From a virus, in the IMG/VR virus record IMGVR_UViG_3300028299_000006, positions 6,758-70,757 of that record: a stretch of 64,000 nt of DNA. One strand, given 5' to 3'. A program made the translations under genes and the position numbers. How positions within the stretch are numbered: position 1 is the stretch's first letter; every line of letters begins with the position of its first letter. The notes under the pieces are model-generated. The model ran no database searches. It saw only the letters and a program-made list of their open reading frames with translations, and had not been told where the DNA came from. Of the stretch, positions 1 to 64,000 are shown one piece after another.

Positions 1-248
1 AGAATAAAAGTTATCTCATCGTTTTTATCAGTTTTATCAATAAAAGATATATCAAATTGAACATTTCTTTTGGAAATTGTCAACAAATCATTAGATATTC
101 CATCTATATCATCCATTCTCTTTAAGATTTCAGCAAAATCTGAAGATATGTACATTCTCATATGTGATTTCAACGATTCTTTTTTCTTATCTTCTAATTC
201 ATCGGTTGTCAAATCCTCATTCATAAAATTATCATATTTATAAATCAT
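1..248 (-). CDS. Hypothetical protein, N-terminal part (runs off window start); related to 24005, 48386 and 53960
   Basis: Hand translation from ATG 248: MIYKYDNFMNEDLTTDELEDKKKESLKSHMRMYISSDFAEILKRMDD...DISFIDKTDKNDEITFI, open to position 1. Confidence 0.75.
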   Translation of the reverse strand, partial: MIYKYDNFMNEDLTTDELEDKKKESLKSHMRMYISSDFAEILKRMDDIDGISNDLLTISKRNVQFDISFIDKTDKNDEITFI

Positions 249-300
249 TGTTCAAAATTAGTTATTTTTTACTATATATTAAAATTTATTTTCAATATTT

Positions 301-3300
301 TCATAACGTAACTCTTGATTTTTGTACAGAACTAATTGGGGTTACTTGTATTGATGTGTTTAGTGTTGGTGTTGGTGGACTTGGTGGATTTACAGCTCTT
401 AAACTACCCTTGTGAAAAGTTCCATTCATAAAAATGCCGTTCCTAAAATTTCCATCTAAAAATTCACCATCTATCCACAGTCCATTTAAAAATTCACCAC
501 TTTGAAATATTGATGAACCACTAATTAATATATCGGTATTTTCAGTACCAAATACTCCATTATAAAATGTGCTATTATTGAAAATGCCAGTAAAGAAATG
601 TCCACCATAAAATTTACTATTTTTAAATGTGCCAAAATACCAATGTGATTTATTGTTATTTACAACATCTAGTGTTATACCAGTTGATGTATAAAATTCT
701 GAGTTATTAAAAGATCCATTCCACCATTCTGTTGTAGTTGATGATGTTGATAGTGTGTTATATCCGAATCTAGATAAAGACTTAGACATAGAAGTAAATA
801 TACCATTTTCCCAAATACCACTCTTGAAATCACCACTTAGAAATGTTCCGTTCCACCAGTTTCCATCAAATGTACCATTATAGAATTGACCATTTTTCCA
901 ATATCCACCATACATTTCACCATATAAGAATAATCCAGTTTCCCATATAGAATTTTTGAATTCACCATTATAAAAATTACCATTTTTCCATACCGTGACA
1001 TTAAGATTATTTGGTAATATATTAATATGATTTAAGAAAACTTTTGATGTGTATCCTGTTATAGAAACATCATCACCAAATATACCATTATACCAATTTC
1101 CATTTCTCCAAACACCATTTAAGAATTTTGAATATTTTTTATTATCATCTAAACTTTTAAACCTATCGTACGAGAATAATTCCTTTTTATCAATTAAATA
1201 ACTATACCATCTACCATTTCTCCATATTCCATCATACCAAGTTCCAGAATACCATGATCCATTAATCCATTCTCCACAATACCAATCACCCATATACCAA
1301 ACCAATCCATATTCGTTTTCACCAATAACAGCGTTTTTAAACGAAGCGTTAAACAACCACCCATATTTTATTTTTATTTTTTCAACGGTTAACCCATTAA
1401 CTAATTTCATAGATTGTTCTAGATAATTAAGATCAATACTAATCGTATGACCACTAACCATTGTATCTGAAATTAATATATTACTAGGTAATATCGGTAA
1501 AGGCATTTTGGTATGTTTATCTATACCAATATCAATCAATTCTACGGGTCTTAGTGTTAAATTTTCATCGTTATAATATAAAATATCATTAGTAAAACCA
1601 GATGATAGATATGTGTTTCCAGAATATCTTTCATTGTATAGTTTTAATATAAATCTATTCCTATTATCTGGATATATTGTGCCAGTTGTATACTCCATTA
1701 TTCTAGAATCCTTACTCAAAATTTCAGAATACGCTTTACATATTCTTTTAATTTCTTCATTATCTTTTTTATTATAGTAATCATTAGTTGATCCACTATA
1801 AATATCAATATTTCTATAGACATCATATAATGTCTCGGACATACCACTTAATGAGTATAATGATTTTATAGATGTAACCCTAGTTGTTAATCCTGTTGGG
1901 TGTTCTATGGTTATATAATCACAACCTTTATCTATTATAAATGCTTTATAGTTAGTGTTAATGCCAACTAGTGTGTGATTATAGAAATTATTTAAATCAC
2001 TAACTGATGTTGGTGTTATCTTTATTGGACTATCTAAATCTGTTGTTGTTTGTGGATATGATGAATCATCCAATAAATATGTATACGCGGATGTAAAATT
2101 TGTAATTGTAAATCCAGAATATAAAATAAAATCAGAATTAAATACGGTACTATTTATAGAGTTAAGATGTTCATATAATTTATAATCAATATAATAGTTA
2201 TTAGAATCAAATGTCTGCGCAGTTGTGTCCATATAGAATGTAATAGAATCATAATCAATATATCTATCAAATTTAGATTTTTTAGCTGAAATATTTATTG
2301 GAAATGTTGTACCAGTTATAGTATAAAATTTTCCATAAAAGTGGTTGTTTAATATATCTATAGATGTAGGCCAATCAGCGGATGATAATTTATTCAAATT
2401 TTCTATTCTTAAATATGTCATACCAGAATCACTATTATATCCATCTAAAATATAATTAGGAATATATTCATTTAATTCAATATAATTACCATATATACTT
2501 TTTATTTTTGAATTAAAGAATACATTTATAGTTTCACCACTAGTTATACCAGTCATAGTTATGTATAGATAATCATTAGGATCACAATTACTAGTGAATG
2601 TTGAATTAGTTTCTAGTTGTGTTGTACCACTATACCATGTCGTGCCTGTAAAATTACTAGTGTTATAATTAACAAATCCATCAACAGTAAATGATTCATA
2701 ATTATCACGATAATAAATTGTTATACCAGTAGATGGGGCGTTAGTAAATGTTATATCATTATAAAAACTATCATTATTTTTATTCAGTTTTCTAGCGAAA
2801 TCATAATCAGTGAACCATAATTTTGGTATTTCTAAATATGATGTTCCTGTATTATTTATATTATACTTAAATATATGTTTTATTATAAATGTATGTCCAG
2901 TATCAAAATATTTTACATCATCTGATATTGGAAAAGTATCACCAGTATTTCTTAAAAAGAATTCTATATTTGTATTATTATCCAATCTAGCATGAACCCC
3001 ATATCTATAAGAAGTTCCAGTTGTTGATAGATCATCTGTTCTTGTTAAATTTCCACCTATATCAAAAGAATAGATATCATTTTCTGTTTTGTCGTCTTGA
3101 TTAATAAGAATTATACGATGTGTAGATTTTAATGGTATATTATTTAGTTGTGTTATTTTTTGTGTTATATCAATATTATCTGCACTATATGTATCAACAT
3201 AAGTAAAATTATTCATAAATTCATTTATAACATCATATTCGTTATACATAAATTTTAGATATTCATTTCCACCAACCATTATACTTCTATTATAAATATC

Positions 3301-3492
3301 TCTTATATCTAATACATATTGATAACATACACCAGATACACATTGTTGATACTTAAAATAAGTATCCTCTAGATTGTGTATAGTTGGACTATCTCTATAT
3401 TTATCTAATCTATTGACCTTTTCCCATGTAACACCTGAAGTATGACCAGTATTTAAAAACCAATCAAATTTATAATTCCACAAATCACCCAT
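301..3492 (-). CDS. Large protein with C-terminal G-x-W/F-x-x pentapeptide repeats, possibly virion-associated
   Basis: 1063 aa ORF; T/S/N-rich body; repeats such as GDWYCGEWINGSWYSGTWYDGIWRNGRW. Confidence 0.6.
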   Translation of the reverse strand: MGDLWNYKFDWFLNTGHTSGVTWEKVNRLDKYRDSPTIHNLEDTYFKYQQCVSGVCYQYVLDIRDIYNRSIMVGGNEYLKFMYNEYDVINEFMNNFTYVDTYSADNIDITQKITQLNNIPLKSTHRIILINQDDKTENDIYSFDIGGNLTRTDDLSTTGTSYRYGVHARLDNNTNIEFFLRNTGDTFPISDDVKYFDTGHTFIIKHIFKYNINNTGTSYLEIPKLWFTDYDFARKLNKNNDSFYNDITFTNAPSTGITIYYRDNYESFTVDGFVNYNTSNFTGTTWYSGTTQLETNSTFTSNCDPNDYLYITMTGITSGETINVFFNSKIKSIYGNYIELNEYIPNYILDGYNSDSGMTYLRIENLNKLSSADWPTSIDILNNHFYGKFYTITGTTFPINISAKKSKFDRYIDYDSITFYMDTTAQTFDSNNYYIDYKLYEHLNSINSTVFNSDFILYSGFTITNFTSAYTYLLDDSSYPQTTTDLDSPIKITPTSVSDLNNFYNHTLVGINTNYKAFIIDKGCDYITIEHPTGLTTRVTSIKSLYSLSGMSETLYDVYRNIDIYSGSTNDYYNKKDNEEIKRICKAYSEILSKDSRIMEYTTGTIYPDNRNRFILKLYNERYSGNTYLSSGFTNDILYYNDENLTLRPVELIDIGIDKHTKMPLPILPSNILISDTMVSGHTISIDLNYLEQSMKLVNGLTVEKIKIKYGWLFNASFKNAVIGENEYGLVWYMGDWYCGEWINGSWYSGTWYDGIWRNGRWYSYLIDKKELFSYDRFKSLDDNKKYSKFLNGVWRNGNWYNGIFGDDVSITGYTSKVFLNHINILPNNLNVTVWKNGNFYNGEFKNSIWETGLFLYGEMYGGYWKNGQFYNGTFDGNWWNGTFLSGDFKSGIWENGIFTSMSKSLSRFGYNTLSTSSTTTEWWNGSFNNSEFYTSTGITLDVVNNNKSHWYFGTFKNSKFYGGHFFTGIFNNSTFYNGVFGTENTDILISGSSIFQSGEFLNGLWIDGEFLDGNFRNGIFMNGTFHKGSLRAVNPPSPPTPTLNTSIQVTPISSVQKSRVTL

Positions 3493-3575
3493 TTGATGCT
3501 TTAGTATTTTTATTTATATATAAAAAATAATGATTTGAAAATATTAATATATAAACAAAAATATATAACTATTTT

Positions 3576-4433
3576 ATGAAGTTATTCCATTCAAATTATA
3601 ATCCTGATCCAATAGATTTTGATACACTAAATTTAACAGAGTGTATTGAGATAATTAGAAAATATGTTATCTCTGATTATGATTTAACAGATCAAACAAT
3701 CGAATTGAAAATAATAAAATCTAGATTAGAAAAAATAAACAAAAGGTTTTATGAACTTTTTGATAATTTACATATGGCTTCTGTTATTATTGAACATAGG
3801 GATGATAACTTTATTATGTTACAATTTAATAAAAAATCTAGAGAATTAGATAAATTAACAGATGATGCAATAGGAAAATCATTGAAAGAAATATATCCTA
3901 GTATAGAGGATTTTCACATATTAAAAGTTTTTAAAAGGGTTTCCGAAACTGGTATACCAGAAAAACACACTGGAAAATATATTTATGATGGAACTAGAGA
4001 AGGATATAGAAATAGTTATATCTATAGATTGAATGATTATAGTGATAGAACAGAAATAGCGTCAATGTATGAAGATTTTACCCATATTAAAGATACATAT
4101 GACGCGTTTTATACTATATTTAATATGTCTCTGTGTCCGATGTGTATCCTAGATAAAAATTATGTTATATATGATGTAAACGAAAGTTTTTGTAAATATG
4201 TTAAATATGAAAGGAATGAATTAATTGATAATTCTGTGTTTAGAAAAAATATTATTTATGATTTAGAAGAAGATTTTTTAAAAGAATTAAGTGGAACTAA
4301 TGAAGTAAAAGAGTATAATGTGACAGGGGTATCAAAAAATAATGATTTCTTACAAGCGGTATTATCCGCACAGTATATAACAATTGAAGGTAATAAGTAT
4401 CTATTAACAGCTATAAGACCAATTCATAAATAA
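3576..4433 (+). CDS. Tandem PAS-domain sensor-like protein without kinase domain
   Basis: Two PAS-like segments (FN...IGKSLKEIYP...FKRVSETG; ILDKNYVIYDVNESFCKYVKYERNELI). Confidence 0.7.
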   Translation: MKLFHSNYNPDPIDFDTLNLTECIEIIRKYVISDYDLTDQTIELKIIKSRLEKINKRFYELFDNLHMASVIIEHRDDNFIMLQFNKKSRELDKLTDDAIGKSLKEIYPSIEDFHILKVFKRVSETGIPEKHTGKYIYDGTREGYRNSYIYRLNDYSDRTEIASMYEDFTHIKDTYDAFYTIFNMSLCPMCILDKNYVIYDVNESFCKYVKYERNELIDNSVFRKNIIYDLEEDFLKELSGTNEVKEYNVTGVSKNNDFLQAVLSAQYITIEGNKYLLTAIRPIHK

Positions 4434-4481
4434 ACTTAATTTAATTTTTTACATATAATAAAAAAATAATTATGTCCAATA

Positions 4482-4676
4482 ATGCATGATTTACGGAATA
4501 CACCAAGAAGAGAAAGAAAAATTAATATAAGAGGATTTTTTAAAAAATTAAAATGGAAACATTTAATATATTTATTAATAATTATTATCTTATTCTTTCC
4601 AACAGTTTCTGGTACAATAATAGGTAATTGGATTGTTGATTTTTTAGGAACTATAATTAGTATAATAAATGGATAA
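4482..4676 (+). CDS. Small membrane protein
   Basis: Basic N-terminus then hydrophobic LIYLLIIIILFFP segment. Confidence 0.6.
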   Translation: MHDLRNTPRRERKINIRGFFKKLKWKHLIYLLIIIILFFPTVSGTIIGNWIVDFLGTIISIING

Positions 4677-4863
4677 AGAATTTTATTTAGATAACATCAA
4701 GGTATTGGATTGGTTAACAAACGATGAATACCAAACTATTCGTTTTAAAAATAGAATAGAATATAGACATAATGGTAAATTAGATCGTGATGACGGGCCC
4801 GCGATAGAATACTTTGATGGAACTGAAGAATATTATAAAAATGGTGAAAAATACGAGAAATAA
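4669..4863 (+). CDS. Small phage protein with NGKLDRDDGPAIE repeat unit
   Basis: Motif HNGKLDRDDGPAIEY..G..EYYKNG is a common phage repeat. Confidence 0.65.
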   Translation: MDKEFYLDNIKVLDWLTNDEYQTIRFKNRIEYRHNGKLDRDDGPAIEYFDGTEEYYKNGEKYEK

Positions 4864-4864
4864 T

Positions 4865-5137
4865 TTACTTTTTATAAATCACACAATATGGATCGTTATT
4901 ACTCAATTGAATAATTTTTCTAAACGCTTCTCTGATATTACCATCAACAACTAATGGGTTATCCATAGATATGACCTTTTTCATCATCTTATAATTTATT
5001 TCATATGGATCACCTTTATAAACTATCTTATCAGTTTTTAATTCAAAAATCATATTTAATATTTCTTCATTTAGAGATTGTTGACTTTTAAAGCTTCTAT
5101 ATGTGATTTTTTCTTTAAGATCTAACTCCACTATCAT
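4865..5137 (-). CDS. Hypothetical protein
   Basis: 90 aa ORF fitting gene packing. Confidence 0.55.
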   Translation of the reverse strand: MIVELDLKEKITYRSFKSQQSLNEEILNMIFELKTDKIVYKGDPYEINYKMMKKVISMDNPLVVDGNIREAFRKIIQLSNNDPYCVIYKK

Positions 5138-5270
5138 TTGTTTATTTTGAATTTTTATATCTTTTTTTATTAAAAGTTTTAAAGAAAAAATGATATTTAT
5201 ATTTTTATATATAAAAATTACAACTTAATAATTTTATTTTATTATAAAATACAAAAAAGTAGAAAAAGAT

Positions 5271-5795
5271 ATGAAAAGAGTTAAAAATTTTACAGAATTT
5301 CTAAAAGAATCAAATATTTTCCCACAAGACGATATGCCACAAACCGAAATTCCACAGGGTGAAATGGATGATGAGTTTATTCAAAACGAATATCCACAAG
5401 ACGAATTTATTCCAAATAGGGAAGAATCAGAAGATGAGGAAAAAGAAGAAATGGTAGAAATAACATATAATAAAACCACAGATTCTTGGAATGTTGATAG
5501 AGAACTAGACGAACCTACTGATATTGATGAATTCACAGAGTGGTTTAATAGTATTGATGAAGAAGAAACAACGGTATCTATGACAGAAAATGATGAAAGA
5601 GATGAAGTTACTTTCTTTATTCCAGAATATCTATATGTTGAATATCTAGAAGGTGTTGGAGGAACAAAAGCTCCTGATTACGATGTTGATAATGATACAG
5701 GAGAGATTATTGATTATGATAACGATGATGATATTGAAAATATAGGTGGTGATCTTAATTTTGATAATCTTGATGATGACGAAGATGATATTTAA
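5271..5795 (+). CDS. Highly acidic protein with capsid-targeting-like N-terminus
   Basis: MKRVKNFTEFLKES start; D/E-rich. Confidence 0.65.
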   Translation: MKRVKNFTEFLKESNIFPQDDMPQTEIPQGEMDDEFIQNEYPQDEFIPNREESEDEEKEEMVEITYNKTTDSWNVDRELDEPTDIDEFTEWFNSIDEEETTVSMTENDERDEVTFFIPEYLYVEYLEGVGGTKAPDYDVDNDTGEIIDYDNDDDIENIGGDLNFDNLDDDEDDI

Positions 5796-6268
5796 ATATG
5801 ATCTAGTACACTAATAAGTCTAGGTTTTATTCTTTCTTTTGCTTGTTCCTTTGTTATGAAACCAGCCCAATCTATTTCATTTTTTTGGAGTTTCTTTCTT
5901 TTTAATATTAATCTACCTTCGAATAATTTTTCAAATGATTCATTGGTTAAATTAACAACATAGAAATAAGCTATTTTTATTTTTCCAATTTCTTCGTTAA
6001 CTATTCTATAAAGATTTCTTTCGGATAATAATGATTCATCCATATTTATTCCAATTTCCTCTTCAACTTCTCTTATAGCGGCTTCTCTTATAGTTTCACC
6101 AATATCTATATGTCCTTTTGGATAAGAGAAAGCACCATACCATCTTTCTCTATATGGATGTATTAATAATATCATTTTGTTATATATGAAAACAACACCA
6201 GAAGTAATTTCTGTTTTTTTCTTTTTGAATTCTCTATAATCTAAAATTTCTTCAGTCTCATCAAACAT
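5792..6268 (-). CDS. NUDIX hydrolase
   Basis: Nudix box PKGHIDIGETIREAAIREVEEEIG. Confidence 0.9.
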   Translation of the reverse strand: MFDETEEILDYREFKKKKTEITSGVVFIYNKMILLIHPYRERWYGAFSYPKGHIDIGETIREAAIREVEEEIGINMDESLLSERNLYRIVNEEIGKIKIAYFYVVNLTNESFEKLFEGRLILKRKKLQKNEIDWAGFITKEQAKERIKPRLISVLDHI

Positions 6269-6273
6269 TTTTA

Positions 6274-6462
6274 TTATTGTGTTTCTTCTGTATCTCCCTG
6301 ATCTTGATCTAGAAATTTTCTTTTTTTCTTTTCAATCTCATCACGGATTATTGCTGCACCCTCATATTTTTCTGATTCTACTTGAATGAACATTAATTTT
6401 TTCAAAATATCAATGTCTAAATCTTCTAAATCTTTTCTATTAAATCTAACGAAACTTTCCAT
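6274..6462 (-). CDS. UvrB/UvrC (UVR) motif protein
   Basis: VESEKYEGAAIIRDEI matches the UVR coiled-coil motif. Confidence 0.65.
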   Translation of the reverse strand: MESFVRFNRKDLEDLDIDILKKLMFIQVESEKYEGAAIIRDEIEKKKRKFLDQDQGDTEETQ

Positions 6463-6464
6463 AA

Positions 6465-6806
6465 TTAGTCCTTTATTATAAATTTTTCTTCATCATCTAA
6501 GTCTTCTATAACATCCGCGTCCAAATATTCACCAGTTATTTTATAATATAAATCAATGTAGTCATCATCATCCAATTCTTTACCAATTAATTTCTCAACA
6601 TAGTCAATAATATCTTTGGTATTTATTGGCTTTTTTAGAGTTTTGAAATATTGATACGCCTGATCAATAAATTTGTTTATATTTTCATCACCTTCTTCTT
6701 TTACCACACCTTCATTTACTGGATTATGTAAAAATTTTTTATATTTTAATAAATTTGACATTTTACATTTCTTATTTTTTTGTATATATAAAAAATTTTC
6801 ATTCAA
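6465..6806 (-). CDS. Hypothetical protein (start probably 6761, MSNLLKYKKF)
   Basis: ORF; internal Met follows a TATATA promoter-like site. Confidence 0.55.
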   Translation of the reverse strand: MNENFLYIQKNKKCKMSNLLKYKKFLHNPVNEGVVKEEGDENINKFIDQAYQYFKTLKKPINTKDIIDYVEKLIGKELDDDDYIDLYYKITGEYLDADVIEDLDDEEKFIIKD

Positions 6807-7578
6807 AAATTACCTCTATTTCTTGGTGACAGGAGATGTTTTCAAATCCATCTATATTACTCATTGATATAATTTTACCATCTAGATATTGTTCATTTAT
6901 AAATTCTTGACTAACATCACCAAAAACATTGTTATTAAAATTTTGAACTTTATTTACAGGGTTATTCATTATTATAGATTTTTGATACATAACCATAAAT
7001 GGTTTTCTAATTGGGTTTGCTGCTAGTCCACCCTCTAGTGAATTTGGATTACTATATCCATTTAATCTTAACATATCTATGATATCTGATGTTCTAACTA
7101 TATGGCCATCAACAGACATAGGATAACCAAAATCACCTTCTTTTCCAACCCAAGGTAATATACACTCATCAATAAGTTCTGGTTTTCTTTGTTGAATTTT
7201 AGCTGGATAACAATATGTTAAATTTGGATGAAGTCTTAATGATAAACACACTACAGAATCGTTTTCTAATAATTTGAATTCATTGTCTTCTATTGAAAAT
7301 GGTTCTTTGAAAATGTTATCATCCACAAAAAATGTTGTATATTTTTTATTCTCATCTATTACAGATAATAAGTTATTTTTGAAGGATTCTTCTTTTATGT
7401 AATTGAATTCTGGATGTTTTTGTTTTGTTAATTCATATCCTCTTCTAAAGTTTTCATTAGAATAAGTATATAAAATACTTATTCTGAATTGATTACATTC
7501 CTTGAAATATTTTTTCATACTTCTTAGTAGTAACTCTAGCTGACAAGCTCTGTCCTTACTGAAAATAGTTATATTCAT
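6799..7578 (-). CDS. Glycosyltransferase (GT-A fold)
   Basis: IFSKDRACQLELLL start, FFVDD acidic motif, FGYPMSVDGHI. Confidence 0.7.
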   Translation of the reverse strand: MNITIFSKDRACQLELLLRSMKKYFKECNQFRISILYTYSNENFRRGYELTKQKHPEFNYIKEESFKNNLLSVIDENKKYTTFFVDDNIFKEPFSIEDNEFKLLENDSVVCLSLRLHPNLTYCYPAKIQQRKPELIDECILPWVGKEGDFGYPMSVDGHIVRTSDIIDMLRLNGYSNPNSLEGGLAANPIRKPFMVMYQKSIIMNNPVNKVQNFNNNVFGDVSQEFINEQYLDGKIISMSNIDGFENISCHQEIEVIFE

Positions 7579-8216
7579 TATTTAATATTATTTTTAAATC
7601 TATCAACGATATAATTTTGATTGACTTCTCTTTTTTCAATATCACTATAGTCGTTTCTTTGAGTTGTCATCATTGGATTAACCATAAAACAAGGATATTT
7701 ACTTTGAATATGTTGAGCGAAAAACACATCTAGAATATCATCATATTTTGAAATTCTTTCTAATCCCTCGTATTTTCTTATAAACGCTTCATAAACAGAA
7801 TTATGATACGCCATAGAATGAACCGCGAATGAATTTTTTAATAATATTAGATTTGGTTTTATTTTTATTAATTTATTGTGTGTGTTCGCACCTAAATAAA
7901 ACAGTACCCATTTCATATCACCCAATTGTGATAAGGATGTTTTTAAGACCTCATTTGGATTATCAACAATAAACTGAACATCATCTTCAAAAACTAGAAC
8001 ATTATCCAATTTATTTTTCTTCGCGTATTTAACAATTTCTAGATTTGATTTTATTATACCAATTCTACCATCATCCGATTTAATCGCAGAAAACCGTTCA
8101 ACCTGGTCTAATATATCTATTTTATCAAATTCTTTTTGACATACTTCCCATCTATCTGTTCTATGGTCTAAATTTATGCAGAATATTTTATTGAAAAAAC
8201 TAAAAGGATTGTCCAT
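7578..8216 (-). CDS. Glycosyltransferase family 25
   Basis: CINLDHRTDRW, ERFSAI and LVFEDDV motifs. Confidence 0.85.
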   Translation of the reverse strand: MDNPFSFFNKIFCINLDHRTDRWEVCQKEFDKIDILDQVERFSAIKSDDGRIGIIKSNLEIVKYAKKNKLDNVLVFEDDVQFIVDNPNEVLKTSLSQLGDMKWVLFYLGANTHNKLIKIKPNLILLKNSFAVHSMAYHNSVYEAFIRKYEGLERISKYDDILDVFFAQHIQSKYPCFMVNPMMTTQRNDYSDIEKREVNQNYIVDRFKNNIK

Positions 8217-8294
8217 AATGATTTCTTTTTTTTATAATATATTTTTAAAAAAAGTAAATGTTTAATTTAATATATAAAGAAAATAAATAATATT

Positions 8295-8810
8295 ATGAAA
8301 CATATAAAATTATTTGAAGAATTCAGACACATAAATTTTAGTGGAACAGACAAAGATAAGAAAGAACCATTTTTTAATAAACATAAAAAAGATTACAAAA
8401 ATGAAAAAGAAAGAAAAGAAAGAAGAAAACTCCTGAAAGAATGTGGCATTGATGATATAGAATATTATGATAAGTTAATTAATAAACTATCAAATTTTGG
8501 ATTATCTATTACAACACCCGAAATTATTGATTATTTTGGTTATTTAAATAAAAATAATCAATATAGATCTAAGGTTTATTATGAATCTAATGTTAAATAT
8601 GTTATAGATATATTTCCAACTTATGGTAGTGCATATGGCCCAAGTACACCAGTGGATGATGATGAAGATTCATGGGGAGAACACGATCATATTACTTTGA
8701 AAAAAGTTAAAATCACCAATCTATCTGATAATAAAAAAATAAAAACAGATTCTTTGTGGCAAGCTATTTATAAGATATTAGATATAGAAAAAGAAAAGAG
8801 AATAATATGA
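8295..8810 (+). CDS. Hypothetical protein, MKHIKLFEEF family
   Basis: Shared N-terminal motif. Confidence 0.65.
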   Translation: MKHIKLFEEFRHINFSGTDKDKKEPFFNKHKKDYKNEKERKERRKLLKECGIDDIEYYDKLINKLSNFGLSITTPEIIDYFGYLNKNNQYRSKVYYESNVKYVIDIFPTYGSAYGPSTPVDDDEDSWGEHDHITLKKVKITNLSDNKKIKTDSLWQAIYKILDIEKEKRII

Positions 8811-9472
8811 TAAAGAAATACAATCTGTTTATATTTGAAAGTTATTTGGAAGATATTGAAAACATTCCAATGGTCGCGGACGCGGAAATATTGGAATCAA
8901 TAGTTGTTGATTCTGATGAATTGATGCGTGATGTGAAAGCGAGTAAAGAATCGTTTGACGGTGAACCATTTAATTTTGATATTAGACAATTTGATGATGA
9001 TTATACAATAGAACAATTAAGAAATAATCCAGATTTTAATGATTCTTTATCACATAATGAAATGTTTATCAGTGAGTTATCAAATACTAGAGATTATGAT
9101 ACTTTTATAGATAATGATATAAAATATATGTTAATCCATAAAAGAGATGATAGAGATTTAGATAAATTAGAAAAATTAGGAGATCCATTATATATTATAT
9201 TTCAAACAAAAGATCTTCATGGAGACTGGAAAAGAGACAATATTAAAATTTATAAAATAGAAGGTAATTTCAATAATTTCTATAGAAAGTTGAGTTCCAA
9301 GACAATTGAACTCGTAAAAGGTGATAAGAAATATATCTATATAAGTAACGGTCAAAATTGGATACTTAGAAATATTGAAAATAAAGATGAAACATTTAAG
9401 GATGTTATGTCAAACGATGAAATTAAATTGAGACTAAAAGAAGGTGATGTTACTATTACTATAGTATCATAA
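8807..9472 (+). CDS. Hypothetical protein
   Basis: 221 aa ORF, MIKKYNLFIFE start. Confidence 0.65.
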   Translation: MIKKYNLFIFESYLEDIENIPMVADAEILESIVVDSDELMRDVKASKESFDGEPFNFDIRQFDDDYTIEQLRNNPDFNDSLSHNEMFISELSNTRDYDTFIDNDIKYMLIHKRDDRDLDKLEKLGDPLYIIFQTKDLHGDWKRDNIKIYKIEGNFNNFYRKLSSKTIELVKGDKKYIYISNGQNWILRNIENKDETFKDVMSNDEIKLRLKEGDVTITIVS

Positions 9473-9477
9473 TTGAA

Positions 9478-10272
9478 TTACCGTTGTTGTTCACTATCAA
9501 CTTTTATAATGTTATCAGCTACTTCTTTTGGTGAATTTTTGGCAGCGAAACCTCTTCTTACAAAATCACTGAATGATTCTCTTCTCATATACCATTCCCA
9601 ATAAGTTCTAGCGTTGGATGATGCACCTTTATATAATTCATCTCTTACCGCGTCTCTATATGATCTTAAATCACTTATTTTATTATCATGTTTTGATATT
9701 AATTCTAAAACTTCATTAGGTGATTTATCCTCATCATATAATTTTCTCAAATAAACATAAAATCTTGGTAACGCTATTTCTCTGTTCCAATATTCTTTTT
9801 TTCCATTAACATATAGGTTATCTCTAACTTCTTTTTTCCATCTTTCAAAATAATCACCAGCGTCTTTATTGGTATAAATATTTTTTATATTATTTAATAT
9901 TGATATTTCTTCACTATCATCAGAATAATCATTGTTTTTTATGACACTATTAAGAATGTATATACACAAATCAATTATTTTTGAACTAGATGGAATTTCT
10001 TTCACATCAACTCTATAATCACTTTTAGATGAAGATGATTGTAGATAGATATTTAATTTATTAAATTGTTTTCTTTCAAACATAGGCATTTCTATAACTA
10101 AAAATTTATTAGCGTGTAGGTTTATTGATGATATAAATACATATTTTATTCTCTTTGAAACTGATTCTTTCGATCTACCAACATAATCCCAGAACATTTC
10201 ATCTGATTGAGTATCACTTATTAGTTTATTTAAAATATTTTTATTCTTCCTTAGTTTTATCTGCATAAACAT
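9478..10272 (-). CDS. Hypothetical protein with internal duplicated helical unit
   Basis: WKKEVRDNLY..KSPNEV versus YRDAVRDELY..NSPKEV. Confidence 0.6.
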   Translation of the reverse strand: MFMQIKLRKNKNILNKLISDTQSDEMFWDYVGRSKESVSKRIKYVFISSINLHANKFLVIEMPMFERKQFNKLNIYLQSSSSKSDYRVDVKEIPSSSKIIDLCIYILNSVIKNNDYSDDSEEISILNNIKNIYTNKDAGDYFERWKKEVRDNLYVNGKKEYWNREIALPRFYVYLRKLYDEDKSPNEVLELISKHDNKISDLRSYRDAVRDELYKGASSNARTYWEWYMRRESFSDFVRRGFAAKNSPKEVADNIIKVDSEQQR

Positions 10273-10283
10273 ATATAGTAAAA

Positions 10284-10700
10284 TTACAAATTAAATTGTT
10301 TATAGATATTTTCTTTTGGTGGTAGTACAGAATTTATACATATTATTAAATTGTTTAATTGATCCCATTTATATATATCTTTAACTCCCAATCTTTCCAA
10401 TAATTCATCACTAGCGTAAAATCTATAAAGATTGTCTTTATTAAACCAAAACAATAATTCATAGAATTTATTATTTATTTCCAATGATAATAAAACACTA
10501 ATTCCATCTTCAACAACACCAATGTAGTCTATAACAGAAATATTCATATTAAGGATTCTTATTTTTAATATATATAAAAAAAAGGTCATCCAATGGCAAG
10601 AAATAGTGATCATAAAGATTTTTATATAAGAAGTAGAACTCATCCAAGTTTTCAAGAAAATAAAATTGATGAGGAAGAACTTATAAATGTAATAATACAA
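10284..10700 (-). CDS. Hypothetical protein (true start probably the internal MNISVIDY)
   Basis: The upstream part overlaps the divergent gp25-like gene. Confidence 0.5.
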   Translation of the reverse strand: MYYYIYKFFLINFIFLKTWMSSTSYIKIFMITISCHWMTFFLYILKIRILNMNISVIDYIGVVEDGISVLLSLEINNKFYELLFWFNKDNLYRFYASDELLERLGVKDIYKWDQLNNLIICINSVLPPKENIYKQFNL

Positions 10701-10967
10701 AAACTAGAAATGGTATTATTTACAAATAGAGGGGATGTGTATGGTGATTTTAAAGCTGGTGGTGACTTGGAATATTATCTATGGTCAACTCGTGTTCCAT
10801 CATCAGAAATAAGAAGAAAAATAAACGAACAGATAATTACTTATATTCCAGAATTATCTGATATGGGATATACATTAAGTGTTGATATATATGAGGGACA
10901 GATTAGAGATATTATGTACTTGAGATTTAGAATAAATGAATACAATATCAATTTTGTAATTGATTGA
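10593..10967 (+). CDS. gp25/GPW-like baseplate wedge protein
   Basis: IQKLEMVLFTNRGDVYGDFKAGGDLEYYLW...INEQIITYIP resembles gp25 family. Confidence 0.65.
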   Translation: MARNSDHKDFYIRSRTHPSFQENKIDEEELINVIIQKLEMVLFTNRGDVYGDFKAGGDLEYYLWSTRVPSSEIRRKINEQIITYIPELSDMGYTLSVDIYEGQIRDIMYLRFRINEYNINFVID

Positions 10968-10988
10968 TCAAAAAATATTTAAATTAAA

Positions 10989-11468
10989 ATGTTCTATATG
11001 TTAAAAAAATTATTTGGTAAAACATATTCAATATTGGTCGTTGATGACAAAGAAGAAAATTTGGAATTAATGAAAACCAATTTAAAACAAATATCAAATG
11101 TGTCTATTGATCTATGTAAAAAATCATCAGAAGCGGAAGATATGATAAGAAATGTAGAATATTCATTGATAATATTAGATATTCAAATGCCTAATATGGA
11201 TGGGTATGAATTAGCGACAAGAATAAAATCTGGATATTATAAAAAAAATATGACAACACCACTTATTTTTGTAACTGGAATATATTATAGTGATATAGAT
11301 AAATTAAAGGGATATACAATAGGTTCAGTTGATTATATTGTTAAACCAATATCTGAAGATTTTATAAGAAAAGTTAAAAAATATATAAAAGTTGATGGTA
11401 AAGGTGATATGACGAAAAGTATATCAAAACAAAGAAATCTAAATATAAAAAAATCATTAAAATTTTAA
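10989..11468 (+). CDS. Response regulator receiver (CheY-like) protein
   Basis: ILVVDD, LIILDIQMPNMDGYEL, IFVT and DYIVKP motifs. Confidence 0.9.
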   Translation: MFYMLKKLFGKTYSILVVDDKEENLELMKTNLKQISNVSIDLCKKSSEAEDMIRNVEYSLIILDIQMPNMDGYELATRIKSGYYKKNMTTPLIFVTGIYYSDIDKLKGYTIGSVDYIVKPISEDFIRKVKKYIKVDGKGDMTKSISKQRNLNIKKSLKF

Positions 11469-11984
11469 ATGTCTGAAGTAATAGTTGATAGTAATGTAAT
11501 GACAACAAAGAAGGTTGAGAAAATATTAGAAAAGGAAAAGTACGCGGTTAAGTTAAAAAGAACAGAATCTCTTTGGCATGAAAGAAAAGTTGGTGTAAGA
11601 AAATCTAATATTTCTTTCGCGATGACAAAGGAAGAGAGGCAAGAATATACAAAATGTAAATTATCTGTATTTTATTTCGCACAAAAATTCTGTAAGATTA
11701 AAAGAGAAGATGGTACTATTGGAGAAATAGAATTAAGAGATTATCAAAAAGAGATGATAAAACTCTTTAATAATAATAGGTATTCTATACTAATGGCCAG
11801 CAGGCAAATAGGTAAGTGTTTGACTTTCAATACATTAGTAAATATAATGGATGAAAAAGGTAATATATTTAAAATAAATTTAGGTAAATTATATTATCAA
11901 ACATTATCTGAACAAAGAAAATTAACAACAATAGAAAAAATAAAAATGTTTTTATATAAAACAATAGATAAATTAGAACAATGA
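11469..11984 (+). CDS. terL: Terminase large subunit N-terminal fragment fused to split intein N-part (55 aa from Cys at 11817)
   Basis: LRDYQ adenine motif, Walker A SRQIGK directly followed by intein block A CLTFNTLV. Confidence 0.88.
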   Translation: MSEVIVDSNVMTTKKVEKILEKEKYAVKLKRTESLWHERKVGVRKSNISFAMTKEERQEYTKCKLSVFYFAQKFCKIKREDGTIGEIELRDYQKEMIKLFNNNRYSILMASRQIGKCLTFNTLVNIMDEKGNIFKINLGKLYYQTLSEQRKLTTIEKIKMFLYKTIDKLEQ

Positions 11985-13312
11985 TAACAGATAAAAAAGT
12001 TGATATTAGAATAGTTAGTAATAATATCAATAGATATAAAAATTTAGGATATAACTGTAAAGTGGGTGATAATATAAATATAAATATTGATGAATTACCT
12101 GAAAAATCACATGTGAAAGTAAATTCTATTTGTGATATATGTGGAAAAGAAAATTTTATAAGTTATCAATCATACAATAAGAATTATAGTAAATATAATA
12201 TTTATACATGTCATAGTTGTTCTTTAGTTAAAAATATTCAGACTAATAATAAAAGATTTGGTTATGATCACCCATTGAAAAATAAAACAATAAGAGAAAA
12301 AATAAAACAAACCAATATTGAAAAATGTGGTGTTGAGAATCCTTTTCAATCTGAAAAAATAAAAGAAAAAATAAAAGAAACAAATTTAGAAAGATATGGG
12401 GTTGAATATGTTCAACAAAATAAAGAAATTTTAAATAAATCAAATAATACAAATATAAAGAAATATGGTGTTAATAGACCATCAAAAAATAAGAATATTT
12501 ATAAAAAAATAAAAGATACAAAGAATAAAAAATATGGAAACGAAAATTATAATAATATAGATAAAATAAAACAAACTAATATTGAGAAATATGGTGTTGA
12601 TAATGTGTCTAAATTGAAAGATCACAAATTAAAAACACAGAATTATTATAGAGATAAAATGTTGGTTAATTATGATAATATTTTGAATATTGATTATAAT
12701 AAAGACATTTATTATTGTAAATGTAAGAATGGACACGAATATGAGATAAGAATTGGATTATATCATAACAGATTATCACATAGTATAAATACATGTACTA
12801 TCTGTTATCCAGAAAATGAGTTGAATTCAATAAAAGAATTGGAATTGTTAGATTTTATTAAATCTAATTATAATGGCAACATAATAAAAAATGATAGAAA
12901 AATATTGAATGGGAAAGAATTAGATATTTATTTACCTGATTTATATTTAGCGTTTGAATATAATGGATTATATTGGCATAGTAATATTTATAAGGATGAC
13001 TTATATCATATTAATAAAATAAGAAATTGTTTAATAAAAGGAGTTCAACTTGTTTATGTTTGGGAAGATGAATGGATTAAAGAAAATGAAAAGACAAAAA
13101 ATAATATTTTAAATATTTTAAAAAATAAAAAAGATATAGAAATTAATTCTTTTTTAATAAGTGATAAAATATTAGACAATTATTACATTGTTGACAAAAT
13201 AATACCAAGTAAATGGATAATTGATGGAATAAATAGAATCAAATCTAATAATAATAACTCTACTTATTTTATGGATACAGGTAAGACGATATTAAAAAAA
13301 TGCACTGTTTAA
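11981..13312 (+). CDS. Free-standing homing endonuclease-like protein (KYGV repeats plus PD-(D/E)xK/Vsr-like domain) between terminase halves
   Basis: TNIEKYGV repeats; ELDIYLPDLYLAFEYNGLYWH...VWEDEW. Confidence 0.8.
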   Translation: MITDKKVDIRIVSNNINRYKNLGYNCKVGDNININIDELPEKSHVKVNSICDICGKENFISYQSYNKNYSKYNIYTCHSCSLVKNIQTNNKRFGYDHPLKNKTIREKIKQTNIEKCGVENPFQSEKIKEKIKETNLERYGVEYVQQNKEILNKSNNTNIKKYGVNRPSKNKNIYKKIKDTKNKKYGNENYNNIDKIKQTNIEKYGVDNVSKLKDHKLKTQNYYRDKMLVNYDNILNIDYNKDIYYCKCKNGHEYEIRIGLYHNRLSHSINTCTICYPENELNSIKELELLDFIKSNYNGNIIKNDRKILNGKELDIYLPDLYLAFEYNGLYWHSNIYKDDLYHINKIRNCLIKGVQLVYVWEDEWIKENEKTKNNILNILKNKKDIEINSFLISDKILDNYYIVDKIIPSKWIIDGINRIKSNNNNSTYFMDTGKTILKKCTV

Positions 13313-15603
13313 TGAAAAAAATAGTAATATTTATATTAAATTTTTTTATAATATTGATAGAAAAATATCAATATAGAAAATTAGATCTTGATGAGGATAA
13401 TCAATTTAAAAAAATTATTAATACTATATTTACAGATTATATGATGGTAGAAACCCATAATGGATTTGTTACGTTTGGTGAAATAAATATAACTCAACCT
13501 TTACAAAGATATAGTTTAGAATTATGTGATGGAAAAAAACTAGAGTGTGCTGACAATCATATTGTTTTTTGTGATAATTTTATTGAAAAAATGGTGATAG
13601 ATTTAACCACTGATGATTATGTTTTAACCAAAAATGGTAAAAGTAAAGTTAAGTCTATTAAAAAACTTTATGGAAAATATAGTATGTTTGATTTATCAGT
13701 AGATAGTTTTGATATGAGTTATTATACAAATGATATATTATCACATAATACAATTTCAACCGCTATTTATATTTTATGGTATATTTTATTTAATGATAAT
13801 AAAGGGGTTATGATTGTAGCGAATAAATCAAAGACGACAAAAGAGATTATTAATAAAATAAAATCCATTTATAAATTATTACCATTTTATTTAAAAATTG
13901 GTGTTGTAAACTGGAATGAAAATTCAATATCATTAGATAATGGTTCTAGAATACAAACTGAAGCGAGAACAACAGAACCAGCGATTGGTTTTACGATTGA
14001 TTTGTTATATTTGGATGAATTCGCGAAAGTACCAGATAATATCGTTAGAAAATATTATGGTGAAGTAGTACCAATTGTATCATCTATTGAAAATTCAAAA
14101 ATTATTATTACATCAACACCAGATGGATTTAATTTATTCTGGGAACTAATGATGGGAGCGGAAAAATCAAAAGATGATGATGATAATAATGGATACTCTT
14201 CTATGAGAGTTTATTGGTATCAGGTTAAAGGTAGAAGAGATACAAAAATTATTATAAATAAAACAAAATTACGAAGATTGTTAAATAAAGGATTAACTAA
14301 GACATATTTAAAGAATTATTTAAAAGATTCTGGGTATAGAATATATGATGATTCATCTAGTCTAGATAATATATTTATTAGAAGATTTAAAGATGATAGA
14401 GAAAAATATCTATGTTCAAAATCCGATATTAGTGATATTAGAAAAATGTTAATACCATGTTCTGATGGTACTAATGTCGCGTTATCAGAAATTACAAGAA
14501 TAACAAATTGGGAAGAAGAACAGACAAAATTGATTGGTGGGGAATCTATGTTCAAACAAGAGTTTGATTTAGAATTTTTAACAGATGATAAGACATTGTT
14601 TGATAGTATTAAATTCCAACAAATAGTTCAGAATATAAAACATTATGAACATATTGAAATTGATAATTTTAGTAAAAAACTACCAATACCTTATACAAAT
14701 TTAAAATTTGTACATGATTCTCCAGAATTATTTGAATTTAGTAAAAGACGAGATTATTATATTTTTATGGGCATAGATCTCGCGGAAGGGTTGGGAATAG
14801 ATTATACTGTTATAAATATTTTTAAAGTGTCACAAAAAGATGAAGAATGGATTAATGATAATAAAGAAAGTATAAATACTGTTTATGATTTTTTCAAATT
14901 AGATCAAATAGGTATGTGGAAATCAAATATTTATAAAATTAGTGAGGTGTCACATTTACTTTATATGATTGCGTTTGAATTTTTTGATCCTGAAAAAGTT
15001 AGAGTTATTGTTGAGATGAATAAAAATTTAGGAAATCATTTATTTGATATTTTACCATATGTTTTTGATGGTAACAATGATTATGGAGATGCGATATTTC
15101 TAAGGTTTAAACACAGAGAAACAGATAAATATCCAAAAAGAGGATTATTAGTAGGTCAAGATAAAAAATATTTAGTTAAAGAATTTCAGGATAATGTTAT
15201 GAAAGATAATATTATGTTGACAAATGAGTCAAACATAATAGAACTTAAATCATTCGCGAAGAAAGAAACACCTAGTGGTGAGGTAACATATAAATCACAA
15301 ACTGGGCATGATGATATGGTTATGAGCTGCGTAAATCTCGCGTCCGCGTTCAATCACCCATATTATAAAGATTCTGTTGATAGATACATTGATAATGGGT
15401 TATCAGAAGATTATAAACCACTTATTTTTGAATATATGGATAGAAAGGGTGATAATAGTGGGTTAAAAGCGATTTCAGGAATTTATAGTAAGATATACAA
15501 AAAAGGTGTCATAGGTTCAGATAATCAAATATTTTTTCCAAGATTAGATAAAAAATATAATTTAGGAATTAAAAATATAGAAAATTGGTACAAAAAATCA
15601 TAA
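13300..15603 (+). CDS. terL: Split intein C-part (to 13749) fused to terminase large subunit C-terminal ATPase/nuclease (start probably 13312)
   Basis: Block B ECADNH, YYTNDILSHN/T junction, Walker B LYLDEFA, ITSTP, GIDLAEG, HDDMVMS. Confidence 0.9.
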   Translation: MHCLMKKIVIFILNFFIILIEKYQYRKLDLDEDNQFKKIINTIFTDYMMVETHNGFVTFGEINITQPLQRYSLELCDGKKLECADNHIVFCDNFIEKMVIDLTTDDYVLTKNGKSKVKSIKKLYGKYSMFDLSVDSFDMSYYTNDILSHNTISTAIYILWYILFNDNKGVMIVANKSKTTKEIINKIKSIYKLLPFYLKIGVVNWNENSISLDNGSRIQTEARTTEPAIGFTIDLLYLDEFAKVPDNIVRKYYGEVVPIVSSIENSKIIITSTPDGFNLFWELMMGAEKSKDDDDNNGYSSMRVYWYQVKGRRDTKIIINKTKLRRLLNKGLTKTYLKNYLKDSGYRIYDDSSSLDNIFIRRFKDDREKYLCSKSDISDIRKMLIPCSDGTNVALSEITRITNWEEEQTKLIGGESMFKQEFDLEFLTDDKTLFDSIKFQQIVQNIKHYEHIEIDNFSKKLPIPYTNLKFVHDSPELFEFSKRRDYYIFMGIDLAEGLGIDYTVINIFKVSQKDEEWINDNKESINTVYDFFKLDQIGMWKSNIYKISEVSHLLYMIAFEFFDPEKVRVIVEMNKNLGNHLFDILPYVFDGNNDYGDAIFLRFKHRETDKYPKRGLLVGQDKKYLVKEFQDNVMKDNIMLTNESNIIELKSFAKKETPSGEVTYKSQTGHDDMVMSCVNLASAFNHPYYKDSVDRYIDNGLSEDYKPLIFEYMDRKGDNSGLKAISGIYSKIYKKGVIGSDNQIFFPRLDKKYNLGIKNIENWYKKS

Positions 15604-15611
15604 AATAAATC

Positions 15612-16091
15612 ATGAGAATAAAAAAATTTGAAAATATGGATTTTGAAGAAGATTGGATGGATGAAGAACCAATTAAAGCTAATTGGAATGGTGATATTAT
15701 TATAACAGACCCTTGTTATGTATTTAATTGGGATGATATAGAAGGAAAAGGAGTGGATATATTCGGTGGTAATGGTCTTAAAAAATTGGGATTTACAAAA
15801 TATATATGGGAAGATACAATATATGGTGACTGGTCGTGTGTGACTATTAATGTAGATACTAATGAGGTTTTGGGTAGATTCTGTGCTGACGCTGGACTAG
15901 TTGGAGTATTTTTACTTGATGAAGTATTAAAATATAATCCAAAATATAATTATGAAAGAGATATAAGTAATGGAGCGTTAACATTAATAAAAGATTTTCA
16001 TGGTGATATTGAATATGATATACGAGATGATGAAGCTTATATAGAAGGAACTGGAAATATAAATTTTATAACAAAACAAAGATATAAATAA
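15612..16091 (+). CDS. Hypothetical protein (ITDPCY/DAG motif family) with KKFE N-terminus
   Basis: IIITDPCY, YGDW and FCADAGLVGV motifs. Confidence 0.65.
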   Translation: MRIKKFENMDFEEDWMDEEPIKANWNGDIIITDPCYVFNWDDIEGKGVDIFGGNGLKKLGFTKYIWEDTIYGDWSCVTINVDTNEVLGRFCADAGLVGVFLLDEVLKYNPKYNYERDISNGALTLIKDFHGDIEYDIRDDEAYIEGTGNINFITKQRYK

Positions 16092-16092
16092 T

Positions 16093-16404
16093 ATGAAAAT
16101 AAGAAAATTTGAAAATATTGATTTTGATGATTGGGATATTCAAGAAGAAGAACCATCTGAATTTGAGGGTAAAGAATTTGATACATATATACATGGGTCT
16201 AAGGGAGAAGGTTGGGATATTTTAAGAACAAAATTTGATATATCGGATTATCCAAAGCCAGGAGAAAAGGAAAAGAGAGATTTTTGTGATAATATAATAT
16301 ATATTAACTATGAAATTAAAATAGTATATAAAATAATTGATGGTAAACCAAGAGCTATATCTGTTAATTTCGGTGATGGTAGAGGCGATGTAAATATAGA
16401 ATAA
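16093..16404 (+). CDS. Hypothetical protein, KFE..D..W family
   Basis: MKIRKFENIDFDDW start. Confidence 0.6.
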   Translation: MKIRKFENIDFDDWDIQEEEPSEFEGKEFDTYIHGSKGEGWDILRTKFDISDYPKPGEKEKRDFCDNIIYINYEIKIVYKIIDGKPRAISVNFGDGRGDVNIE

Positions 16405-16406
16405 TT

Positions 16407-17099
16407 ATGAAGAAATATCCGCGTACATTTCATTTCAAGTTCAGTCAAGGTACTACAAATGATGATAAAATAGCAGACACATTTGATAATGTTTTGAGTG
16501 GGGAAGTTGTTTTTACAGAAAAATTAGATGGTGAAAATATAATGCTTTCAAAAGAAGGCATATTTTCTCGTTCAAGGTCAACAACAACAGATAATCCATG
16601 GAATAAATATCTTAAACCATTTATAGATACAATTTCACATAAATTGGGAGATTTAGAAATATATGGTGAGAGTTTATTCGCGGTTCATTCAATAGAATAT
16701 TCGGGATTAGATAGTTATTTTTATGTCTTTGGAATAAGAGATAGAAGTAAAAATTCTTGGTTATCATGGGATGATGTTAAATTTTATTCAGATGTTTTAG
16801 AATTACCAACTGTTCCTGTTTTATTCATAACACCTCCCGATTGGAAAGTAACTCCAGAAGAATTAGAAAAGATAATAGGTGGATTTATGAATACAACATC
16901 AGAATTATCAGACAATAAATTCTGGTTAACACCAAAAGAAGGTGTTGTTGTTAGAGTAAAAAGAGAAATTATGGATGATGAATTTAATGAATGTTTATTC
17001 AAGTTTGTTAGACAAGATCATGTTAAAACTGATGAACATTGGACAAAAAAATGGAAAAGAGCCCATTTGAGGTATGACCTAGAAAGAATATTAAAATAG
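16407..17099 (+). CDS. ATP-dependent RNA ligase family protein
   Basis: KYPRTFH, motif I TEKLDGEN, YGE, FYVFGI, EGVVVR, KFVR. Confidence 0.85.
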   Translation: MKKYPRTFHFKFSQGTTNDDKIADTFDNVLSGEVVFTEKLDGENIMLSKEGIFSRSRSTTTDNPWNKYLKPFIDTISHKLGDLEIYGESLFAVHSIEYSGLDSYFYVFGIRDRSKNSWLSWDDVKFYSDVLELPTVPVLFITPPDWKVTPEELEKIIGGFMNTTSELSDNKFWLTPKEGVVVRVKREIMDDEFNECLFKFVRQDHVKTDEHWTKKWKRAHLRYDLERILK

Positions 17100-17118
17100 A
17101 AAAATACTATATAATGAT

Positions 17119-17458
17119 ATGAAATACTTAAAACTATTTGAAGAGATTGAAAATGATGATTTTTATTGGGAAGATGATGTACAATCAGAATCTAATGGTT
17201 TTAGTGAAGATGATATTAATAACTCTAGGACTCGTAAGACATAGTGATAATTCTTTTAGAATGCCATTGGGTAGTAATAATATGAAAGTCGAAATAACAA
17301 AAAATGGTGTTTATAGATCAGTTATAATTGGTTATTTATTAGGTAAAAAAATACCTTTATATGATGAAGAGTCAACAACATTGGATGAATGTTTAAAAAA
17401 ATTAGATAAAAATCTTGATAGAGTTTTTAATAAATTAATGAATGAAATTTTACCATAA
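17119..17458 (+). pseudogene. MKYLKLFEE-family gene broken by an apparent 1-nt insertion near 17215
   Basis: ATG 17119 reads MKYLKLFEEIENDDFYWEDD...FSEDD and stops at 17244; the +1 frame continues LITLGLVRH... to 17458. Confidence 0.65.
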
Positions 17459-17903
17459 AATAAAAAAATATATGATTAAGAAATTTTCAAAATTTAATGA
17501 GTCAAAAAGAGGATATATGGGTCCTAAACGAGCGATAGGATTCAGATATTCAGAACCAAAAGAAGAATGTATCTCTGATTTATATTATCCAATAGAATTT
17601 CAACTAGATATAGTAGATGAGATTAAAGAAAGACTCAAATGTCACGAGATTGCAGATTTAGATATATCATTAGATGAAAATGTTTTAAAATTTAAATTTA
17701 GAAGTTATGGTCAAAAAGAATCAAAATCAATAACGGATGAAATACGAAATAATGTTGAAATTATTACTGGTCAAAAACCATTTGAAATTATAATTAATGG
17801 AATATCAGTATTTAAGGATAAAGAACTTATCAAAGATTTGATTAACATAGTAGGTCTAGAATCAAGTGTAAGATACAATACAACAACAACAGATTTCGCG
17901 TAA
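17442..17903 (+). CDS. Hypothetical protein (probable start MIKKFSKFNE)
   Basis: ORF with family N-terminal motif. Confidence 0.6.
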   Translation: MKFYHKIKKYMIKKFSKFNESKRGYMGPKRAIGFRYSEPKEECISDLYYPIEFQLDIVDEIKERLKCHEIADLDISLDENVLKFKFRSYGQKESKSITDEIRNNVEIITGQKPFEIIINGISVFKDKELIKDLINIVGLESSVRYNTTTTDFA

Positions 17904-17950
17904 ACTTTTTTTCAAAATAAATTTTTATTTAAAGTTTTTATTTCTTATAT

Positions 17951-18658
17951 TTGAATGTTAATGAAATAAAAATAAAAATTATGGGAATATTTTCTAGCAT
18001 TAATAGTGTTGGTATAAGTGGATCAAAACAAAATATAAATCCATTGTTTAAAGCTGGTGATAAGATAATACCTATAGATAAGAATAATGATGGTATTCCA
18101 GATTTCGCTTATGAATTTTTGTGTAATAATGAAGAATTCAGAGTAAAAAAAATAAATCAAAAAGGTAGAATTGATATAGGGGCGTTTAAAATGCTAGAAA
18201 ATGGAAAAAGAAAAGTTTTTTATTTTTCATCATCTAGATTTCTAAAAATAAAAGATAATATTTCACCATTTGACACTATAGATGATGTGGATATATTGGA
18301 TGAAACAGAAATTGATAATGGTTTGATTTCTTTACAACGACCATTCACATTGGATGATGATTATAATTTACTACCACCTGAGATTTATTTTTATATAGTT
18401 GAAACAGAAGATAGATTCGTTGTATTTTTAACCCCAGTTACATATTTCAATGAACACAATATGTTGGATGAAAACTTTACACCAAATGGTTTTCTATCTA
18501 GAGTATTGGATGTATGTGGAATAAATCCAGTTAGTGTCGGTGGGTCAATATTTGTTGGAAAAGTTGGTAGTGAATTTGAAACATCAAAAAATAGTTTATT
18601 AGAAATTGGATTTGTTGAAAATGAAAGATTCACAAACTATTTTAATATCCTAGAATAA
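17951..18658 (+). CDS. Hypothetical protein, paralog of 18692
   Basis: Shared GDKI.P...P..A..FL....EF.V...N..G..DIG....NGK.KVFYFSS.RF block. Confidence 0.7.
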   Translation: MNVNEIKIKIMGIFSSINSVGISGSKQNINPLFKAGDKIIPIDKNNDGIPDFAYEFLCNNEEFRVKKINQKGRIDIGAFKMLENGKRKVFYFSSSRFLKIKDNISPFDTIDDVDILDETEIDNGLISLQRPFTLDDDYNLLPPEIYFYIVETEDRFVVFLTPVTYFNEHNMLDENFTPNGFLSRVLDVCGINPVSVGGSIFVGKVGSEFETSKNSLLEIGFVENERFTNYFNILE

Positions 18659-18691
18659 AAAATTTATATATAAATATAAAAATAAATAACT

Positions 18692-19663
18692 ATGATAATA
18701 AATTTTAACGAATTTTCAGATGTTAATGACTTGATTGACGCTATCCTAGATAAGATTAGTGATGAAGGTTATAAATCACTAACAGATAAAGAAAAGGATG
18801 TACTTAATAAACATTCAAAAGGTCAGAAAATAGATATGAACACCATTAAAGGTGAAAAACCTACTGTAAAAAAACTTGATATGGATGATATCCCAACGGA
18901 TGGAAATATCAAGGATTTTCTAGCAAATAGGGGTGGGTTTAGAGGAAATGATGCCCCATATTATGGTGAAATGAACCACCCAAATAGATTAAAAGTTGGT
19001 GATAAGATAAAACCAATGGCGGTTAGTGGAGATAAATTACCAAAATACGCTACAGATTTCTTGGAAACTAGTGATGAATTTGTTGTCCTTAGAGTTAATG
19101 ATAGTGGTAAAGTTGATATTGGATGTTCTAGAAAATCTAATGGAAAAAAGAAAGTTTTTTATTTTTCATCAATGAGATTTAGAAAAGTGGATGAAGCGGA
19201 AGATTACGATTTTGACGATGATATTGAAGAAATTGGTGAGATTGGTGATCAAAATCCTGATGATTTTAATGAATTGGATTGGGAAAATGGGAAAGAATAT
19301 GTGGATTTTACTGGTCAAGACAATCCAGCTCTAAAAGGACTAGGTAAAAAGAAAAAATTAGAACCACAAGATTATTATTTTCATGTTCAACAATTTGATA
19401 ATTATATTATGATAGCTATGACATCAGTTGACTTTTTTAATAGATATCATGGTTTAGATGATAATTTAGTTTCAGAAAGTCTATCACAACAAGTAAGAGC
19501 TGCGATGAATCGTTCTGGGGTTTACGCTGATACGGAAGCGGCGGAAGCGATGTGGGAAGCTATACCAGGATTTACAGTTGAGGAAATCACAAATAATATG
19601 ATAAACGAGGGATTCTTACATGATCAAGAGTTTATAGATATGTTAGAACATGGTGCTGGATAA
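18692..19663 (+). CDS. Hypothetical protein, paralog of 17951, with N-terminal IDAILDKIS..G..SLT helical motif
   Basis: Shared block with 17951. Confidence 0.7.
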   Translation: MIINFNEFSDVNDLIDAILDKISDEGYKSLTDKEKDVLNKHSKGQKIDMNTIKGEKPTVKKLDMDDIPTDGNIKDFLANRGGFRGNDAPYYGEMNHPNRLKVGDKIKPMAVSGDKLPKYATDFLETSDEFVVLRVNDSGKVDIGCSRKSNGKKKVFYFSSMRFRKVDEAEDYDFDDDIEEIGEIGDQNPDDFNELDWENGKEYVDFTGQDNPALKGLGKKKKLEPQDYYFHVQQFDNYIMIAMTSVDFFNRYHGLDDNLVSESLSQQVRAAMNRSGVYADTEAAEAMWEAIPGFTVEEITNNMINEGFLHDQEFIDMLEHGAG

Positions 19664-19887
19664 TGGAGAAGGTTGATTTACATGGGGTTAGACACGGCGA
19701 AGTAAGTGGTTTATTAATTCGGAAAATAGAAGAATTTTGGAATAAAGATGTTGAATTACATATTGTTACGGGATATAGTGAACAGATGAAGGAAATTGTA
19801 ATTAATATTTTAAATGAATATAAACTAGACTATCAGATAGGTGACTTCTTAAAATCAAATAATGGATATATAACGACTATTGTTTAA
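19663..19887 (+). CDS. Small Smr-domain-like protein
   Basis: VDLHG and IVTG motifs. Confidence 0.7.
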   Translation: MEKVDLHGVRHGEVSGLLIRKIEEFWNKDVELHIVTGYSEQMKEIVINILNEYKLDYQIGDFLKSNNGYITTIV

Positions 19888-20206
19888 TCTGTCTGTTAAT
19901 CCACCCCATTATTATACTAACAATATATTTTATATCTTCTTCTTCTAATATTTCGCATTTATATAAACATTCCCTACAACAAGTACCTGTCCCATGTTGG
20001 GCGATAAAAACTGGGTGACCTTTATATGGAGTTTGTTTGCCATCCTTTTCAGTTTTTTCTTTCAATCTCTTTGATATAAAATCAAGCGCGTGACTTTCTA
20101 TTACATCAAGACCTTTACTTTTTATGTACTCAAAATCCTTTTCCTTTAATTTCATTTTTGAACGAAATTTGGACTTCTCTAATTGGTCTAATTTATTATC
20201 AATCAT
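19877..20206 (-). CDS. DUF4186 family protein
   Basis: SKFRSK, DGKQTPYKGHPVFIAQHGTGTCCRECL. Confidence 0.8.
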   Translation of the reverse strand: MIDNKLDQLEKSKFRSKMKLKEKDFEYIKSKGLDVIESHALDFISKRLKEKTEKDGKQTPYKGHPVFIAQHGTGTCCRECLYKCEILEEEDIKYIVSIIMGWINRQIKQ

Positions 20207-20296
20207 AGGTAATATATATCTTTTTTGTTAAAATGTTTTGAAAATGGAAAAAAATCATTTTTTGATTTTTATATATAATGTAAATATAAAGTAAAT

Positions 20297-20449
20297 ATGG
20301 AAAAAGAAAATAAAATGTTATTTAATTTTAGAATTCATAAGGAATTATATGAATACTTATCTAGAAAGTCAAATGAAAATTATACAACTATGACACAATA
20401 TCTTATAGATTTAATCAAAAAAGATAAAGAGAAAAATGAAAAAAAATGA
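20297..20449 (+). CDS. Small ribbon-helix-helix-like protein, copy 1 (missing from ORF track)
   Basis: MEKENKMLFNFRIHKELYEYLSRKSNENYTTMTQYLIDLIKKDKEKNEKK; near-identical copy at 39569. Confidence 0.75.
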   Translation: MEKENKMLFNFRIHKELYEYLSRKSNENYTTMTQYLIDLIKKDKEKNEKK

Positions 20450-21269
20450 ATTTTATGTTTATATTTATCTAGATCCTAGAAAACCAGGTGATTATATGTA
20501 TGGAGATTTAAAATTTGATTATGAACCATTTTATGTTGGGAAGGGAAAAGATGATAGAATGTATAGACATAATTATTTATTTAAGGATGATGTAAATAGT
20601 TATAAAATTGGAAAAATCAAAAAAATAATATCCGAAAAGAAGAAACCAATTATTGAAAAGATATATGATAATTTAAATGAAATTGATTCATTTGAAAAAG
20701 AAAAAGAAGTCATTTTCAAAATTGGAAGATTGAAAAAAGGACCACTTGTTAATTTTAGTGATGGTGGTGAAGGCCAATCTGGTTATAAACATAGAGAGGA
20801 GACCAAAAAGAAAATCGGTGAAGGTGTTAAAAATTCAGAAAAATGGCAAAAATCTATAAAAAGTGATGAACATAAAAAAAATTTAAGTGATGCTTTAATG
20901 GGCCATCCTGGTTGGAATAAAGGTGGAGTTAGAAGTGAAGAAGATCGAATAAAAATAAAAGAAGGATTAAAGAAATCAGATAAAAAATGTGGGGTGATCA
21001 AACATTCCGATGAATCAAAAAAGAAGATGTCAGAAAAAAGAAAAGGCATAGACAATTCAAATTCTGTAACGTATAGAATAAAAATACCAAATAAAGATAT
21101 TATTGAATTTACTGGTAAAAATAAATTAAGAAATTATATAAATATAATAAATAAAGAACTGAAATATCACGATAGAATAAATTTAGAAAAACTAATAAAA
21201 ATTGGAGAAATAAAAAATTATATAATTTTATCTAAAACAAAAATTCATAAAAAGAGATTAAATAAATGA
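20436..21269 (+). CDS. GIY-YIG-type endonuclease with NUMOD3 repeats
   Basis: FYVYIYLDP...FYVGKG...R..H, LVN..DGGEG, HREETKKKIG and HSDESKKKMS. Confidence 0.8.
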   Translation: MKKNEFYVYIYLDPRKPGDYMYGDLKFDYEPFYVGKGKDDRMYRHNYLFKDDVNSYKIGKIKKIISEKKKPIIEKIYDNLNEIDSFEKEKEVIFKIGRLKKGPLVNFSDGGEGQSGYKHREETKKKIGEGVKNSEKWQKSIKSDEHKKNLSDALMGHPGWNKGGVRSEEDRIKIKEGLKKSDKKCGVIKHSDESKKKMSEKRKGIDNSNSVTYRIKIPNKDIIEFTGKNKLRNYINIINKELKYHDRINLEKLIKIGEIKNYIILSKTKIHKKRLNK

Positions 21270-21416
21270 TAATAAGGGATCAACGCTTTTCTCTTTATTA
21301 ATCTGTTTCTTCATAGGAATTTTTTTTTTGGGCCATATTATGTCCCAAAAAAATTATTCAGTCTATATAGTAATATCAAATTTTGAAAAAAAGTTTTTAA
21401 TATATAAAAAAAAGAA

Positions 21417-21698
21417 ATGTGTAAAATGAAACATATTAAATTATTTGAAGATTTTGATGATATACAATGGGAAGAAGAAGAGGTGAATAATGATACACAA
21501 AGAGAGTTCACCCGCCCGAGTCCCTACAGCCGTGGATTTGTAATAGATTATAAAGGGGTGAAACAAAGACAAGAGGATGTTGTTTTTTGTAGAGAAGAAG
21601 GTGTCTATTGTTTGAGAAAGGACGCTAAGTGGTTTGACTTACCATTGGGGAGTTATATGACACCAGAAGGTATATTTATTGGAAATTGGAGTAAATAA
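21417..21698 (+). CDS. Hypothetical protein, MKHIKLFE family
   Basis: MKHIKLFEDFDDIQWEEE. Confidence 0.6.
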   Translation: MCKMKHIKLFEDFDDIQWEEEEVNNDTQREFTRPSPYSRGFVIDYKGVKQRQEDVVFCREEGVYCLRKDAKWFDLPLGSYMTPEGIFIGNWSK

Positions 21699-21710
21699 AA
21701 GAAAATAATT

Positions 21711-22013
21711 ATGATGTTAAATAAATATAATAATTTTATAAATGAAGACAAACTCTCATATGAGAATTATGAAATAGAGAATTTTAAATTCCTGAGTGGT
21801 GGATCAGATAGAGGAATGATTGAAATATATTTCAAAGATAGAAAAGAAACCAAAATAGATTATTTTATGATTCATCATTATGGTAACATCGCGTTTGATG
21901 CGTTCTATCCAGAAGATATATATCACGATTTAGTAAACTATGTTTATAGTAAATTACCAAGTGGGAAACTTAAAGATAACGCTAGAGAATATTACCACGA
22001 AATATTAAGATAA
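21711..22013 (+). CDS. Hypothetical protein
   Basis: MLNKYNNFINE start. Confidence 0.6.
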   Translation: MMLNKYNNFINEDKLSYENYEIENFKFLSGGSDRGMIEIYFKDRKETKIDYFMIHHYGNIAFDAFYPEDIYHDLVNYVYSKLPSGKLKDNAREYYHEILR

Positions 22014-22190
22014 TTAATTTACTTTTTTTCAAAAAATGAGTTATATTTGTAAACAAACTCAATGAGTTTTATATATAATAATAAGTATTAATAAACCATT
22101 TTGGTATTGGTGGTTTTGAGTAGGAACGACCTACTTTTGAGTTGTGATGAACAACGAAGAAACTAGTAATGCAAAAACAAAAAACAAAAA

Positions 22191-22892
22191 ATGGAGGCAA
22201 ATATGGCAAAACAAGGTTTAACCGAAATCGTTTCAATTATTGACAAATCTGGATCAATGATGGGACTAACTTCAAGAACAATTGAAGGATTCAATTCATT
22301 TCTAACAGAACAAAAAGAAGTTGAAGGAGAAGCAAATTTCTCAACTGTCTTATTTAGTTCACCTAACAGAGAACAAATAATTTTTGATAGTGTGGATATT
22401 AAAGAAGTTAATGAATTGAATGAAGAAAATTACAGATGTAATGGAACAACCGCACTTTATGACGCGGTTGGTAGGACAATTCGTGCAGTCAAAAAAAGAA
22501 TTAAAAATCTTCCAGAAGAAGAAAAACCAGAAAGAGTTCTTTTCGTTATTATTACTGATGGTGAAGAAAATAGTAGCCAAGAGTACAATAAAGAAAAAAT
22601 CTTTGAAATGATTAAAAAGAGGGAAGAAAAAAATGGTTGGGCATTTCTTTATTTAGGAGCTAATCAGGATTCTTTTGTTGAAGGTGGAAAAATGGGTGTT
22701 AGTAAAGCTAGAACTATGAATTACGCAGCGAATGGCGAAGGTGTTATGTTCGCGTACGCGAATTCAAGTAGTTTTTCAAAAAGATATAGAATGTCCGCTG
22801 ATCTAGATACAGCGAACTCTCTTAGTTTTAAAGACACCGAAGTAAAAACAACTAAAGATGTAGATGGAAAAAATACCACTGATAATAAATAA
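22191..22892 (+). CDS. von Willebrand factor A domain protein
   Basis: MIDAS DKSGSM, GTTALYDA, IITDGEENSS, FLYLGAN. Confidence 0.9.
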   Translation: MEANMAKQGLTEIVSIIDKSGSMMGLTSRTIEGFNSFLTEQKEVEGEANFSTVLFSSPNREQIIFDSVDIKEVNELNEENYRCNGTTALYDAVGRTIRAVKKRIKNLPEEEKPERVLFVIITDGEENSSQEYNKEKIFEMIKKREEKNGWAFLYLGANQDSFVEGGKMGVSKARTMNYAANGEGVMFAYANSSSFSKRYRMSADLDTANSLSFKDTEVKTTKDVDGKNTTDNK

Positions 22893-23268
22893 TTTCAGTG
22901 ATGGAAAAGTTATTTCCATAAAAGGAAATATAAACAATAATGAGGTTTATTTATACTTAGACACAGGGGCGTCTAGGAGTATAATTGATAAAAGGAAACT
23001 TGAAAAATTTACTTCTAAGACACCCTTGAAGTCTTTATCGCTGTCTGGAATACAATTTGATGTTGAAACAGAAGAGGTTGATATTAAAGATTTGAAAATT
23101 GGCAGTAAATCAATTGAAAAAAGATTTTATGTTGTTGATTTATTAAATCTAAATAATTCATTAACATCAAATTATATTCAGGTTATTGATGGGATAATTG
23201 GTAATGATGTATTGTTTGAATTAAATTCAATTATTGACTTAAAAGAAGGTGTTTTAATCATTGACTAA
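22864..23268 (+). CDS. Retropepsin-like aspartyl protease
   Basis: LDTGASRS and DGIIGND motifs. Confidence 0.85.
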   Translation: MEKIPLIINNFSDGKVISIKGNINNNEVYLYLDTGASRSIIDKRKLEKFTSKTPLKSLSLSGIQFDVETEEVDIKDLKIGSKSIEKRFYVVDLLNLNNSLTSNYIQVIDGIIGNDVLFELNSIIDLKEGVLIID

Positions 23269-23998
23269 ATATATTATCATAGGTTTCATATCCTAAATCA
23301 AATAATTTATCAACATATTTATTATTTCTTAACTTTTTGTATACGATATTTTCAACAGAGTATTCTCCTTTTCCTTCGTGTAACCCTTTCTTTCTAGCCG
23401 TTAATAATTTTTTCTTTAACTGTTCTATTTTCTTATAATAATCCTCATAATCTTCTGTTGATAAGGTCTTATCATTCAATCCACTTTCTAGTTTTTCTAT
23501 TGTATATGCCCATCTATTATATTTATCCTTAATATCATTCTCATCTACCTCAGGGTCAGTATATTCTGGTTTTTTTGCCCATTCATTATTTAATAATGAA
23601 AATAATCCAGTTGATTTATGATCTTCATTAATATCTTGAACATACATTTCAACATCCGCACCACGAATATTTATATCGTGTTTTAAATTCCATATGAATG
23701 ATTTTGACCTTAGTAATTCTCTAAGAACTTCCTTATCATCGTCATAATTTTCAAAATTAACTATGATATGAACATCCAAATCAGAATGATCCGTATAATT
23801 GAAATTACATAAAGAACCTGTTAATTTTACATCTTCTATTTCGAAATCTAATCCTAGTCCTTCAAAGAAATCTTTTGATAATTTTATTAATTTTTTTCTA
23901 ACACTATCATCAAATTCATAATCATTCCAGAATCTTTCACTTAGATTCTTATGAGTATAACTTTTTTCGTTTATGAACTGTGTATAGTTGAATATCAC
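23258..23998 (-). CDS. Pol-beta superfamily nucleotidyltransferase
   Basis: LTGSLCNFNY...SDLDVH, VEMYVQD, EYSVENIVYKKLR. Confidence 0.8.
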   Translation of the reverse strand: MIFNYTQFINEKSYTHKNLSERFWNDYEFDDSVRKKLIKLSKDFFEGLGLDFEIEDVKLTGSLCNFNYTDHSDLDVHIIVNFENYDDDKEVLRELLRSKSFIWNLKHDINIRGADVEMYVQDINEDHKSTGLFSLLNNEWAKKPEYTDPEVDENDIKDKYNRWAYTIEKLESGLNDKTLSTEDYEDYYKKIEQLKKKLLTARKKGLHEGKGEYSVENIVYKKLRNNKYVDKLFDLGYETYDNIFSQ

Positions 23999-24004
23999 TC
24001 ATTT

Positions 24005-24880
24005 TTAGTTATTTTTTAGTGTATAATCACGTTGATCATATCTTCTGAATGTATCCAAATATGGAAGAGCGTTATATTTTTTCTTTTTAGCTCCTGATCC
24101 AGTTAGTCTAACCGTACATCTAATACCAGCGTCTTTGTGTTTTGACATCCAACCTTGTTTTTTAGCGTACTCGTAATACGCGTTCGCGATGTGGTCATTT
24201 GTGTAATATACTCTATCCATAAATATACCTTTATCTGTTGTCCACACTAAAGCTCTAGAAACTAGTTTATTATCAGTATTTACTAGTATGGCTAATTTAC
24301 AAACTTCTGGATTATCAACATATAAATCCATTTGTTTTTGATTTCCCTCTCCTCTCATACAGGAATTATTAAGAGTTCCACCAGCTTTTTTATCATAATT
24401 TTGTTGATTATACCAGAATCTAATATCCTCACCTTCAACTAATCTTAATTTAATGTTACCAAGTAACATATCCATATGAGCTTTAAATTCATTAACAAAT
24501 AATTCTATTTCTCTAGGTTCAAATTCATCTGGAAATACTCTATTTATAATTCTCCCAATTTTCATGTCTTGTCTAAGTGGACTTTTATAAACTTCTAGTT
24601 TACCTTGTTCGTTTCGTGTCAACTTGGTTATTCTATCCTTAGGCATAAATGACAGTGTATCATTTTCCTCGGTTGTGTTGAAGAATGATAGTTCTGATGG
24701 TGTTTTTCTAATACTATCAGTAAGCTTTTCAGCGACCTTTTTAGATTTTGGGTTATTTGATAATGATCTCAAAATCTTTTTCAATTTTGTGGTCATTCTA
24801 ATTTTTACATTACCTTCTTCACTTTTCACTTCAAATATTTTTTTAATAGGTTTATCGTTTTTATAATCAGGGTATCTCAT
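24005..24880 (-). CDS. Hypothetical protein with SCM...RALVW...DRVY domain; paralog of 48386
   Basis: LVEGEDIRFWY, GTLNNSCMR, PYLDTF. Confidence 0.7.
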   Translation of the reverse strand: MRYPDYKNDKPIKKIFEVKSEEGNVKIRMTTKLKKILRSLSNNPKSKKVAEKLTDSIRKTPSELSFFNTTEENDTLSFMPKDRITKLTRNEQGKLEVYKSPLRQDMKIGRIINRVFPDEFEPREIELFVNEFKAHMDMLLGNIKLRLVEGEDIRFWYNQQNYDKKAGGTLNNSCMRGEGNQKQMDLYVDNPEVCKLAILVNTDNKLVSRALVWTTDKGIFMDRVYYTNDHIANAYYEYAKKQGWMSKHKDAGIRCTVRLTGSGAKKKKYNALPYLDTFRRYDQRDYTLKNN

Positions 24881-24961
24881 AATAATCCAGTATATTTTTT
24901 ATTATATATTAAAACCACAAATCAATTTTTTTATTTTTTAAAGAAAATCGGATTTGTGATT

Positions 24962-25165
24962 TTAACTTTCTGGATCACCTACAAATTCATCATCATTTGG
25001 TGTATTTGAGATGATAGGAATTTCAGGAATAGTTTTAATATCTGAGTCTTCGTAAGTAACTTCAGGAACAATTACATTAATCTCTGTTTTTTCCAATTTA
25101 CTTACTTTTTTTTCTAATTTAGAGACTTTCTTTGATAATTTTTTAATAACTTTTTTCGTTTTCAT
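24962..25165 (-). CDS. Small protein with KKVSKLE repeat (coiled coil)
   Basis: 67 aa ORF. Confidence 0.5.
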   Translation of the reverse strand: MKTKKVIKKLSKKVSKLEKKVSKLEKTEINVIVPEVTYEDSDIKTIPEIPIISNTPNDDEFVGDPES

Positions 25166-25302
25166 AATATTTTTTTTATCAAATATAATATTTTATAGAT
25201 TAAAAAAAAATAAAATTTTTCATTTCTAGATAAAAATAGAAAAAAATCATTATTTTTTATTTATATACTGTGATTGTGGAAACAGTTTTAGTATGTGGTA
25301 GT

Positions 25303-27495
25303 TCATGGATATACATATTTAATACCATTTTTTATAGCTATTTCTTTTACTTTCATAATAGTTTCCATAGATTCTCGTGGGACTTCACTCATTTTATATC
25401 TAGGGGAGAATGGAATTAAATGTACTGGAACATCCTCAAATCCATTGTCAAATAACCAGTTGTACATATTTTCTATTTCCCCAATATCATCGGTATGGCC
25501 TGGTATTATAAGATTAGTTATCTCTAACCATACTTTACTATCTTTTAATGTTTTTAATGTTTCTAGTACTGGATATAAACTACCTTTAGTTATCTTACGA
25601 TATTTATCATCATTAAAAACTTTCAAGTCTATATTCGCAGCGTCCATATATTCTATTAATTCTTCTAGTGGTTTTGGGTTTATATATCCATTTGATACCA
25701 TTATATTCTTTATTCCTCGTTCTTTCGCTAGTTTCGCGATATCTAACATATATTCATAGTATATTGTTGGTTCTGTGTATGTGTATGATATTGATTTACA
25801 ACCTTTTGATAAACAATCATTTATTATATCCAATGGGGTGATATTTGTCTCTCTATCCAATGGAGCTTGTGATATACCACTATTTTGACAGTTTAGACAC
25901 TTGAAATTACATCCATTACAAGATAATGAATACGTTAAAGTTCCTGGTAAAAAATGACGAAGTGGCTTTTTTTCAACTGGATCCATCGCCCCAGTTATAC
26001 TTGGGTTGTTATAAACTAATGAATATAAAATCCCATTTATGTTTTTTCTAGCGGTACATATACCAATTTGACCATTTGATAATTTACAATTATGTGGACA
26101 AAGATTACATATTACATTATTATCATCTTTCATGTAATACATCGCTTCCTTATATTTTGGTTTTTCATCAAATACAATCGCTTCGTAGGTGTAAATATTA
26201 GCGTCTTTCCAATCTTTCCAACCTAATCCCATTTTAGAACTAGAGCACTGTCCTAAAAATTCTTCCTTTGTCCATCCTGTTTCTGTAGCGACTTGTGGTA
26301 GAAAAGTTCCACTTCTGCTGTTTTTTTCCATATAAATACCATGTTTTCCAAGAATTATTTCATCAATATTATCAATTTTTTTAAATGGGGTTAAAACGGA
26401 TATCTCTATTTTTATTTTATCTAGTTCATCTTCAGTTACTTTATTAAATCTAGTATCTCTTGTTGAAGAACTAATTGTCATTTCTTTAACAACATCACAT
26501 AACCAATAATTTGGAGAAAATAATCCTATACATCCTCTTAGATTTCCATCAATTTTCAGTGTAACGAACGCTCCCATATTTACCTTAACATTATCCGATA
26601 AGTCATCTAACCGTTCTTTATCAATTTTATTATATTTAATTAGATTTGTTAATGTAGTTCGTGATATTTTTAATAAATCCTCTTTATCTTTTTCTGTTAA
26701 AATATCCTTTTCTTTTTCTTTATAAAATCCAATAGAATAATATCCAACAACTTTACTGTGTCCATTAGTTACATCACCAGATGTTCTATTACTTATTATT
26801 TTACCTTTTATATTCTCATCTTTTAATATGTTCATAAGAATTAATATAGAAGACCACCCACAACACCTAGTTACTAGATGTTCATATCCTAATTTTTCTG
26901 TTTCGGATAAAAATCCATCAATGTCTAAATTTATTATCTTTTCTACTATTTCACTGTCTAGTTTTACCGCGTTTTCATGAGATGGATAATGAGAAAAATC
27001 TGAACTTATTATGAATAAATTATTTCCATTGAAATATTTTTTCAAAGAATTTGATATTGATATAAGATTATTTCTGTTACTATCACCAATCATAATTGGA
27101 ATAATTTTAACATATGGTAATAAATTTTTGACAAATGGTAGTTGAATTTCTAAATTATGATCACCAACTAAAATACTATTATCCTTAAAAAATAGATTAT
27201 TATCATTAATTAATTCGGTACATATCTCTTTATTTATAGATAATTCATTATAATTATCATCATCTATTAGACACCCACCTTTATATACAGTTTTATGACT
27301 TGTTCCTATAATAAATACATTATCATATTTATCAATTTGTTTATATCCATCTGATGCGATTTGACCAGAAAAATAATAACCCGCGTGTGGGACAATTATG
27401 GATAGAACATTATCAATAGTTTTCTCAGAAATATCTAAGAAGTTTTTCGTATCACGACCTCCTATAAATTGTTTTGTAATTTCACTTAATTCCAT
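25303..27495 (-). CDS. AmmeMemoRadiSAM triple fusion: MEMO1-like, AMMECR1 and radical SAM domains
   Basis: VPHAGY, HNLEIQLPF, SSDFSHY; GAFVTL..LRGCIG, GTFLPQVA; CNLCPHNC, DPVEKKPL, CNFKCLNC, YTEP. Confidence 0.9.
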   Translation of the reverse strand: MELSEITKQFIGGRDTKNFLDISEKTIDNVLSIIVPHAGYYFSGQIASDGYKQIDKYDNVFIIGTSHKTVYKGGCLIDDDNYNELSINKEICTELINDNNLFFKDNSILVGDHNLEIQLPFVKNLLPYVKIIPIMIGDSNRNNLISISNSLKKYFNGNNLFIISSDFSHYPSHENAVKLDSEIVEKIINLDIDGFLSETEKLGYEHLVTRCCGWSSILILMNILKDENIKGKIISNRTSGDVTNGHSKVVGYYSIGFYKEKEKDILTEKDKEDLLKISRTTLTNLIKYNKIDKERLDDLSDNVKVNMGAFVTLKIDGNLRGCIGLFSPNYWLCDVVKEMTISSSTRDTRFNKVTEDELDKIKIEISVLTPFKKIDNIDEIILGKHGIYMEKNSRSGTFLPQVATETGWTKEEFLGQCSSSKMGLGWKDWKDANIYTYEAIVFDEKPKYKEAMYYMKDDNNVICNLCPHNCKLSNGQIGICTARKNINGILYSLVYNNPSITGAMDPVEKKPLRHFLPGTLTYSLSCNGCNFKCLNCQNSGISQAPLDRETNITPLDIINDCLSKGCKSISYTYTEPTIYYEYMLDIAKLAKERGIKNIMVSNGYINPKPLEELIEYMDAANIDLKVFNDDKYRKITKGSLYPVLETLKTLKDSKVWLEITNLIIPGHTDDIGEIENMYNWLFDNGFEDVPVHLIPFSPRYKMSEVPRESMETIMKVKEIAIKNGIKYVYP

Positions 27496-27730
27496 ATTTG
27501 TGTTTAAATTCTTTATTAATCATATCTATAATTCTTTTTGATCTATCTTCCGATCCATCATAATGAATTGGGTCAATTATAATATCAATATTTTTATGAA
27601 ATCCATATTTATCTTTTTCGTTTAGAGTCACTCTATATAAATTCTCTATAACCCCTTTCATATCTTTTCTATATTCAACTTTAGATTCATTGATTTTATT
27701 TTCTATTATTGAAATTAATATATCATTCAT
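27482..27730 (-). CDS. Hypothetical protein
   Basis: 82 aa ORF. Confidence 0.5.
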   Translation of the reverse strand: MNDILISIIENKINESKVEYRKDMKGVIENLYRVTLNEKDKYGFHKNIDIIIDPIHYDGSEDRSKRIIDMINKEFKHKYGIK

Positions 27731-27828
27731 AATTTTAATTTTTTTTTAATTTATATACATTTGAGGTGGTTTTGTTTGACAAAATAACTATAAAATTTAT
27801 TTAATATATAAAAGAAAAAGTTGATCTT

Positions 27829-28200
27829 ATGAAAGCTATAAAAAAATTCTTTAAATTTTTAGCGTCTTGGAGTGAATTGGTTACAATACCGTTGGGAATT
27901 ATATTGTGGTATTTTAGTCCTTATTTACTACATATGATGGATAAAACCGCCGCGACTTATGATGCTGGTATTTTCCAGATAATATTGTTCGCGATCATTC
28001 AATTCTTTATTTTTTCTGGTGTTATATGGGTTTATATAAAAATCACATTTCCAGAAGTTTACAAATATCTAGATGATGCGTTAGGTGAAAATTTAGATAC
28101 AAAAAATGACAAAATGACACAATGGGAAAAATCAAAAGTTGTATTATGGTTATTATCCTTATTTTTACTTTCAATTATACTATTGGCCAGAATAATGTAA
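27829..28200 (+). CDS. Three-TM membrane protein, holin candidate
   Basis: Three hydrophobic segments; overlaps the downstream lysin gene. Confidence 0.55.
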   Translation: MKAIKKFFKFLASWSELVTIPLGIILWYFSPYLLHMMDKTAATYDAGIFQIILFAIIQFFIFSGVIWVYIKITFPEVYKYLDDALGENLDTKNDKMTQWEKSKVVLWLLSLFLLSIILLARIM

Positions 28201-28859
28201 TAGAACATAAAGTAAAATCAGGAGAATACTTATCGTTAATCGCAAATAAATATGATATAACAGTTAGTGATCTTAAAGAATATAATGGATTAACTACTAA
28301 TATGATATATGTTGATCAAATTCTTTTAATACCAAGTAAAGATGATTATAGTCCATCCTTTCAGTATAGTATGTATGATAACCTAAATATGAATGAACGT
28401 GCGTGTTTGAAATATTATTATGATAGTCAACTAGGTGTCAGAGAATTAACTGGTAACAATGATGGATTTATGGTTGAAAAATATCTAAAATCAGCGGGTT
28501 TGGGCAAGGGTTACGCATGGTGTGCTTCATTTGTTAATTGGGTATATTTCCAATGTGGAGATACTTTAAAACTTTCTTCACCCGCTTGGGTTCCAAGTTA
28601 TTTTCCTAGAAGTAGGTTAATATATGTTAGAGGAGGATTTCAAACCCGACAACCAGTTTTTGGTGATCTTATAGGAATATATTTTCAAAGTAAAGGTAGA
28701 TTAGCTCATATAGGATTTTATGATGGTGAAAATAGTGAATATTATTTCACAGTGGAAGGAAATACAAACGAAGAAGGATCAAGAGAAGGAGATGGTGTCT
28801 ATAGAAAAAGAAGAATTAAAAGACAAGTTCATTCTATAAGTTCTTGGGTTGAGAAATGA
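28122..28859 (+). CDS. Signal peptide-LysM-CHAP peptidoglycan hydrolase
   Basis: HKVKSGEYLSLIANKY LysM; AWCASFV, AHIGF, TVEGNT CHAP motifs. Confidence 0.85.
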   Translation: MGKIKSCIMVIILIFTFNYTIGQNNVIEHKVKSGEYLSLIANKYDITVSDLKEYNGLTTNMIYVDQILLIPSKDDYSPSFQYSMYDNLNMNERACLKYYYDSQLGVRELTGNNDGFMVEKYLKSAGLGKGYAWCASFVNWVYFQCGDTLKLSSPAWVPSYFPRSRLIYVRGGFQTRQPVFGDLIGIYFQSKGRLAHIGFYDGENSEYYFTVEGNTNEEGSREGDGVYRKRRIKRQVHSISSWVEK

Positions 28860-28914
28860 AAAAAAATTTAATATAATAATTTTTTATTATTATATTTAAT
28901 TACTATTTGTATAA

Positions 28915-29538
28915 ATGGATAATATAACTATAATAAATAATTTGATTCATCACATAAAACATGGTGAATTGGAATGGAATCATTATAAAGATGATCCAGA
29001 TATGGGATCTTCATATGAAGAACACTTTGTTACTAGGTATAATATAAAAGAGACTAAAAAATCTTTCCGAATAGTCGTTACTCAAAGATTTTTGAATAAA
29101 GGTGGTGGTAATAATTATTATATGAGTATGTATATTGATAAAAAAATAGGAAAAACTATTAGTACCACAAAATCTAGAACATTATACTACTCTGATTATC
29201 ATGATATTTTTTTGATATTTGTACTTATAAAATATAAATATTACTTAAAACATAATATTGGTGATCAACGATATATTGAGTTTTTAAAAAGGCAAACAGA
29301 ATCCAATAATATTAAATGGGAAAAAACTTCAGAATATTCATATATATCCTATATTGTGGATCATCCATCTTCACCAAAAGAAAAATTTTGTATCAAGGTA
29401 TACAAAAATTCCGCAAATTTTCTTATAAGAAAATGGAGTGGTTTGGGTAATGAAGATACCGCGATTAGTTATATAAATAACACGAATGATTTATTTGATT
29501 TTATAAAAAAATATAAATTTGATGAATCAGAAGGATAG
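28915..29538 (+). CDS. Tandem paralog 1 of a duplicated-domain family
   Basis: LI....L.W...E...Y.I...K pattern twice; YY.D...IF.LF..IKYKY linker. Confidence 0.7.
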   Translation: MDNITIINNLIHHIKHGELEWNHYKDDPDMGSSYEEHFVTRYNIKETKKSFRIVVTQRFLNKGGGNNYYMSMYIDKKIGKTISTTKSRTLYYSDYHDIFLIFVLIKYKYYLKHNIGDQRYIEFLKRQTESNNIKWEKTSEYSYISYIVDHPSSPKEKFCIKVYKNSANFLIRKWSGLGNEDTAISYINNTNDLFDFIKKYKFDESEG

Positions 29539-30106
29539 AGGTAAGATAATAAGTAGATTGATGGAATCTGTTCGTAATAACAAGTTACAATGGGAATATT
29601 ATTATAATAGTTTTGATGAGGAAAGATACACTTGTTTATACCTTATAACTAAAAATAAAAATGTTAGAATAGAATTAACTCAAAAGAAATTAAGTGGTAA
29701 TTATGGGTATAATTATTATGTTTATATTTTTATTGATAAAGAAAGAAGTAGTACGCCAATAATTAAAATGTATTACAATGATTATCCAGATATTTTTAAA
29801 TTATTTATATTTGTTAAATATAGATATCATTTAGATTCTTTGGGTAGAGAGAATTTCATTGAAAAATTAAAAAAAGAAACATTATCTAGTAGAATTAAAT
29901 GGATTAAAAATCAATATTATTATGTAGGAATTATAATAAAAGAGGATAAACCAGATGATGTTTTTCAAATATGCGTCTATAAAAATATTATATATCTTAG
30001 TATTTCTCCAAAAACTAATTTATCTACCCATTTCGTTGTAAACCATTTTGAAACTGACTTATACGAGTTTTTAGAAAAAAATATTGAATCAAAAGATGTT
30101 GAATAA
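29519..30106 (+). CDS. Tandem paralog 2
   Basis: Same motifs as 28915. Confidence 0.7.
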   Translation: MMNQKDRGKIISRLMESVRNNKLQWEYYYNSFDEERYTCLYLITKNKNVRIELTQKKLSGNYGYNYYVYIFIDKERSSTPIIKMYYNDYPDIFKLFIFVKYRYHLDSLGRENFIEKLKKETLSSRIKWIKNQYYYVGIIIKEDKPDDVFQICVYKNIIYLSISPKTNLSTHFVVNHFETDLYEFLEKNIESKDVE

Positions 30107-30662
30107 TGATAAAATATTAAAAAATCTGATAGAAAAGGTTGAAAATAGTGAATTATCCTGGACTCGTAATATTATTGGAGATAGTACAGAATCATATACT
30201 TGTGATTATAATATAACAAAAGATAAGATTTTCAAAATTGAAATTTATCAAACTAAATTATGTCACGGATATAATTATTATATATATTTAAGTATGACAA
30301 AAAATGGTAATAGAATAAAGAAAGGTACAAAACATAGAATATATTATCAAGATAATCACGAAATTTTTAAATTATTCTTATTGATAAAATATAAATATTA
30401 TTTAAGTATATTTGGAGAACGTAGATATATAGAACAATTAAAAGAGGATACATTATCTAGTGAGATGAAATGGAGAAGTCATGGACTTTTTTTTACCACT
30501 GATTTAATAAATTGTGATCAACCAAAAGAACAATTTTGTTTATATGTTTGGAAAGGTAAAGTGGTTATTTTTAGTTTAAAAAAAGACAAATTTATCAAAG
30601 ATGAAATAAATTATATTAACGATAGAGGCCTTTATGAATTTTTAAAAAATAATGTTGAATAA
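30084..30662 (+). CDS. Tandem paralog 3
   Basis: Same motifs as 28915. Confidence 0.7.
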   Translation: MNQKMLNNDKILKNLIEKVENSELSWTRNIIGDSTESYTCDYNITKDKIFKIEIYQTKLCHGYNYYIYLSMTKNGNRIKKGTKHRIYYQDNHEIFKLFLLIKYKYYLSIFGERRYIEQLKEDTLSSEMKWRSHGLFFTTDLINCDQPKEQFCLYVWKGKVVIFSLKKDKFIKDEINYINDRGLYEFLKNNVE

Positions 30663-31270
30663 TGAAGATATTTTCTAAATTTAGTACTGAAGATTTTGTT
30701 AGAAACTTAATAGATAAGATTAATGATATAAACTGGAAAAAATCTGTAAATATTCATAATGATGAAATATTTAGCTTTCTTGAAAAAGTTTCCGATAAAA
30801 AGTCATTTAGAATTCAAGTTCATCAAAAAGAGACACCTAGAGTTGGATTCTATAACTATCTAATTGAAATTTATATAGTTACACTAGAGAGAATAAAAAA
30901 AGTAAAGACAATTTATTATTCAGAAGTTAACAATATTTTTCATTTGTTTTTAAAAGTGAAATATAAATATTTTATTGATAAGTATGGAGAAGATGATATT
31001 ATAAACGAAATAATAGTGTTAACAAAACACAAAGAAATAAAATGGCGAAAGATACCATGGGAATATGATGGTGTAAAAGTTTTAGTAAATAAATCATTTT
31101 ATTATGAATCAGATATAGTCAGTGTATCAACTCCAACTAAAACACTTAGAGTATCTGTTTATAGAGATGTTATGTATATGAAACTAGTTAGTGAAGATTT
31201 AACTATTCATAAACCAATAAATACAGTTAGATCTGATTTATATTCATTTTTAAAAGACTTTGGAATTTAA
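30662..31270 (+). CDS. Tandem paralog 4
   Basis: Same motifs as 28915. Confidence 0.7.
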   Translation: MKIFSKFSTEDFVRNLIDKINDINWKKSVNIHNDEIFSFLEKVSDKKSFRIQVHQKETPRVGFYNYLIEIYIVTLERIKKVKTIYYSEVNNIFHLFLKVKYKYFIDKYGEDDIINEIIVLTKHKEIKWRKIPWEYDGVKVLVNKSFYYESDIVSVSTPTKTLRVSVYRDVMYMKLVSEDLTIHKPINTVRSDLYSFLKDFGI

Positions 31271-31384
31271 ACACAATCACAACGTAAAATATTGATTTGC
31301 GTAGAAACAACTATATTTTCAGTGTAGTCGTGGATTTGGAATAGCTTCACGAAACACATATAAGAAAAATATTAGAAACAATAA

Positions 31385-31416
31385 TTTGGAGAATTAAAAA
31401 ATTGTTCGTATCTTTG
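31385..31416 (+). promoter_or_regulatory. Bacteroidota-type housekeeping promoter (-33 TTTG, -7 TAnnTTTG)
   Basis: TTTG 31385-31388, 20-nt spacer, TATCTTTG 31409-31416; similar -7 boxes near 17946, 22042 and 37557. Confidence 0.6.
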
Positions 31417-31491
31417 TATAACAAAAATGGAAAAAATTGACTTTTTTCCATAACTATATAAAAGCGAAGTCAAAAAATAATATTAATAATT

Positions 31492-31665
31492 ATGAAAATT
31501 AAAAAAGTTGATGAATTTGGAAAGGTAACAGAAGAGTTAGATATGGCTGACCCTAAGAATAAACTAAATAAAAATATAGTTGATTCTAGATTACAGAATA
31601 TTGAAATCAAAAAAGAATTAAAAGCAGCGATAAATCAATTACTAAGAGTAATAGATAAATTATAA
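31492..31665 (+). CDS. Small hypothetical protein, 57 aa (missing from ORF track)
   Basis: MKIKKVDEFGKVTEELDMADPKNKLNKNIVDSRLQNIEIKKELKAAINQLLRVIDKL. Confidence 0.55.
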   Translation: MKIKKVDEFGKVTEELDMADPKNKLNKNIVDSRLQNIEIKKELKAAINQLLRVIDKL

Positions 31666-31722
31666 AAAAATAAACTTTTTTAATAAAAGAAATATAAATA
31701 AATAAATTTGGAGGATTATAAA

Positions 31723-31800
31723 ATGATTAATTATTCACAAACAGGTAGACAGAGAACAGCCGTGGGGCAAACAGTCCCAACGACTGGTTGTACTATTTGA
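31723..31800 (+). CDS. Putative attenuator leader peptide MINYSQTGRQRTAVGQTVPTTGCTI
   Basis: GGAGGA SD at 31710-31715; stop codon inside the antiterminator 5' strand; codon content mirrors the downstream tRNAs. Confidence 0.75.
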   Translation: MINYSQTGRQRTAVGQTVPTTGCTI

Positions 31801-31871
31801 GTGTGGATGAACAAGCACTTTTCCCCCAATATATAGTCTGGTAAAACAGGCACCCACCATCCACACTCAAA
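31796..31871 (+). promoter_or_regulatory. Antiterminator stem (perfect 14 bp)
   Basis: TTTGAGTGTGGATG (31796-31809) is the exact reverse complement of CATCCACACTCAAA (31858-31871). Confidence 0.8.
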
Positions 31872-31898
31872 CCCCTCAAAAGGTTTGAGTGTTTTTTT
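31863..31898 (+). terminator. Intrinsic terminator, mutually exclusive with the antiterminator
   Basis: ACACTCAAACC / GGTTTGAGTGT stem, 8-nt loop, T7 tract 31892-31898. Confidence 0.85.
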
Positions 31899-31929
31899 AG
31901 GGGGATAGGTAAAAAAAACAAATAAACAA

Positions 31930-32070
31930 ATGGCAAAAAAAGTAGTAGCAGGTTTTAAGGAAAAGGGAGTTGGAAAGGAATATGTTAAGTTAATAACAAT
32001 GGTTAAAGGTAGGAGTGGGGGATGGAAATTTTTAGAGAAAATTGTAAGAAAAGATGAAATAATAAAATAA
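31930..32070 (+). CDS. DUF4295 / ribosomal protein bL38-like protein, 46 aa (missing from ORF track)
   Basis: MAKKVVAGFKEKGVGKEYVKLITMVKGRSGGWKFLEKIVRKDEIIK fits the Bacteroidota MAKK.VA...K.I.MVK...G...F.E pattern. Confidence 0.75.
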   Translation: MAKKVVAGFKEKGVGKEYVKLITMVKGRSGGWKFLEKIVRKDEIIK

Positions 32071-32073
32071 AAT

Positions 32074-32156
32074 GCCTGGTTCGCATAGTGATCGATTGCG
32101 CTGGATTTGTAACCCAGATCTGAAAAGACTCGTCAGTTTGAATCTGACACCAGGCT
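32074..32156 (+). tRNA. tRNA-Thr(UGU) with long variable arm
   Basis: GCCTGGT/ACCAGGC acceptor; CTGGA-TTTGTAA-CCCAG anticodon arm; GTCAG-TTTGAAT-CTGAC T arm. Confidence 0.75.
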
Positions 32157-32168
32157 CTGTAAATTTTT

Positions 32169-32882
32169 TTGGCTCTTGTTTTTTACTATATACATATAAA
32201 AACAATGAAATGGAATGATGATAAAGTAAAAGAGTTGAAAAAATTATTGAAAGATAATAAAACATACAAAGATATTGGTGAATATTTTAATATAACACCA
32301 CATTCAGTTAAATGTAAGATTCGTAAAATGAATCTTATATATAACAAACCAGTTAAAACTGAGGATAAATTTGTATGTTTGACATGTAATGAAGAGTTCT
32401 TTGATAAGTATGATAGAAAATTTTGTAGTAAATCTTGTTCTACGATTTATAATAATAGAAAACGAAAGATTATTAAATTTTGTTTGAATTGTAATGTGGA
32501 ACTAAGTAGAAGTAATAGAAAATTTTGTTCAAATAAATGTCAAAATGATTATGAATATTCAACATTTATAACAAAATGGAAAAATGGTGAGTTAAGTGGA
32601 ACAAGAGGAAATTACGGTACTTCAAGTAATATTAGAAGATATTTATTTGAAAAGTATGATAACAAATGTTCAAAATGTGGATGGGGGGTAATTAATGAAT
32701 ACACAGGTAAAATACCATTAGAAATTGAACATATTGATGGAAATAGTGAAAATAACAAAGAGGAAAATTTGACATTATTGTGTCCTAGTTGTCATTCATT
32801 AACAAAAACATATAAGGGTGCAAATAGAGGTAACGGTAGACATAATAGGAGAAAGAGATATTTGGAAAATAAATCATATTAA
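32169..32882 (+). CDS. HNH endonuclease with HTH and zinc-ribbon repeats (start probably MKWNDD)
   Basis: CSKCGW...LEIEHIDGNSENN..ENLTLLCPSCH. Confidence 0.88.
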   Translation: MALVFYYIHIKTMKWNDDKVKELKKLLKDNKTYKDIGEYFNITPHSVKCKIRKMNLIYNKPVKTEDKFVCLTCNEEFFDKYDRKFCSKSCSTIYNNRKRKIIKFCLNCNVELSRSNRKFCSNKCQNDYEYSTFITKWKNGELSGTRGNYGTSSNIRRYLFEKYDNKCSKCGWGVINEYTGKIPLEIEHIDGNSENNKEENLTLLCPSCHSLTKTYKGANRGNGRHNRRKRYLENKSY

Positions 32883-32910
32883 GGTTCTTTGACATATTGG
32901 AATAAAAAAT

Positions 32911-33012
32911 GAATGGGTGGCGGAAACGACATACGCACCAGACTCTAAACTGGAGTGGAATTATAGGAACGAGATAACTACCACAATACGGGTTTAAACC
33001 CCGTCCCATTTA
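32911..33012 (+). tRNA. Leu-type tRNA body with CUA anticodon (amber suppressor-like or degenerate)
   Basis: GAATGGG/CCCATTT acceptor, A73, CCAG-ACTCTAAA-CTGG arm, about 34-nt variable arm, ACGGG-TTTAAAC-CCCGT. Confidence 0.55.
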
Positions 33013-33018
33013 CAAATT

Positions 33019-33319
33019 CGGGATGTAGTTCAGTTGGCTAGAATACGCGGTTTGGGTCCGTGAGGTCGTAGGTTTAATGTTTGGACCCCTTTGATAGTAA
33101 TATCAAAATGAAAATCGGATGAATTGCTGGAAATCTAAGTTCGTGAGAATATGACAATCAGCAGCCAAGCTTTTGGTACACCAAAAGAAGGTTCAGAGAC
33201 TAGTGGAGAGATATAGTTCTCTTAATAACCACATAAGCGTCCGACATCCATTTATGGATGATGATATAGTCCAATCCTTATAGAAATATAAGGTAAGATT
33301 GCGAGTCCTATCATCCCGA
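33019..33319 (+). tRNA. tRNA-Pro(UGG) split by a group I intron in the T-loop (exons 33019-33074 and 33302-33319)
   Basis: CGGGATG/CATCCCG acceptor; CGCGG-TTTGGGT-CCGTG; joined T arm GTAGG-TT/CGAGT-CCTAT. Confidence 0.88.
33075..33301 (+). ncRNA. Group I intron, 227 nt, no ORF, at tRNA position 55/56
   Basis: P GAATTGCTGGAAA, Q AATCAGCAGCC, R GTTCAGAGACTA, S GATATAGTCC; follows U, ends in G; GGACC can form P1 with exon GGTT. Confidence 0.88.
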
Positions 33320-33324
33320 CATTT

Positions 33325-33593
33325 GGCCCCATAACATAACGGATAATGTACAAGTCTTTAAGAGAGGAGCTTTTATTGAGAAATTAATAAAATGGAATCT
33401 GTCAAATTCGGGGAAACCTTTAAAATGGTAATCCCGAGCCAAATCTCGAAAGAGAGAGGTGTAGAGACTAGACGGCAGACACCTAAGTTGTAAAATAAGG
33501 TGAAGGGATAGTCCAGACCACAAACAGAAATGGCAATAAAAATTGTAGTGGTAAGCTAAACTTGAAATCTAGGTTCGATTCCTAGTGGGGTCA
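33325..33593 (+). tRNA. tRNA-Arg(UCU) split by a group I intron in the anticodon (exons 33325-33358 and 33556-33593)
   Basis: GGCCCCA/TGGGGTC acceptor; joined CAAGT-CTT/CTAA-ACTTG; CTAGG-TTCGATT-CCTAG. Confidence 0.85.
33359..33555 (+). ncRNA. Group I intron, 197 nt, no ORF, at tRNA position 34/35
   Basis: P CAAATTCGGGGAAA, Q AATCCCGAGCC, R GTAGAGACTA, S GGGATAGTCC; terminal G. Confidence 0.88.
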
Positions 33594-33603
33594 CAAAATT
33601 AAC

Positions 33604-33680
33604 GAGGGCGTGGCCGAGCGGTCTAAGGCAACATTCTGCAAAAGTGTTTATAATCGTGGGTTCGAATCCCCCCGCCCTCT
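33604..33680 (+). tRNA. tRNA-Cys(GCA)
   Basis: GAGGGCG/CGCCCTC acceptor, U73, CTGCAAA loop, TTCGAAT. Confidence 0.9.
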
Positions 33681-33689
33681 CGAAATTAA

Positions 33690-33748
33690 AGAATACGAAC
33701 AGCAAATTAAAAGAAAATAGGCAAAACTTTCAACAAGACCGTATTCTG
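33690..33748 (+). ncRNA. ACAGCAAA stem motif, copy 1
   Basis: AGAATACG-AACAGCAAA...CGTATTCT-G; similar to 45359 and 45517. Confidence 0.55.
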
Positions 33749-33786
33749 TAAAGTTCTTTGACATATTTAATACAATAAATATCATT

Positions 33787-33842
33787 GCGCCATTAGCTCA
33801 GAGCCAGATTTGCCTTCCACATTTGGATATTCTCATGGCGTT
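33787..33842 (+). pseudogene. Degenerate tRNA-Gly-like remnant
   Basis: GCGCCAT/ATGGCGT acceptor and TAGCTCAGAGC, but D loop and T arm are lost. Confidence 0.45.
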
Positions 33843-33848
33843 CAAAAT

Positions 33849-33922
33849 GCAATAGTAGCTTAGTTGATTAAAGCGTAGCCTTGCCAAGGCTAAGATCGTG
33901 AGTTTGATCCTCACCTATTGCT
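33849..33922 (+). tRNA. tRNA-Gly(GCC)
   Basis: GCAATAG/CTATTGC acceptor; TAGCC-TTGCCAA-GGCTA. Confidence 0.9.
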
Positions 33923-33981
33923 CAAAATTCAACTATTATTTTGAGCTCCTTATTTTTTATATATAGAATTAAAAACTTATT

Positions 33982-34662
33982 ATGAAAAAATGGAATCAAG
34001 AAGATATAGAAAAATCTATTTCATTGCTAAAAAATGGTAAATCTTATGATGAAATAGGATTAATATTAGGAAGGAATGGTCAGTCAGTAAGATGCAAAAT
34101 AAGAAAATTTGGGATAAAATCTATAGATTATAGAAAGTTTGAAAAAGATAAAGAAAAAAAATGCTTGAATTGTGGTAACTTAATTTATGGGTATAAAAAG
34201 TTCTGTAATAATTCATGTTCAGCAATTTATAATAATATGAAAAGAAAAAAGGTTAGATATTGTTTAAATTGTGGTAACAAAATAGATAAAGGAATAAAAT
34301 ATTGTTCTGGTAAATGCCAGTTAGATTATCAGTATAATGATTATATAAAAAGATGGAAGAATAATGAAGTAGTGGGTAATAAAAAACCAGATGGTATTTC
34401 AAATTATATTAGAAAATATATTTTTGAAAAGTATGAGAATAAGTGTTGTAAATGTGAATGGCAGAAATTTAATAAACATACTAATAAAGTTCCATTACAA
34501 ATAGACCATATAGATGGTAACTATATGAATAATAAAGAAGAAAATTTGAGATTATTATGTCCAAATTGTCATTCATTAACAGAAAATTATGGTGGTAGAA
34601 ATAAAGGAAATGGGAGAAAATATAGACAAGAATGGAGAAATAAAAAGCGAGATGTAGCTTAA
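33982..34662 (+). CDS. HNH endonuclease, paralog of 32169; stop overlaps the next tRNA
   Basis: CCKCEW...LQIDHIDGN..NN..ENLRLLCPNCH. Confidence 0.88.
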   Translation: MKKWNQEDIEKSISLLKNGKSYDEIGLILGRNGQSVRCKIRKFGIKSIDYRKFEKDKEKKCLNCGNLIYGYKKFCNNSCSAIYNNMKRKKVRYCLNCGNKIDKGIKYCSGKCQLDYQYNDYIKRWKNNEVVGNKKPDGISNYIRKYIFEKYENKCCKCEWQKFNKHTNKVPLQIDHIDGNYMNNKEENLRLLCPNCHSLTENYGGRNKGNGRKYRQEWRNKKRDVA

Positions 34663-34719
34663 TGGATGAAAGCGTTGCCCTTCCAAGGCAAAGACGGGGT
34701 TCGATTCCCACATTTCGCT
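34647..34719 (+). tRNA. tRNA-Gly(UCC), atypical (possible 8-bp acceptor and 4-bp T stem)
   Basis: GCGAGATG/CATTTCGC; TTGCC-CTTCCAA-GGCAA; GGGG-TTCGATT-CCCA. Confidence 0.75.
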
Positions 34720-34795
34720 CAATGTGTCGGTATTCCCTGATTAATTTCAAATTATCGGTCTCGCTGGACAGAACGCGTCTGATTCCAGCCAACAC

Positions 34796-34869
34796 GCGGG
34801 GTTAGCTTAACAGAGTAAAGCGTCTAGTAATTCCAACTAGGAGATGAAGTTCAACCCTATCACCCCGCT
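34796..34869 (+). tRNA. tRNA-Gly-like gene with irregular anticodon and T arms (possibly pseudo)
   Basis: GCGGGGT/ACCCCGC acceptor, U73, CTAGTAATTCCAACTAG arm, bulged T stem. Confidence 0.55.
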
Positions 34870-34874
34870 CAAAT

Positions 34875-34947
34875 TGACCATTAGCGCAATTGGTAGAGCG
34901 TCAGATTTTGATTCTGAAGGTTGAAGGTTCGAGTCCTTCATGGTCAA
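34875..34947 (+). tRNA. tRNA-Gln(UUG)
   Basis: TGACCAT/ATGGTCA acceptor (U1-A72); TCAGA-TTTTGAT-TCTGA. Confidence 0.9.
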
Positions 34948-34980
34948 CAAATCTAATAAAATTTAATAAAATAAAATAAG

Positions 34981-35121
34981 ATGAGTAAAAAGGATATAAG
35001 AAAGAAATATAAATGTGGTGAAGTTATGGAATATGGAGTACTTTACTCAACAGGTAGATGGCTTAAAAGATATTTTGAAAAACGAACAACAAAACGGAAA
35101 CATAAAAAAATCTACGAGTAA
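34981..35121 (+). CDS. Small basic protein, 46 aa
   Basis: MSKKDIRKKYKCGEVMEYGVLYSTGRWLKRYFEKRTTKRKHKKIYE, ending just before tRNA-Glu. Confidence 0.5.
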   Translation: MSKKDIRKKYKCGEVMEYGVLYSTGRWLKRYFEKRTTKRKHKKIYE

Positions 35122-35196
35122 CGCCCGTTCGTCTAGTCGGTCTAGGACGCGAGATTCTCATTCTCGAAATCATCGGTTCGAATCCGATACGGGTGA
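35122..35196 (+). tRNA. tRNA-Glu(CUC)
   Basis: CGCCCGT/ACGGGTG acceptor; CGAGA-TTCTCAT-TCTCG. Confidence 0.9.
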
Positions 35197-35200
35197 CACT

Positions 35201-35275
35201 GGGGGTTGGGACTGCTAGGGTGGTCATCTCGCTTGCACCGAGAAAATCAGAGGGTTTCGAATACCCTAACCTCCA
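35201..35275 (+). tRNA. tRNA-Ala(UGC)
   Basis: GGGGGTT/AACCTCC with G3-U70; TCTCG-CTTGCAC-CGAGA. Confidence 0.85.
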
Positions 35276-35281
35276 CAAACG

Positions 35282-35353
35282 GGTCCCATCGTTCAAGGGA
35301 TAGGATGGAAATTTCCTAAATTTCTGATACTGGTTCGATTCCAGTTGGGATCA
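35282..35353 (+). tRNA. tRNA-Arg(CCU)
   Basis: GGTCCCA/TGGGATC acceptor; GAAAT-TTCCTAA-ATTTC. Confidence 0.9.
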
Positions 35354-35367
35354 CAAAAAGGAACTGA

Positions 35368-35571
35368 GAGAGAGTTATTTTTGCTTTTATTGATAAAAAA
35401 ATAGCTTTAGAGATAGACGGTAGAACACATGATGATGTAGATGTAATAGAAAAAGATAAAAAGAAAACAATTTTTTTAGAATCAAAAGGGTGGGCAGTTT
35501 ATAGAATAAAATGGTTTAATGATAGCAAACATTATGATAGATTAAAGGCTTTCATAGTTCAAGTGGTTTAG
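35368..35571 (+). pseudogene. C-terminal remnant of a Vsr/DUF559-type endonuclease
   Basis: No clear start; FAFIDKKIALEIDGRTH...KDKKKTIFLESKGWAVYRIKW. Confidence 0.7.
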
Positions 35572-35621
35572 AATGATAATTCGGTATGTTATAGATATCA
35601 GTTCGAATCTGATTGAAAGCT
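35548..35621 (+). tRNA. tRNA-Thr(GGU) with unusual C33
   Basis: GCTTTCA/TGAAAGC acceptor; ATAAT-TCGGTAT-GTTAT; TTCGAAT. Confidence 0.8.
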
Positions 35622-35727
35622 CAAGAACAAAAACACTGGAATTGCAAAACTAACAGTGAGACACCCACTAGCTTGCATGGGATTAAGTTAACCGCCACGG
35701 AAATGTCTTTAGTTTTTGTTCTAATTT

Positions 35728-35800
35728 GGGAGATTAGCTCAATTGGAAGAGTACTTGCGTTACATGCAAGGTGTTACTGGTTCGAGTCCAGTATCTCCCA
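35728..35800 (+). tRNA. tRNA-Val(UAC)
   Basis: GGGAGAT/ATCTCCC acceptor; CTTGC-GTTACAT-GCAAG. Confidence 0.9.
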
Positions 35801-35885
35801 CAAAATGATTAGGTTAGATTTGAAGGCCTGTCTTGCCCCATAGATTCTTAGAACAGAAAAAGATAAATCTATCCTAATCAAAAAA

Positions 35886-35960
35886 GCACCCTTAGCTCAG
35901 TCGGTTCAGAGCATTACTTTAACACGGTAGGGGTCGATGGTTCGAATCCATCAGGGTGCA
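35886..35960 (+). tRNA. tRNA-Val(AAC)
   Basis: GCACCCT/AGGGTGC acceptor; TTACT-TTAACAC-GGTAG; TTCGAAT. Confidence 0.8.
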
Positions 35961-35971
35961 CAAAAAATTCT

Positions 35972-36046
35972 GGGGGTTGGGACTGCTAGGGTGGTCATTT
36001 CATTCGCATTGAAAAAATCAGAGGGTTTCGAATACCCTAACCTCCA
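35972..36046 (+). tRNA. tRNA-Ala(CGC)
   Basis: Body identical to 35201 except the anticodon arm TTTCA-TTCGCAT-TGAAA. Confidence 0.85.
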
Positions 36047-36057
36047 CTCGGTTCAAA

Positions 36058-36954
36058 TTGGAATTTTTCCACTTTTTTATTTTAATATATAGTTGTATGA
36101 AAAAGTGTAAAAATATTGAATGTAATAATGAGGTTAATAAGAATAGAACATATTGTTCTTTGAAGTGTAGAAATATTTATGTAAATAAGTACCTAAGAGA
36201 CTACAATAAAAATTCTGAAGGACTAAAGAAAAAAAGTAAAGAATTAGAAGAAGAGTACAATAAAAGTCCCAAAAAATGCAAATATTGTAATGAGATAATA
36301 CCTTTTGATAAAAAAACAAATTCTTATTGTAATTCATCTTGCATGGCATCACATACAAACAAATTTAAAATTGGACTCAAAAGAAATTTTAGTGAAGAGG
36401 GATTAAAGAATATACAAGAAGCTAATAGAAAAAGAAGAGAATTACCAGATTATTATGATAATCCAAATAGATGTACGAATTGTGAAAAAGGTTTAGAATA
36501 TAAACGTAGAGATTGTAATTTTTGTGATAATCAATGCAAGAAAGAATATTTTTCAAAAAATCGAGAAGACTACAAGATTTATCATTCTTTAACAAAATTT
36601 AAATTTAATTTAGCCGATTATAAAGATGAATTTGATTTTGAATTATTAGAAAAATATGGAATTTACAAAGCTAGCAATAATGGAGATAATTTGAATGGTG
36701 TGAGTAGAGACCATAAATTTTCAGTAAAGGAAGGATTTAGAAGATTAATAAATCCATTATTATTATCACATCCAGTAAATTGTGAGTTACTAAAACATAA
36801 TGATAATATAAGTAAACTTGATAAATGTTCAATAACAATAGAAGAACTTTTGGATGAAATAAATAAATTTGATAATAAATATGGTAGATATTATAATGAC
36901 GAGTTAAAAATATTTATATCTACTGATGAAATGAAAGAATTATCAACAACTTAA
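36058..36954 (+). CDS. Zinc-ribbon repeat, HNH-like endonuclease (start probably 36097)
   Basis: Repeated CxxC...YCSxxC units; SRDHKFS...HPVNC...HNDN. Confidence 0.7.
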   Translation: MEFFHFFILIYSCMKKCKNIECNNEVNKNRTYCSLKCRNIYVNKYLRDYNKNSEGLKKKSKELEEEYNKSPKKCKYCNEIIPFDKKTNSYCNSSCMASHTNKFKIGLKRNFSEEGLKNIQEANRKRRELPDYYDNPNRCTNCEKGLEYKRRDCNFCDNQCKKEYFSKNREDYKIYHSLTKFKFNLADYKDEFDFELLEKYGIYKASNNGDNLNGVSRDHKFSVKEGFRRLINPLLLSHPVNCELLKHNDNISKLDKCSITIEELLDEINKFDNKYGRYYNDELKIFISTDEMKELSTT

Positions 36955-36966
36955 ACAAATAAAATT

Positions 36967-37140
36967 ATGAAAAAAATTATACATTTTGATGAAACAGAGA
37001 AATTATATTCAATATTTCTACTTGAAAAAGGTGGACCAATCATTAATGATGTGTCACTAGTTAAAGCGAATGAAAAATTTGATAACGCTTTACAATTATC
37101 TGAATCGGTTAAGAAATTTTTTGAATATAAAACAAAATAA
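36967..37140 (+). CDS. Small hypothetical protein, 57 aa
   Basis: MKKIIHFDETEKLYSIFLLEKGGPII..., co-oriented with neighbours. Confidence 0.5.
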   Translation: MKKIIHFDETEKLYSIFLLEKGGPIINDVSLVKANEKFDNALQLSESVKKFFEYKTK

Positions 37141-37190
37141 AAATTATGATAAATCACACTTTTTTCTAGTTTAAAAAAAACTAGAAAATT

Positions 37191-37481
37191 ATGGCAAACA
37201 AAGAAATTATGAAAACCACTTCAAATAGAAGTGTGTACAACAAATCAAGAAAAATTTATCTTGAAAGAAATGGTCTAATAAAATGTTCTCGTTGTCCTTA
37301 CCACAGAGTAGAGAATGATACAAGAAAATGGTATGGTGAACACGGATATTTCAAGAGAACTAGAAAACCAAATTGGAAATTGGTTTCTAAAAACAGAAAA
37401 CAATGGATGGAAAAACCATTAATGATTAAAAGAGACTATTTTGTATTAATAAATGAATATATTACAGAAATAGTTTTTTAA
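37191..37481 (+). CDS. Basic hypothetical protein with CxxCxxH
   Basis: CSRCPYH...EN, NWKLVSKNRKQW. Confidence 0.6.
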   Translation: MANKEIMKTTSNRSVYNKSRKIYLERNGLIKCSRCPYHRVENDTRKWYGEHGYFKRTRKPNWKLVSKNRKQWMEKPLMIKRDYFVLINEYITEIVF

Positions 37482-37508
37482 AAAAGAAATTATGAAAACA
37501 CTTTATAA

Positions 37509-37829
37509 TTGATTTTAATAAAATTCAAAATTTTTTTATTTATCACATATTTTTCGTATCTTTGTATTATGATTGCACCTAAGAAATATACAAAGGAAGA
37601 AATTTCCACTATTATAGAATCTTTGAGAAAGAAATTCCCAGAGGTTACTATAGAATTATATCACTCTGATCCACGATTCATTCGTTTTTGTGAGGTTGTC
37701 GGAGAACAACGAGTGGACACTATTCCCGTGTCAATATATCATACTGAGTATATACATATTGTTGAATGTGAAAAAATATTAAGAGAAACTAAAGGATTTA
37801 TAGAAATTCCATTTCCAGAAAAATTTTAA
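37509..37829 (+). CDS. Hypothetical protein (start probably MIAPKK)
   Basis: ORF downstream of a TATCTTTG box. Confidence 0.55.
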   Translation: MILIKFKIFLFITYFSYLCIMIAPKKYTKEEISTIIESLRKKFPEVTIELYHSDPRFIRFCEVVGEQRVDTIPVSIYHTEYIHIVECEKILRETKGFIEIPFPEKF

Positions 37830-37832
37830 AAG

Positions 37833-38231
37833 ATGATTAATAAAACTTGTAGACATAGAAAAACTGGCCATATTGGTAAGATAACCAATGAATTAACAGA
37901 TAGTTGGGGTATTCATTGGTATGGTGGTAGTCATGGTGATGAACACGCGAAAAGAAATCGTGAAATCGGTGTTCTGAATTATTGGCAGCATAAGGGATTG
38001 ATTGATATTCTTGAAACTGAAGATTTTGGTCTTGGTCAAATTATCTTTGATAATAAAAATGGAAAAGAATGTTATATAACAAATTTAACAAATAATTCCA
38101 TAGAAGCCCTAGATGGTAGATACAAACAGTGGTATACTATTGATAATTTCAAAAAGAGATTTAAGTATATTTGGGAACCTGAGAAAAAGGAGTATAAAGA
38201 ATTATTTCATTCATATTTTTCTATACCTTAA
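37833..38231 (+). CDS. Hypothetical protein
   Basis: 132 aa ORF. Confidence 0.55.
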   Translation: MINKTCRHRKTGHIGKITNELTDSWGIHWYGGSHGDEHAKRNREIGVLNYWQHKGLIDILETEDFGLGQIIFDNKNGKECYITNLTNNSIEALDGRYKQWYTIDNFKKRFKYIWEPEKKEYKELFHSYFSIP

Positions 38232-39327
38232 TATTTTTCTTTTTTTCAATAATACCATTTTTTATCTTCTTTTCAATGTATTTTGAGTTTAGTATTCTGA
38301 GAGTTCCCATATAATCTAATTTAAATTCAATTAAATCTCCAACTTTATATTCCCTCTTATTTTCATCAAGATCAATTACAATCATATCTGAACTAGCGCC
38401 TGCTATTTTTATAGTTGTGTCAACCAATTCAAGATGATTAACATCTACATCAAGCAATCCTATGTCAATAAGTGCCCTATTTGAAGTTTTACCAATATGT
38501 ATTGGGTCAAATTCGAATTCATCTCCTTCCACATTGGTACTGAGATTTCCTTCAGGAACCATCGGTTTTTCAATTAATTCAATTATCTCAGAGTATAATC
38601 TAAAAACATCTGAATGCATTTTCTTAAAAGGTTTGTTATTGTAGACATCAGTGCCTAGAAACAGTGTTTCCCCAACTCTAAAATGATTGATTCCTTTAGG
38701 TAATAGATTTTGAAAAATTAATGGAATTGTAACTGAAGCGCCTCCTGAAACATATTCGATTTGTCTGTTAAATTTAGCTTCAATTAATTGTTCGTATAAA
38801 CTTAATTGGATTAATTTGTCATGATTTGGTAAAACACCATATAAACAAGTTAAATTAGTTCCAATTCCGACAACTTTAATATTTTTTAATTTGAAAATAC
38901 TTTCATAAAAATCCATAAAATTTTCACCCATTACACCCTCTCGAAGTTCACCCAATTCAATCATAATGATGATTTTGTGTGTTTTGTTCTGTTTTTTTGC
39001 TTCATCTGATAACATCTTGATAGTTTCAAATTCAGTATTCAAACTTATATCGGCGTATTTAACAACACTTGATATTGAACGTTTTGCTGGGGGTTTAATG
39101 TAAATAGTGTTGATTAAAGGGTTTATAGATTTAATCATTTTCAAATTAGACACTCGTGAGTCACATATTTGATTGATGTCAAATTTTAATAATTCTGTTA
39201 AGTATATTTCGTTCCCACTTAGTATTTTCGAAACAATAGACCATTCAATGCCCTTCTTTTTAAAAATCGTATTTAGATAGTTGAAATTTGATTTGAGTTT
39301 TTTAATATCTAATGTTACAAATGCCAT
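38221..39327 (-). CDS. PLP-dependent alanine/ornithine racemase family enzyme
   Basis: IVSK lysine, DSRVSNL, ELGELREG, GTNLTC, SGGAS, HFRVGE, GASSDM. Confidence 0.85.
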   Translation of the reverse strand: MAFVTLDIKKLKSNFNYLNTIFKKKGIEWSIVSKILSGNEIYLTELLKFDINQICDSRVSNLKMIKSINPLINTIYIKPPAKRSISSVVKYADISLNTEFETIKMLSDEAKKQNKTHKIIIMIELGELREGVMGENFMDFYESIFKLKNIKVVGIGTNLTCLYGVLPNHDKLIQLSLYEQLIEAKFNRQIEYVSGGASVTIPLIFQNLLPKGINHFRVGETLFLGTDVYNNKPFKKMHSDVFRLYSEIIELIEKPMVPEGNLSTNVEGDEFEFDPIHIGKTSNRALIDIGLLDVDVNHLELVDTTIKIAGASSDMIVIDLDENKREYKVGDLIEFKLDYMGTLRILNSKYIEKKIKNGIIEKKKNIKV

Positions 39328-39568
39328 ATTTATATATTTTTTTATATTGCCAAAATTTAATTATCTAAAAGATAATCATTCTTTTTATATTATACTAATA
39401 TTTTTTCTAGATTTTTCTATACCTTAATTAGATTATAATAACTAGTTCCTGATTCTTCTAAAGTTTTTGGATATTTATATAATCCCATAATTTACTAGAA
39501 TATTTCTCTAATGTTTTAGAAAAAAGTAATATTTTTTTATTTATATATAATGTAAATAATATGTAAAT

Positions 39569-39730
39569 ATGGAAAAAGAAAATAAATTATTATTCAATTT
39601 TAGAATTCATAAGGAATTATATGAATATTTGATAAAAAAATCTAAAGAAAATTACACAACAATGACACAATATCTTATAGATTTGATAAAAAAAGATAAG
39701 GAAAATGATAAACGAACAAAAAACATATGA
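39569..39730 (+). CDS. Small ribbon-helix-helix-like protein, copy 2 (missing from ORF track)
   Basis: MEKENKLLFNFRIHKELYEYLIKKSKENYTTMTQYLIDLIKKDKENDKRTKNI. Confidence 0.75.
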   Translation: MEKENKLLFNFRIHKELYEYLIKKSKENYTTMTQYLIDLIKKDKENDKRTKNI

Positions 39731-40418
39731 TGTTTTTGGTTATTATTCAAAAGAAGTTACTAGTCATAAAAAAGTAGTTGCATATTGTCCTTCTTGCAAT
39801 TCAGATAGAAGAAAGCATTCAGAGGAAACTAAAAAGAAAATAGGTTTATCAAATTCAATTTCTCAACCAAAGGGTAAAACTCATCCTTTATATGGAATTA
39901 AAAAAACAGATTCTTTCAAAGAAAAAATTAAAGAATCAAACAAAAATAGAATCTGGAAAGATGAATCAAGAAGAAAATTATCAGAAAAACATAAAGGTAA
40001 AAAATTATCAGAGGAACATAAGAAAAAAATTGGTAGAAGTGGTGTTAATAGTCACAGATATGGAAAAGTAGGAAATCATGGTAAGGGTGAATTTTATATT
40101 AGAAAAAATGGTGAGAAAATATGGATGCGTTCCTCTTGGGAAATTAAAATTGCTAAATATTTAGATTCAAAAGATTATAACTGGTCATACGAACCAACTG
40201 CATTTCCAATAAAATATGTTTTCAATAATATTGTAAAAGAAGGAACCTTTCGGCCAGATTTTCTTATTCAAAACTTAAATGAATATTGGGAAATAAAAGG
40301 ATGGTGGAGAGATGATAGTAAAGAAAAATATGAAGCTTTTGTTGAACAATATAAAGATCTAAAAATCATTCTTTTAATGAAAAATAATATTAAAGAATTG
40401 GGTATTCAATTACGATAA
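39705..40418 (+). CDS. NUMOD3 plus PD-(D/E)xK endonuclease
   Basis: HSEETKKKIG; RSSWE...YEP...FRPDF...EIKGW. Confidence 0.8.
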   Translation: MINEQKTYDVFGYYSKEVTSHKKVVAYCPSCNSDRRKHSEETKKKIGLSNSISQPKGKTHPLYGIKKTDSFKEKIKESNKNRIWKDESRRKLSEKHKGKKLSEEHKKKIGRSGVNSHRYGKVGNHGKGEFYIRKNGEKIWMRSSWEIKIAKYLDSKDYNWSYEPTAFPIKYVFNNIVKEGTFRPDFLIQNLNEYWEIKGWWRDDSKEKYEAFVEQYKDLKIILLMKNNIKELGIQLR

Positions 40419-40499
40419 ATGGGAAAAATGTTAAGATAATTTTCATTCAAAAGCGATGCGTAATTTCTAGTTTTATTATAAAATTAAAAGAAAGTTTAT

Positions 40500-40838
40500 T
40501 CAAAATCTGAATTCAGACATAAGTTCTTCTACAGATATCTTATCTAAAATTTCACCAATAAACTTGATATATGGATCTTCTATAGATTCCCTTTCTATAT
40601 ATTGTTTAATATTATCTAACAATTCTTCTGCTTCATCTTCGGATTTTGGAAGATTTCCCCAGATACTATATCTATGATTGTTTTCATCTATATTTATATG
40701 AAACTCATCAACTGATATTATTACATGATCCATAACAAAATCTATTTCTATATCAGAATTTGTATCTAAGTCACCATAATTATAATCAAAATCTTGATCA
40801 TCTATGTTAATTTCCTCAAATAATTTAATGTATTTCAT
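40500..40838 (-). CDS. MKYIKLFEE family protein
   Basis: Shared N-terminal motif. Confidence 0.65.
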   Translation of the reverse strand: MKYIKLFEEINIDDQDFDYNYGDLDTNSDIEIDFVMDHVIISVDEFHINIDENNHRYSIWGNLPKSEDEAEELLDNIKQYIERESIEDPYIKFIGEILDKISVEELMSEFRF

Positions 40839-40856
40839 AATAGGTATTTTATTTTT

Positions 40857-41183
40857 TTATTCTTCAAATATTTTATATTCAGCGTAATCACCATTATTGG
40901 TCTCAATATGAATAAACATATCATCCAAATCAACAGTTACATCAAGATGATTTCCTAATGACCGATATTTCCCTTTGAAACTAAAACGAAATCCAAATTT
41001 GTTACCACTCATCTTAAGTGGTAAAAGATCATTCCTACCAAATGTAATCTCACCATCTCTTGATGTATATATTTTGTATCTTCCTGATTTTGGTTCATTT
41101 TCTTCCCATTCAAAATCATTATCAATATCTATTTCTTCAAATAATTTAATGTGTTTCATTTTATAATTTAACATAATAATCAT
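40857..41183 (-). CDS. MKHIKLFEEIDIDNDFEWEE family protein
   Basis: Shared N-terminal motif after the internal Met. Confidence 0.65.
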   Translation of the reverse strand: MIIMLNYKMKHIKLFEEIDIDNDFEWEENEPKSGRYKIYTSRDGEITFGRNDLLPLKMSGNKFGFRFSFKGKYRSLGNHLDVTVDLDDMFIHIETNNGDYAEYKIFEE

Positions 41184-41448
41184 TTCCTATTTTTATAGCG
41201 TCAAATATAGTAACATCACTATATCCATCACCCTCCCAATTTTTTAATTTTTCTAAAGAATCCCCACCATATCCAACTTTTTTATCATTTGTTATATCAT
41301 ATACAACATCAATACCCATTTCATGAAACGCACAATAATCACCACTTATCATTACATAAACCTTAACTTTTTGAAAATCAACTGGTTCGTGTTCTTCCCA
41401 TTCAAAGTCATTATCAATATCTATATCTTCAAATAATTTAATTTTCAT
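41161..41448 (-). CDS. KLFEDIDIDNDFEWEE family protein
   Basis: Shared N-terminal motif. Confidence 0.65.
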   Translation of the reverse strand: MKIKLFEDIDIDNDFEWEEHEPVDFQKVKVYVMISGDYCAFHEMGIDVVYDITNDKKVGYGGDSLEKLKNWEGDGYSDVTIFDAIKIGNDYYVKL

Positions 41449-41750
41449 AAAAGTTTATATTTTTCTATATAGAACTCCAACTCATCATTATCAAATACAG
41501 CGTTAATATCATCTCTATTTCTATAAATTTTAATTTTAGTTCCCTTTTCTAACATATTAAGTTCTAATAAATAGTTATATATTGTATTTTTTATTAACTC
41601 AGTATCATCGTTTCTTAATACAGCAACCACCACATGATCACTATCTTCATCAAATAAAATGTAAACATATTTATTATCAACGGGATTTTCTTCTTCCCAT
41701 TCAAAATCATTATCAACATCTATTTCCTCAAATAATTTTAAATATTTCAT
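41445..41750 (-). CDS. MKYLKLFEEIDVDNDFEWEE family protein
   Basis: Shared N-terminal motif. Confidence 0.65.
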   Translation of the reverse strand: MKYLKLFEEIDVDNDFEWEEENPVDNKYVYILFDEDSDHVVVAVLRNDDTELIKNTIYNYLLELNMLEKGTKIKIYRNRDDINAVFDNDELEFYIEKYKLL

Positions 41751-41778
41751 TTGGTTATTAAATATTTTTTAGTTATTT

Positions 41779-42081
41779 TTAGGTATATACAATAGTCGCT
41801 ATTGTTGGGTAATAACCATACTCTGTTCTCCATTCATATGAATATCCACTATTTAACCAATAGTCAACATATGTTACACCACTTACATAGTACTGATATC
41901 TGTTACCACCGTCATTTGAAAACTTATTATCATCATTAGATGTGAAACTACCATATGTACCTAAACCATTCTCTTCGATGTATCTCGCCGCTGATGTCGC
42001 GTCCGCGCGGAGTGGAAGAGCACCTAGTTCTCTGAAACCAAGGACATTATTTTTGTATGTTGGATTTGTTACTGTTGCCAT
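41779..42081 (-). CDS. Hypothetical protein, possibly structural
   Basis: 100 aa, T/G/Y-rich. Confidence 0.55.
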   Translation of the reverse strand: MATVTNPTYKNNVLGFRELGALPLRADATSAARYIEENGLGTYGSFTSNDDNKFSNDGGNRYQYYVSGVTYVDYWLNSGYSYEWRTEYGYYPTIATIVYT

Positions 42082-42157
42082 TTTATTTATTTTTTCTTTT
42101 ATATATTAATATTTAAAATTAGAAAAACTTATATAAACTATTTTACTATGTGAACCA

Positions 42158-43312
42158 CTACACTAAAAATCTAGTTTCTACGCCACAAGCACAATGTAAC
42201 CATTCACTTTGAGTGACGCTGGGTTGGTTCCTCAACCCAATTTTCTTTATATTTATAGCAGCATTTATGTCTCTATCGTGTTTTTCGTTACATTTAGGAC
42301 AAATCCATTTTCTATTATTTAAAGTTAAATCTTTATTAATTGTTCCACAAGAACTACAAGTTTTTGATGATGGATCAAATCTACCTATTATTGAAAGGGT
42401 TTTTCCATACCAATCACATTTATATTCAATCATAGATTTAAATTCATTCCATCCCATATCACTTATTGCTCTTGCTAATTTATGATTTTTAACCATACTA
42501 GACACATTAAGATCCTCCATACAGATTGTATCATAATCATCAACCAAATATTTACTTATTTTGTGTAAATAATCCTGTCTTTGATTTCTTATATGTTCAT
42601 ATAAAAGAGAAATTTTCATTTTTTGTTTTTGATAATGTTTAGAATCTTTTTGTTTTCTTGTTAAGGATCGCTGTTCAATTCTTAATTTATTCATAGCAGA
42701 TTTAAAGAAATCGTGGTTCTTGAATTTCTTTCCATCTGAAGTTATACAGAAATCTTTTATACCTAAATCTAAACCAACTGATGTGCTTTCTTTTATTTCT
42801 CTTTTATCAGGTTTTAATTCACTAGTATCAATAAGTATAGACACATAATATTTATTAGTGACTGATTTACTTACAGTTACAGTTTTAATTTCACCTTTAA
42901 ATTCTCTATGTAAATCAATTCCAACCAATTTTAATTTAGGTATGAAGATTTGTTTTTTATTTTCTAAATATACTCCTTGTGGTAATTGAAATGATTGTTT
43001 TCCAAATTTTCTTTTAAATTTGGGAAAACCACCACCTCTAAAAAAATTTGTGTAGGCATTATCCAGATTTCTTAAACTCATTTGTAATGCCTGTGAAGGA
43101 CTTTCTTTTAACCAAGGACATTCGGTATCTTTAAGTTCTTTAATTTGATTTGATAAATCAATGCAGGTATAATTTTTTTTATTTCCTATGTAAGCACTAA
43201 TTTTTGTTTCTAGACCAAGGTTATAGACAAATCTAACTTGTCCAAAAATATGAGACATCAATTTTTTTTGTTCCTGATTTGGATATATTCTATATTTGTA
43301 TGATTTTAACAT
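42158..43312 (-). mobile_element. tnpB: IS200/IS605-family TnpB RNA-guided nuclease gene (no TnpA seen)
   Basis: YKYRIYPN, RuvC GLDLG / MEDL / DRDINAA, CSSC..CPKC zinc finger; right-end-like GTAGTGGTTCA at about 42151. Confidence 0.9.
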
Positions 43313-43417
43313 TTCTTACAAAAAACTTTTTTGTTTTGTAAGTATATATAATTAAAAAATAATGACTTTTTTCTATTTTGGTAAAATTTACTTTACTATA
43401 TAAATTTGATTGACTAT

Positions 43418-43493
43418 CGCCCGTTCGTCTAGTCAGGTCTAGGACGCAAGGTTTTCATCCTTGAAATCAGGAGTTCGAATCTCCTACGGGTGA
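43418..43493 (+). tRNA. tRNA-Glu(UUC)
   Basis: CGCCCGT/ACGGGTG acceptor; CAAGG-TTTTCAT-CCTTG; TTCGAAT. Confidence 0.9.
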
Positions 43494-43542
43494 CACTTTA
43501 CAAAACTTTCTTGAATAAAAAATTATTTCATAAATAAATTCT

Positions 43543-44133
43543 ATGATAAATATTACTCTTTTCGCGTCTGGAAATGGTTCCAATGTTGAAGCTATTTTTG
43601 ATTATATTAAAACTAGGAAATTGGATAATCTATCAAGAGTTGATTCGATACAAATAAATTCTGTTTTTACAAACAATGATAATGCGTATGTTATTAAACG
43701 ATGTGAAAAATTAAGAATACCATATTTTATTTTTGATAAAGAGGAATTAAACAATGGTATTGTTTTATCAAAATTAATTGAAATTGAAACTGATTTTATC
43801 GCTCTTTGTGGATTTCTACTATTAATGCCTAAGGATATAATAGATTATTTTCCTAAAAAGATAGTTAATCTACATCCCGCGTTATTACCAAAATATGGTG
43901 GAAAAGGTATGTATGGAATGAATGTTCACAGAGAAGTTATTAAAAATAAAGAAAGATTTTCTGGTATAACAATACATTATGTTAATGAAAAATATGATAA
44001 GGGTGATATTATCTACAAAGTTAGAAAAAAGATTATGGCAACAGATACACCAGAAACATTAGCGAATAAAATACATAGCCTAGAACATAAATTTTATCCA
44101 GTGATTCTTTATTCAGTTTCAAATTTAGACTAA
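43543..44133 (+). CDS. purN: Phosphoribosylglycinamide formyltransferase
   Basis: FASGNGSN, NLHPALLPKYGGKGMYG, SGITIHYVNEKYDKG. Confidence 0.9.
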   Translation: MINITLFASGNGSNVEAIFDYIKTRKLDNLSRVDSIQINSVFTNNDNAYVIKRCEKLRIPYFIFDKEELNNGIVLSKLIEIETDFIALCGFLLLMPKDIIDYFPKKIVNLHPALLPKYGGKGMYGMNVHREVIKNKERFSGITIHYVNEKYDKGDIIYKVRKKIMATDTPETLANKIHSLEHKFYPVILYSVSNLD

Positions 44134-44808
44134 TTCACAGATTGTTTTCGCAGCTTCTACACACGATTTGACATCCAATTCACAATATTTCACCACTTTG
44201 TCAATTTGACCATCCCAGTACATTTGATGTACTTCATTTCCTTTCATAATAGTTTTAGGACTCTCTAAACCAAGTTCATATAACATTTCATCAAATGATG
44301 TTGTCTCTAATGTTCCACTATTTCTCCAAATTTCCGCGAGATCAAATATGTTCATATCCCATGGTTTTATCCCAAATGTCTTTAATAATCTAGGTATCTC
44401 TAATCCATATTTCAACATTTTTCTATTTATCCAAGGTATATCAAATCCTTTAATATAATATCCACATAATCCAAATGTTGTATTATCACTAATATTTTTG
44501 AATATTTTATGAACCTCGTTAACTAGAGTCCTTTCATTATCGTTATATACTGACTTTGTTTTTAATTCATCATTTTTATAAAATGACATTGTTACACAAA
44601 CTATTTTACCAAATTCTGGCATTAGGGAAGATTTTTCTCTGAATACAATATCAGGAGATTTTTTCCAGTCTAGAATATTATCACTCTTTCTTTCAAGCTT
44701 TCTTAAAAAAAGTTCATATCCTCTTTTATCATTGGTTTCAAAATCCTCAATGGTTTTGTGTTTTCCTGTTGTTTCTATATCAAAATAGAATAAATTTTTG
44801 TAATTCAT
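44125..44808 (-). CDS. PolB-like 3'-5' exonuclease (DEDD)
   Basis: FDIET, PEFGKIVC, GFDIPW, YCELDV. Confidence 0.85.
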   Translation of the reverse strand: MNYKNLFYFDIETTGKHKTIEDFETNDKRGYELFLRKLERKSDNILDWKKSPDIVFREKSSLMPEFGKIVCVTMSFYKNDELKTKSVYNDNERTLVNEVHKIFKNISDNTTFGLCGYYIKGFDIPWINRKMLKYGLEIPRLLKTFGIKPWDMNIFDLAEIWRNSGTLETTSFDEMLYELGLESPKTIMKGNEVHQMYWDGQIDKVVKYCELDVKSCVEAAKTICELV

Positions 44809-44986
44809 TTGTTTTTAAAATTATTTGGTTATATACATTTCTTATATTAGATTTGTTCAAAAGTTTTTTTTTATGAAAAAAATAAAATTCAGAGAATATT
44901 ATGAAGATTATATAATTATTGGTGTAATTATACTACTTTTAATTGTCTGTGTTGCTGGTATGGCATTTACTTAAAAATATAAAAAT

Positions 44987-45307
44987 ATGTTAGATAAAAT
45001 AAATTTTGAAAACACAGATTATGAATTCTGTAAAAATGAAATGTTGGAATTGATAGATTATTATTTGAAGTCTGATAATAGTGATTTTCCAATGGGTCTT
45101 ATATTTAGAATGGGATTCTCTGATTCTAAAGTTGAAGATATAAGGGATAGTATAAAAGATGATACAAAAAATGGTAAAAAATATGTTAATAAATTTATAA
45201 ATATTAAAAAATCATTCACAAAAATTTCTAATGGTGCTGATATTTCAGGTTTTGGAGATATAATTAAATGGCAGAAAGATGAAAGGAAAGATCGTGATGT
45301 TTTTTAA
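44987..45307 (+). CDS. Hypothetical protein
   Basis: 106 aa ORF. Confidence 0.5.
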   Translation: MLDKINFENTDYEFCKNEMLELIDYYLKSDNSDFPMGLIFRMGFSDSKVEDIRDSIKDDTKNGKKYVNKFINIKKSFTKISNGADISGFGDIIKWQKDERKDRDVF

Positions 45308-45358
45308 AAATGGAAAAACTTTATAAAAAAAGTTGAATATATAGTTTAGCCATCGTAA

Positions 45359-45485
45359 AAGATACGTACAGCAAAACAAAGAACTATTATGAAGGGGTTT
45401 TACATCATTTTTACAGTTTCCCCAAAAATTTAAAAACTATAAAATGTGATTTTGAGGTAAGTTTTAATAAACTTCTCGTATCTTG
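45359..45485 (+). ncRNA. ACAGCAAA stem motif, copy 2
   Basis: AAGATACG-TACAGCAAAA...CGTATCTT-G. Confidence 0.55.
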
Positions 45486-45516
45486 AAGAGTGGTGTTACC
45501 CACCTACGATTGTTAA

Positions 45517-45574
45517 AGAATACTGAAACAGCAAAAACTTGGACAAATAGATTCGACATCTAATAAGTATTCTG
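45517..45574 (+). ncRNA. ACAGCAAA stem motif, copy 3
   Basis: AGAATACT-GAAACAGCAAAA...TAGAT-TCGAC-ATCTA...AGTATTCT-G. Confidence 0.55.
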
Positions 45575-45592
45575 AAAAAATATTTTAAAATT

Positions 45593-47032
45593 ATGGCAAG
45601 ATCACAATCACAATTGATTAATGTTCTAAGACAAAATGATACTAGAACAGAAAAAGGTATGTTAACAAATTCAACATCATTAAATGGATGTGTTGATATG
45701 TTTTTTATGGCGGGCGCGGCACGTCATTGGACAAAGGAACAAAAAATTAATCTTTTTCAAAAAGCGTTAACCGAAGATCCACAAACCGCGTTAAGACTAT
45801 TGTTTTGGTCTAGAGATGTTCGTGGTGGAGCTGGAGAAAGACAATTTTTTAGAGATTGTTTAACATTACTTAATGATAATTATCCAGAATATCTTATAAA
45901 AATATCTGAATTCATACCAGAATTTGGTCGTTGGGATGATTTATTTTTCACTGACCCAATTGTTTATCTACCTTTAATTAAAAAGGGATTAGATGAACGT
46001 AACGCGTTGTTGGCGAAATGGATGCCAAGAAAAAATCAATATAACAATTTATCAAAAAATGTTCGTGAATATCTTGAAATTTCACCAAAGGAATATAGAA
46101 AATTAATAGTTGAATTATCAAATACTATTGAACAAAAAATGTGTGACAATAAATTTGATGAAATTAATTATGAACATGTTCCATCGGTTGCGATGAATCG
46201 TTATAGAAAATCATTTTATCGTAATGATGAAACAAGATTTTCAGAATATATTGATATGGTTAATAGTGGTGAGAAGAAAATGAACGCTGGAGTACTTTAT
46301 CCACATCAAATCTATCAAGCTCTTATGAAACAAGGAAGAGCGGATAAAGGAACATTTAAAATCAATCAAAACGACGCGATAGAAGCGATGTGGAAATCAT
46401 TACCAAATTATATGGAAGGAACAACTCATAGAATATTACCTATGGTTGATGTATCACCTTCTATGACTTGGTATGGTGGTTTACCATTAGATGTATCTAT
46501 TTCTCTTGGTATTTATATAAGTGAAAGAAACGAGAGTATTTTCAAAGACGCGTTTATGACTTTTTCAGAAAATCCAACAATTGAGTTTTTAAAAGGAACT
46601 TTCGTTGAAAGAGCTACACAATTGAGATATTCAAAATGGGGAAAAACAACAAACCTAGAAAAAGCGTTTGATGTATTGTTGACAAAATCATTAGAACATA
46701 GTATTAGTGATGAATATATGCCTACAATTTTATTAATTATATCTGACATGCAATTTGATTTATCATCTAGTAGGAAATCAGCGTTAGATATGATAAAAGA
46801 AAAATATGAAGAAAATGGATATAAATTACCACATATATTCTTCTGGAATGTCAGATCTAAAGAGGATTGTGTTCCTGCTGATGATAATCAACAAGGAGTT
46901 GGGTTGATTTCTGGATTCAGTCCATCAATATTAAAAAACACATTAAATGGTGTTATTGACAGAAAACCAACACCTTATGAAACTATGATGAGTGTAGTGA
47001 ATTCAGGACGATATGATATGATTACAATATAA
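45593..47032 (+). CDS. DUF2828-type (TROVE/Ro60-like helical plus vWA) protein
   Basis: RDVRGGAGER, FGRWDDL, AKWMPR, VPSVAM, DVSPSM, ISDMQFD, FWNVR. Confidence 0.85.
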   Translation: MARSQSQLINVLRQNDTRTEKGMLTNSTSLNGCVDMFFMAGAARHWTKEQKINLFQKALTEDPQTALRLLFWSRDVRGGAGERQFFRDCLTLLNDNYPEYLIKISEFIPEFGRWDDLFFTDPIVYLPLIKKGLDERNALLAKWMPRKNQYNNLSKNVREYLEISPKEYRKLIVELSNTIEQKMCDNKFDEINYEHVPSVAMNRYRKSFYRNDETRFSEYIDMVNSGEKKMNAGVLYPHQIYQALMKQGRADKGTFKINQNDAIEAMWKSLPNYMEGTTHRILPMVDVSPSMTWYGGLPLDVSISLGIYISERNESIFKDAFMTFSENPTIEFLKGTFVERATQLRYSKWGKTTNLEKAFDVLLTKSLEHSISDEYMPTILLIISDMQFDLSSSRKSALDMIKEKYEENGYKLPHIFFWNVRSKEDCVPADDNQQGVGLISGFSPSILKNTLNGVIDRKPTPYETMMSVVNSGRYDMITI

Positions 47033-47101
47033 AATAATTTTGGTAGTTATTTTATCTTTTAGTATATTTAATTTTAAATTAACAAACGAAAAACAAAGAA
47101 T

Positions 47102-47371
47102 ATGGAAAATCTAGAATTACAGAGGGAAGAAATCTTTAAAACTATTGAGGTTCAAACAATTGAAAATTGTGGTAATTGTAATAGTAAGGATCTAGTACCT
47201 ATAAAACAACATGAACATTCATTTAGTGATGATGAATCAACTCACGATGGTTTTGTTTGTGATAATTGTAAGTGTTTCAATTACATTGATGAAGATGGAT
47301 ACTCTATCTATGAATATTCATACAGTAGGGATGTTGAGAAGAAGGTTAGTTGGAAAATTAATGACAACTAA
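47102..47371 (+). CDS. Zinc-ribbon protein
   Basis: CGNC and CDNC pairs. Confidence 0.6.
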   Translation: MENLELQREEIFKTIEVQTIENCGNCNSKDLVPIKQHEHSFSDDESTHDGFVCDNCKCFNYIDEDGYSIYEYSYSRDVEKKVSWKINDN

Positions 47372-47565
47372 TGAATAAAAAACCAACAAAACGAGGAATA
47401 GGAATTTGTATAGAATGTCTTAAAGAAACATCACTCAATGATATGATAATAGTTGAAAGCGTCTCATCTGATAGGTTATTTCAAACGTATATATGTGAAG
47501 ATTGTTCAAAAACAACGACTAGATTTAAAGTAATAAGACCATATAAAGAAAAGAAAAAGAAATAA
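47371..47565 (+). CDS. Small zinc-finger protein
   Basis: CIEC and CEDC pairs. Confidence 0.6.
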   Translation: MNKKPTKRGIGICIECLKETSLNDMIIVESVSSDRLFQTYICEDCSKTTTRFKVIRPYKEKKKK

Positions 47566-47635
47566 ATGAGTTTTGAAAACTATGAAGCATCCCATACACC
47601 TTTATAATATTACTATCACATTGTGATTGTGAATT

Positions 47636-48247
47636 TCATAGATTACTCATTACATGTTCAAATGATTGTGAGTTATATGGTCTGATATCAGTTGGTGGTT
47701 CATCTACAAAAGTGTAATCCTTATTCATAATATCAAATACTATAAAATTTCCACTATCCATACCCTCTTGTCTAGTCATACCGTGTTCATCCAATGAAGT
47801 TAGATATTCATCATCAAATTCAATAAAACCTTTAAATTTATTTTCCTTTGGTATTCTTTGTGGATTAATGTCTTCATTGATTTTGTCAAATTTAGAAAAC
47901 TTTGTTACTAATTTTTTTTCCATCTTAATGTTTTTGTTTTTTTGTTTTTTTAATTCTCTTTCTAATTTTGGATTTCTATTTTCCCATTCTTTTATATTAC
48001 TTATAAATTCAAAATCTAATTCTTTTTTTGATTCATTTTTACTCCGATGTTTTATAGATCTTCTAGAGCATTTATATTTATTTTTAGAAGATTTCTCAAG
48101 TGATTTAGTATCAATTGGCCCCTTTACAATTCCTTTTATTTTTTTTCTCTTTTCTTTAGGCACCAAATTAAGAGGTATATCACCCTTTCTAACCGCATAC
48201 GCGAGTGAATGATCTCGTATTATGCTACTTTTTTGGCTTTTCCTCAT
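47636..48247 (-). CDS. Hypothetical protein with basic N-half and internal TKFSKFDKINE motif
   Basis: 203 aa ORF. Confidence 0.55.
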   Translation of the reverse strand: MRKSQKSSIIRDHSLAYAVRKGDIPLNLVPKEKRKKIKGIVKGPIDTKSLEKSSKNKYKCSRRSIKHRSKNESKKELDFEFISNIKEWENRNPKLERELKKQKNKNIKMEKKLVTKFSKFDKINEDINPQRIPKENKFKGFIEFDDEYLTSLDEHGMTRQEGMDSGNFIVFDIMNKDYTFVDEPPTDIRPYNSQSFEHVMSNL

Positions 48248-48385
48248 TGTAAATATAATATTTATTTATTATATATAAAAATTTTTTGTAATAGTTTTTT
48301 ATATTTTTTTTATTTATATATTAAAATTCTATATTAGAAAATATTAATGAACTACCACTAAAAATTTAGTTGTTTTTTGATTTAT

Positions 48386-49381
48386 TTAATAAAAGTTTTT
48401 GTTAAATTTTTCAAACTTTTGTTCCACATCTGTTTCTCTTTTGAAAAAATCCCTTACTTTAGTTATTTTCTTTTTTTTATTTTTATAACCATATGTAAAT
48501 ATATATATATCATCATCAAAATAATTAAGATTAAAAGTATCCATATATGGTCTAGGTGCATACATCATACCATTACCACTATAATCATTGGTTGTGTGTA
48601 ATATTATCTCCATATATGATGGTTTATCATCATAATACTTTAACCATCCTTTTTTATCAATATAATCTTCAAATGTATTATAATCATAGTCATATATGGT
48701 GTATATACGATCTGCGTATATACGACCCTTTGGATCATCTAATTTCCATAATATACATCTACCTAGTAATTTATCTTCGTGATCAACTAATATTAACATT
48801 CTTATTTTATCTTTGAAGTTTTTATCCGCGTAAAATTTTAATCTTTGTGGAATTGTTGGTTCATAATAATCTTCGGCACCAAAATCCCAATTATTAAACG
48901 CCATACAAGATTTGTTTAATTGGCCATTACCTTTTCTGTAGTTATCACCGCAATACCATTTAATAATATCATCACCATAAACGATTCTGAATTCTTTCTT
49001 TATTAATTTATTGTGTTTATCAATGTACGCTTTGTATAGATTCACAAATTGTTCTAATTCTTTATACCAATGCCAATTAGTTTTTGAATTTTCAAATTCC
49101 TTTCTCTCATCCTCAGTAAATAATCTACCAATTCCCCGACCAATTCTAATCTCAACTTCTGTGTCCTCACCAACATTATACCAAAAAATAGTTCCATTAT
49201 TGCCACTAATATCAATATTAATTATACTAATTATATGATCATCACCATATGGAATAGTTGTTCCATCCTTTTTTAATACAGAAGCTGATATCAAACTTTT
49301 ATTCTTAGTTTCTTCTAAGAATTTTTTAAGATTGGGTTTAATAGTTAGTTGTAACATAATCCTATATATATTAATATTCAA
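48386..49381 (-). CDS. Hypothetical protein with SCM domain; paralog of 24005
   Basis: IVYGDDIIKWY, GQLNKSCM, GRCILW, DRIY, PYMDTF. Confidence 0.7.
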   Translation of the reverse strand: MNINIYRIMLQLTIKPNLKKFLEETKNKSLISASVLKKDGTTIPYGDDHIISIINIDISGNNGTIFWYNVGEDTEVEIRIGRGIGRLFTEDERKEFENSKTNWHWYKELEQFVNLYKAYIDKHNKLIKKEFRIVYGDDIIKWYCGDNYRKGNGQLNKSCMAFNNWDFGAEDYYEPTIPQRLKFYADKNFKDKIRMLILVDHEDKLLGRCILWKLDDPKGRIYADRIYTIYDYDYNTFEDYIDKKGWLKYYDDKPSYMEIILHTTNDYSGNGMMYAPRPYMDTFNLNYFDDDIYIFTYGYKNKKKKITKVRDFFKRETDVEQKFEKFNKNFY

Positions 49382-51158
49382 ATTTTAAATTTCCACTATC
49401 ATATATCCTGTAAATTCCTCTATCAATCATAATTTCGTGTTCTGTTTTATTTTTATCAAATCCCTCTTTAATTAACTTATCTTTTCTATAATTAAACCTA
49501 TGATGACGGATTCCATCAATAACATAATAATAATTCAGTTGTGTTTTTCCTTTATATTCAAATCCTAATTTTTTATATAAATCTCCTGTACTCCACGAAC
49601 GGTCTGCGTAAGTTGTTATTTTAGATGGTTTATAATTCTCAACAAAGTATTTGAATAAATTGTCTTCTGATTCTATAACATTTGTGTTCAATTTTGAACA
49701 AAATCTTAATAATTCATATTCATCACTTGTCTTTTTACCAATTCTTCTTTTCCCAAAAATCATTAAACTCACTAACTCTTCATTGTGAAAAAGACCCAAT
49801 TTAATTGATGAACCAATAAATCCCTGGATATGATTTTTATTTAAAAATTCTCTGACTAATTTATTATCTGTTATTTCTTTTATTTCACATTTTCTTCCAT
49901 ATATTTTTTCAGGAGTTTTTCCTAACTTATTTAATATCATAGATTTAACAATATCATTTTTATAAATCCAATCATCCTCATAAATATGTATCAATTGTGT
50001 TCTTTTTTTTTCACATAATTCTGTCTTATTCAAATGATAATCATTTGGTTTATTTAATTCATTGTGCCAATAAACACCATTAAATTCAAACGCGAGTTTA
50101 AGGTCAGGGATGTAAATATCTAGTTCATATTTGTTATCCAATAATTTTCTATTATTTCTTATCATATCGTTATAATTTTCTTTAATGAAATCATGTAATT
50201 GAACTTCATATCCAGATTTAGATGAGTTTATCGGATTACATTTCGTACACACTGCAGTATTTACTCTATTCCTAAGATAAAATAGATGAAAACCTATTTC
50301 ATAAATATGATTTTTCTGGCATTTAATTTTAAAAATTTTTTTATCAAAATTAACATCAATGATATTAAAATCATATTCCATTATATTCCCATACCATTTT
50401 TTTCTTTTACTTTCTATTGATTTTTTTATACTATCTTTTAATTGAAATGGGGATTTAACACCATATTTTTTAATATTTGTATTTTTCACTTTTTCTTTAA
50501 TTTCATTAATTTGTGATATGTAAAACACACCATACTTACTGTAATTATTTTCTTTTAATGTTTCCCTTATGAGTGTAGATTGTTGTGGGTATTCAACTCC
50601 ATATTTTTCTAAATTTGTTTCTTTTATTTTTTCTTTTATTTGATCAGATCCAAATGGATTTTCCGATCCATATTTTTCTAAATTTGTTTCTTTGATTTTT
50701 TCTTTGATTTTTTCTGATTGAAAAACATTTTTAACACCATACTTATTTAAATTTGTTTTTTCAATTTTGTTTTTTACTATTTCTGATTTTAAGTGATGAT
50801 CTGTACCATATTTATTTAAATTTGTTTTTTTAATTTGATTTTTATATTCATTTGTTTTTGTATAATACTCTTTTCCGAATTTTTTCAATGATGTTTTTTT
50901 CACTTTTTCCTGAGCACATTTACTAGAACATGCGTAAAAACCACCATTATTTATATTTTTATAATACTTTTTATACATTATTGTTTTTTTATTACCACAT
51001 ATATCACACACGACATCAACTAGTATACAACTACCTTTATTTAGTTCGGATACATCTATTTCTATTTCATCTTTTAATTTAACATCTTTTTCAAGGTTAA
51101 TAAAGTGTTCAATGGTCTTTTTTGTTATTTTTATTTCAATTTTTTTGTTAATCAACAT
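49371..51158 (-). CDS. Homing endonuclease-like protein (KYGV repeats, PD-(D/E)xK domain, C-terminal extension); related to 11981
   Basis: ELDIYIPDLKLAFEFNGVYWH; HIQG, YELLRFC, TYADRSW. Confidence 0.8.
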   Translation of the reverse strand: MLINKKIEIKITKKTIEHFINLEKDVKLKDEIEIDVSELNKGSCILVDVVCDICGNKKTIMYKKYYKNINNGGFYACSSKCAQEKVKKTSLKKFGKEYYTKTNEYKNQIKKTNLNKYGTDHHLKSEIVKNKIEKTNLNKYGVKNVFQSEKIKEKIKETNLEKYGSENPFGSDQIKEKIKETNLEKYGVEYPQQSTLIRETLKENNYSKYGVFYISQINEIKEKVKNTNIKKYGVKSPFQLKDSIKKSIESKRKKWYGNIMEYDFNIIDVNFDKKIFKIKCQKNHIYEIGFHLFYLRNRVNTAVCTKCNPINSSKSGYEVQLHDFIKENYNDMIRNNRKLLDNKYELDIYIPDLKLAFEFNGVYWHNELNKPNDYHLNKTELCEKKRTQLIHIYEDDWIYKNDIVKSMILNKLGKTPEKIYGRKCEIKEITDNKLVREFLNKNHIQGFIGSSIKLGLFHNEELVSLMIFGKRRIGKKTSDEYELLRFCSKLNTNVIESEDNLFKYFVENYKPSKITTYADRSWSTGDLYKKLGFEYKGKTQLNYYYVIDGIRHHRFNYRKDKLIKEGFDKNKTEHEIMIDRGIYRIYDSGNLKFEY

Positions 51159-51270
51159 AATAATTTTTTATTTTTTGTACCAAATCTATATGGGTGATAT
51201 GACTTATATATGTTATATATTAAATTTTAAACTTTGTTTTTTAATATATAAATAAAATTAAAATCCTTTA

Positions 51271-52641
51271 ATGCAGAGATTCAGTGAAAAATATATAAAT
51301 AATTGGGATATTCTTACAAAATCAATAATTGGTTTTGAATTAGAATTTTATACAGAGAGATCGTATTATAAATTATTGGAATTATTAAATAGAGAATTAG
51401 ACCCTATTAAAGTCCATGGATATAGGAAATATCACTCTGAGATGAAACCAGATGATAAGAACTTTAAGATAGAACCTGATTTGTCAGGTGGATATGACAT
51501 GGTTGAAATCATCACAGGACCAATGCATTACAATGATTCAAAAATAATATTACTAAAAATTCTAAAAATCCTACAACAATACGCGAATACCAATGAAAGA
51601 TGTTCTATACACATAAATATATCTTTTGATAAAGAACAAACAGATAAGGATATTGGAAATCTTAATCAATTAAAAATATTATTGAATGTTGATGAAGATA
51701 TGATATATGAAATGTTTCCAACTCGTAAAGATAATTATTACGCGATGTCTGTAAAAAATGTAATACCATATAAAGATTTTGATTATACAGGAAGTGCGGC
51801 GAATATAATAGAAAATAATATAGAATTACCAGATACAAAATATTATGGAATAAATATAAATACAATAAATAAAGGTAGACTAGAGTTTAGATATATTGGT
51901 GGTGAAGATTATCATAATAAAACAAAAGAAATTTTGGAATTACTAGATTATTTTGTAATTTTGACTTGGAACTCAATTAGTGAAAAAATAGATTCAGAAG
52001 ATAGAGAGTTATTGGTGAAATACTTAAATAAAAACATAAATAATTTCAAAAAATTTAAGAAATTAGATAATTTTATCGCGGAATTTCCATCAATACAATT
52101 AGAAATTGATAAAGAAGATTCACTTATAATTGTTAAAACATATTATGGCGAAATCTATGAAGAGTTATATGATTTGATAACAAATGTTTATAATTTAAAG
52201 AATTGTGTTATAAACTATGATACCAATGATAGAAAAATGGAGGTTATTGACGCGGATTTTCGTGCGATTATTGATATAAAGAATATAAGATTTGTTGATT
52301 GTTCTATTGTTGGTGGTAGATTTAGTAATTGTGAATTTGTGACTTGTGATATAAAAAATACACACTTGGAGAACTGTGATGTTAAAGACAGTGATATATT
52401 CAGCTGTAAAATGGAATATACAAATGTTGACCAAACAACCGTTATAAATGATAGCTATTTTTACGGCGGATTACTCAATGGTGAGATGGTATCTGGAGTA
52501 TTTCGTGCTGGTAAAGTTGGAGAGTTTGGTATAATTGGTGATAAAGTCAAAATAATAACAGATAATGATAATTATTTTGGATTTACACCACAAGATATAG
52601 ATAAAGGTAAAGGTAAATCTTTCTTTAAGAAGAAAAAGTAA
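51271..52641 (+). CDS. Putative amidoligase-like protein with C-terminal beta-helix repeats
   Basis: IGFELEF, EPDLSGG, EIITGP, CSIHINIS, LEFRYIGG. Confidence 0.7.
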   Translation: MQRFSEKYINNWDILTKSIIGFELEFYTERSYYKLLELLNRELDPIKVHGYRKYHSEMKPDDKNFKIEPDLSGGYDMVEIITGPMHYNDSKIILLKILKILQQYANTNERCSIHINISFDKEQTDKDIGNLNQLKILLNVDEDMIYEMFPTRKDNYYAMSVKNVIPYKDFDYTGSAANIIENNIELPDTKYYGININTINKGRLEFRYIGGEDYHNKTKEILELLDYFVILTWNSISEKIDSEDRELLVKYLNKNINNFKKFKKLDNFIAEFPSIQLEIDKEDSLIIVKTYYGEIYEELYDLITNVYNLKNCVINYDTNDRKMEVIDADFRAIIDIKNIRFVDCSIVGGRFSNCEFVTCDIKNTHLENCDVKDSDIFSCKMEYTNVDQTTVINDSYFYGGLLNGEMVSGVFRAGKVGEFGIIGDKVKIITDNDNYFGFTPQDIDKGKGKSFFKKKK

Positions 52642-53960
52642 TGGATATTAAAAGTCAAACACCAGAGGTCGTTGAGTTTAAGGGTAAGAATTATTATTAC
52701 AACGATGATGATTCATATTCCTTTGGTTTATATAAGAGTAATATAATACTTGGTAGAAAAAATAACATTAGTGACAGTCAATCAATAAGATATAATTTTT
52801 CTGGTAGAATTTGGACTGGAATAAAGATTATTTCGTTTTGGACGTTTCCATCATTATTTATGCTGGGAAGAATAATAAGTAAATTAGAGGATAAATTAAA
52901 TATAAAGATAAGATACGATGAGTATAAAATAAAAATAGTTTATGGTGGAAAACCAAATGATAGACATATCTGGAATGAACAGACGAAATATAATTTATCT
53001 GTTGATTATATATGGTTGAAAGATTATATTATTCACGAGGGAAAAATTGTGGATGCTTCACGTTTAAAGAGTAGGATAAATAAAAACCCAATTTTAGAAT
53101 TAGATAAAACAGGTAATATTAAAATAGACGGTAAATTTAGTATTTCACCTAAATTAACCGATTTTGATAGATTTTATTTGATGAATTTTAATCTTACTCC
53201 ACATTATAAAAGAGATGTGATAAAATTACAAGATCTTTTAGATGGATCTAATGGATTTAAAGGAATATATGGAAATGATGGTAGTTTTTATATAAGATAT
53301 ACACGTACTCCACGAGGTATTCCTACAAATAAAAATTATTACGAATTTGACCATAAAACTGTTACGGATTGGTTAAATCCACCAGGAGGAATGCCAGGTA
53401 TACAATGCCCATGGAAATCAGATAAAACTGGTGAGAATTTAATACATGATGGATTATCACAATATAGATATAATTTTAAGTGGTTAAAATGGTTGATGAA
53501 TAATGTTTTATATGATTATGTGTTAAATGGTGTTGTATTAATTTCTGATAAAAACAATACAAGAAGAATAATACTAACAAACAATAAAGTAAAAGTTCAA
53601 TTAGTAAAAGGTAATGAGGGAATAAGTGGGGAAAAAGGAGTTTCAAATGACTCAGTTGAACAGAGAATACCAAAAAAAAATTATCAAATTTTAAATGATG
53701 TAATAAATTTAACTAAAGATGGTAAACTAAAATGGTCATATGAAGTGAAATATAACAAATATAAATCTGAATATATAGTAAATAACAAGATAAGTCTAGA
53801 ATTGAGTTTAGTGGCTAGAAGTACTAGACATTTGAGTTATCTAAGTGTTAGTCTAGCTAGACCAGAGAGGACTAGATTTTTAAAATTAATTGAAGGTCTT
53901 AGAGTATCAGATTTGATTGATGAAATAGAAAAGAAGAAAAAAAGTATTTTAGATAAATAA
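52641..53960 (+). CDS. Hypothetical multidomain protein with C-terminal copy of the 28915-family domain
   Basis: VINLTKDGKLKW. Confidence 0.6.
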   Translation: MDIKSQTPEVVEFKGKNYYYNDDDSYSFGLYKSNIILGRKNNISDSQSIRYNFSGRIWTGIKIISFWTFPSLFMLGRIISKLEDKLNIKIRYDEYKIKIVYGGKPNDRHIWNEQTKYNLSVDYIWLKDYIIHEGKIVDASRLKSRINKNPILELDKTGNIKIDGKFSISPKLTDFDRFYLMNFNLTPHYKRDVIKLQDLLDGSNGFKGIYGNDGSFYIRYTRTPRGIPTNKNYYEFDHKTVTDWLNPPGGMPGIQCPWKSDKTGENLIHDGLSQYRYNFKWLKWLMNNVLYDYVLNGVVLISDKNNTRRIILTNNKVKVQLVKGNEGISGEKGVSNDSVEQRIPKKNYQILNDVINLTKDGKLKWSYEVKYNKYKSEYIVNNKISLELSLVARSTRHLSYLSVSLARPERTRFLKLIEGLRVSDLIDEIEKKKKSILDK

Positions 53961-54757
53961 TGGCTAGAAAAGGAAAAAATAGTAATAGAAATAAGGGAGG
54001 TGGAAGAAATAATCTTAGTAGGAATGATAATAATTTCAATAGGAATAATAATCAAAATATTAACAAAAACAACTCACAAAGAAGATTTAAACTAGAAGTT
54101 TCACCTGTTTTTATGGAAATTTTAAAGAGAGTATCTGATATGAATGATCCTGTAGCTGATTATTTGATATCATTGACAAAGAAGAATACGGCTTTAAGAA
54201 TGAGTTATTTTCATATAACAAAAAAGAATAATTATACTATATCGCTAACTTATTTGGATAAAATAAAGAGTAAATTTCATCCAGAATCAGAAGGTTGGGA
54301 TAAAAAGAATAGAATTTTGATGGATTTTAGAAAACTCCTTAATAAACTACTGAAGGGATCATCTCTAAATAGAAGTCAAATTGGAAAATTTATGACAAAA
54401 TATAAGAGTGTCTATTCTGATATAAAGAGAGATTTAGGAGTAAAGAAAGTAGATAAAGAAGTAGATAAAGATCAACATACATTAGAGGAATTATTAAAAT
54501 TAACAGAAACAAATCAAATACAATGGCGTGTCGTGAGAGATGAGAATGAACATTATGTGGTATATGTTACTAGTGTGATGATAACTAATAAAAAAAGATT
54601 GTTATTAAAATTGTATTTTTCTAGAGAATTGTCAAATTATATGATTATTTATTTTGTTGATGAAGATGGTTCTATGAATCATATAAGAAAAATAGAGAAT
54701 GATAAAGATCTTGAAATACTTCATATTTCTGTATTAGATAATATAAAAAATCGTTAA
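53960..54757 (+). CDS. Hypothetical protein: N/R-rich tail, 24005-like N-domain, 28915-family domain
   Basis: SPVFMEILKR...SYFHI; LLKLTETNQIQW. Confidence 0.6.
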   Translation: MARKGKNSNRNKGGGRNNLSRNDNNFNRNNNQNINKNNSQRRFKLEVSPVFMEILKRVSDMNDPVADYLISLTKKNTALRMSYFHITKKNNYTISLTYLDKIKSKFHPESEGWDKKNRILMDFRKLLNKLLKGSSLNRSQIGKFMTKYKSVYSDIKRDLGVKKVDKEVDKDQHTLEELLKLTETNQIQWRVVRDENEHYVVYVTSVMITNKKRLLLKLYFSRELSNYMIIYFVDEDGSMNHIRKIENDKDLEILHISVLDNIKNR

Positions 54758-54761
54758 AAAT

Positions 54762-55094
54762 ATGTCATTAGATTTTAAACTATCAAATACTAGTGGAAAA
54801 ATAACAGATAATTTTTTGTTATTAACTCTAATACAACAAACAAATGAAGGAAAGTTAAAATGGAGTTCATACAGCAAAACAGATATTAGTGAAAAATTTA
54901 TTTCATTTTTTAATATACCACAAACTAAAAAAAGTATAAGAATTGAATATTTTGTGAATATGTCATCCACTGAATATTGTTATATTCGTTTCTTATTTGA
55001 AATAAGAGGATACAGTAGAGAGGTTAGAATGATTAGAGGATCAAATGTTTTATCTTTACTTTTTAACATTAAAAACAAACAAAAAGATGGATAA
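54762..55094 (+). CDS. Single-domain member of the 28915 family
   Basis: LIQQTNEGKLKW...TKKSIRIEY. Confidence 0.6.
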   Translation: MSLDFKLSNTSGKITDNFLLLTLIQQTNEGKLKWSSYSKTDISEKFISFFNIPQTKKSIRIEYFVNMSSTEYCYIRFLFEIRGYSREVRMIRGSNVLSLLFNIKNKQKDG

Positions 55095-55836
55095 TAGTGA
55101 TAATAAGAATAGAGGTATAATAATAAATTTACACAGAAGAACAACTAATGATGAACTTAAGTGGTATGTCGCGGTTGATAATGATTATGTTACAAAATTT
55201 GTATGCAGTGAAAAATTAACAAACAAAAAAGCGATATCATATAATATTTTCTATAAAAAGAAATATAACGATACACATATGATAATATTTCTTGATTATA
55301 GAAAATTTGATAAAGGTATAAGTTCACCACATTCAATAGACTCAAAGAAGATACAAACTATTCGTTCAAATGGTGTAATATTATTATTAAGAAATGTTTT
55401 AACAAAATTAGGTAATGTGGTACATAATAAAACACATATCTTAATAAGAAATAAATACAATAAAAATTATTTTTATTTAATAACTAAAGGAGGAAAGTAT
55501 GTTTTTCCATCATTTGTTGGTGATAATATAAAATTTAATATAAATAGACTTGGATTTAGCCCTATGACATATAAGAAATGTGATGAATTTAAAAATATTA
55601 TGAAAACTGGAAAAAATGAGTATGTGATAAACAATTTGTATTTGGTTACAGATTATAAAGAGAATGATAATTCTAAAGGACATCATTTCCAATGGATTCC
55701 AATTGATGACATTTTTAATTATTTTATAGATGATGATACGAAATTAATAACAAAATTTTATTTGGATAACAAATCCAATTCGGAATTAGACTACTGGAAA
55801 GATAAAATGTCTAGAGAAGAGTTAATTGGTAATTAA
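55045..55836 (+). CDS. 28915-family domain plus degenerate NUDIX-like C-terminus (start probably MDNSD)
   Basis: LHRRTTNDELKW...TNKKAISY; HHFQWIPIDDI. Confidence 0.55.
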   Translation: MFYLYFLTLKTNKKMDNSDNKNRGIIINLHRRTTNDELKWYVAVDNDYVTKFVCSEKLTNKKAISYNIFYKKKYNDTHMIIFLDYRKFDKGISSPHSIDSKKIQTIRSNGVILLLRNVLTKLGNVVHNKTHILIRNKYNKNYFYLITKGGKYVFPSFVGDNIKFNINRLGFSPMTYKKCDEFKNIMKTGKNEYVINNLYLVTDYKENDNSKGHHFQWIPIDDIFNYFIDDDTKLITKFYLDNKSNSELDYWKDKMSREELIGN

Positions 55837-56009
55837 ATTTCTATTTCTAATATTCCGACTTGAATTTTACTTATTTTTTCATTTAATTCGTGTCTTGGAT
55901 GTTCAATGACCTTATCATTGATTTTTATCATCCTCAACCAAACCAATTCGGAATATTCTTTTTCATTTTCAACTAATTCTCTGTTTTTCAATTCTTTAAA
56001 TATTTTCAT
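55833..56009 (-). CDS. Small hypothetical protein, 58 aa
   Basis: MKIFKELKNRELVENEKEYSELVWLRMIKINDKVIEHPRHELNEKISKIQVGILEIEI. Confidence 0.45.
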   Translation of the reverse strand: MKIFKELKNRELVENEKEYSELVWLRMIKINDKVIEHPRHELNEKISKIQVGILEIEI

Positions 56010-56065
56010 ATTTTAATTTTTTTTTTAAAAAAAAGGACACATCTTGAAAGATATATTCTTTTTTG

Positions 56066-56136
56066 TAATGAGGCGTTCTCAATAGAGAAGTCTATGAAAC
56101 GTGAAACCACTAAATCTTTAGTTTAGTGGTAGTTCA
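56066..56136 (+). mobile_element. Orphan IS605/TnpB right-end (omega-RNA-like) fragment
   Basis: GAAACGTGAAACCACTAAATCTTTAGTTTAGTGGTAGTTCA resembles TnpB element 3' ends; no tnpB ORF upstream. Confidence 0.55.
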
Positions 56137-56137
56137 T

Positions 56138-56884
56138 TTATATACCATATTCTTCTTTTAACAATTCTGTTAATTCACCATTAAAATTATAAAATCTTTT
56201 TTCAATGTTTGTTGAAATAACAATTAATGATGTAGCCAAACTAGTTAAAATTATAACGAATTTTTGATGATTAGTCACCATTTGATTTGATCTAGAAAAT
56301 TCATCTATTAATATTTGAGATTGTTCATCTAAATATCTAGTCCACGCTCTCATTCCTTTGTTTGGGTCTAACATAACTAAATCATATATTTTCTTACCAT
56401 ATTTTAATTTAACTTTTGTTTGTAATTCATTAATTATGTCATTCGACATACTATGTATAACTCTTATGAATTTATCTTCGTTCAAATTATCAATATCGTA
56501 TGTATCAATTAATTTAAAGACATTATCTTCTATGGATTTCATATACGATTCTAATATAAATGTGAATATTCTATTTCTGTTTTTGTCACCAAAATTATAA
56601 GTTGGAAGTTTTGTTCTGAGTTCTATTATTTCATGCATTAATCTACTATTTAACACTTTTTCTCTAATTGATTCGTAGTCTTGTATAGTATCTATTTTTT
56701 CTGATTTTTTATTTTTATCTTTTTTGTGTGATCGATCTTTTATTAATGAATAAAATTCCAATATTGGATTGTAAAACGCGAGGACGGTAGATGTTACAAC
56801 TATACCACATACTATGATGTATATTATTATCTGAGCCCATATCGGTAGACCATTAACTCTATCAAAAATATCAAGATTAATCAT
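56138..56884 (-). CDS. Membrane-anchored hypothetical protein
   Basis: N-terminal TM segment IWAQIIIYIIVCGIVV. Confidence 0.6.
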   Translation of the reverse strand: MINLDIFDRVNGLPIWAQIIIYIIVCGIVVTSTVLAFYNPILEFYSLIKDRSHKKDKNKKSEKIDTIQDYESIREKVLNSRLMHEIIELRTKLPTYNFGDKNRNRIFTFILESYMKSIEDNVFKLIDTYDIDNLNEDKFIRVIHSMSNDIINELQTKVKLKYGKKIYDLVMLDPNKGMRAWTRYLDEQSQILIDEFSRSNQMVTNHQKFVIILTSLATSLIVISTNIEKRFYNFNGELTELLKEEYGI

Positions 56885-56962
56885 AAGAAAATAGTTTATC
56901 TTTATATATAAAATTCAAATTTTAAAAAAAAATGACTTGTTAAAATAACAAGTCATTTTTTT

Positions 56963-57439
56963 TTATAAATCAGACCATTTTTTACTTATTTTTTTCAATA
57001 TACTTTCTTTATTTTCTGTCACAAGAGGTACAGTGAATCTCCTTCCACCATACGGCATAGGCATTTGCGAAGAGTTAACATTACATGGTACCACATTTAC
57101 ACCACAACGAGCGTCTCCAACAGTTCCATCGGGTATTCTAGCATATCTAGAAGTTCCAGAAGTTCCAGATACCCCCACCCCCCATGGTGGATTGTGTGCT
57201 TCCTGGGAGACATAGGGCAACCGTGAGGCGATCGGATATATTCTATTATTACCATTTATTATGTATCCCCTGTCAATATTATCAATAATTTGATAATTAT
57301 TATTGATTTTTTCTAATTGTTTTTCGGCCAAATATTCAGAATATTTTAGAACATCATCACTAATATCCTTTTTTGTATCTTCTTTAATAAAAGAATCAAT
57401 AATTTTAGTTTCTTCAATAAATTTTTTTGTTTTTTCCAT
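56963..57439 (-). CDS. Hypothetical protein
   Basis: 158 aa; GVSGTSGTS low-complexity patch. Confidence 0.5.
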   Translation of the reverse strand: MEKTKKFIEETKIIDSFIKEDTKKDISDDVLKYSEYLAEKQLEKINNNYQIIDNIDRGYIINGNNRIYPIASRLPYVSQEAHNPPWGVGVSGTSGTSRYARIPDGTVGDARCGVNVVPCNVNSSQMPMPYGGRRFTVPLVTENKESILKKISKKWSDL

Positions 57440-57462
57440 AATTTTAAATTTTTAGTTGGTTA

Positions 57463-59412
57463 TTATATATCACTTATCATAGAAAAAGTTTTCTTTTCAA
57501 TTTTGATTATTCTATCAAAAAGATCTTTATCAGTTGGTGAGTGGTTGATAACCACAACATTAGTCTTATATTTTATAGAGAATTTCTTTAATGTTTTTAA
57601 TAATATATCAATATTATCCTCATCCACATTTTCAAAAATCTCATCCAAAAATAGTATATTACTTTTTCTCATTTTTCTAATTATTTCTAAATAAGATAAC
57701 GCGATAGCGATGTTTACTTTTCTCGCTTCTCCCGATGATAATGATTCTGGATGAATTTGATTTATATATCTTTCATATATTTCCGCGTCAAATTGATCGT
57801 TAAGTTCAACTCTATATGGTGAATCTAATTCTTCTAGATATTCGGATAGATAATTATTTATAGGTTTTACAATATTCTCTATAATATCCTTTCTTATTCC
57901 TTGGTTAGAAAACAATTCATTTAATTTTTCATACCTACTATTTTTATTCTCTAATTCAGATATTATTTCTTTTATTTTTTTATTTTCATTTGTAATATTT
58001 TCAATATTATTTTCAATCTCTTTAACCGCGTTATAATTGGTGTCGTGTGTATCATATTCTTTTTTCAATGTTTTTAATTCAAATCCAAGTTCATTAAATT
58101 CTTTTTTTATACTATCTTTCTCATTAACTAATTTATTCTTATTTGACCATACATCCCTACTTTCTTTTTTGTATGAAAATACATCGTTTGATAGTTCTGA
58201 TTTTTCTTTTTCAAATGTTTCTTTTTCCAATATCAATTCACTTAGATTATGAATATGTTTATCAGATTTTAAAACGGTATTACACATAGGACATACACCT
58301 TTTTCAAATATTTTTATTTTCTCTTTAATATCTTCTATTTTATAATCAATTTTATTTACTCTATGATGTTTAGAATTTAACACCTCACTTCTATTACCCA
58401 AATCCTCGCTAGATTCATTAATTAATCCAATAATATCAGTCAAATGTTCTTTTAATTCTGTGAATCTAGATCTCTTTGATAATATTTTTTCCTTTATTTC
58501 TTCCTTTGTTCCAATTGAATCATTACTTAATTTTTTTATATTTTCAATATTTTCCTTATAAGTTTCTATTGTTCTTAAATTAGATGATAATTCTATTTTC
58601 TTATTTTCAATATTTCTTTTATTATTTTTAACTATGTTTTTTGATATTTGAAAATAATTATCTATTTCTTCAATATTAAATAATCGGTTTAATAATTTTC
58701 TTTTTGTTTCGGGATCTAAGTTTATAAAATTTGTGAAATCATTTAGACTCATTGAAATAAAAGATTTGTAAATATCATAGTTTATACCAATGAGTTCATC
58801 TTTCTGGTCATTACTGAATTTTTTATATCTAGATGTTATATCGTGAGAATTAGACATTATCTTCAATTTAACGGGTTCTAACCCGCGTTCTATTGTAATG
58901 TCATCCTCGTTGTCATTTGTGAAAAGAACCTTCGTTAAAAGACTGCCATTTATCCTATTTGGGAGTTCTTTCATTGGTATTCTCTTTCTTTCCTTACCTC
59001 TGACAACTCCAAATAATGAAAAGTCTATTGTTTCTTGTAGAGATGAGTTATGGCTTAATATATCATTCGTATAGTATTCGTTTCCATCTACATGTAAATC
59101 TAACAAATCTTCTTTTTTATCAAAAACAGATATTTCTTTAACATTGAATGTTCCATATTTAGTATCAATTGGATCATTTATTTTAAAATTTTTAGATTTT
59201 ATCCAATTATTATTTGATTTAATTAAATGATCAGGAGAACACATCAATTCATGTTTATGTGTTTTTATTATAATAACATCACTATTATATGCTGTTATAT
59301 CAACGTCATATATTTTTTTTAACCCACTTGGGGTCATAACTTTTATATCTGATTTCAGAATATCAGTATATTTAGATAATTCAAATATATCTTTCATTTG
59401 AATTGTTAACAT
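57463..59412 (-). CDS. Split intein C-part (122 aa, 59412-59047) fused to gp46/SbcC-like recombination ATPase C-terminal part
   Basis: CSPDH block B, YYTNDILSHN/S, zinc hook CPMC, signature LSSGE, FLDEIF, INH. Confidence 0.9.
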   Translation of the reverse strand: MLTIQMKDIFELSKYTDILKSDIKVMTPSGLKKIYDVDITAYNSDVIIIKTHKHELMCSPDHLIKSNNNWIKSKNFKINDPIDTKYGTFNVKEISVFDKKEDLLDLHVDGNEYYTNDILSHNSSLQETIDFSLFGVVRGKERKRIPMKELPNRINGSLLTKVLFTNDNEDDITIERGLEPVKLKIMSNSHDITSRYKKFSNDQKDELIGINYDIYKSFISMSLNDFTNFINLDPETKRKLLNRLFNIEEIDNYFQISKNIVKNNKRNIENKKIELSSNLRTIETYKENIENIKKLSNDSIGTKEEIKEKILSKRSRFTELKEHLTDIIGLINESSEDLGNRSEVLNSKHHRVNKIDYKIEDIKEKIKIFEKGVCPMCNTVLKSDKHIHNLSELILEKETFEKEKSELSNDVFSYKKESRDVWSNKNKLVNEKDSIKKEFNELGFELKTLKKEYDTHDTNYNAVKEIENNIENITNENKKIKEIISELENKNSRYEKLNELFSNQGIRKDIIENIVKPINNYLSEYLEELDSPYRVELNDQFDAEIYERYINQIHPESLSSGEARKVNIAIALSYLEIIRKMRKSNILFLDEIFENVDEDNIDILLKTLKKFSIKYKTNVVVINHSPTDKDLFDRIIKIEKKTFSMISDI

Positions 59413-60700
59413 AATTTATTATATTTATTTTAATTTCATTAATATTATCCGAAGCTATATAATTTATATTATCTTTATCAAGAAAATTTAATTTTGTTTT
59501 ATATGGATTCTTTTTATTTTGTTTTATCATACCTAAATATTCTACATATAAATCATATTTTGTTAAATAAAAATCACATTTATATACAGAATTCTCATAT
59601 TTTTTTTCATAGATATAGTCAATATTGTTTTTAAATAAAAAATTGGCTATAATATATTCACCATCACTTCTACAAATATGATTATTAAACCAAGAATAAT
59701 ATGAATACATAGATTTAATTCTAGTTATTTTGGGTATTATAAGTGACATTATATGGCTTTCTGATGTATTATAAAATATTTGTAATATTTTCAATTTTTT
59801 TATTGGTAATATAATTTTATATAAAGATAGTTTATCATCTTCATTAAATGTATCACTATACATATTTATGAATTCTTCAATTGTATTACATTTTTTAAAT
59901 AATTCAATAAATAAATTTTTATTTTTTAAAGATAAAGAACCTATTAATTTTTCAATACTATATTTTTCTATTTTATTTTTTAGTTTTATACCTTTTTTAG
60001 AATATCCATCATAATCAGAATCTTTTAAAGATCTCATCCATTTTTCTTGTCTTTTTTTCCATATTTCTATACCTTTATTTTTTCCGTATTTATTTATACA
60101 TATTTCTTTTGAAAAAGTTATTTGTCTATTGGATAATTTTTCTTTAGCTTCTTTTTCAGAATAACCTTTATTTAACCAATAATTTAAATTATTATCTCTT
60201 TTTGAATCAACTTCTTTTTTAAAATTTTCATTTGTTTTATATTTAATAACAAATTTCCTACCATTTTTTATTTGAAATTCATTTCTTTTATTTTCTGATT
60301 CTTCTTTAGAGTACCCTTTTTCTAACCAGTATTCAACATTATTTTTTCTAAATGATTTTATTTTATACTTAGCTTCTTCTATTGTTAATCCTTTATTTAT
60401 CCAATAATCTGTATTCATTGGTGATTTTTTAGGGTCATATTTTCTTTTTATTCTTAATTTCTCTGCTTCTTTTTCATCCCAACCTCTACTAGTCCAATAT
60501 ATTAAAGTTTCTTTACCATTCTTAGGCATAGATATAATTGATCTCATTTTCAGTTTAAAAACAGTATAACCACAATTAAAATCATTATCATTAAATAATT
60601 TTATAAATTTTTTAAATTTATCAACATGAAAATCTGATAGATATTCTTCTAATTGGGTCTTATTTTTCTGAATTAATTCTAAATTTTTTGATTTTTTCAT
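59381..60700 (-). CDS. Homing endonuclease-like protein between the gp46/SbcC halves
   Basis: YWxxKGxSEEEA repeats; RSDGE..IANFL...YEKKY...CDFYL...YVEYLG PD-(D/E)xK domain. Confidence 0.75.
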   Translation of the reverse strand: MKKSKNLELIQKNKTQLEEYLSDFHVDKFKKFIKLFNDNDFNCGYTVFKLKMRSIISMPKNGKETLIYWTSRGWDEKEAEKLRIKRKYDPKKSPMNTDYWINKGLTIEEAKYKIKSFRKNNVEYWLEKGYSKEESENKRNEFQIKNGRKFVIKYKTNENFKKEVDSKRDNNLNYWLNKGYSEKEAKEKLSNRQITFSKEICINKYGKNKGIEIWKKRQEKWMRSLKDSDYDGYSKKGIKLKNKIEKYSIEKLIGSLSLKNKNLFIELFKKCNTIEEFINMYSDTFNEDDKLSLYKIILPIKKLKILQIFYNTSESHIMSLIIPKITRIKSMYSYYSWFNNHICRSDGEYIIANFLFKNNIDYIYEKKYENSVYKCDFYLTKYDLYVEYLGMIKQNKKNPYKTKLNFLDKDNINYIASDNINEIKINIINYVNNSNERYI

Positions 60701-60962
60701 ATAAAAAAGATTTATTTTCTTTTATATATATAAAAATTTTATTTCCCAATTCTGTTGTTTCTAAAAAATTTATAAGTTCATATGATAATGATATATCATC
60801 TATATCTATATCTATGGCGGTACTTTTATGTACGCATTTTCCATGACCATTTTTACCACATAAAAGTATTAATTGACCATCTTCGCCAAACTTAATAGTC
60901 TGTAGATTATTACCGAAACTCTTGAAATTCCGTATACTTATCTCTTTTATTATCATATTCAA
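60660..60962 (-). CDS. gp46/SbcC N-terminal fragment fused to split intein N-part (58 aa from Cys at 60836)
   Basis: IRNFKSFGN, Walker A GKNGHGK then CVHKST. Confidence 0.88.
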   Translation of the reverse strand: MNMIIKEISIRNFKSFGNNLQTIKFGEDGQLILLCGKNGHGKCVHKSTAIDIDIDDISLSYELINFLETTELGNKIFIYIKENKSFLYEKIKKFRINSEK

Positions 60963-61024
60963 TATAAGAAATAAATGGGTGAAAGTTTAATTTTTGAAAG
61001 GGGGAAAATTTTAACTATAAAATT

Positions 61025-61396
61025 TCATATGGAGAACAATTCATATTTCAATTTCTCTAGTTCATTATCTAATTTATTAACTTTATCTCTTAAAACTTTT
61101 CTAATTTTCTTGTGCTCTTCCGTTGATGTTTCTATAAATTCTAATTTACCATATTCAAATTCACCACATCCAGTTTCTTTTTTGAATTGTTTTCCAGCTT
61201 CTTCTTCATTATATACATTTTTCGCATAAAAAACCATTCTACCATCTCGTGCTTTAATAATATAGTTTCTTAGTCTATTTTCATCTTCTTCCATATCAAT
61301 CCATTCCTCATCATCAAAATCTATTTCTTGTTTTGAGATCGGATCATCATAAGTTACCCCTGTTATGTATTCTTCAAATATTCTTATATGTTTCAT
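61025..61396 (-). CDS. MKHIRIFEEY family protein
   Basis: Shared N-terminal motif. Confidence 0.6.
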   Translation of the reverse strand: MKHIRIFEEYITGVTYDDPISKQEIDFDDEEWIDMEEDENRLRNYIIKARDGRMVFYAKNVYNEEEAGKQFKKETGCGEFEYGKLEFIETSTEEHKKIRKVLRDKVNKLDNELEKLKYELFSI

Positions 61397-61914
61397 ACGA
61401 ATTTATATCCAGTAACTTTTCCATTTTTGTATCTCCAGACAAAATCTGCACTCATTCTATCACAACTTTTTATTCTGTTTGACCTTATTAACTCGTTAAA
61501 TTCTCTAGCGGTTCTGGGTGTTCTATTCCCACTACTTTTTCTAGCTTTGTTTGGAAAATATTTCTTACGATCTTTTGTTGCGTCCTTAATCATATCATCA
61601 TATTCTTTTTCCGCTTCTCGTGTAATTTTATCCATTTTAGCTTTTTCTTCTCTTTCAATTTTTTGGAAATCAAATCCATCATCATCCTTAGGTATGACAA
61701 CTTTTCTTTTATTTTCTCTAGAATAATATCTTTCTTGATCTTTTTCGCCTTCTCTCATAATTCGTTGCTGCTCTTTTCTAGCTTCTTCACGAATTTTCGC
61801 CATTCTAGCTTTTTCCTGTTGTTCTATTTTTTTGATCTCATCATTCTCGGGTTTTCTAATTGGTCTTCTTGTAGCGGATTCATTAAATTCCTGATAGTTT
61901 TGTATTTTTTTCAT
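61393..61914 (-). CDS. Charged helical protein with MKKIQNYQEFNE N-terminus
   Basis: Internal repeat KIE..EKA.M.KI..EA.KE. Confidence 0.6.
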   Translation of the reverse strand: MKKIQNYQEFNESATRRPIRKPENDEIKKIEQQEKARMAKIREEARKEQQRIMREGEKDQERYYSRENKRKVVIPKDDDGFDFQKIEREEKAKMDKITREAEKEYDDMIKDATKDRKKYFPNKARKSSGNRTPRTAREFNELIRSNRIKSCDRMSADFVWRYKNGKVTGYKFV

Positions 61915-61929
61915 ATCTGTTTCTTTTTT

Positions 61930-62361
61930 TTATTCTAAATTTCCAAAATATTTATTTATTTTCTTTAATTTTGTCTTTTTAAGATTTTGTTTAGATATTT
62001 TTAAACATTCACCATAATATCTGAGTATTTCCTTATCTCTACCATGAATTTCAAATTCAAATTTTTCATTATCATCACGATTAGTTAATATAATAGGAAT
62101 ATAATGCCAACTTTGATGATCACCTGGTATAGTTTCTATCTCTACACAATCAATTGAAAAATATTTACCTTTTTTGTCTGGATAATTGAATGAAATATTA
62201 TTATAATGACCATTTTTATCCCCTACTAATTCTGGGTGTTTAGTAAGATATTTGAATAATGATAATAATATGGTTTTTTCATCCTTTATATCTTCTTCCT
62301 CATCTTCCCATGGTTCCTCTTCAAACTCATCTAAATCTTCAAATAATTTTAAATATTTCAT
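61930..62361 (-). CDS. MKYLKLFE family protein, paralog of 62376
   Basis: FEEEPWE, KYL.K.P, ..CL.ISK. Confidence 0.65.
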   Translation of the reverse strand: MKYLKLFEDLDEFEEEPWEDEEEDIKDEKTILLSLFKYLTKHPELVGDKNGHYNNISFNYPDKKGKYFSIDCVEIETIPGDHQSWHYIPIILTNRDDNEKFEFEIHGRDKEILRYYGECLKISKQNLKKTKLKKINKYFGNLE

Positions 62362-62375
62362 AATTACATATTTTT

Positions 62376-62795
62376 TTAATCAATATCAGAGAAGTAATTA
62401 ATTACATCTCTTCTTTTATTTTTTGATATATTTAAACATTTATGATAATTATATAAAATATTATAATTATTTGTAAATGAGACTTTTATATCAGAATATT
62501 CATAAGAATCAGGTTTTTCAATCCTAATTTCTATTATTTCATTGGATGGGATATCCAAGTCTGGTGGTATTGTATTAATTTTAAATATATTTTTTTTATA
62601 TTCAAATATCAATTCATTATTTTTTGATGGTTTGATATATTGAGGATTTTTCATCAAATATTTTAATATCCCACCAAGTTTATTTATAATTTGTTCTCTC
62701 ATATAATCTTTTTTCTGACCGGATTCCTCCTCCTCCCAAGGTTCCTCTTCAAATTCATTCAATTCTTCAAATAATCTAATATGTTTCATATTCAT
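62376..62795 (-). CDS. MKHIRLFEE family protein, paralog of 61930
   Basis: FEEEPWE, KYL.K.P, ..CL.ISK. Confidence 0.65.
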   Translation of the reverse strand: MNMKHIRLFEELNEFEEEPWEEEESGQKKDYMREQIINKLGGILKYLMKNPQYIKPSKNNELIFEYKKNIFKINTIPPDLDIPSNEIIEIRIEKPDSYEYSDIKVSFTNNYNILYNYHKCLNISKNKRRDVINYFSDID

Positions 62796-62804
62796 TATGT
62801 TTTT

Positions 62805-63527
62805 TCATCCAATTAATGATGGATTAGTTGATGTTCCGATTCTTTCTGCACCTGCTTTTACAAACTTTTCAATATCTTCTATTGATCTTATTCCACCAGA
62901 CGCTTTAATTTTCACACTATCAGGAAGAATTTTTCTCATAAACTTAACTTTTTCTACGTCCGCTCCACCATGATGACCTGTTGATGTTTTTACAAAATCA
63001 ACTCCACATTTTGTACATATTTCACACGCGGATTTTATCTGTTCTAAAGTTAATTGACCTGTTTCAATAATAACTTTTATTATAACACTATTTATCCCAT
63101 GACATAATCTAACTAAATTAGATATCTCACTAGTTATATACTCTAATTTTCTTTCTTTTTCCTCCTCATCTTCTATTTTTAACGCGGTTTTCAACATTTT
63201 ATAATTCATAACAACATCCACTTCGTCCGCTCCGTCAATAATCGCGGTTTCCGATTCTTTTAACTTTTCTTTTGGTTTATCTGTTCCTTCTGGGAATGAA
63301 ATAACTGTACAAATCTTAATTTCTGACCCTTTTAAAAATTGTTTCGCGTATGGAACATATTCTGGTTTTATACAAATAGAATGAAATCCATATGTCTTCG
63401 CTTCGTTACATATTTTTCTTATTTTATCAATATTAACATCAACTCCCAAATATGTAAAATCTATAATTTTATTATATCTTTTTGGATTAGCGGATTCGTT
63501 TAATAAATCTGTATATTTTAACATCAA
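62805..63527 (-). CDS. deoC: Deoxyribose-phosphate aldolase
   Basis: TVISFPEG, GADEVDVV, KVIIETG, FVKTSTG, IKASGGIR, RIGTS. Confidence 0.92.
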   Translation of the reverse strand: MMLKYTDLLNESANPKRYNKIIDFTYLGVDVNIDKIRKICNEAKTYGFHSICIKPEYVPYAKQFLKGSEIKICTVISFPEGTDKPKEKLKESETAIIDGADEVDVVMNYKMLKTALKIEDEEEKERKLEYITSEISNLVRLCHGINSVIIKVIIETGQLTLEQIKSACEICTKCGVDFVKTSTGHHGGADVEKVKFMRKILPDSVKIKASGGIRSIEDIEKFVKAGAERIGTSTNPSLIG

Positions 63528-63607
63528 TGACCTTTAATTTTAATCTATATATTAAAAAATAAAAACTAAAATATTTTATATTCATATATATTAAAAAATA
63601 ATTATTG

Positions 63608-64000
63608 ATGAGGACAAGCATTTCAGATGTTAATGATTATCGTAAGGTGTGTCAACTCGCTTACGAAGATAATGGTGTTTTTGATGGTTTTAAAAATGAT
63701 GATATTTATATTGAAATATTAGAACATACTTCACCAGAACAAGGTAAACAATATTTTGAGGAAATAATGAAAGATAATCCAAAATTATTGGAACCAGATA
63801 GTATTGGTATTTTTTCACATAATGATATGTTGGGTAATCCAAATAAATCAATGTATGGAAATTTTATAAATATGTCGCCTTCAATATTAAGATACATTAA
63901 AACTATTTCTGATTTATTAAAACTTTTTGGTGACTTAAATGGTAAGGATATTGTTGAGATTGGTATTGGATATGGTGGATTGTGTTTACTAATATGTAAA
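63608..64000 (+). CDS. Putative sugar O-methyltransferase, N-terminal part (runs off window end)
   Basis: Hand translation MRTSISD...ILEH...NDMLGNP...SPSILRYIK...IVEIGIGYGGLC (SAM-binding motif I). Confidence 0.75.
   Translation, partial: MRTSISDVNDYRKVCQLAYEDNGVFDGFKNDDIYIEILEHTSPEQGKQYFEEIMKDNPKLLEPDSIGIFSHNDMLGNPNKSMYGNFINMSPSILRYIKTISDLLKLFGDLNGKDIVEIGIGYGGLCLLICK

What the first reader, a model, noticed from the sequence alone, without database searches (positions are those of the whole stretch)
31710..36046. Leader-peptide attenuator that appears to sense tRNA failure and control the phage tRNA operon
Seen: GGAGGA SD (31710) and a 25-codon ORF (31723-31800, MINYSQTGRQRTAVGQTVPTTGCTI). 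Its stop lies inside TTTGAGTGTGGATG (31796-31809), which pairs perfectly (14 bp) with 31858-31871. That strand overlaps the 5' arm of an 11-bp terminator with a T7 tract (31863-31898). Codons 6-24, 19 in a row, encode only Gln, Thr, Gly, Arg, Ala, Val, Pro and Cys. These are 8 of the 9 sense amino acids served by the array (Glu is the exception). Lys, Leu, Glu, Phe and Asp, which are abundant in this proteome, are absent. Established: ribosome-mediated attenuation as in the trp, his and thr operons. Inference: a ribosome reaching the stop masks the antiterminator, so transcription ends; stalling at earlier codons (host tRNAs cut by anticodon nucleases, or uncharged) frees it and the bL38-like gene and tRNA array are transcribed. 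I know of no described multi-amino-acid attenuator governing a phage tRNA cluster.
Basis: partly seen in the sequence, partly recalled or inferred. Interest (0 to 1): 0.93.

Follow-up and report, generated by a model that had tools for sequence, protein, structure and literature searches.

The report
Leader-peptide attenuator gating phage tRNA genes
A tiny translated test gene wired to a switchable transcription stop sits in front of this lake phage's tRNA genes and is spelled from the amino acids those tRNAs carry, so the phage probably makes more tRNA only when ribosomes run short of them.

Summary
A 25-codon ORF (31723-31800) lies in a GC-rich island of a 23% GC phage contig. Three mutually exclusive helices follow: 1:2 (-29.7 kcal/mol), 2:3 (14/14 bp, -23.4) and a 3:4 terminator with T7 (-15.4). 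A bL38-like gene and the tRNA array lie behind it.

The attenuator reading is supported by comparison. Five homologous leaders in related phage contigs keep the ORF, with every internal indel 3 nt long, and keep the antiterminator and terminator. In two of them the first tRNA starts about 20-45 nt after the terminator.

A search blind to amino acids over 65 sources gave 24 distinct leader/array pairs. Leader residues match the tRNAs of their own array at 0.49, against 0.30 for other arrays (0 of 100,000 permutations). Examples are a Ser-rich leader before Ser tRNAs and a Lys-rich leader before Lys tRNAs. GC-richness alone does not explain the window's 19-codon run (0 of 5,000 shuffles).

Not supported or not shown:
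- The GGAGGA as a Shine-Dalgarno site.
- Anticodon nucleases as the trigger.
- Control of the whole array.
- Translation and termination in vivo.

Five library searches found no description in print. Earlier notes of this scan report the same kind of element on other phage DNA.

The parts
31409..31416 (+). Promoter-like -7 box TATCTTTG (Bacteroidota type TAnnTTTG) ahead of the 57-aa ORF; a possible upstream start of the transcript
   Evidence: Motif scan. An RNA-library contig begins at 31422, but contigs cannot show a start.
31492..31665 (+). 57-aa ORF of no known family, upstream of the leader; no terminator lies between it and the leader
   Evidence: No relative found in viral contigs.
31703..31710 (+).
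   Evidence: Other leaders have a TAnnTTTG 23-106 nt upstream of their ATG.
31723..31800 (+). Leader ORF of 25 codons, MINYSQTGRQRTAVGQTVPTTGCTI, with its stop TGA inside region 2
   Evidence: 18 of its 24 codons after the ATG are readable by tRNAs of the array under standard wobble.
31731..31751 (+). Region 1, the 5' strand of the anti-antiterminator hairpin 1:2 (whole hairpin 31731-31809, -29.7 kcal/mol); it lies under leader codons 3-10
   Evidence: MFE. Partners of region 2 are 31731-31746.
31796..31809 (+). Region 2, TTTGAGTGTGGATG; it pairs either with region 1 or with region 3
31858..31871 (+). Region 3, CATCCACACTCAAA; 14/14 bp with region 2 (antiterminator, -23.4 kcal/mol); it overlaps 9 nt of the terminator's 5' arm
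   Evidence: pair I18; duplex -23.4.
31863..31898 (+). Intrinsic terminator: 11-bp stem (31863-31873 with 31882-31892, -15.4 kcal/mol), 8-nt loop, T7 tract 31892-31898
31930..32070 (+). bL38-like (DUF4295) 46-aa gene, the first gene behind the terminator and 31 nt after the T tract
   Evidence: Pfam PF14128, E 2e-12. Phage-context relatives are in L122-L125, L141 and L156.
32074..32157 (+). First tRNA of the array: tRNA-Thr(UGU), 84 nt with a long variable arm
   Evidence: ARAGORN. Rfam tRNA model 45.2 bits at G000:38831-38913, which is window 32074-32156.
32911..36047 (+). Rest of the array: CUA-anticodon tRNA-like; tRNA-Pro(UGG) and tRNA-Arg(UCU), each split by a group I intron; then Cys, Gly(GCC), HNH gene, Gly(UCC), an odd tRNA at 34796-34869, Gln, Glu(CUC), Ala(UGC), Arg(CCU), Thr(GGU), Val(UAC), Val(AAC), Ala(CGC)
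   Evidence: HNH genes are at 32202-32882 (Pfam HNH) and 33982-34662; the second is called by likeness to the first in the ORF list and was not scanned.

Best explanation
The element is a ribosome-mediated (leader-peptide) transcription attenuator. It gates the bL38-like gene and at least the first part of the phage tRNA array.

Transcription starts at a Bacteroidota-type promoter: the TAAATTTG box 20 nt before the ATG, or the box upstream of the 57-aa ORF. A ribosome then translates the 25-codon leader.

- No ribosome on the leader: region 1 pairs with region 2, the 3:4 terminator forms and transcription ends at the T7 tract.
- Fast translation to the stop codon, which lies inside region 2: region 2 is covered, 3:4 forms and transcription ends.
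- The ribosome waits for an aminoacyl-tRNA at one of the early codons (about codons 4-13: Y S Q T G R Q R T A): region 1 is covered and region 2 is free. Region 2 forms the 14-bp antiterminator with region 3, and RNA polymerase reads through into the bL38-like gene and the tRNA genes.

The leader is spelled from the codons that the downstream tRNAs read. The loop therefore measures the supply of the same tRNAs that it controls. It is a multivalent feedback: supply falls short, more phage tRNA is made.

Shown here: the ORF, the three competing helices and their energy order, conservation of this layout in relatives, and the statistical match of leaders to arrays.

Inferred: translation of the leader, termination at about 31895, stalling as the signal, and how far read-through extends. 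The physiological trigger is open. It could be demand by phage protein synthesis, or loss of host tRNAs.
For: **Anatomy of the window**
- Energies run in the order that attenuation needs: 1:2 -29.7, 2:3 -23.4, 3:4 -15.4 kcal/mol.
- Without a ribosome the MFE is 1:2 plus the terminator.
- With a 26-nt ribosome mask, P(terminator) is 0.98 with no ribosome and 0.98 at the stop codon. It is 0.06-0.17 for a hungry codon at 5-8, and 0.08-0.11 at 12-13.

**Need for read-through**
- The terminator is the only strong + strand terminator in 31300-36300.
- Only 31 nt separate the T tract from the bL38-like start.
- By the ARAGORN coordinates, the first tRNA of relatives starts about 20-45 nt after the terminator stem in L169 and L158. 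Read-through is then the only visible route to those tRNAs.
- Among all 28 pipeline candidates, the offsets listed are under 90 nt in eleven (17 to 87 nt).

**Homologues**
- L141, L156, L123, L158 and L169 carry leaders of 34-37 codons, such as MNNIRRNTTVATTTTAPVTGGRPAMDSGVLYLFE.
- Each is followed by an antiterminator, a terminator, and then tRNAs for Pro, Thr, Arg, Ala, Val and Gly.
- L158 and L169 have no bL38 gene between the terminator and the tRNAs. The leader therefore goes with the tRNAs.

**Coding signature**
- In alignment A6 all 4 internal gap blocks inside the ORF are 3 nt long. Gap blocks after the stop codon are 10, 8, 4, 2, 1 and 3 nt.

**Antiterminator in A6**
- 86% of cells are paired, against 25-53% when the partner strand is slid.

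**Tracking of leaders to arrays**
- The pipeline was blind to amino acids. It looked for a terminator, an overlapping antiterminator and a short ATG ORF, over 65 sources.
- It gave 28 candidates with a same-strand tRNA within 2 kb, and 24 after clustering similar peptides.
- Mean own-array fraction is 0.49 against 0.30 for other arrays, with 0 of 100,000 permutations as high.
- At codon level the figures are 0.416 against 0.244, again 0 of 100,000.
- Without the window and the T/A/V/G/P/R family, n = 20 and again 0 of 100,000.
- Own-array fraction exceeds the pooled expectation in 22 of 24.
- At geometrically defined sensor codons: 155 of 242 = 0.64 for the own array, 0.29 for other arrays. 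At the other codons: 0.44 and 0.31.
- Examples: MKVMNTTSSSSSSRSSNKIRRW before Ser, Ser; MMTTVIIKKSISIKIKKLNEWDIFA before four Lys tRNAs; MTQTFKHSKHFSSSSKW... before His, Phe, Lys, Trp, Ser.

**The window alone**
- 0 of 5,000 dinucleotide shuffles reach a run of 19 served codons.
- The window's leader has Gln x3 and Cys x1, and its array has Gln and Cys tRNAs. The five relatives have neither in the leader, nor in the parts of their arrays that I hold.

**RNA**
- Contigs from two metatranscriptomic libraries bridge the terminator (31731-32032 and 31839-31987). This is only a weak hint, because these are contigs and DNA carry-over is not excluded.
Against: - No experiment exists. Translation of the leader, 3' ends at the T tract and regulated read-through are all unobserved.
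- The window's own leader has no close relative in what I could fetch, so its particular helices have no covariation support.
- The covariance model built from the five relatives does not find the window's leader (E > 10). Its kinship with them rests on layout and context.
- Equilibrium folding of the relatives mostly keeps the terminator whatever codon is masked. A truncated-transcript model was uninformative. For the relatives the switch is therefore argued from geometry, not from energy.
- Covariation in the five-sequence antiterminator is modest: 2 pairs with compensatory change, and 15 of 500 shuffles reach the score.
- Four of the 12 sensor codons of the window (I, N, Y, S) have no tRNA in the array.
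- The array's two Glu tRNAs have no codon in the leader.
- GCC has no standard-wobble reader in the array.
- The array is interrupted by two HNH genes and holds promoter-like TAnnTTTG motifs at 32366, 32374, 34419, 35376 and 35815. About four would be expected by chance. Distal tRNAs may therefore have their own promoters.
- The compared loci were reached through a shared tRNA motif, so they come from related phages. Clustering by peptide likeness removes only part of that relatedness.
- The pipeline demands the ORF and the antiterminator. Their presence in its hits is by construction; only the amino-acid match is an independent result.
- 14 of 31 array starts had no pipeline leader.
Confidence: 0.8

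Rival explanations
1. The terminator/antiterminator switch is real but is not read by a ribosome. The GC-rich leader RNA would bind a ligand, a protein (for example the bL38-like product, as in ribosomal-protein autoregulation) or a tRNA directly (T-box-like). The ORF would be incidental.
For: The island is strongly structured (z -4.7). The first gene behind it is a ribosomal-protein homologue. In L141, L156, L123, L158 and L169 a nucleotide block (CCCGT..AACA..GGCA..CCAGC) is invariant, third codon positions included.
Against: - No Rfam family matches, T-box and riboswitches included, even at E up to 10.
- All 4 indels inside the ORF are 3 nt long, while those behind it are not.
- The element occurs without a bL38 gene in L158 and L169.
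- Leaders before other arrays share no common RNA core, yet each matches its own tRNA set at the amino-acid and codon level. A ligand or protein sensor does not predict this.
- A direct multi-tRNA sensor of up to 16 specificities in about 100 nt has no precedent.
Confidence: 0.07
2. There is no regulation. The hairpin with T7 simply ends the upstream transcription unit (the 57-aa ORF), the 14-bp complement is a chance by-product, and the short ORF and its composition follow from GC-rich structured RNA in an AT-rich genome.
For: GC-rich sequence does favour Gly, Ala, Arg, Pro, Thr and Val codons, and the leader uses GC-rich synonymous codons (GCC, GTG, GGG, ACG). The tRNA set also happens to be one of GC-rich codon boxes.
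Against: - Shuffles that keep dinucleotide content never reach the run of 19 (0 of 5,000).
- Other GC-rich stretches of the window reach only 11-13.
- The 14/14 complement extends 5 bp beyond what regions 2 and 4 share.
- Leaders rich in AT-type codons (Lys, Asn, Ile, Ser, Phe) match arrays of exactly those tRNAs, which a GC effect cannot produce.
- In relatives the tRNAs start about 20-45 nt behind the terminator, with no room for a promoter.
Confidence: 0.05
3. The short ORF is translated and matched to the array, but it acts otherwise than by classic attenuation. For example, translation of the leader could protect or expose the precursor for RNase processing. It could control Rho-type polarity. 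Or the released leader RNA or peptide could act in trans.
For: - Equilibrium folds of the relatives do not switch when a ribosome is placed on the leader.
- In L141-type leaders the ORF runs 27 nt past region 2.
- Attenuator-derived sRNA and peptide functions are reported for trpL of Sinorhizobium. I saw only the abstracts listed (PMC6614838, PMC7298713).
Against: For the window, the geometry (stop codon inside region 2), the energy order and the masked folds fit the classic scheme without extra assumptions. The amino-acid match is concentrated where stalling would free region 2.
Confidence: 0.06

Closest known systems
Multivalent leader-peptide attenuators of enterobacterial amino-acid operons (thr: Thr/Ile; ilvGMEDA: Ile/Val/Leu), and trp, his, leu, pheA leaders (textbook knowledge, recalled)
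   Same: A short translated leader, with regulatory codons in or next to region 1. Three competing helices 1:2, 2:3 and 3:4, ending in an intrinsic terminator. A stop codon placed so that a finishing ribosome blocks region 2. Stalling gives read-through.
   Different: - The controlled genes here are tRNA genes plus a ribosomal-protein homologue, not biosynthetic enzymes. The sensor therefore measures its own product.
- The leader samples 8 amino acids in the window, and up to about 16 in L162, mostly without codon runs.
- The host is a phage of a probable Bacteroidota host.
- No Rfam leader family matches.
pheST (pheM leader) attenuation of phenylalanyl-tRNA synthetase in E. coli (recalled, not looked up)
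   Same: A leader-peptide attenuator that controls a component of the translation apparatus according to the supply of charged tRNA.
   Different: It controls a synthetase, for one amino acid, in a cell. Here the tRNA genes themselves are controlled, for many amino acids, in a phage.
T-box riboswitches
   Same: Both are transcription attenuators with a terminator/antiterminator choice that report on tRNA status.
   Different: A T-box binds one uncharged tRNA directly through a specifier codon and the T-box bulge, without translation. Here there is no T-box match, no bulged antiterminator, and an ORF under coding constraint.
Inducible long tRNA array (trn operon) of Anabaena sp. PCC 7120 (PMC8421152 and PMC10272220; passages read)
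   Same: A supernumerary, horizontally spread tRNA array that is silent by default and induced when translation is impaired.
   Different: Regulation there acts at the promoter, through direct repeats over the -10 box and a repressor (TrcR). Neither text holds the words attenuat-, leader peptide or terminator. It is cellular, not phage.

Membership tests
Ribosome-mediated (leader-peptide) transcription attenuator | Short ORF with a start codon in the leader transcript, upstream of the regulated genes | tested here: met
   The ATG ORF 31723-31800 has 25 codons. Five relatives have ORFs of 34-37 codons in the same place.
Ribosome-mediated (leader-peptide) transcription attenuator | Intrinsic terminator between the leader ORF and the regulated genes | tested here: met
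   An 11-bp stem plus T7 at 31863-31898, with the regulated gene 31 nt behind it.
Ribosome-mediated (leader-peptide) transcription attenuator | An antiterminator (2:3) mutually exclusive with the terminator, and an anti-antiterminator (1:2) overlapped by the ORF | tested here: met
   2:3 is 14/14 bp and overlaps 9 nt of the terminator arm. 1:2 is the MFE hairpin under codons 3-10. Energies are -29.7, -23.4 and -15.4 kcal/mol.
Ribosome-mediated (leader-peptide) transcription attenuator | A stop codon placed so that a ribosome completing the leader covers region 2 | tested here: met
   The TGA at 31798-31800 lies inside region 2. P(terminator) is 0.98 with a ribosome at the stop. In L141-type leaders the ORF runs through region 2 and ends 27 nt later.
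Ribosome-mediated (leader-peptide) transcription attenuator | Leader enriched in codons that relate to the function of the regulated genes | tested here: met
   18 of 24 codons are readable by array tRNAs. 0 of 5,000 shuffles reach the run of 19. The leader/array match across 24 pairs is reached by 0 of 100,000 permutations.
Ribosome-mediated (leader-peptide) transcription attenuator | The leader is translated, and read-through responds to the supply of charged tRNA | not testable with these tools
   The only support is indirect. Indels of 3 nt suggest coding constraint. RNA-library contigs bridge the terminator.
T-box riboswitch | Stem I with a specifier loop, the conserved T-box sequence in a bulged antiterminator, and a match to Rfam's T-box model | tested here: not met
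   No T-box or other cis-regulatory family is reported at gathering score or at E up to 10. The antiterminator is a perfect 14-bp helix without a bulge.
Rfam amino-acid operon leader families (the Thr, His, Trp and Leu operon leaders; family names recalled) | A match to the family's covariance model | tested here: not met
   The scan of all 4,227 Rfam families gave no such match in 31650-32100, even at E up to 10.
Phage tRNA-array leader family defined here by model R1 (L141, L156, L123, L158, L169) | A match to the covariance model R1 | tested here: not met
   The window's leader is not among the 46 matches at E up to 10. It shares the layout, the context (bL38-like gene, odd tRNA-Thr, the same tRNA set) and a short in-frame block (V-x-T-T-G), but not detectable sequence homology.

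The most novel reading that the evidence does not exclude
This would be one member of a widespread, undescribed class. Large phages would put each block of tRNA genes under closed-loop control by a codon-matched 'test strip' leader. A ribosome samples, in one pass, every codon family the block decodes, and opens a terminator when any of them is slow. Leader and array would co-evolve by gain and loss of whole codons. Examples seen here are Thr codons gained and lost between L123 and L158, CGT with tRNA-Arg(ACG) in L169, and Gln and Cys in the window. The loop would let the phage replace host tRNAs on demand, including when the host or the phage itself destroys them.
Probability: 0.6. Interest if true: 0.93.

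Novelty: new variant of a known kind. Interest (0 to 1): 0.88.

Why it matters
As far as I could find in print, tRNA genes are regulated at promoters (growth rate, stringent control, repressors). Attenuation by a translated leader is the textbook control of amino-acid operons and of one synthetase.

A leader that is spelled from the codons of the tRNA genes behind it would be a direct feedback sensor of decoding capacity. It would be multivalent for up to a dozen or more amino acids.

It would explain how large phages dose their tRNA arrays. It would give a sequence rule, leader content, for predicting which tRNAs in an array are functional and co-expressed. It would also offer compact natural parts that report the supply of chosen tRNAs.

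The idea is directly testable in a coupled transcription-translation system with defined tRNA pools.

Tried and rejected
**Searches that led nowhere**
- A 14-base pattern of region 2 in viral contigs gave 120 or more chance hits.
- A two-arm pattern of the window's antiterminator gave 0 hits.
- The 57-aa upstream protein had no relative in viral contigs.
- blastn and tblastn against the phage records found nothing.
- The two-sequence bL38 alignment found nothing in viral contigs.
- The leader pattern in genome contigs gave one hit, L210, which lies inside an ABC-F-type gene of a bacterial contig with no tRNAs. I rejected it as chance.
- The odd-tRNA D-arm pattern gave 6 loci, and I saw no leader directly upstream in the stretches printed. 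The pipeline later called leaders elsewhere in two of them, L151 and L155.

**Models that did not help**
- Covariance model R1 does not find the window's leader.
- RNAalifold on the three- and six-sequence MAFFT alignments that include the window was poorly aligned. I did not use it for claims.
- A truncated-transcript equilibrium model was uninformative. The antiterminator arm is often predicted paired even without a ribosome.
- Equilibrium masking shows the switch for the window and partly for L164 (second leader) and L207, but not for L158, L169 and L175.

**Readings rejected**
- T-box, riboswitch or any other Rfam family.
- tmRNA (ARAGORN).
- Shine-Dalgarno use by this phage (1 of 70 ORFs).
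- The pipeline hit at 42781-42825 (MCFLLFLFYQVLIH before tRNA-Glu). It overlaps the tnpB gene on the other strand and has no Glu codon. I take it for a false positive, but kept it in all tests, together with other doubtful hits (L183, and L155 at 4515), so the tests are conservative.

**RNA runs**
- Parts of 30500-36500 without RNA-library cover, most of the tRNA array included, say nothing.

**Not used or not available**
- Structure and complex prediction were not used.
- Supplements of the papers were not opened. The supplements of PMC8421152 (promoter mapping) could bear on the comparison with Anabaena.

Full report
**What is there**

The window is part of a 70.8-kb virus record that CheckV rates at 10% complete. 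It is about 23% GC.

Positions 31700-31900 form a GC-rich island of 37-46% GC, against 14-28% around it.
- GGAGGA at 31710 and an ATG at 31723.
- A 25-codon ORF ending with TGA at 31798-31800.
- A perfect 14-bp complement between 31796-31809 and 31858-31871.
- An 11-bp terminator with a T7 tract at 31863-31898.

The RNA folds far better than shuffles (z -4.7). Rfam finds nothing here, even at E up to 10.

Behind the terminator lie a 46-aa DUF4295/bL38-like gene (E 2e-12) and a tRNA array. The array runs: Thr(UGU), a CUA-anticodon tRNA-like gene, Pro(UGG) and Arg(UCU) each split by a group I intron, then Cys, Gly x2, Gln, Glu, Ala x2, Arg(CCU), Thr(GGU) and Val x2.

**The switch**

The minimum-energy fold without a ribosome is a long hairpin (region 1, 31731-31751, with region 2, 31787-31809) plus the terminator.

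Taken alone, the three competing helices are worth -29.7 (1:2), -23.4 (2:3) and -15.4 kcal/mol (3:4). This is the order that classic attenuation needs.

I placed a 26-nt ribosome mask with each codon in turn in the A site and computed the probability of the terminator helix:

| Ribosome position | P(terminator) |
|---|---|
| none | 0.98 |
| hungry codon 5-8 | 0.06-0.17 |
| hungry codon 12-13 | 0.08-0.11 |
| codons 16-20 | 0.96-0.98 |
| codons 21-22 | 0.78-0.81 |
| codons 23-25 | 0.97-0.98 |
| stop codon | 0.98 |

Codons 9-10 give 0.95-0.96, through an alternative pairing.

**Relatives**

The phage record database and most pattern scans gave nothing.

An alignment of the bL38-like protein found 28 metagenome loci. 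Twenty-three are bacterial: 22 have rpmG directly upstream, and in L135 the held upstream DNA is too short to show it. Five are AT-rich and phage-like: L122-L125 and L141.
- L141 has a 37-codon ORF (MMNTVNIITTTTATRPVGTTGRPAVLGVLTLSKFLIM) upstream of its bL38-like gene. It has the same 1:2, 2:3, 3:4 layout and a T7 tract. Behind it lie tRNA-Pro(UGG) and the same odd long-arm tRNA-Thr(UGU) as in the window.
- L123 has a third copy.
- A wider bL38 alignment found L156.
- A leader pattern found L158.
- A tRNA motif scan found L169 among 52 phage tRNA loci.

In L158 and L169 there is no bL38 gene. By the ARAGORN coordinates the first tRNA begins about 20-45 nt after the terminator stem. The leader therefore belongs to the tRNA array, and the tRNAs can only be reached by reading through the terminator.

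Their arrays hold tRNAs for Pro, Thr, Arg, Ala, Val and Gly. The leader cores are made of those six amino acids.

**Is the ORF coding?**

In the alignment of the five relatives, all 4 internal gap blocks inside the ORF are 3 nt long. Those behind the stop codon are 10, 8, 4, 2, 1 and 3 nt.

L123 and L158 differ by loss of GTC and ACT and gain of ACCACA, that is, by whole codons. L169 replaces AGA by AAC-CGT and has a tRNA-Arg(ACG) in its array.

The antiterminator is kept in 86% of cells, against 25-53% when the partner strand is slid. Only 2 pairs show compensatory change.

**Does leader content track the array?**

Model R1, built from the five relatives, missed the window. Its weak matches turned out to be short ORF/terminator units with quite different peptides in front of other tRNA blocks.

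I then wrote a search that is blind to amino acids. It asks for:
- a perfect terminator stem with a T run;
- an upstream segment pairing at -8 kcal/mol or better with a stretch that overlaps the terminator's 5' arm;
- an ATG ORF of 10-61 codons, counting the ATG, ending between that segment and the terminator.

Over the window and 64 phage loci (65 sources) it gave 49 hits. Twenty-eight have a same-strand tRNA within 2 kb downstream, and 24 remain after clustering similar peptides.

| Test | Own array | Other arrays or permuted | Permutations as high |
|---|---|---|---|
| Amino-acid level, 24 pairs | 0.49 | 0.30 (permuted 0.306, sd 0.023) | 0 of 100,000 |
| Codon level, standard wobble | 0.416 | 0.244 | 0 of 100,000 |
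| Without the window and the T/A/V/G/P/R family, n = 20 | 0.489 | 0.314 | 0 of 100,000 |
| Sensor codons | 155 of 242 = 0.64 | 0.29 | 0 of 100,000 |
| Remaining codons | 209 of 480 = 0.44 | 0.31 | not tested |

Own-array fraction exceeds the pooled expectation in 22 of 24 pairs. Sensor codons are those where the ribosome footprint overlaps region 1 but not region 2.

Telling examples:
- A leader with eight Ser before Ser(UGA) and Ser(GCU).
- A Lys-rich leader before four Lys tRNAs. It stands 3.4 kb behind another leader, rich in Asn, His and Thr, that precedes Asn, His and Thr tRNAs (both in L164).
- A leader with F, K, H, S and W before His, Phe, Lys, Trp and Ser tRNAs.

Doubtful hits were kept in all tests. 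Of 31 array starts with 500 nt or more of upstream DNA held, 17 have a pipeline leader within 2 kb.

**The GC objection**

A structured RNA in an AT-rich genome is GC-rich, and GC-rich codons encode Gly, Ala, Arg, Pro, Thr and Val. The leader does use GC-rich synonymous codons.

But dinucleotide-preserving shuffles of 31723-31900 never reach a run of 19 served codons (0 of 5,000, maximum 16). The GC-rich tRNA/intron stretch reaches 11-13. Leaders made of Lys, Asn, Ile, Ser and Phe codons match arrays of those tRNAs, which a GC effect cannot do. The served set is 25.8% of the window's proteome.

The phage does not use Shine-Dalgarno sites: 1 of 70 ORFs of 100 aa or more has an SD-like core upstream. 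The five relatives have no conserved SD.

The GGAGGA overlaps TAAATTTG (31703-31710), a match to the TAnnTTTG -7 box. That this motif is the Bacteroidota promoter type is recalled knowledge. Of the 28 candidates, 14 have such a box 20-106 nt before the ATG. The GGAGGA may therefore lie at or before the transcript start.

The absence of SD sites, the promoter type and the bL38 homologue point to a Bacteroidota host. This is an inference.

Demand-driven feedback is the simpler reading.

How far control reaches is open. Two HNH genes and five promoter-like motifs lie within the array.

**RNA evidence**

Two metatranscriptomic runs hold part of the stretch. Laid on 30500-36500, one contig of each bridges the terminator (31731-32032 and 31839-31987).

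These are assembled contigs of low depth. They show no ends and no strand, and DNA carry-over is not excluded. They are a weak hint that read-through RNA exists.

**Comparison with what is known**

The mechanism is that of the trp, his, thr and ilv leaders. Every sequence-level defining feature is met, while translation and regulated read-through could not be tested. It is not a T-box or any other Rfam family.

What is new is the target and the logic. The controlled genes are tRNA genes, and the leader samples many amino acids.

Five full-text searches found no paper on attenuators before tRNA genes or arrays. I read only the listings of those searches. In PMC2965389 I read the passages that mention tRNA, and none concerns this.

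The nearest case in print is the inducible tRNA array of Anabaena, which is controlled at its promoter by a repressor. I read passages of PMC8421152 and PMC10272220, and neither holds the words attenuat-, leader peptide or terminator.

Earlier notes of this scan describe the same kind of element on other phage DNA. I had reached the result before reading them. They are unchecked AI notes and do not count as independent evidence.

**Verdict**

Confidence in the attenuator reading is 0.8.

It is a new variant of a known kind of control. It appears not to be in print, and it is directly testable.

Noticed in passing
window 32074-32157; L141 1202-1288; L156 5382-5464 and 6253-6336: A tRNA with anticodon UGU (Thr) and a long, type-II-like variable arm (83-87 nt) recurs in related phage arrays. 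It follows the bL38-like gene directly in the window and follows a tRNA-Pro in L141. Its D-arm sequence occurs in 6 further viral contigs, and the 4 whose printed stretches show a TGT anticodon loop also have an enlarged variable region. A long-arm Thr tRNA is unusual, and its charging identity is unknown.
   Followed up: partly
window 31930-32070; L122-L125, L141, L156: A phage-borne homologue of the Bacteroidota ribosomal protein bL38 (DUF4295) turns up in seven AT-rich, phage-like contexts counting the window. In five of them a tRNA gene follows within 300 nt. The bacterial copies sit behind rpmG.
   Followed up: partly
window 33019-33319 and 33325-33594: Two adjacent tRNA genes, Pro(UGG) and Arg(UCU), are each interrupted by a group I intron (Rfam 121 and 89.5 bits). 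Removing the introns by coordinates gives ARAGORN-clean tRNAs.
   Followed up: yes
window 34796-34869 and 32911-33012: Two tRNA-like genes pass Rfam's tRNA model (35.8 and 34.2 bits), but ARAGORN does not call them. The first seems to have an oversized anticodon loop.
   Followed up: partly
L164 (minus strand, 1463 nt behind its first leader's terminator) and L176 (3708 nt behind its leader's terminator): ARAGORN calls tRNAs with anticodon UUA (reading the stop codon UAA) inside leader-gated arrays of two other large phages.
   Followed up: no
window 28915-31270: Four tandem paralogous genes of about 190-207 aa stand directly upstream of the leader region. The one scanned, 30662-31270, has no Pfam match.
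   Followed up: no
window 32202-32882 and 33982-34662; L141 1456-2153: Free-standing HNH-type endonuclease genes are interspersed among the tRNA genes of the window. The first has a Pfam HNH match. The second, and an ORF in L141, were called by likeness only.
   Followed up: no
Leaders in L164, L170/L186, L189, L125, L168, L208: Many of the otherwise different leaders begin with a similar motif, M-x-(T/N)-x-N-I-H-I-N or close to it (AAYAUACAUAU at RNA level). This suggests a shared 5' module, either a pause hairpin strand or a conserved N-terminus, in front of a variable, array-matched middle part.
   Followed up: no
window 42158-43312 (minus strand): An IS605-type OrfB/TnpB gene lies in the phage contig, next to tRNA-Glu(UUC) at 43422-43494.
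   Followed up: no

What the first reader, a model, noticed from the sequence alone, without database searches (positions are those of the whole stretch)
33019..33319. Group I intron in the T-loop (55/56) of tRNA-Pro(UGG)
Seen: removing 33075-33301 restores GTAGG-TTCGAGT-CCTAT and a complete cloverleaf. The insert has P/Q/R/S core motifs, follows a U that can form the U-G pair of P1 (GGTT with GGACC), and ends in G. Established: the classical bacterial tRNA group I introns (cyanobacterial Leu-UAA and fMet, Azoarcus Ile, Agrobacterium Arg-CCU) sit in the anticodon loop. A T-loop site is unusual, would hide the tRNA from standard annotation, and targets the GGTTCGA motif shared by most tRNAs.
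Basis: partly seen in the sequence, partly recalled or inferred. Interest (0 to 1): 0.8.

Follow-up and report, generated by a model that had tools for sequence, protein, structure and literature searches.

The report
Self-splicing intron splitting a phage tRNA T-loop

Summary
Window 33075-33301 (227 nt) is a full-length group I intron (Rfam RF00028, 121.1 bits, E 4.9e-31). Removing it joins 33019-33074 to 33302-33319 into a 75-nt tRNA-Pro(UGG) with a TTCGAGT T-loop (ARAGORN). Neither ARAGORN nor the Rfam tRNA model finds this gene in the unedited DNA.

The 5' splice site follows U33074, which forms a U.G pair with G33084 in P1. The intron ends in G33301. The 3' exon start CGAGU can form P10 with 33079-33083.

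The helices are supported by covariation in 10 relatives: 90.6% of cells paired against 33-45% in slid controls.

The closest relatives (about 75% identity) split phage-encoded tmRNA genes at the same TT|CGA subsite, where such introns are already published (PMC11915505). Of 115 places matching a family pattern, 65 are tmRNA-like. Only this window (Pro) and one tRNA-Ala are tRNAs. Four further tRNA-Ala genes carry a sister intron; three are resolved at 54/55.

Splicing was not demonstrated. I rate it a new variant of a known kind, with moderate to high interest.

The parts
33019..33074 (+). tRNA-Pro(UGG) 5' exon, nt 1-55: acceptor CGGGATG, D arm, anticodon arm with loop TTTGGGT, variable loop, T-stem 5' strand GTAGG and T-loop T54 T55
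   Evidence: Sequence. ARAGORN cloverleaf of the joined exons.
33075..33301 (+). Group I intron, 227 nt, with no ORF. It has an extra P7.1 hairpin between P7 and P3', as in IA-type introns.
   Evidence: RF00028 at 121.1 bits, E 4.9e-31, model 1-253. The helices were named and counted. The MFE fold recovers every helix except the P7 pseudoknot, z = -3.88.
33302..33319 (+). tRNA-Pro 3' exon, nt 56-73: CGAGT of the T-loop, T-stem CCTAT, acceptor CATCCCG and discriminator A
33071..33087 (+). P1: exon GGUU (33071-74) plus intron UAA (33075-77) paired with UUGGACC (33081-87). The 5' splice site follows U33074, which forms a U.G pair with G33084.
   Evidence: cmscan alignment and sequence. The same two consecutive U.G pairs occur in the tmRNA relatives.
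33079..33083 (+). Guide nucleotides that can pair with the 3' exon start CGAGU (33302-33306) to form P10: C-G, G.U, A-U, G.U, U.G
   Evidence: Read from the sequence. This is inference and was not tested.
33090..33107 (+). P2, 7 bp, capped by a GUAA tetraloop
   Evidence: (6 of 7 pairs change on both sides among relatives).
33115..33121 (+). P3 5' strand. Its partner is 33238-33244.
   Evidence: 96.7% of cells paired, 2 pairs with compensatory change.
33125..33192 (+). P4 (33125-30/33158-63), P5 (33134-35/33153-54), P5a with a GUGA loop (33139-42/33147-50), P6 (33164-66/33190-92) and P6a (33170-76/33181-87)
33198..33202 (+). P7 5' strand GACUA. Its partner is UAGUC at 33267-33271 (guanosine-binding helix, pseudoknotted with P3).
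   Evidence: Invariant and paired in 10 of 10 sequences. Matches the Rfam consensus.
33203..33232 (+). P7.1 (GUGG/CCAC) with an inner hairpin, inserted between P7 and P3'
   Evidence: Three tmRNA relatives (L190, L177, L176) carry a different sequence here that I read as pairing the same way; as MAFFT aligned them, the counts leave 3 of 10 unpaired at several P7.1 columns.
33246..33259 (+). P8, 5 bp
   Evidence: 98% of cells paired, 3 pairs with compensatory change.
33276..33293 (+). P9, 7 bp, with a GAAA tetraloop
33301..33301 (+). Terminal guanosine (omega G), immediately before the 3' splice site
   Evidence: In one search, 6 of the 7 aligned relatives also end in G; LR756501 ends in A.

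Best explanation
This is a functional, ORF-less, self-splicing group I intron of the tmRNA-type T-loop family. It has colonised a tRNA-Pro(UGG) gene in the tRNA array of a megaphage that is a relative of the 735-kb LR756501.

Inferred mechanism: the array is transcribed and the intron folds. Its guide sequence takes the T-stem/T-loop nucleotides G52 G53 U54 U55 into P1. An external guanosine bound in P7 attacks after U55 (U33074). P10 then aligns C56-onward, and the freed 3'-OH of U55 attacks after G33301. This ligates the exons and recreates the T-loop UUCGAGU. Only after that can the T-arm fold, the ends be processed, and T54 and pseudouridine-55 be made.

The intron itself is most likely a selfish passenger. 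It probably arrived from a tmRNA or Ala-like T-arm target, either by reverse splicing or by endonuclease-assisted homing into the near-universal GGTT|CGA sequence.

Shown here: intron identity, conserved and covarying structure, intact exons, splice-site signals, and family relationships. Inferred: actual splicing, direction of transfer, and mode of mobility.
For: 1. RF00028 matches at full length, 121.1 bits, E 4.9e-31.
2. The joined exons give tRNA-Pro(tgg) with a canonical 7-nt T-loop, G53-C61, C1-G72 and A73. The identity-element reading is recalled from memory.
3. A U.G pair sits at the 5' splice site, G33301 is the last intron base, and a 5-bp P10 is possible.
4. The named structure on 10 relatives gives 90.6% of 662 cells paired against 32.6-45.0% when partners are slid. 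29 of 68 pairs change on both sides, and 0 of 500 shuffles reach the covariation score. The MFE fold recovers the same helices, z = -3.88.
5. The guide sequence tracks the exon in relatives. The 55/56-type introns read GGGUU with GGACCC. The 54/55-type tRNA-Ala introns read UGGGU with GCCCA (L010, L006) or CGGU with GCCG (L012).
6. The closest relatives are T-loop introns of phage tmRNA genes at the same TT|CGA subsite: 75.6% identity to L007, 75.5% to L289, 74.8% to L011.
7. Both exon-intron junctions lie inside exact contigs of a second DNA sample. X2 record 18 covers 33029-33246 and record 19 covers 33260-33523.
8. Published tmRNA T-loop introns follow the same boundary rules (PMC11915505, passages).
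Against: On the exon side P1 has only four pairs, because A33070 faces C33088; the tmRNA relatives have five. tRNA-Pro is a single case: 1 of 115 places matching the family pattern, with no second Pro example. ARAGORN accepts 24 of 49 shifted junctions, so it does not prove the 55/56 site. The nearest relative is only about 75% identical, so a recent loss of activity cannot be excluded from sequence alone. The closest large-phage relative, LR756501, has A rather than G as its last intron base. That shows members of this clade can depart from the rules.
Confidence: 0.85

Rival explanations
1. The intron is a decaying, splicing-incompetent insertion. On this reading the tRNA-Pro gene is a pseudogene killed by an ectopic intron invasion.
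For: There is only one tRNA-Pro host among 115 family-pattern places. The A33070/C33088 mismatch weakens P1. The intron has no endonuclease ORF of its own. A relative with a non-G last base exists.
Against: The match runs over the full model at 121 bits, the highest score of all family members scanned here; the others score 78-104 bits. Every core helix is intact, and P4, P6 and P7 are identical to relatives. Both exons keep a perfect cloverleaf. No other tRNA-Pro was found in the 13-tRNA array, so the gene is not redundant there.
Confidence: 0.08
2. The intron splices, but at a neighbouring junction. One example is after U33075, which also forms a U.G pair, with G33083. This would give a non-canonical T-loop.
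For: There are two consecutive U.G pairs in P1. ARAGORN tolerates shifted junctions, 24 of 49. A sister clade really does use 54/55.
Against: Only 33074|33302 gives a 7-nt UUCGAGU loop together with a terminal G. The alternatives give 6- or 8-nt loops. The tmRNA relatives have the same UU|U arrangement, and TT|CGA restores their T-loops. P10 pairs best with CGAGU.
Confidence: 0.05
3. The arrangement is an assembly chimera that joins a tRNA to an intron from another genome.
For: The source is a metagenome, and related introns from other organisms are present in the same lake samples (records 2, 4, 10, 15).
Against: Exact contigs bridge both junctions in two runs. In X1, record 1 covers 32000-33288 and record 3 covers 33260-35272. 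In X2, record 18 covers 33029-33246 and record 19 covers 33260-33523. X1 may be the source sample; X2 is a different sample. The two halves fit one cloverleaf exactly.
Confidence: 0.02

Closest known systems
Group I introns in the T-loop of tmRNA genes (PMC11915505, read in passages: 883 unique sequences, four T-loop subsites, 'position 3' only in Bacteroidia)
   Same: Same intron family by sequence, about 75% identity to phage tmRNA introns. Same loop. Same subsite TT|CGA, if their 'position 3' is the third inter-nucleotide position; that is my reading of the figure legend, as the figure itself was not seen. Same boundary rules: the -1 U pairs with G, and the intron ends in G. The megaphage relatives are predicted to infect Bacteroidetes (PMC7162821, passages). 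This fits the Bacteroidia restriction.
   Different: The host gene here is a real elongator tRNA (Pro, anticodon UGG), not tmRNA. It lacks the G3.U70 alanine identity pair seen in the acceptor stems of the 65 tmRNA-like hits. Its T-stem (GTAGG) leaves one mismatch with the inherited guide sequence.
[quoted passage not shown]
   Same: [quoted passage not shown] The window holds one of this type 24 nt downstream, in tRNA-Arg(UCU) at 34/35.
   Different: All of them sit in the anticodon loop (PMC4033280 and PMC8450103, passages). This one sits in the T-loop, so P1 consumes T-arm nucleotides instead of anticodon-arm nucleotides. It belongs to a different sequence family from the neighbouring Arg intron: the family profile finds only one hit in the window.
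Archaeal tRNA introns at non-canonical positions, including the T-arm
   Same: The tRNA gene is interrupted outside the anticodon loop and the gene finder is blinded (PMC4090602, seen only in the listing).
   Different: Those are short bulge-helix-bulge introns cut by a protein endonuclease and joined by a ligase. This one is a ribozyme with a full group I core.
Phage group I introns in protein genes, such as the Synechococcus phage S-PM2 psbA intron
   Same: Same broad subgroup. blastn gives 76.4% identity over 177 nt of the core, and many psbA-type hits share the P3-P6 pattern.
   Different: These interrupt coding sequences. Their P1 guide, P2 and P9 differ.

Membership tests
Group I intron (Rfam RF00028) | Match to the covariance model above the curated gathering score, over the whole model | tested here: met
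   121.1 bits against a gathering score of 50, model 1-253, E 4.9e-31.
Group I intron (Rfam RF00028) | P1 formed by the 5' exon end and an internal guide, with a U.G pair at the splice site | tested here: met
   U33074.G33084, preceded by U-A, G-C and G-C. The guide covaries with the exon in the 54/55 relatives.
Group I intron (Rfam RF00028) | Terminal guanosine (omega G) at the 3' splice site | tested here: met
   G33301 directly precedes C33302.
Group I intron (Rfam RF00028) | Conserved core P3-P9 with the P3/P7 pseudoknot, supported by covariation | tested here: met
   68 pairs, 90.6% of cells paired against 33-45% in slid controls, 29 pairs with compensatory change, 0 of 500 shuffles as high.
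Group I intron (Rfam RF00028) | Guanosine-dependent self-splicing | not testable with these tools
   Requires an in vitro assay or RNA data. The RNA-library contigs did not settle it.
tmRNA-type T-loop group I introns (PMC11915505) | Insertion within the 7-nt T-loop, with boundaries that restore the loop | tested here: met
   TT|CGAGT.
tmRNA-type T-loop group I introns (PMC11915505) | Sequence relatedness to introns in tmRNA genes | tested here: met
   The family profile gives 240.5 bits for the window (which is itself one of the 7 sequences in that profile, A1), and the next-best hits outside the profile (L190, L177, L176) are tmRNA-type. Identity to tmRNA introns is 70-76%.
tmRNA-type T-loop group I introns (PMC11915505) | Host gene is tmRNA | tested here: not met
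   The host is a 75-nt tRNA-Pro(tgg) with no tag reading frame and no G3.U70 pair.
Bacterial tRNA group I introns (anticodon-loop type) | Host is a tRNA gene | tested here: met
Bacterial tRNA group I introns (anticodon-loop type) | Insertion in the anticodon loop | tested here: not met
   The anticodon loop TTTGGGT is uninterrupted. The insertion is at 55/56.
Subgroup IA (P7.1/P7.2-bearing introns; criterion recalled from Michel and Westhof 1990) | Extra helices between P7 and P3' | tested here: inconclusive
   A GUGG/CCAC stem with an inner hairpin lies at 33203-33232. No subgroup-specific model was available.
Bacterial-type tRNA-Pro | Cloverleaf with anticodon NGG. The C1-G72 and A73 identity elements are recalled from memory. 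| tested here: met
   ARAGORN calls Pro(tgg). The drawing shows c-g at positions 1-72 and discriminator a.

The most novel reading that the evidence does not exclude
The T-loop intron family is a roving element that moves between tmRNA genes and ordinary tRNA genes inside large phages. It would do so by recognising the near-universal GGTT|CGA of the T-arm, probably through reverse splicing into the exposed loop. On this reading the tRNA-Pro case is the first host without alanine-type identity, so in principle any tRNA is a target. Phage tRNA repertoires would then be systematically under-counted. A bolder version holds that the phage benefits, for example because maturation of these tRNAs is gated by splicing. 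Nothing here supports that beyond the intact state of both the gene and the ribozyme.
Probability: 0.35. Interest if true: 0.72.

Novelty: new variant of a known kind. Interest (0 to 1): 0.6.

Why it matters
Group I introns in bacterial-type tRNA genes are described only in the anticodon loop. T-loop group I introns are described only in tmRNA. This locus bridges the two. It shows that a ribozyme family tuned to the T-arm can live in an ordinary elongator tRNA. Together with five phage tRNA-Ala cases found here, it shows this has happened in at least three separate intron lineages.

In practice such genes are invisible to ARAGORN and to the Rfam tRNA model. The huge-phage survey used tRNAscan-SE and ARAGORN, and the word 'intron' does not occur in its main text (PMC7162821). 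tRNA and tmRNA counts for large phages are therefore lower bounds.

The locus is also a compact, ORF-less 227-nt ribozyme. Because its P1 competes with T-arm folding, it is a tractable substrate for studying how splicing, tRNA folding and T54/pseudouridine-55 modification are ordered.

Tried and rejected
- **Exact 19-base pattern from the P7.1 region:** 0 viral contigs. The relatives differ at one base.
- **14-base pattern:** 120 loci, nearly all chance matches. The family profile found an intron in only one new locus, L098.
- **RNA evidence:** Two metatranscriptome runs hold small shares of the words (0.10 and 0.06). Their contigs cover 32538-33034 exactly (X11 record 9) and 33128-33278 exactly, inside the intron (X13 record 14). 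No contig joins 33074 to 33302 and none covers the exons as a spliced product. These are assembled contigs and DNA carry-over is possible, so this neither shows nor excludes transcription or splicing.
- **Empty-site search:** An unchanged 29-base stretch of the 5' exon found 0 viral contigs. A 60-base query against LR756501 found only a 20-base D-arm match inside a tRNA array holding 10 tRNAs, none of them Pro. No intron-less allele was found.
- **Free-standing HNH genes as the intron's endonuclease:** The two ORFs at 32169-32882 and 33982-34662 are paralogues, 49% identical. They show no meaningful similarity to the ORF inside the related L008 intron (E 0.014 over 25 residues). A link to intron mobility is only a guess.
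- **Stop-codon recoding:** Reading TAG as sense adds only about 4% to long open frames, so recoding is not supported in this window.
- **Junction test on the broad subgroup sample:** 24,686 candidate joins were made from 145 resolved introns; 29 further candidates had no 3' anchor and were dropped. A tRNA spanned the join for only 4 introns: the window, L010, L006 and L012. The test required a -1 T, a terminal G and a P1 score of at least 4, so it can miss cases. It did miss L008, whose intron carries an ORF.
- **Literature:** Searches found no paper describing a group I intron in the T-loop of a tRNA. The supplements of PMC11915505, which may list phage tmRNA introns or rejected tRNA candidates, could not be seen.

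Full report
**The observation.** A tRNA-like 5' part (33019-33074) ends in GTAGG-TT. A 227-nt insert follows (33075-33301) and ends in G. Then comes CGAGT-CCTAT-CATCCCG-A (33302-33319). ARAGORN finds 13 tRNAs in the window but none here. The Rfam tRNA model also misses it at both gathering and permissive thresholds. When a script removed the insert by coordinates, ARAGORN called a 75-base tRNA-Pro(tgg). It has a 7-bp acceptor stem (C1-G72), discriminator A, anticodon loop UUUGGGU, T-stem GUAGG/CCUAU and T-loop UUCGAGU. Rfam RF00028 (group I intron) matches 33065-33293 over the whole model at 121.1 bits, E 4.9e-31.

**The junction.** ARAGORN is tolerant: 24 of 49 junction pairs shifted by up to 3 nt still give tRNA-Pro. 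The exact site therefore rests on the group I rules.
- In the Rfam alignment and the sequence, P1 is G33071-C33087, G33072-C33086, U33073-A33085 and U33074.G33084. It continues into the intron as U33075.G33083, A33076-U33082 and A33077-U33081.
- Cutting after U33074 and after G33301 is the only combination that keeps a -1 U in a U.G pair, keeps a terminal G, and gives a 7-nt UUCGAGU loop.
- The first five 3'-exon bases, CGAGU, can pair with 33083-33079 as P10. This is read from the sequence and was not tested.
- The intron therefore lies between tRNA positions 55 and 56.

**The ribozyme.** I named the helices on the window sequence:

| Helix | Coordinates | Note |
|---|---|---|
| P2 | 33090-96 / 33101-07 | GUAA loop |
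| P3 | 33115-21 / 33238-44 | |
| P4 | 33125-30 / 33158-63 | |
| P5, P5a | within 33134-33154 | GUGA loop on P5a |
| P6, P6a | within 33164-33192 | |
| P7 | 33198-202 / 33267-71 | pseudoknot with P3 |
| P7.1 | 33203-33232 | extra hairpin |
| P8 | 33246-50 / 33255-59 | |
| P9 | 33276-82 / 33287-93 | GAAA loop |

I counted these pairs on an alignment of ten family members (A2).
- 90.6% of 662 cells form standard pairs, against 32.6-45.0% when the 3' partners are slid by 1-3 columns.
- 29 of 68 pairs show changes on both sides.
- 0 of 500 column shuffles reach the observed covariation score.
- P4, P6 and P7 are invariant. P2, P3, P5, P6a, P8 and P9 covary.

The structure was derived from the window sequence, which favours it somewhat against the slid controls, but the margin is large. 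An unconstrained MFE fold of 33065-33306 recovers every helix except the pseudoknot (z = -3.88, 0 of 200 shuffles as stable). The intron has no ORF.

**What the window is.** It lies in an IMG/VR virus record of 70,757 bases that CheckV rates about 10% complete. It encodes a T4-type large terminase at 13300-15603. The best phage matches to that terminase are LR756501 (735 kb, 53.6% identity over 93%), followed by records of 635, 642 and 636 kb. These are the largest genomes of the 'Mahaphage' clade. All genomes above 634 kb in that clade were predicted to infect Bacteroidetes (PMC7162821, passages). Nine DNA runs holding a fifth or more of this stretch's sampled words are lake-water metagenomes. 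Both exon-intron junctions lie inside exact contigs of a sample other than the probable source: X2 records 18 and 19. That argues against a chimera.

**Relatives of the intron.** blastn against phages found LR756501 as the best hit, 78.7% over 205 nt. There the intron splits a gene after ...CAGGGTT and before CGAATCCCTG-CGGGTCC-A. Joined, ARAGORN calls it a tmRNA.

A family motif found 7 IMG/VR loci, and 6 of them have a full RF00028 hit at that place. After joining, ARAGORN called the following:
- tRNA-Ala(tgc) in three (L010, L006, L012), with the intron between T54 and T55 (T|TCGA);
- tmRNA in L007;
- nothing in L011, whose flanks resemble L007.

A stricter pattern was then used: 5' exon GGTT, intron T, the guide GGACC, and the P3/P4 block. 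It found 27 viral loci, 6 genome contigs and 80 metagenome contigs. Several of the metagenome contigs are the same contigs as viral loci, judged by length and identical introns.

I required a perfect 5-bp T-stem, a perfect 7-bp acceptor and a terminal G. The 115 places, counting the window and LR756501, then sort as follows:

| Class | Places |
|---|---|
| tRNA (this window) | 1 |
| tmRNA-like (5' end 200-520 nt upstream, G3.U70, ...CCA); 45 of the 65 also called by ARAGORN -m | 65 |
| Locus cut too short | 10 |
| Unresolved | 39 |

Relaxed rules resolve some of the 39:
- L259 is a tRNA-Ala(tgc) with a 223-nt intron at 55/56 and a terminal G.
- L003, L315 and L328 are one tmRNA whose intron ends in A.
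- About ten GC-rich loci look protein-coding.
- Many others have tmRNA-like 5' flanks but too little sequence.

A pattern for the 54/55 sister clade found one more tRNA-Ala 5' half, L360, which is cut by the contig end.

The tRNA hosts found are therefore Pro once (this window) and Ala five times. tmRNA hosts number at least 65.

**Relationships.** Among 53 resolved T-loop introns (39 distinct), the window's intron is most like tmRNA introns: L007 75.6%, L289 75.5%, L011 74.8%. It is 71-73% identical to the 54/55 Ala introns. In the unrooted FastTree:
- the three 54/55 Ala introns form one clade (support 0.95);
- L259's Ala intron nests in a different tmRNA subclade (0.95);
- the window is a long single branch.

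So tRNA genes are occupied by at least three intron lineages.

The direction of transfer is inferred, not shown. Two points favour tmRNA to tRNA. First, tmRNA hosts far outnumber tRNA hosts. Second, the window's guide reads GGACCCC, which would pair with the GGGUU of tmRNA and Ala T-arms. tRNA-Pro offers AGGUU instead, leaving A33070 opposite C33088.

The guide follows the exon elsewhere too. It is GCCCA for UGGGU (L010, L006) and GCCG for CGGU (L012). This is the behaviour expected of working P1 helices.

**Comparison with what is known.** In the papers I read in passages, bacterial tRNA group I introns are placed in the anticodon loop (PMC4033280; PMC8450103). T-loop group I introns are reported for tmRNA only: 883 unique sequences at four loop subsites, with 'position 3' confined to Bacteroidia (PMC11915505). 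If position 3 is the third inter-nucleotide position, which is my reading of the legend, it is the same TT|CGA site as here. That also matches the predicted Bacteroidetes hosts of these phages. Seven full-text searches found no report of a group I intron in a tRNA T-loop. The library is incomplete and supplements were closed. I therefore file this as a new variant of a known kind: a tmRNA-type T-loop intron in a new class of host gene, or equally a tRNA group I intron at a new site.

**Mechanism and limits.** The most likely working is ordinary two-step, guanosine-initiated self-splicing that restores the T-loop. The T-arm can fold and be modified only afterwards, because P1 sequesters G52-U55. 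This is inferred from the intact core and exons; nothing here demonstrates catalysis. The RNA-library contigs cover part of the intron and the upstream region but give no spliced joint, and they are not informative either way.

How the intron moved is unknown. It has no ORF. Two paralogous free-standing HNH genes lie in the array, but they are unrelated to the ORF found inside a family member in L008. Reverse splicing into the exposed GGUU|CGA is an attractive but untested route.

**Verdict.** The added finding is that this is not an isolated oddity. It is an offshoot of a sizeable family of T-loop introns in phage tmRNA genes, and tRNA-Pro is its only host here without alanine-type identity.

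Noticed in passing
window 33325-33593 (exons 33325-33358 and 33556-33593; intron 33359-33555): A second intron-split tRNA lies 5 nt after the first. RF00028 scores 89.5 bits at 33348-33537. Joining 33358 to 33556 gives ARAGORN tRNA-Arg(tct), with the intron between anticodon positions 34 and 35 (CTT|CTAA). Its 3' part resembles the tRNA-Leu(UAA) introns of L008 and LR756501 at the same site.
   Followed up: partly
window 32911-33012: A 102-nt tRNA missed by ARAGORN. The Rfam tRNA model gives 34.2 bits under the permissive filter. It has a CUCUAAA anticodon loop (anticodon CUA, which would read UAG) and a 31-nt extra arm. Reading TAG as sense adds only about 4% to long open frames, and TAG ends 5 of 52 long frames.
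   Followed up: partly
window 34796-34869: A tRNA-Gly(tcc)-like gene (Rfam 35.8 bits) that ARAGORN accepts only with a 2-nt 'intron'. That means a 9-nt anticodon loop. It sits right after a normal tRNA-Gly(tcc).
   Followed up: no
window 32169-32882 and 33982-34662: Two free-standing paralogous HNH endonuclease ORFs with zinc-ribbon repeats, 49% identical. They bracket the stretch of the tRNA array that holds the two intron-split tRNAs.
   Followed up: partly
L003 1492-1720 (LR756501.1); the same sequence occurs in L315 and L328: The 735-kb phage's tmRNA gene is split in the T-loop by a family member whose last base is A, not G. The same sequence occurs in two metagenome contigs, so a sequencing error is unlikely.
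   Followed up: partly
L005 about 1470-1715, minus strand (LR756501.1 about 190.3 kb): LR756501 also has a tRNA-Leu(UAA) split at 34/35 by a group I intron (RF00028, 56.6 bits). This is the classical cyanobacterial-type site, here in a megaphage. ARAGORN called no tRNA in L005.
   Followed up: partly
L008 about 2200-2960: A member of the same intron family carries a 204-aa HNH ORF and sits in the anticodon loop of another tRNA in a phage tRNA array. A tRNA-Leu(UAA) 34/35 intron lies next to it.
   Followed up: partly
L220 about 70-5450, minus strand; also L197, L166, L163, L133: Runs of group I introns lie almost back to back. L220 has 11 RF00028 hits in 5.4 kb, with only about 20-80 nt between most of them. 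They are not tRNA-hosted by the junction test. The host gene was not identified.
   Followed up: no
run X1, record 4, matching window 33260-33308: A 6.3-kb contig in the same lake sample matches the last 42 nt of the intron plus CGAGTCC with 3 differences. It then runs on into a different, Ala- or tmRNA-like acceptor end. This looks like another T-loop-split gene in the community.
   Followed up: no
window 25303-27495, minus strand: A 730-aa ORF that fuses Memo-like, AMMECR1 and radical-SAM domains in one protein.
   Followed up: no
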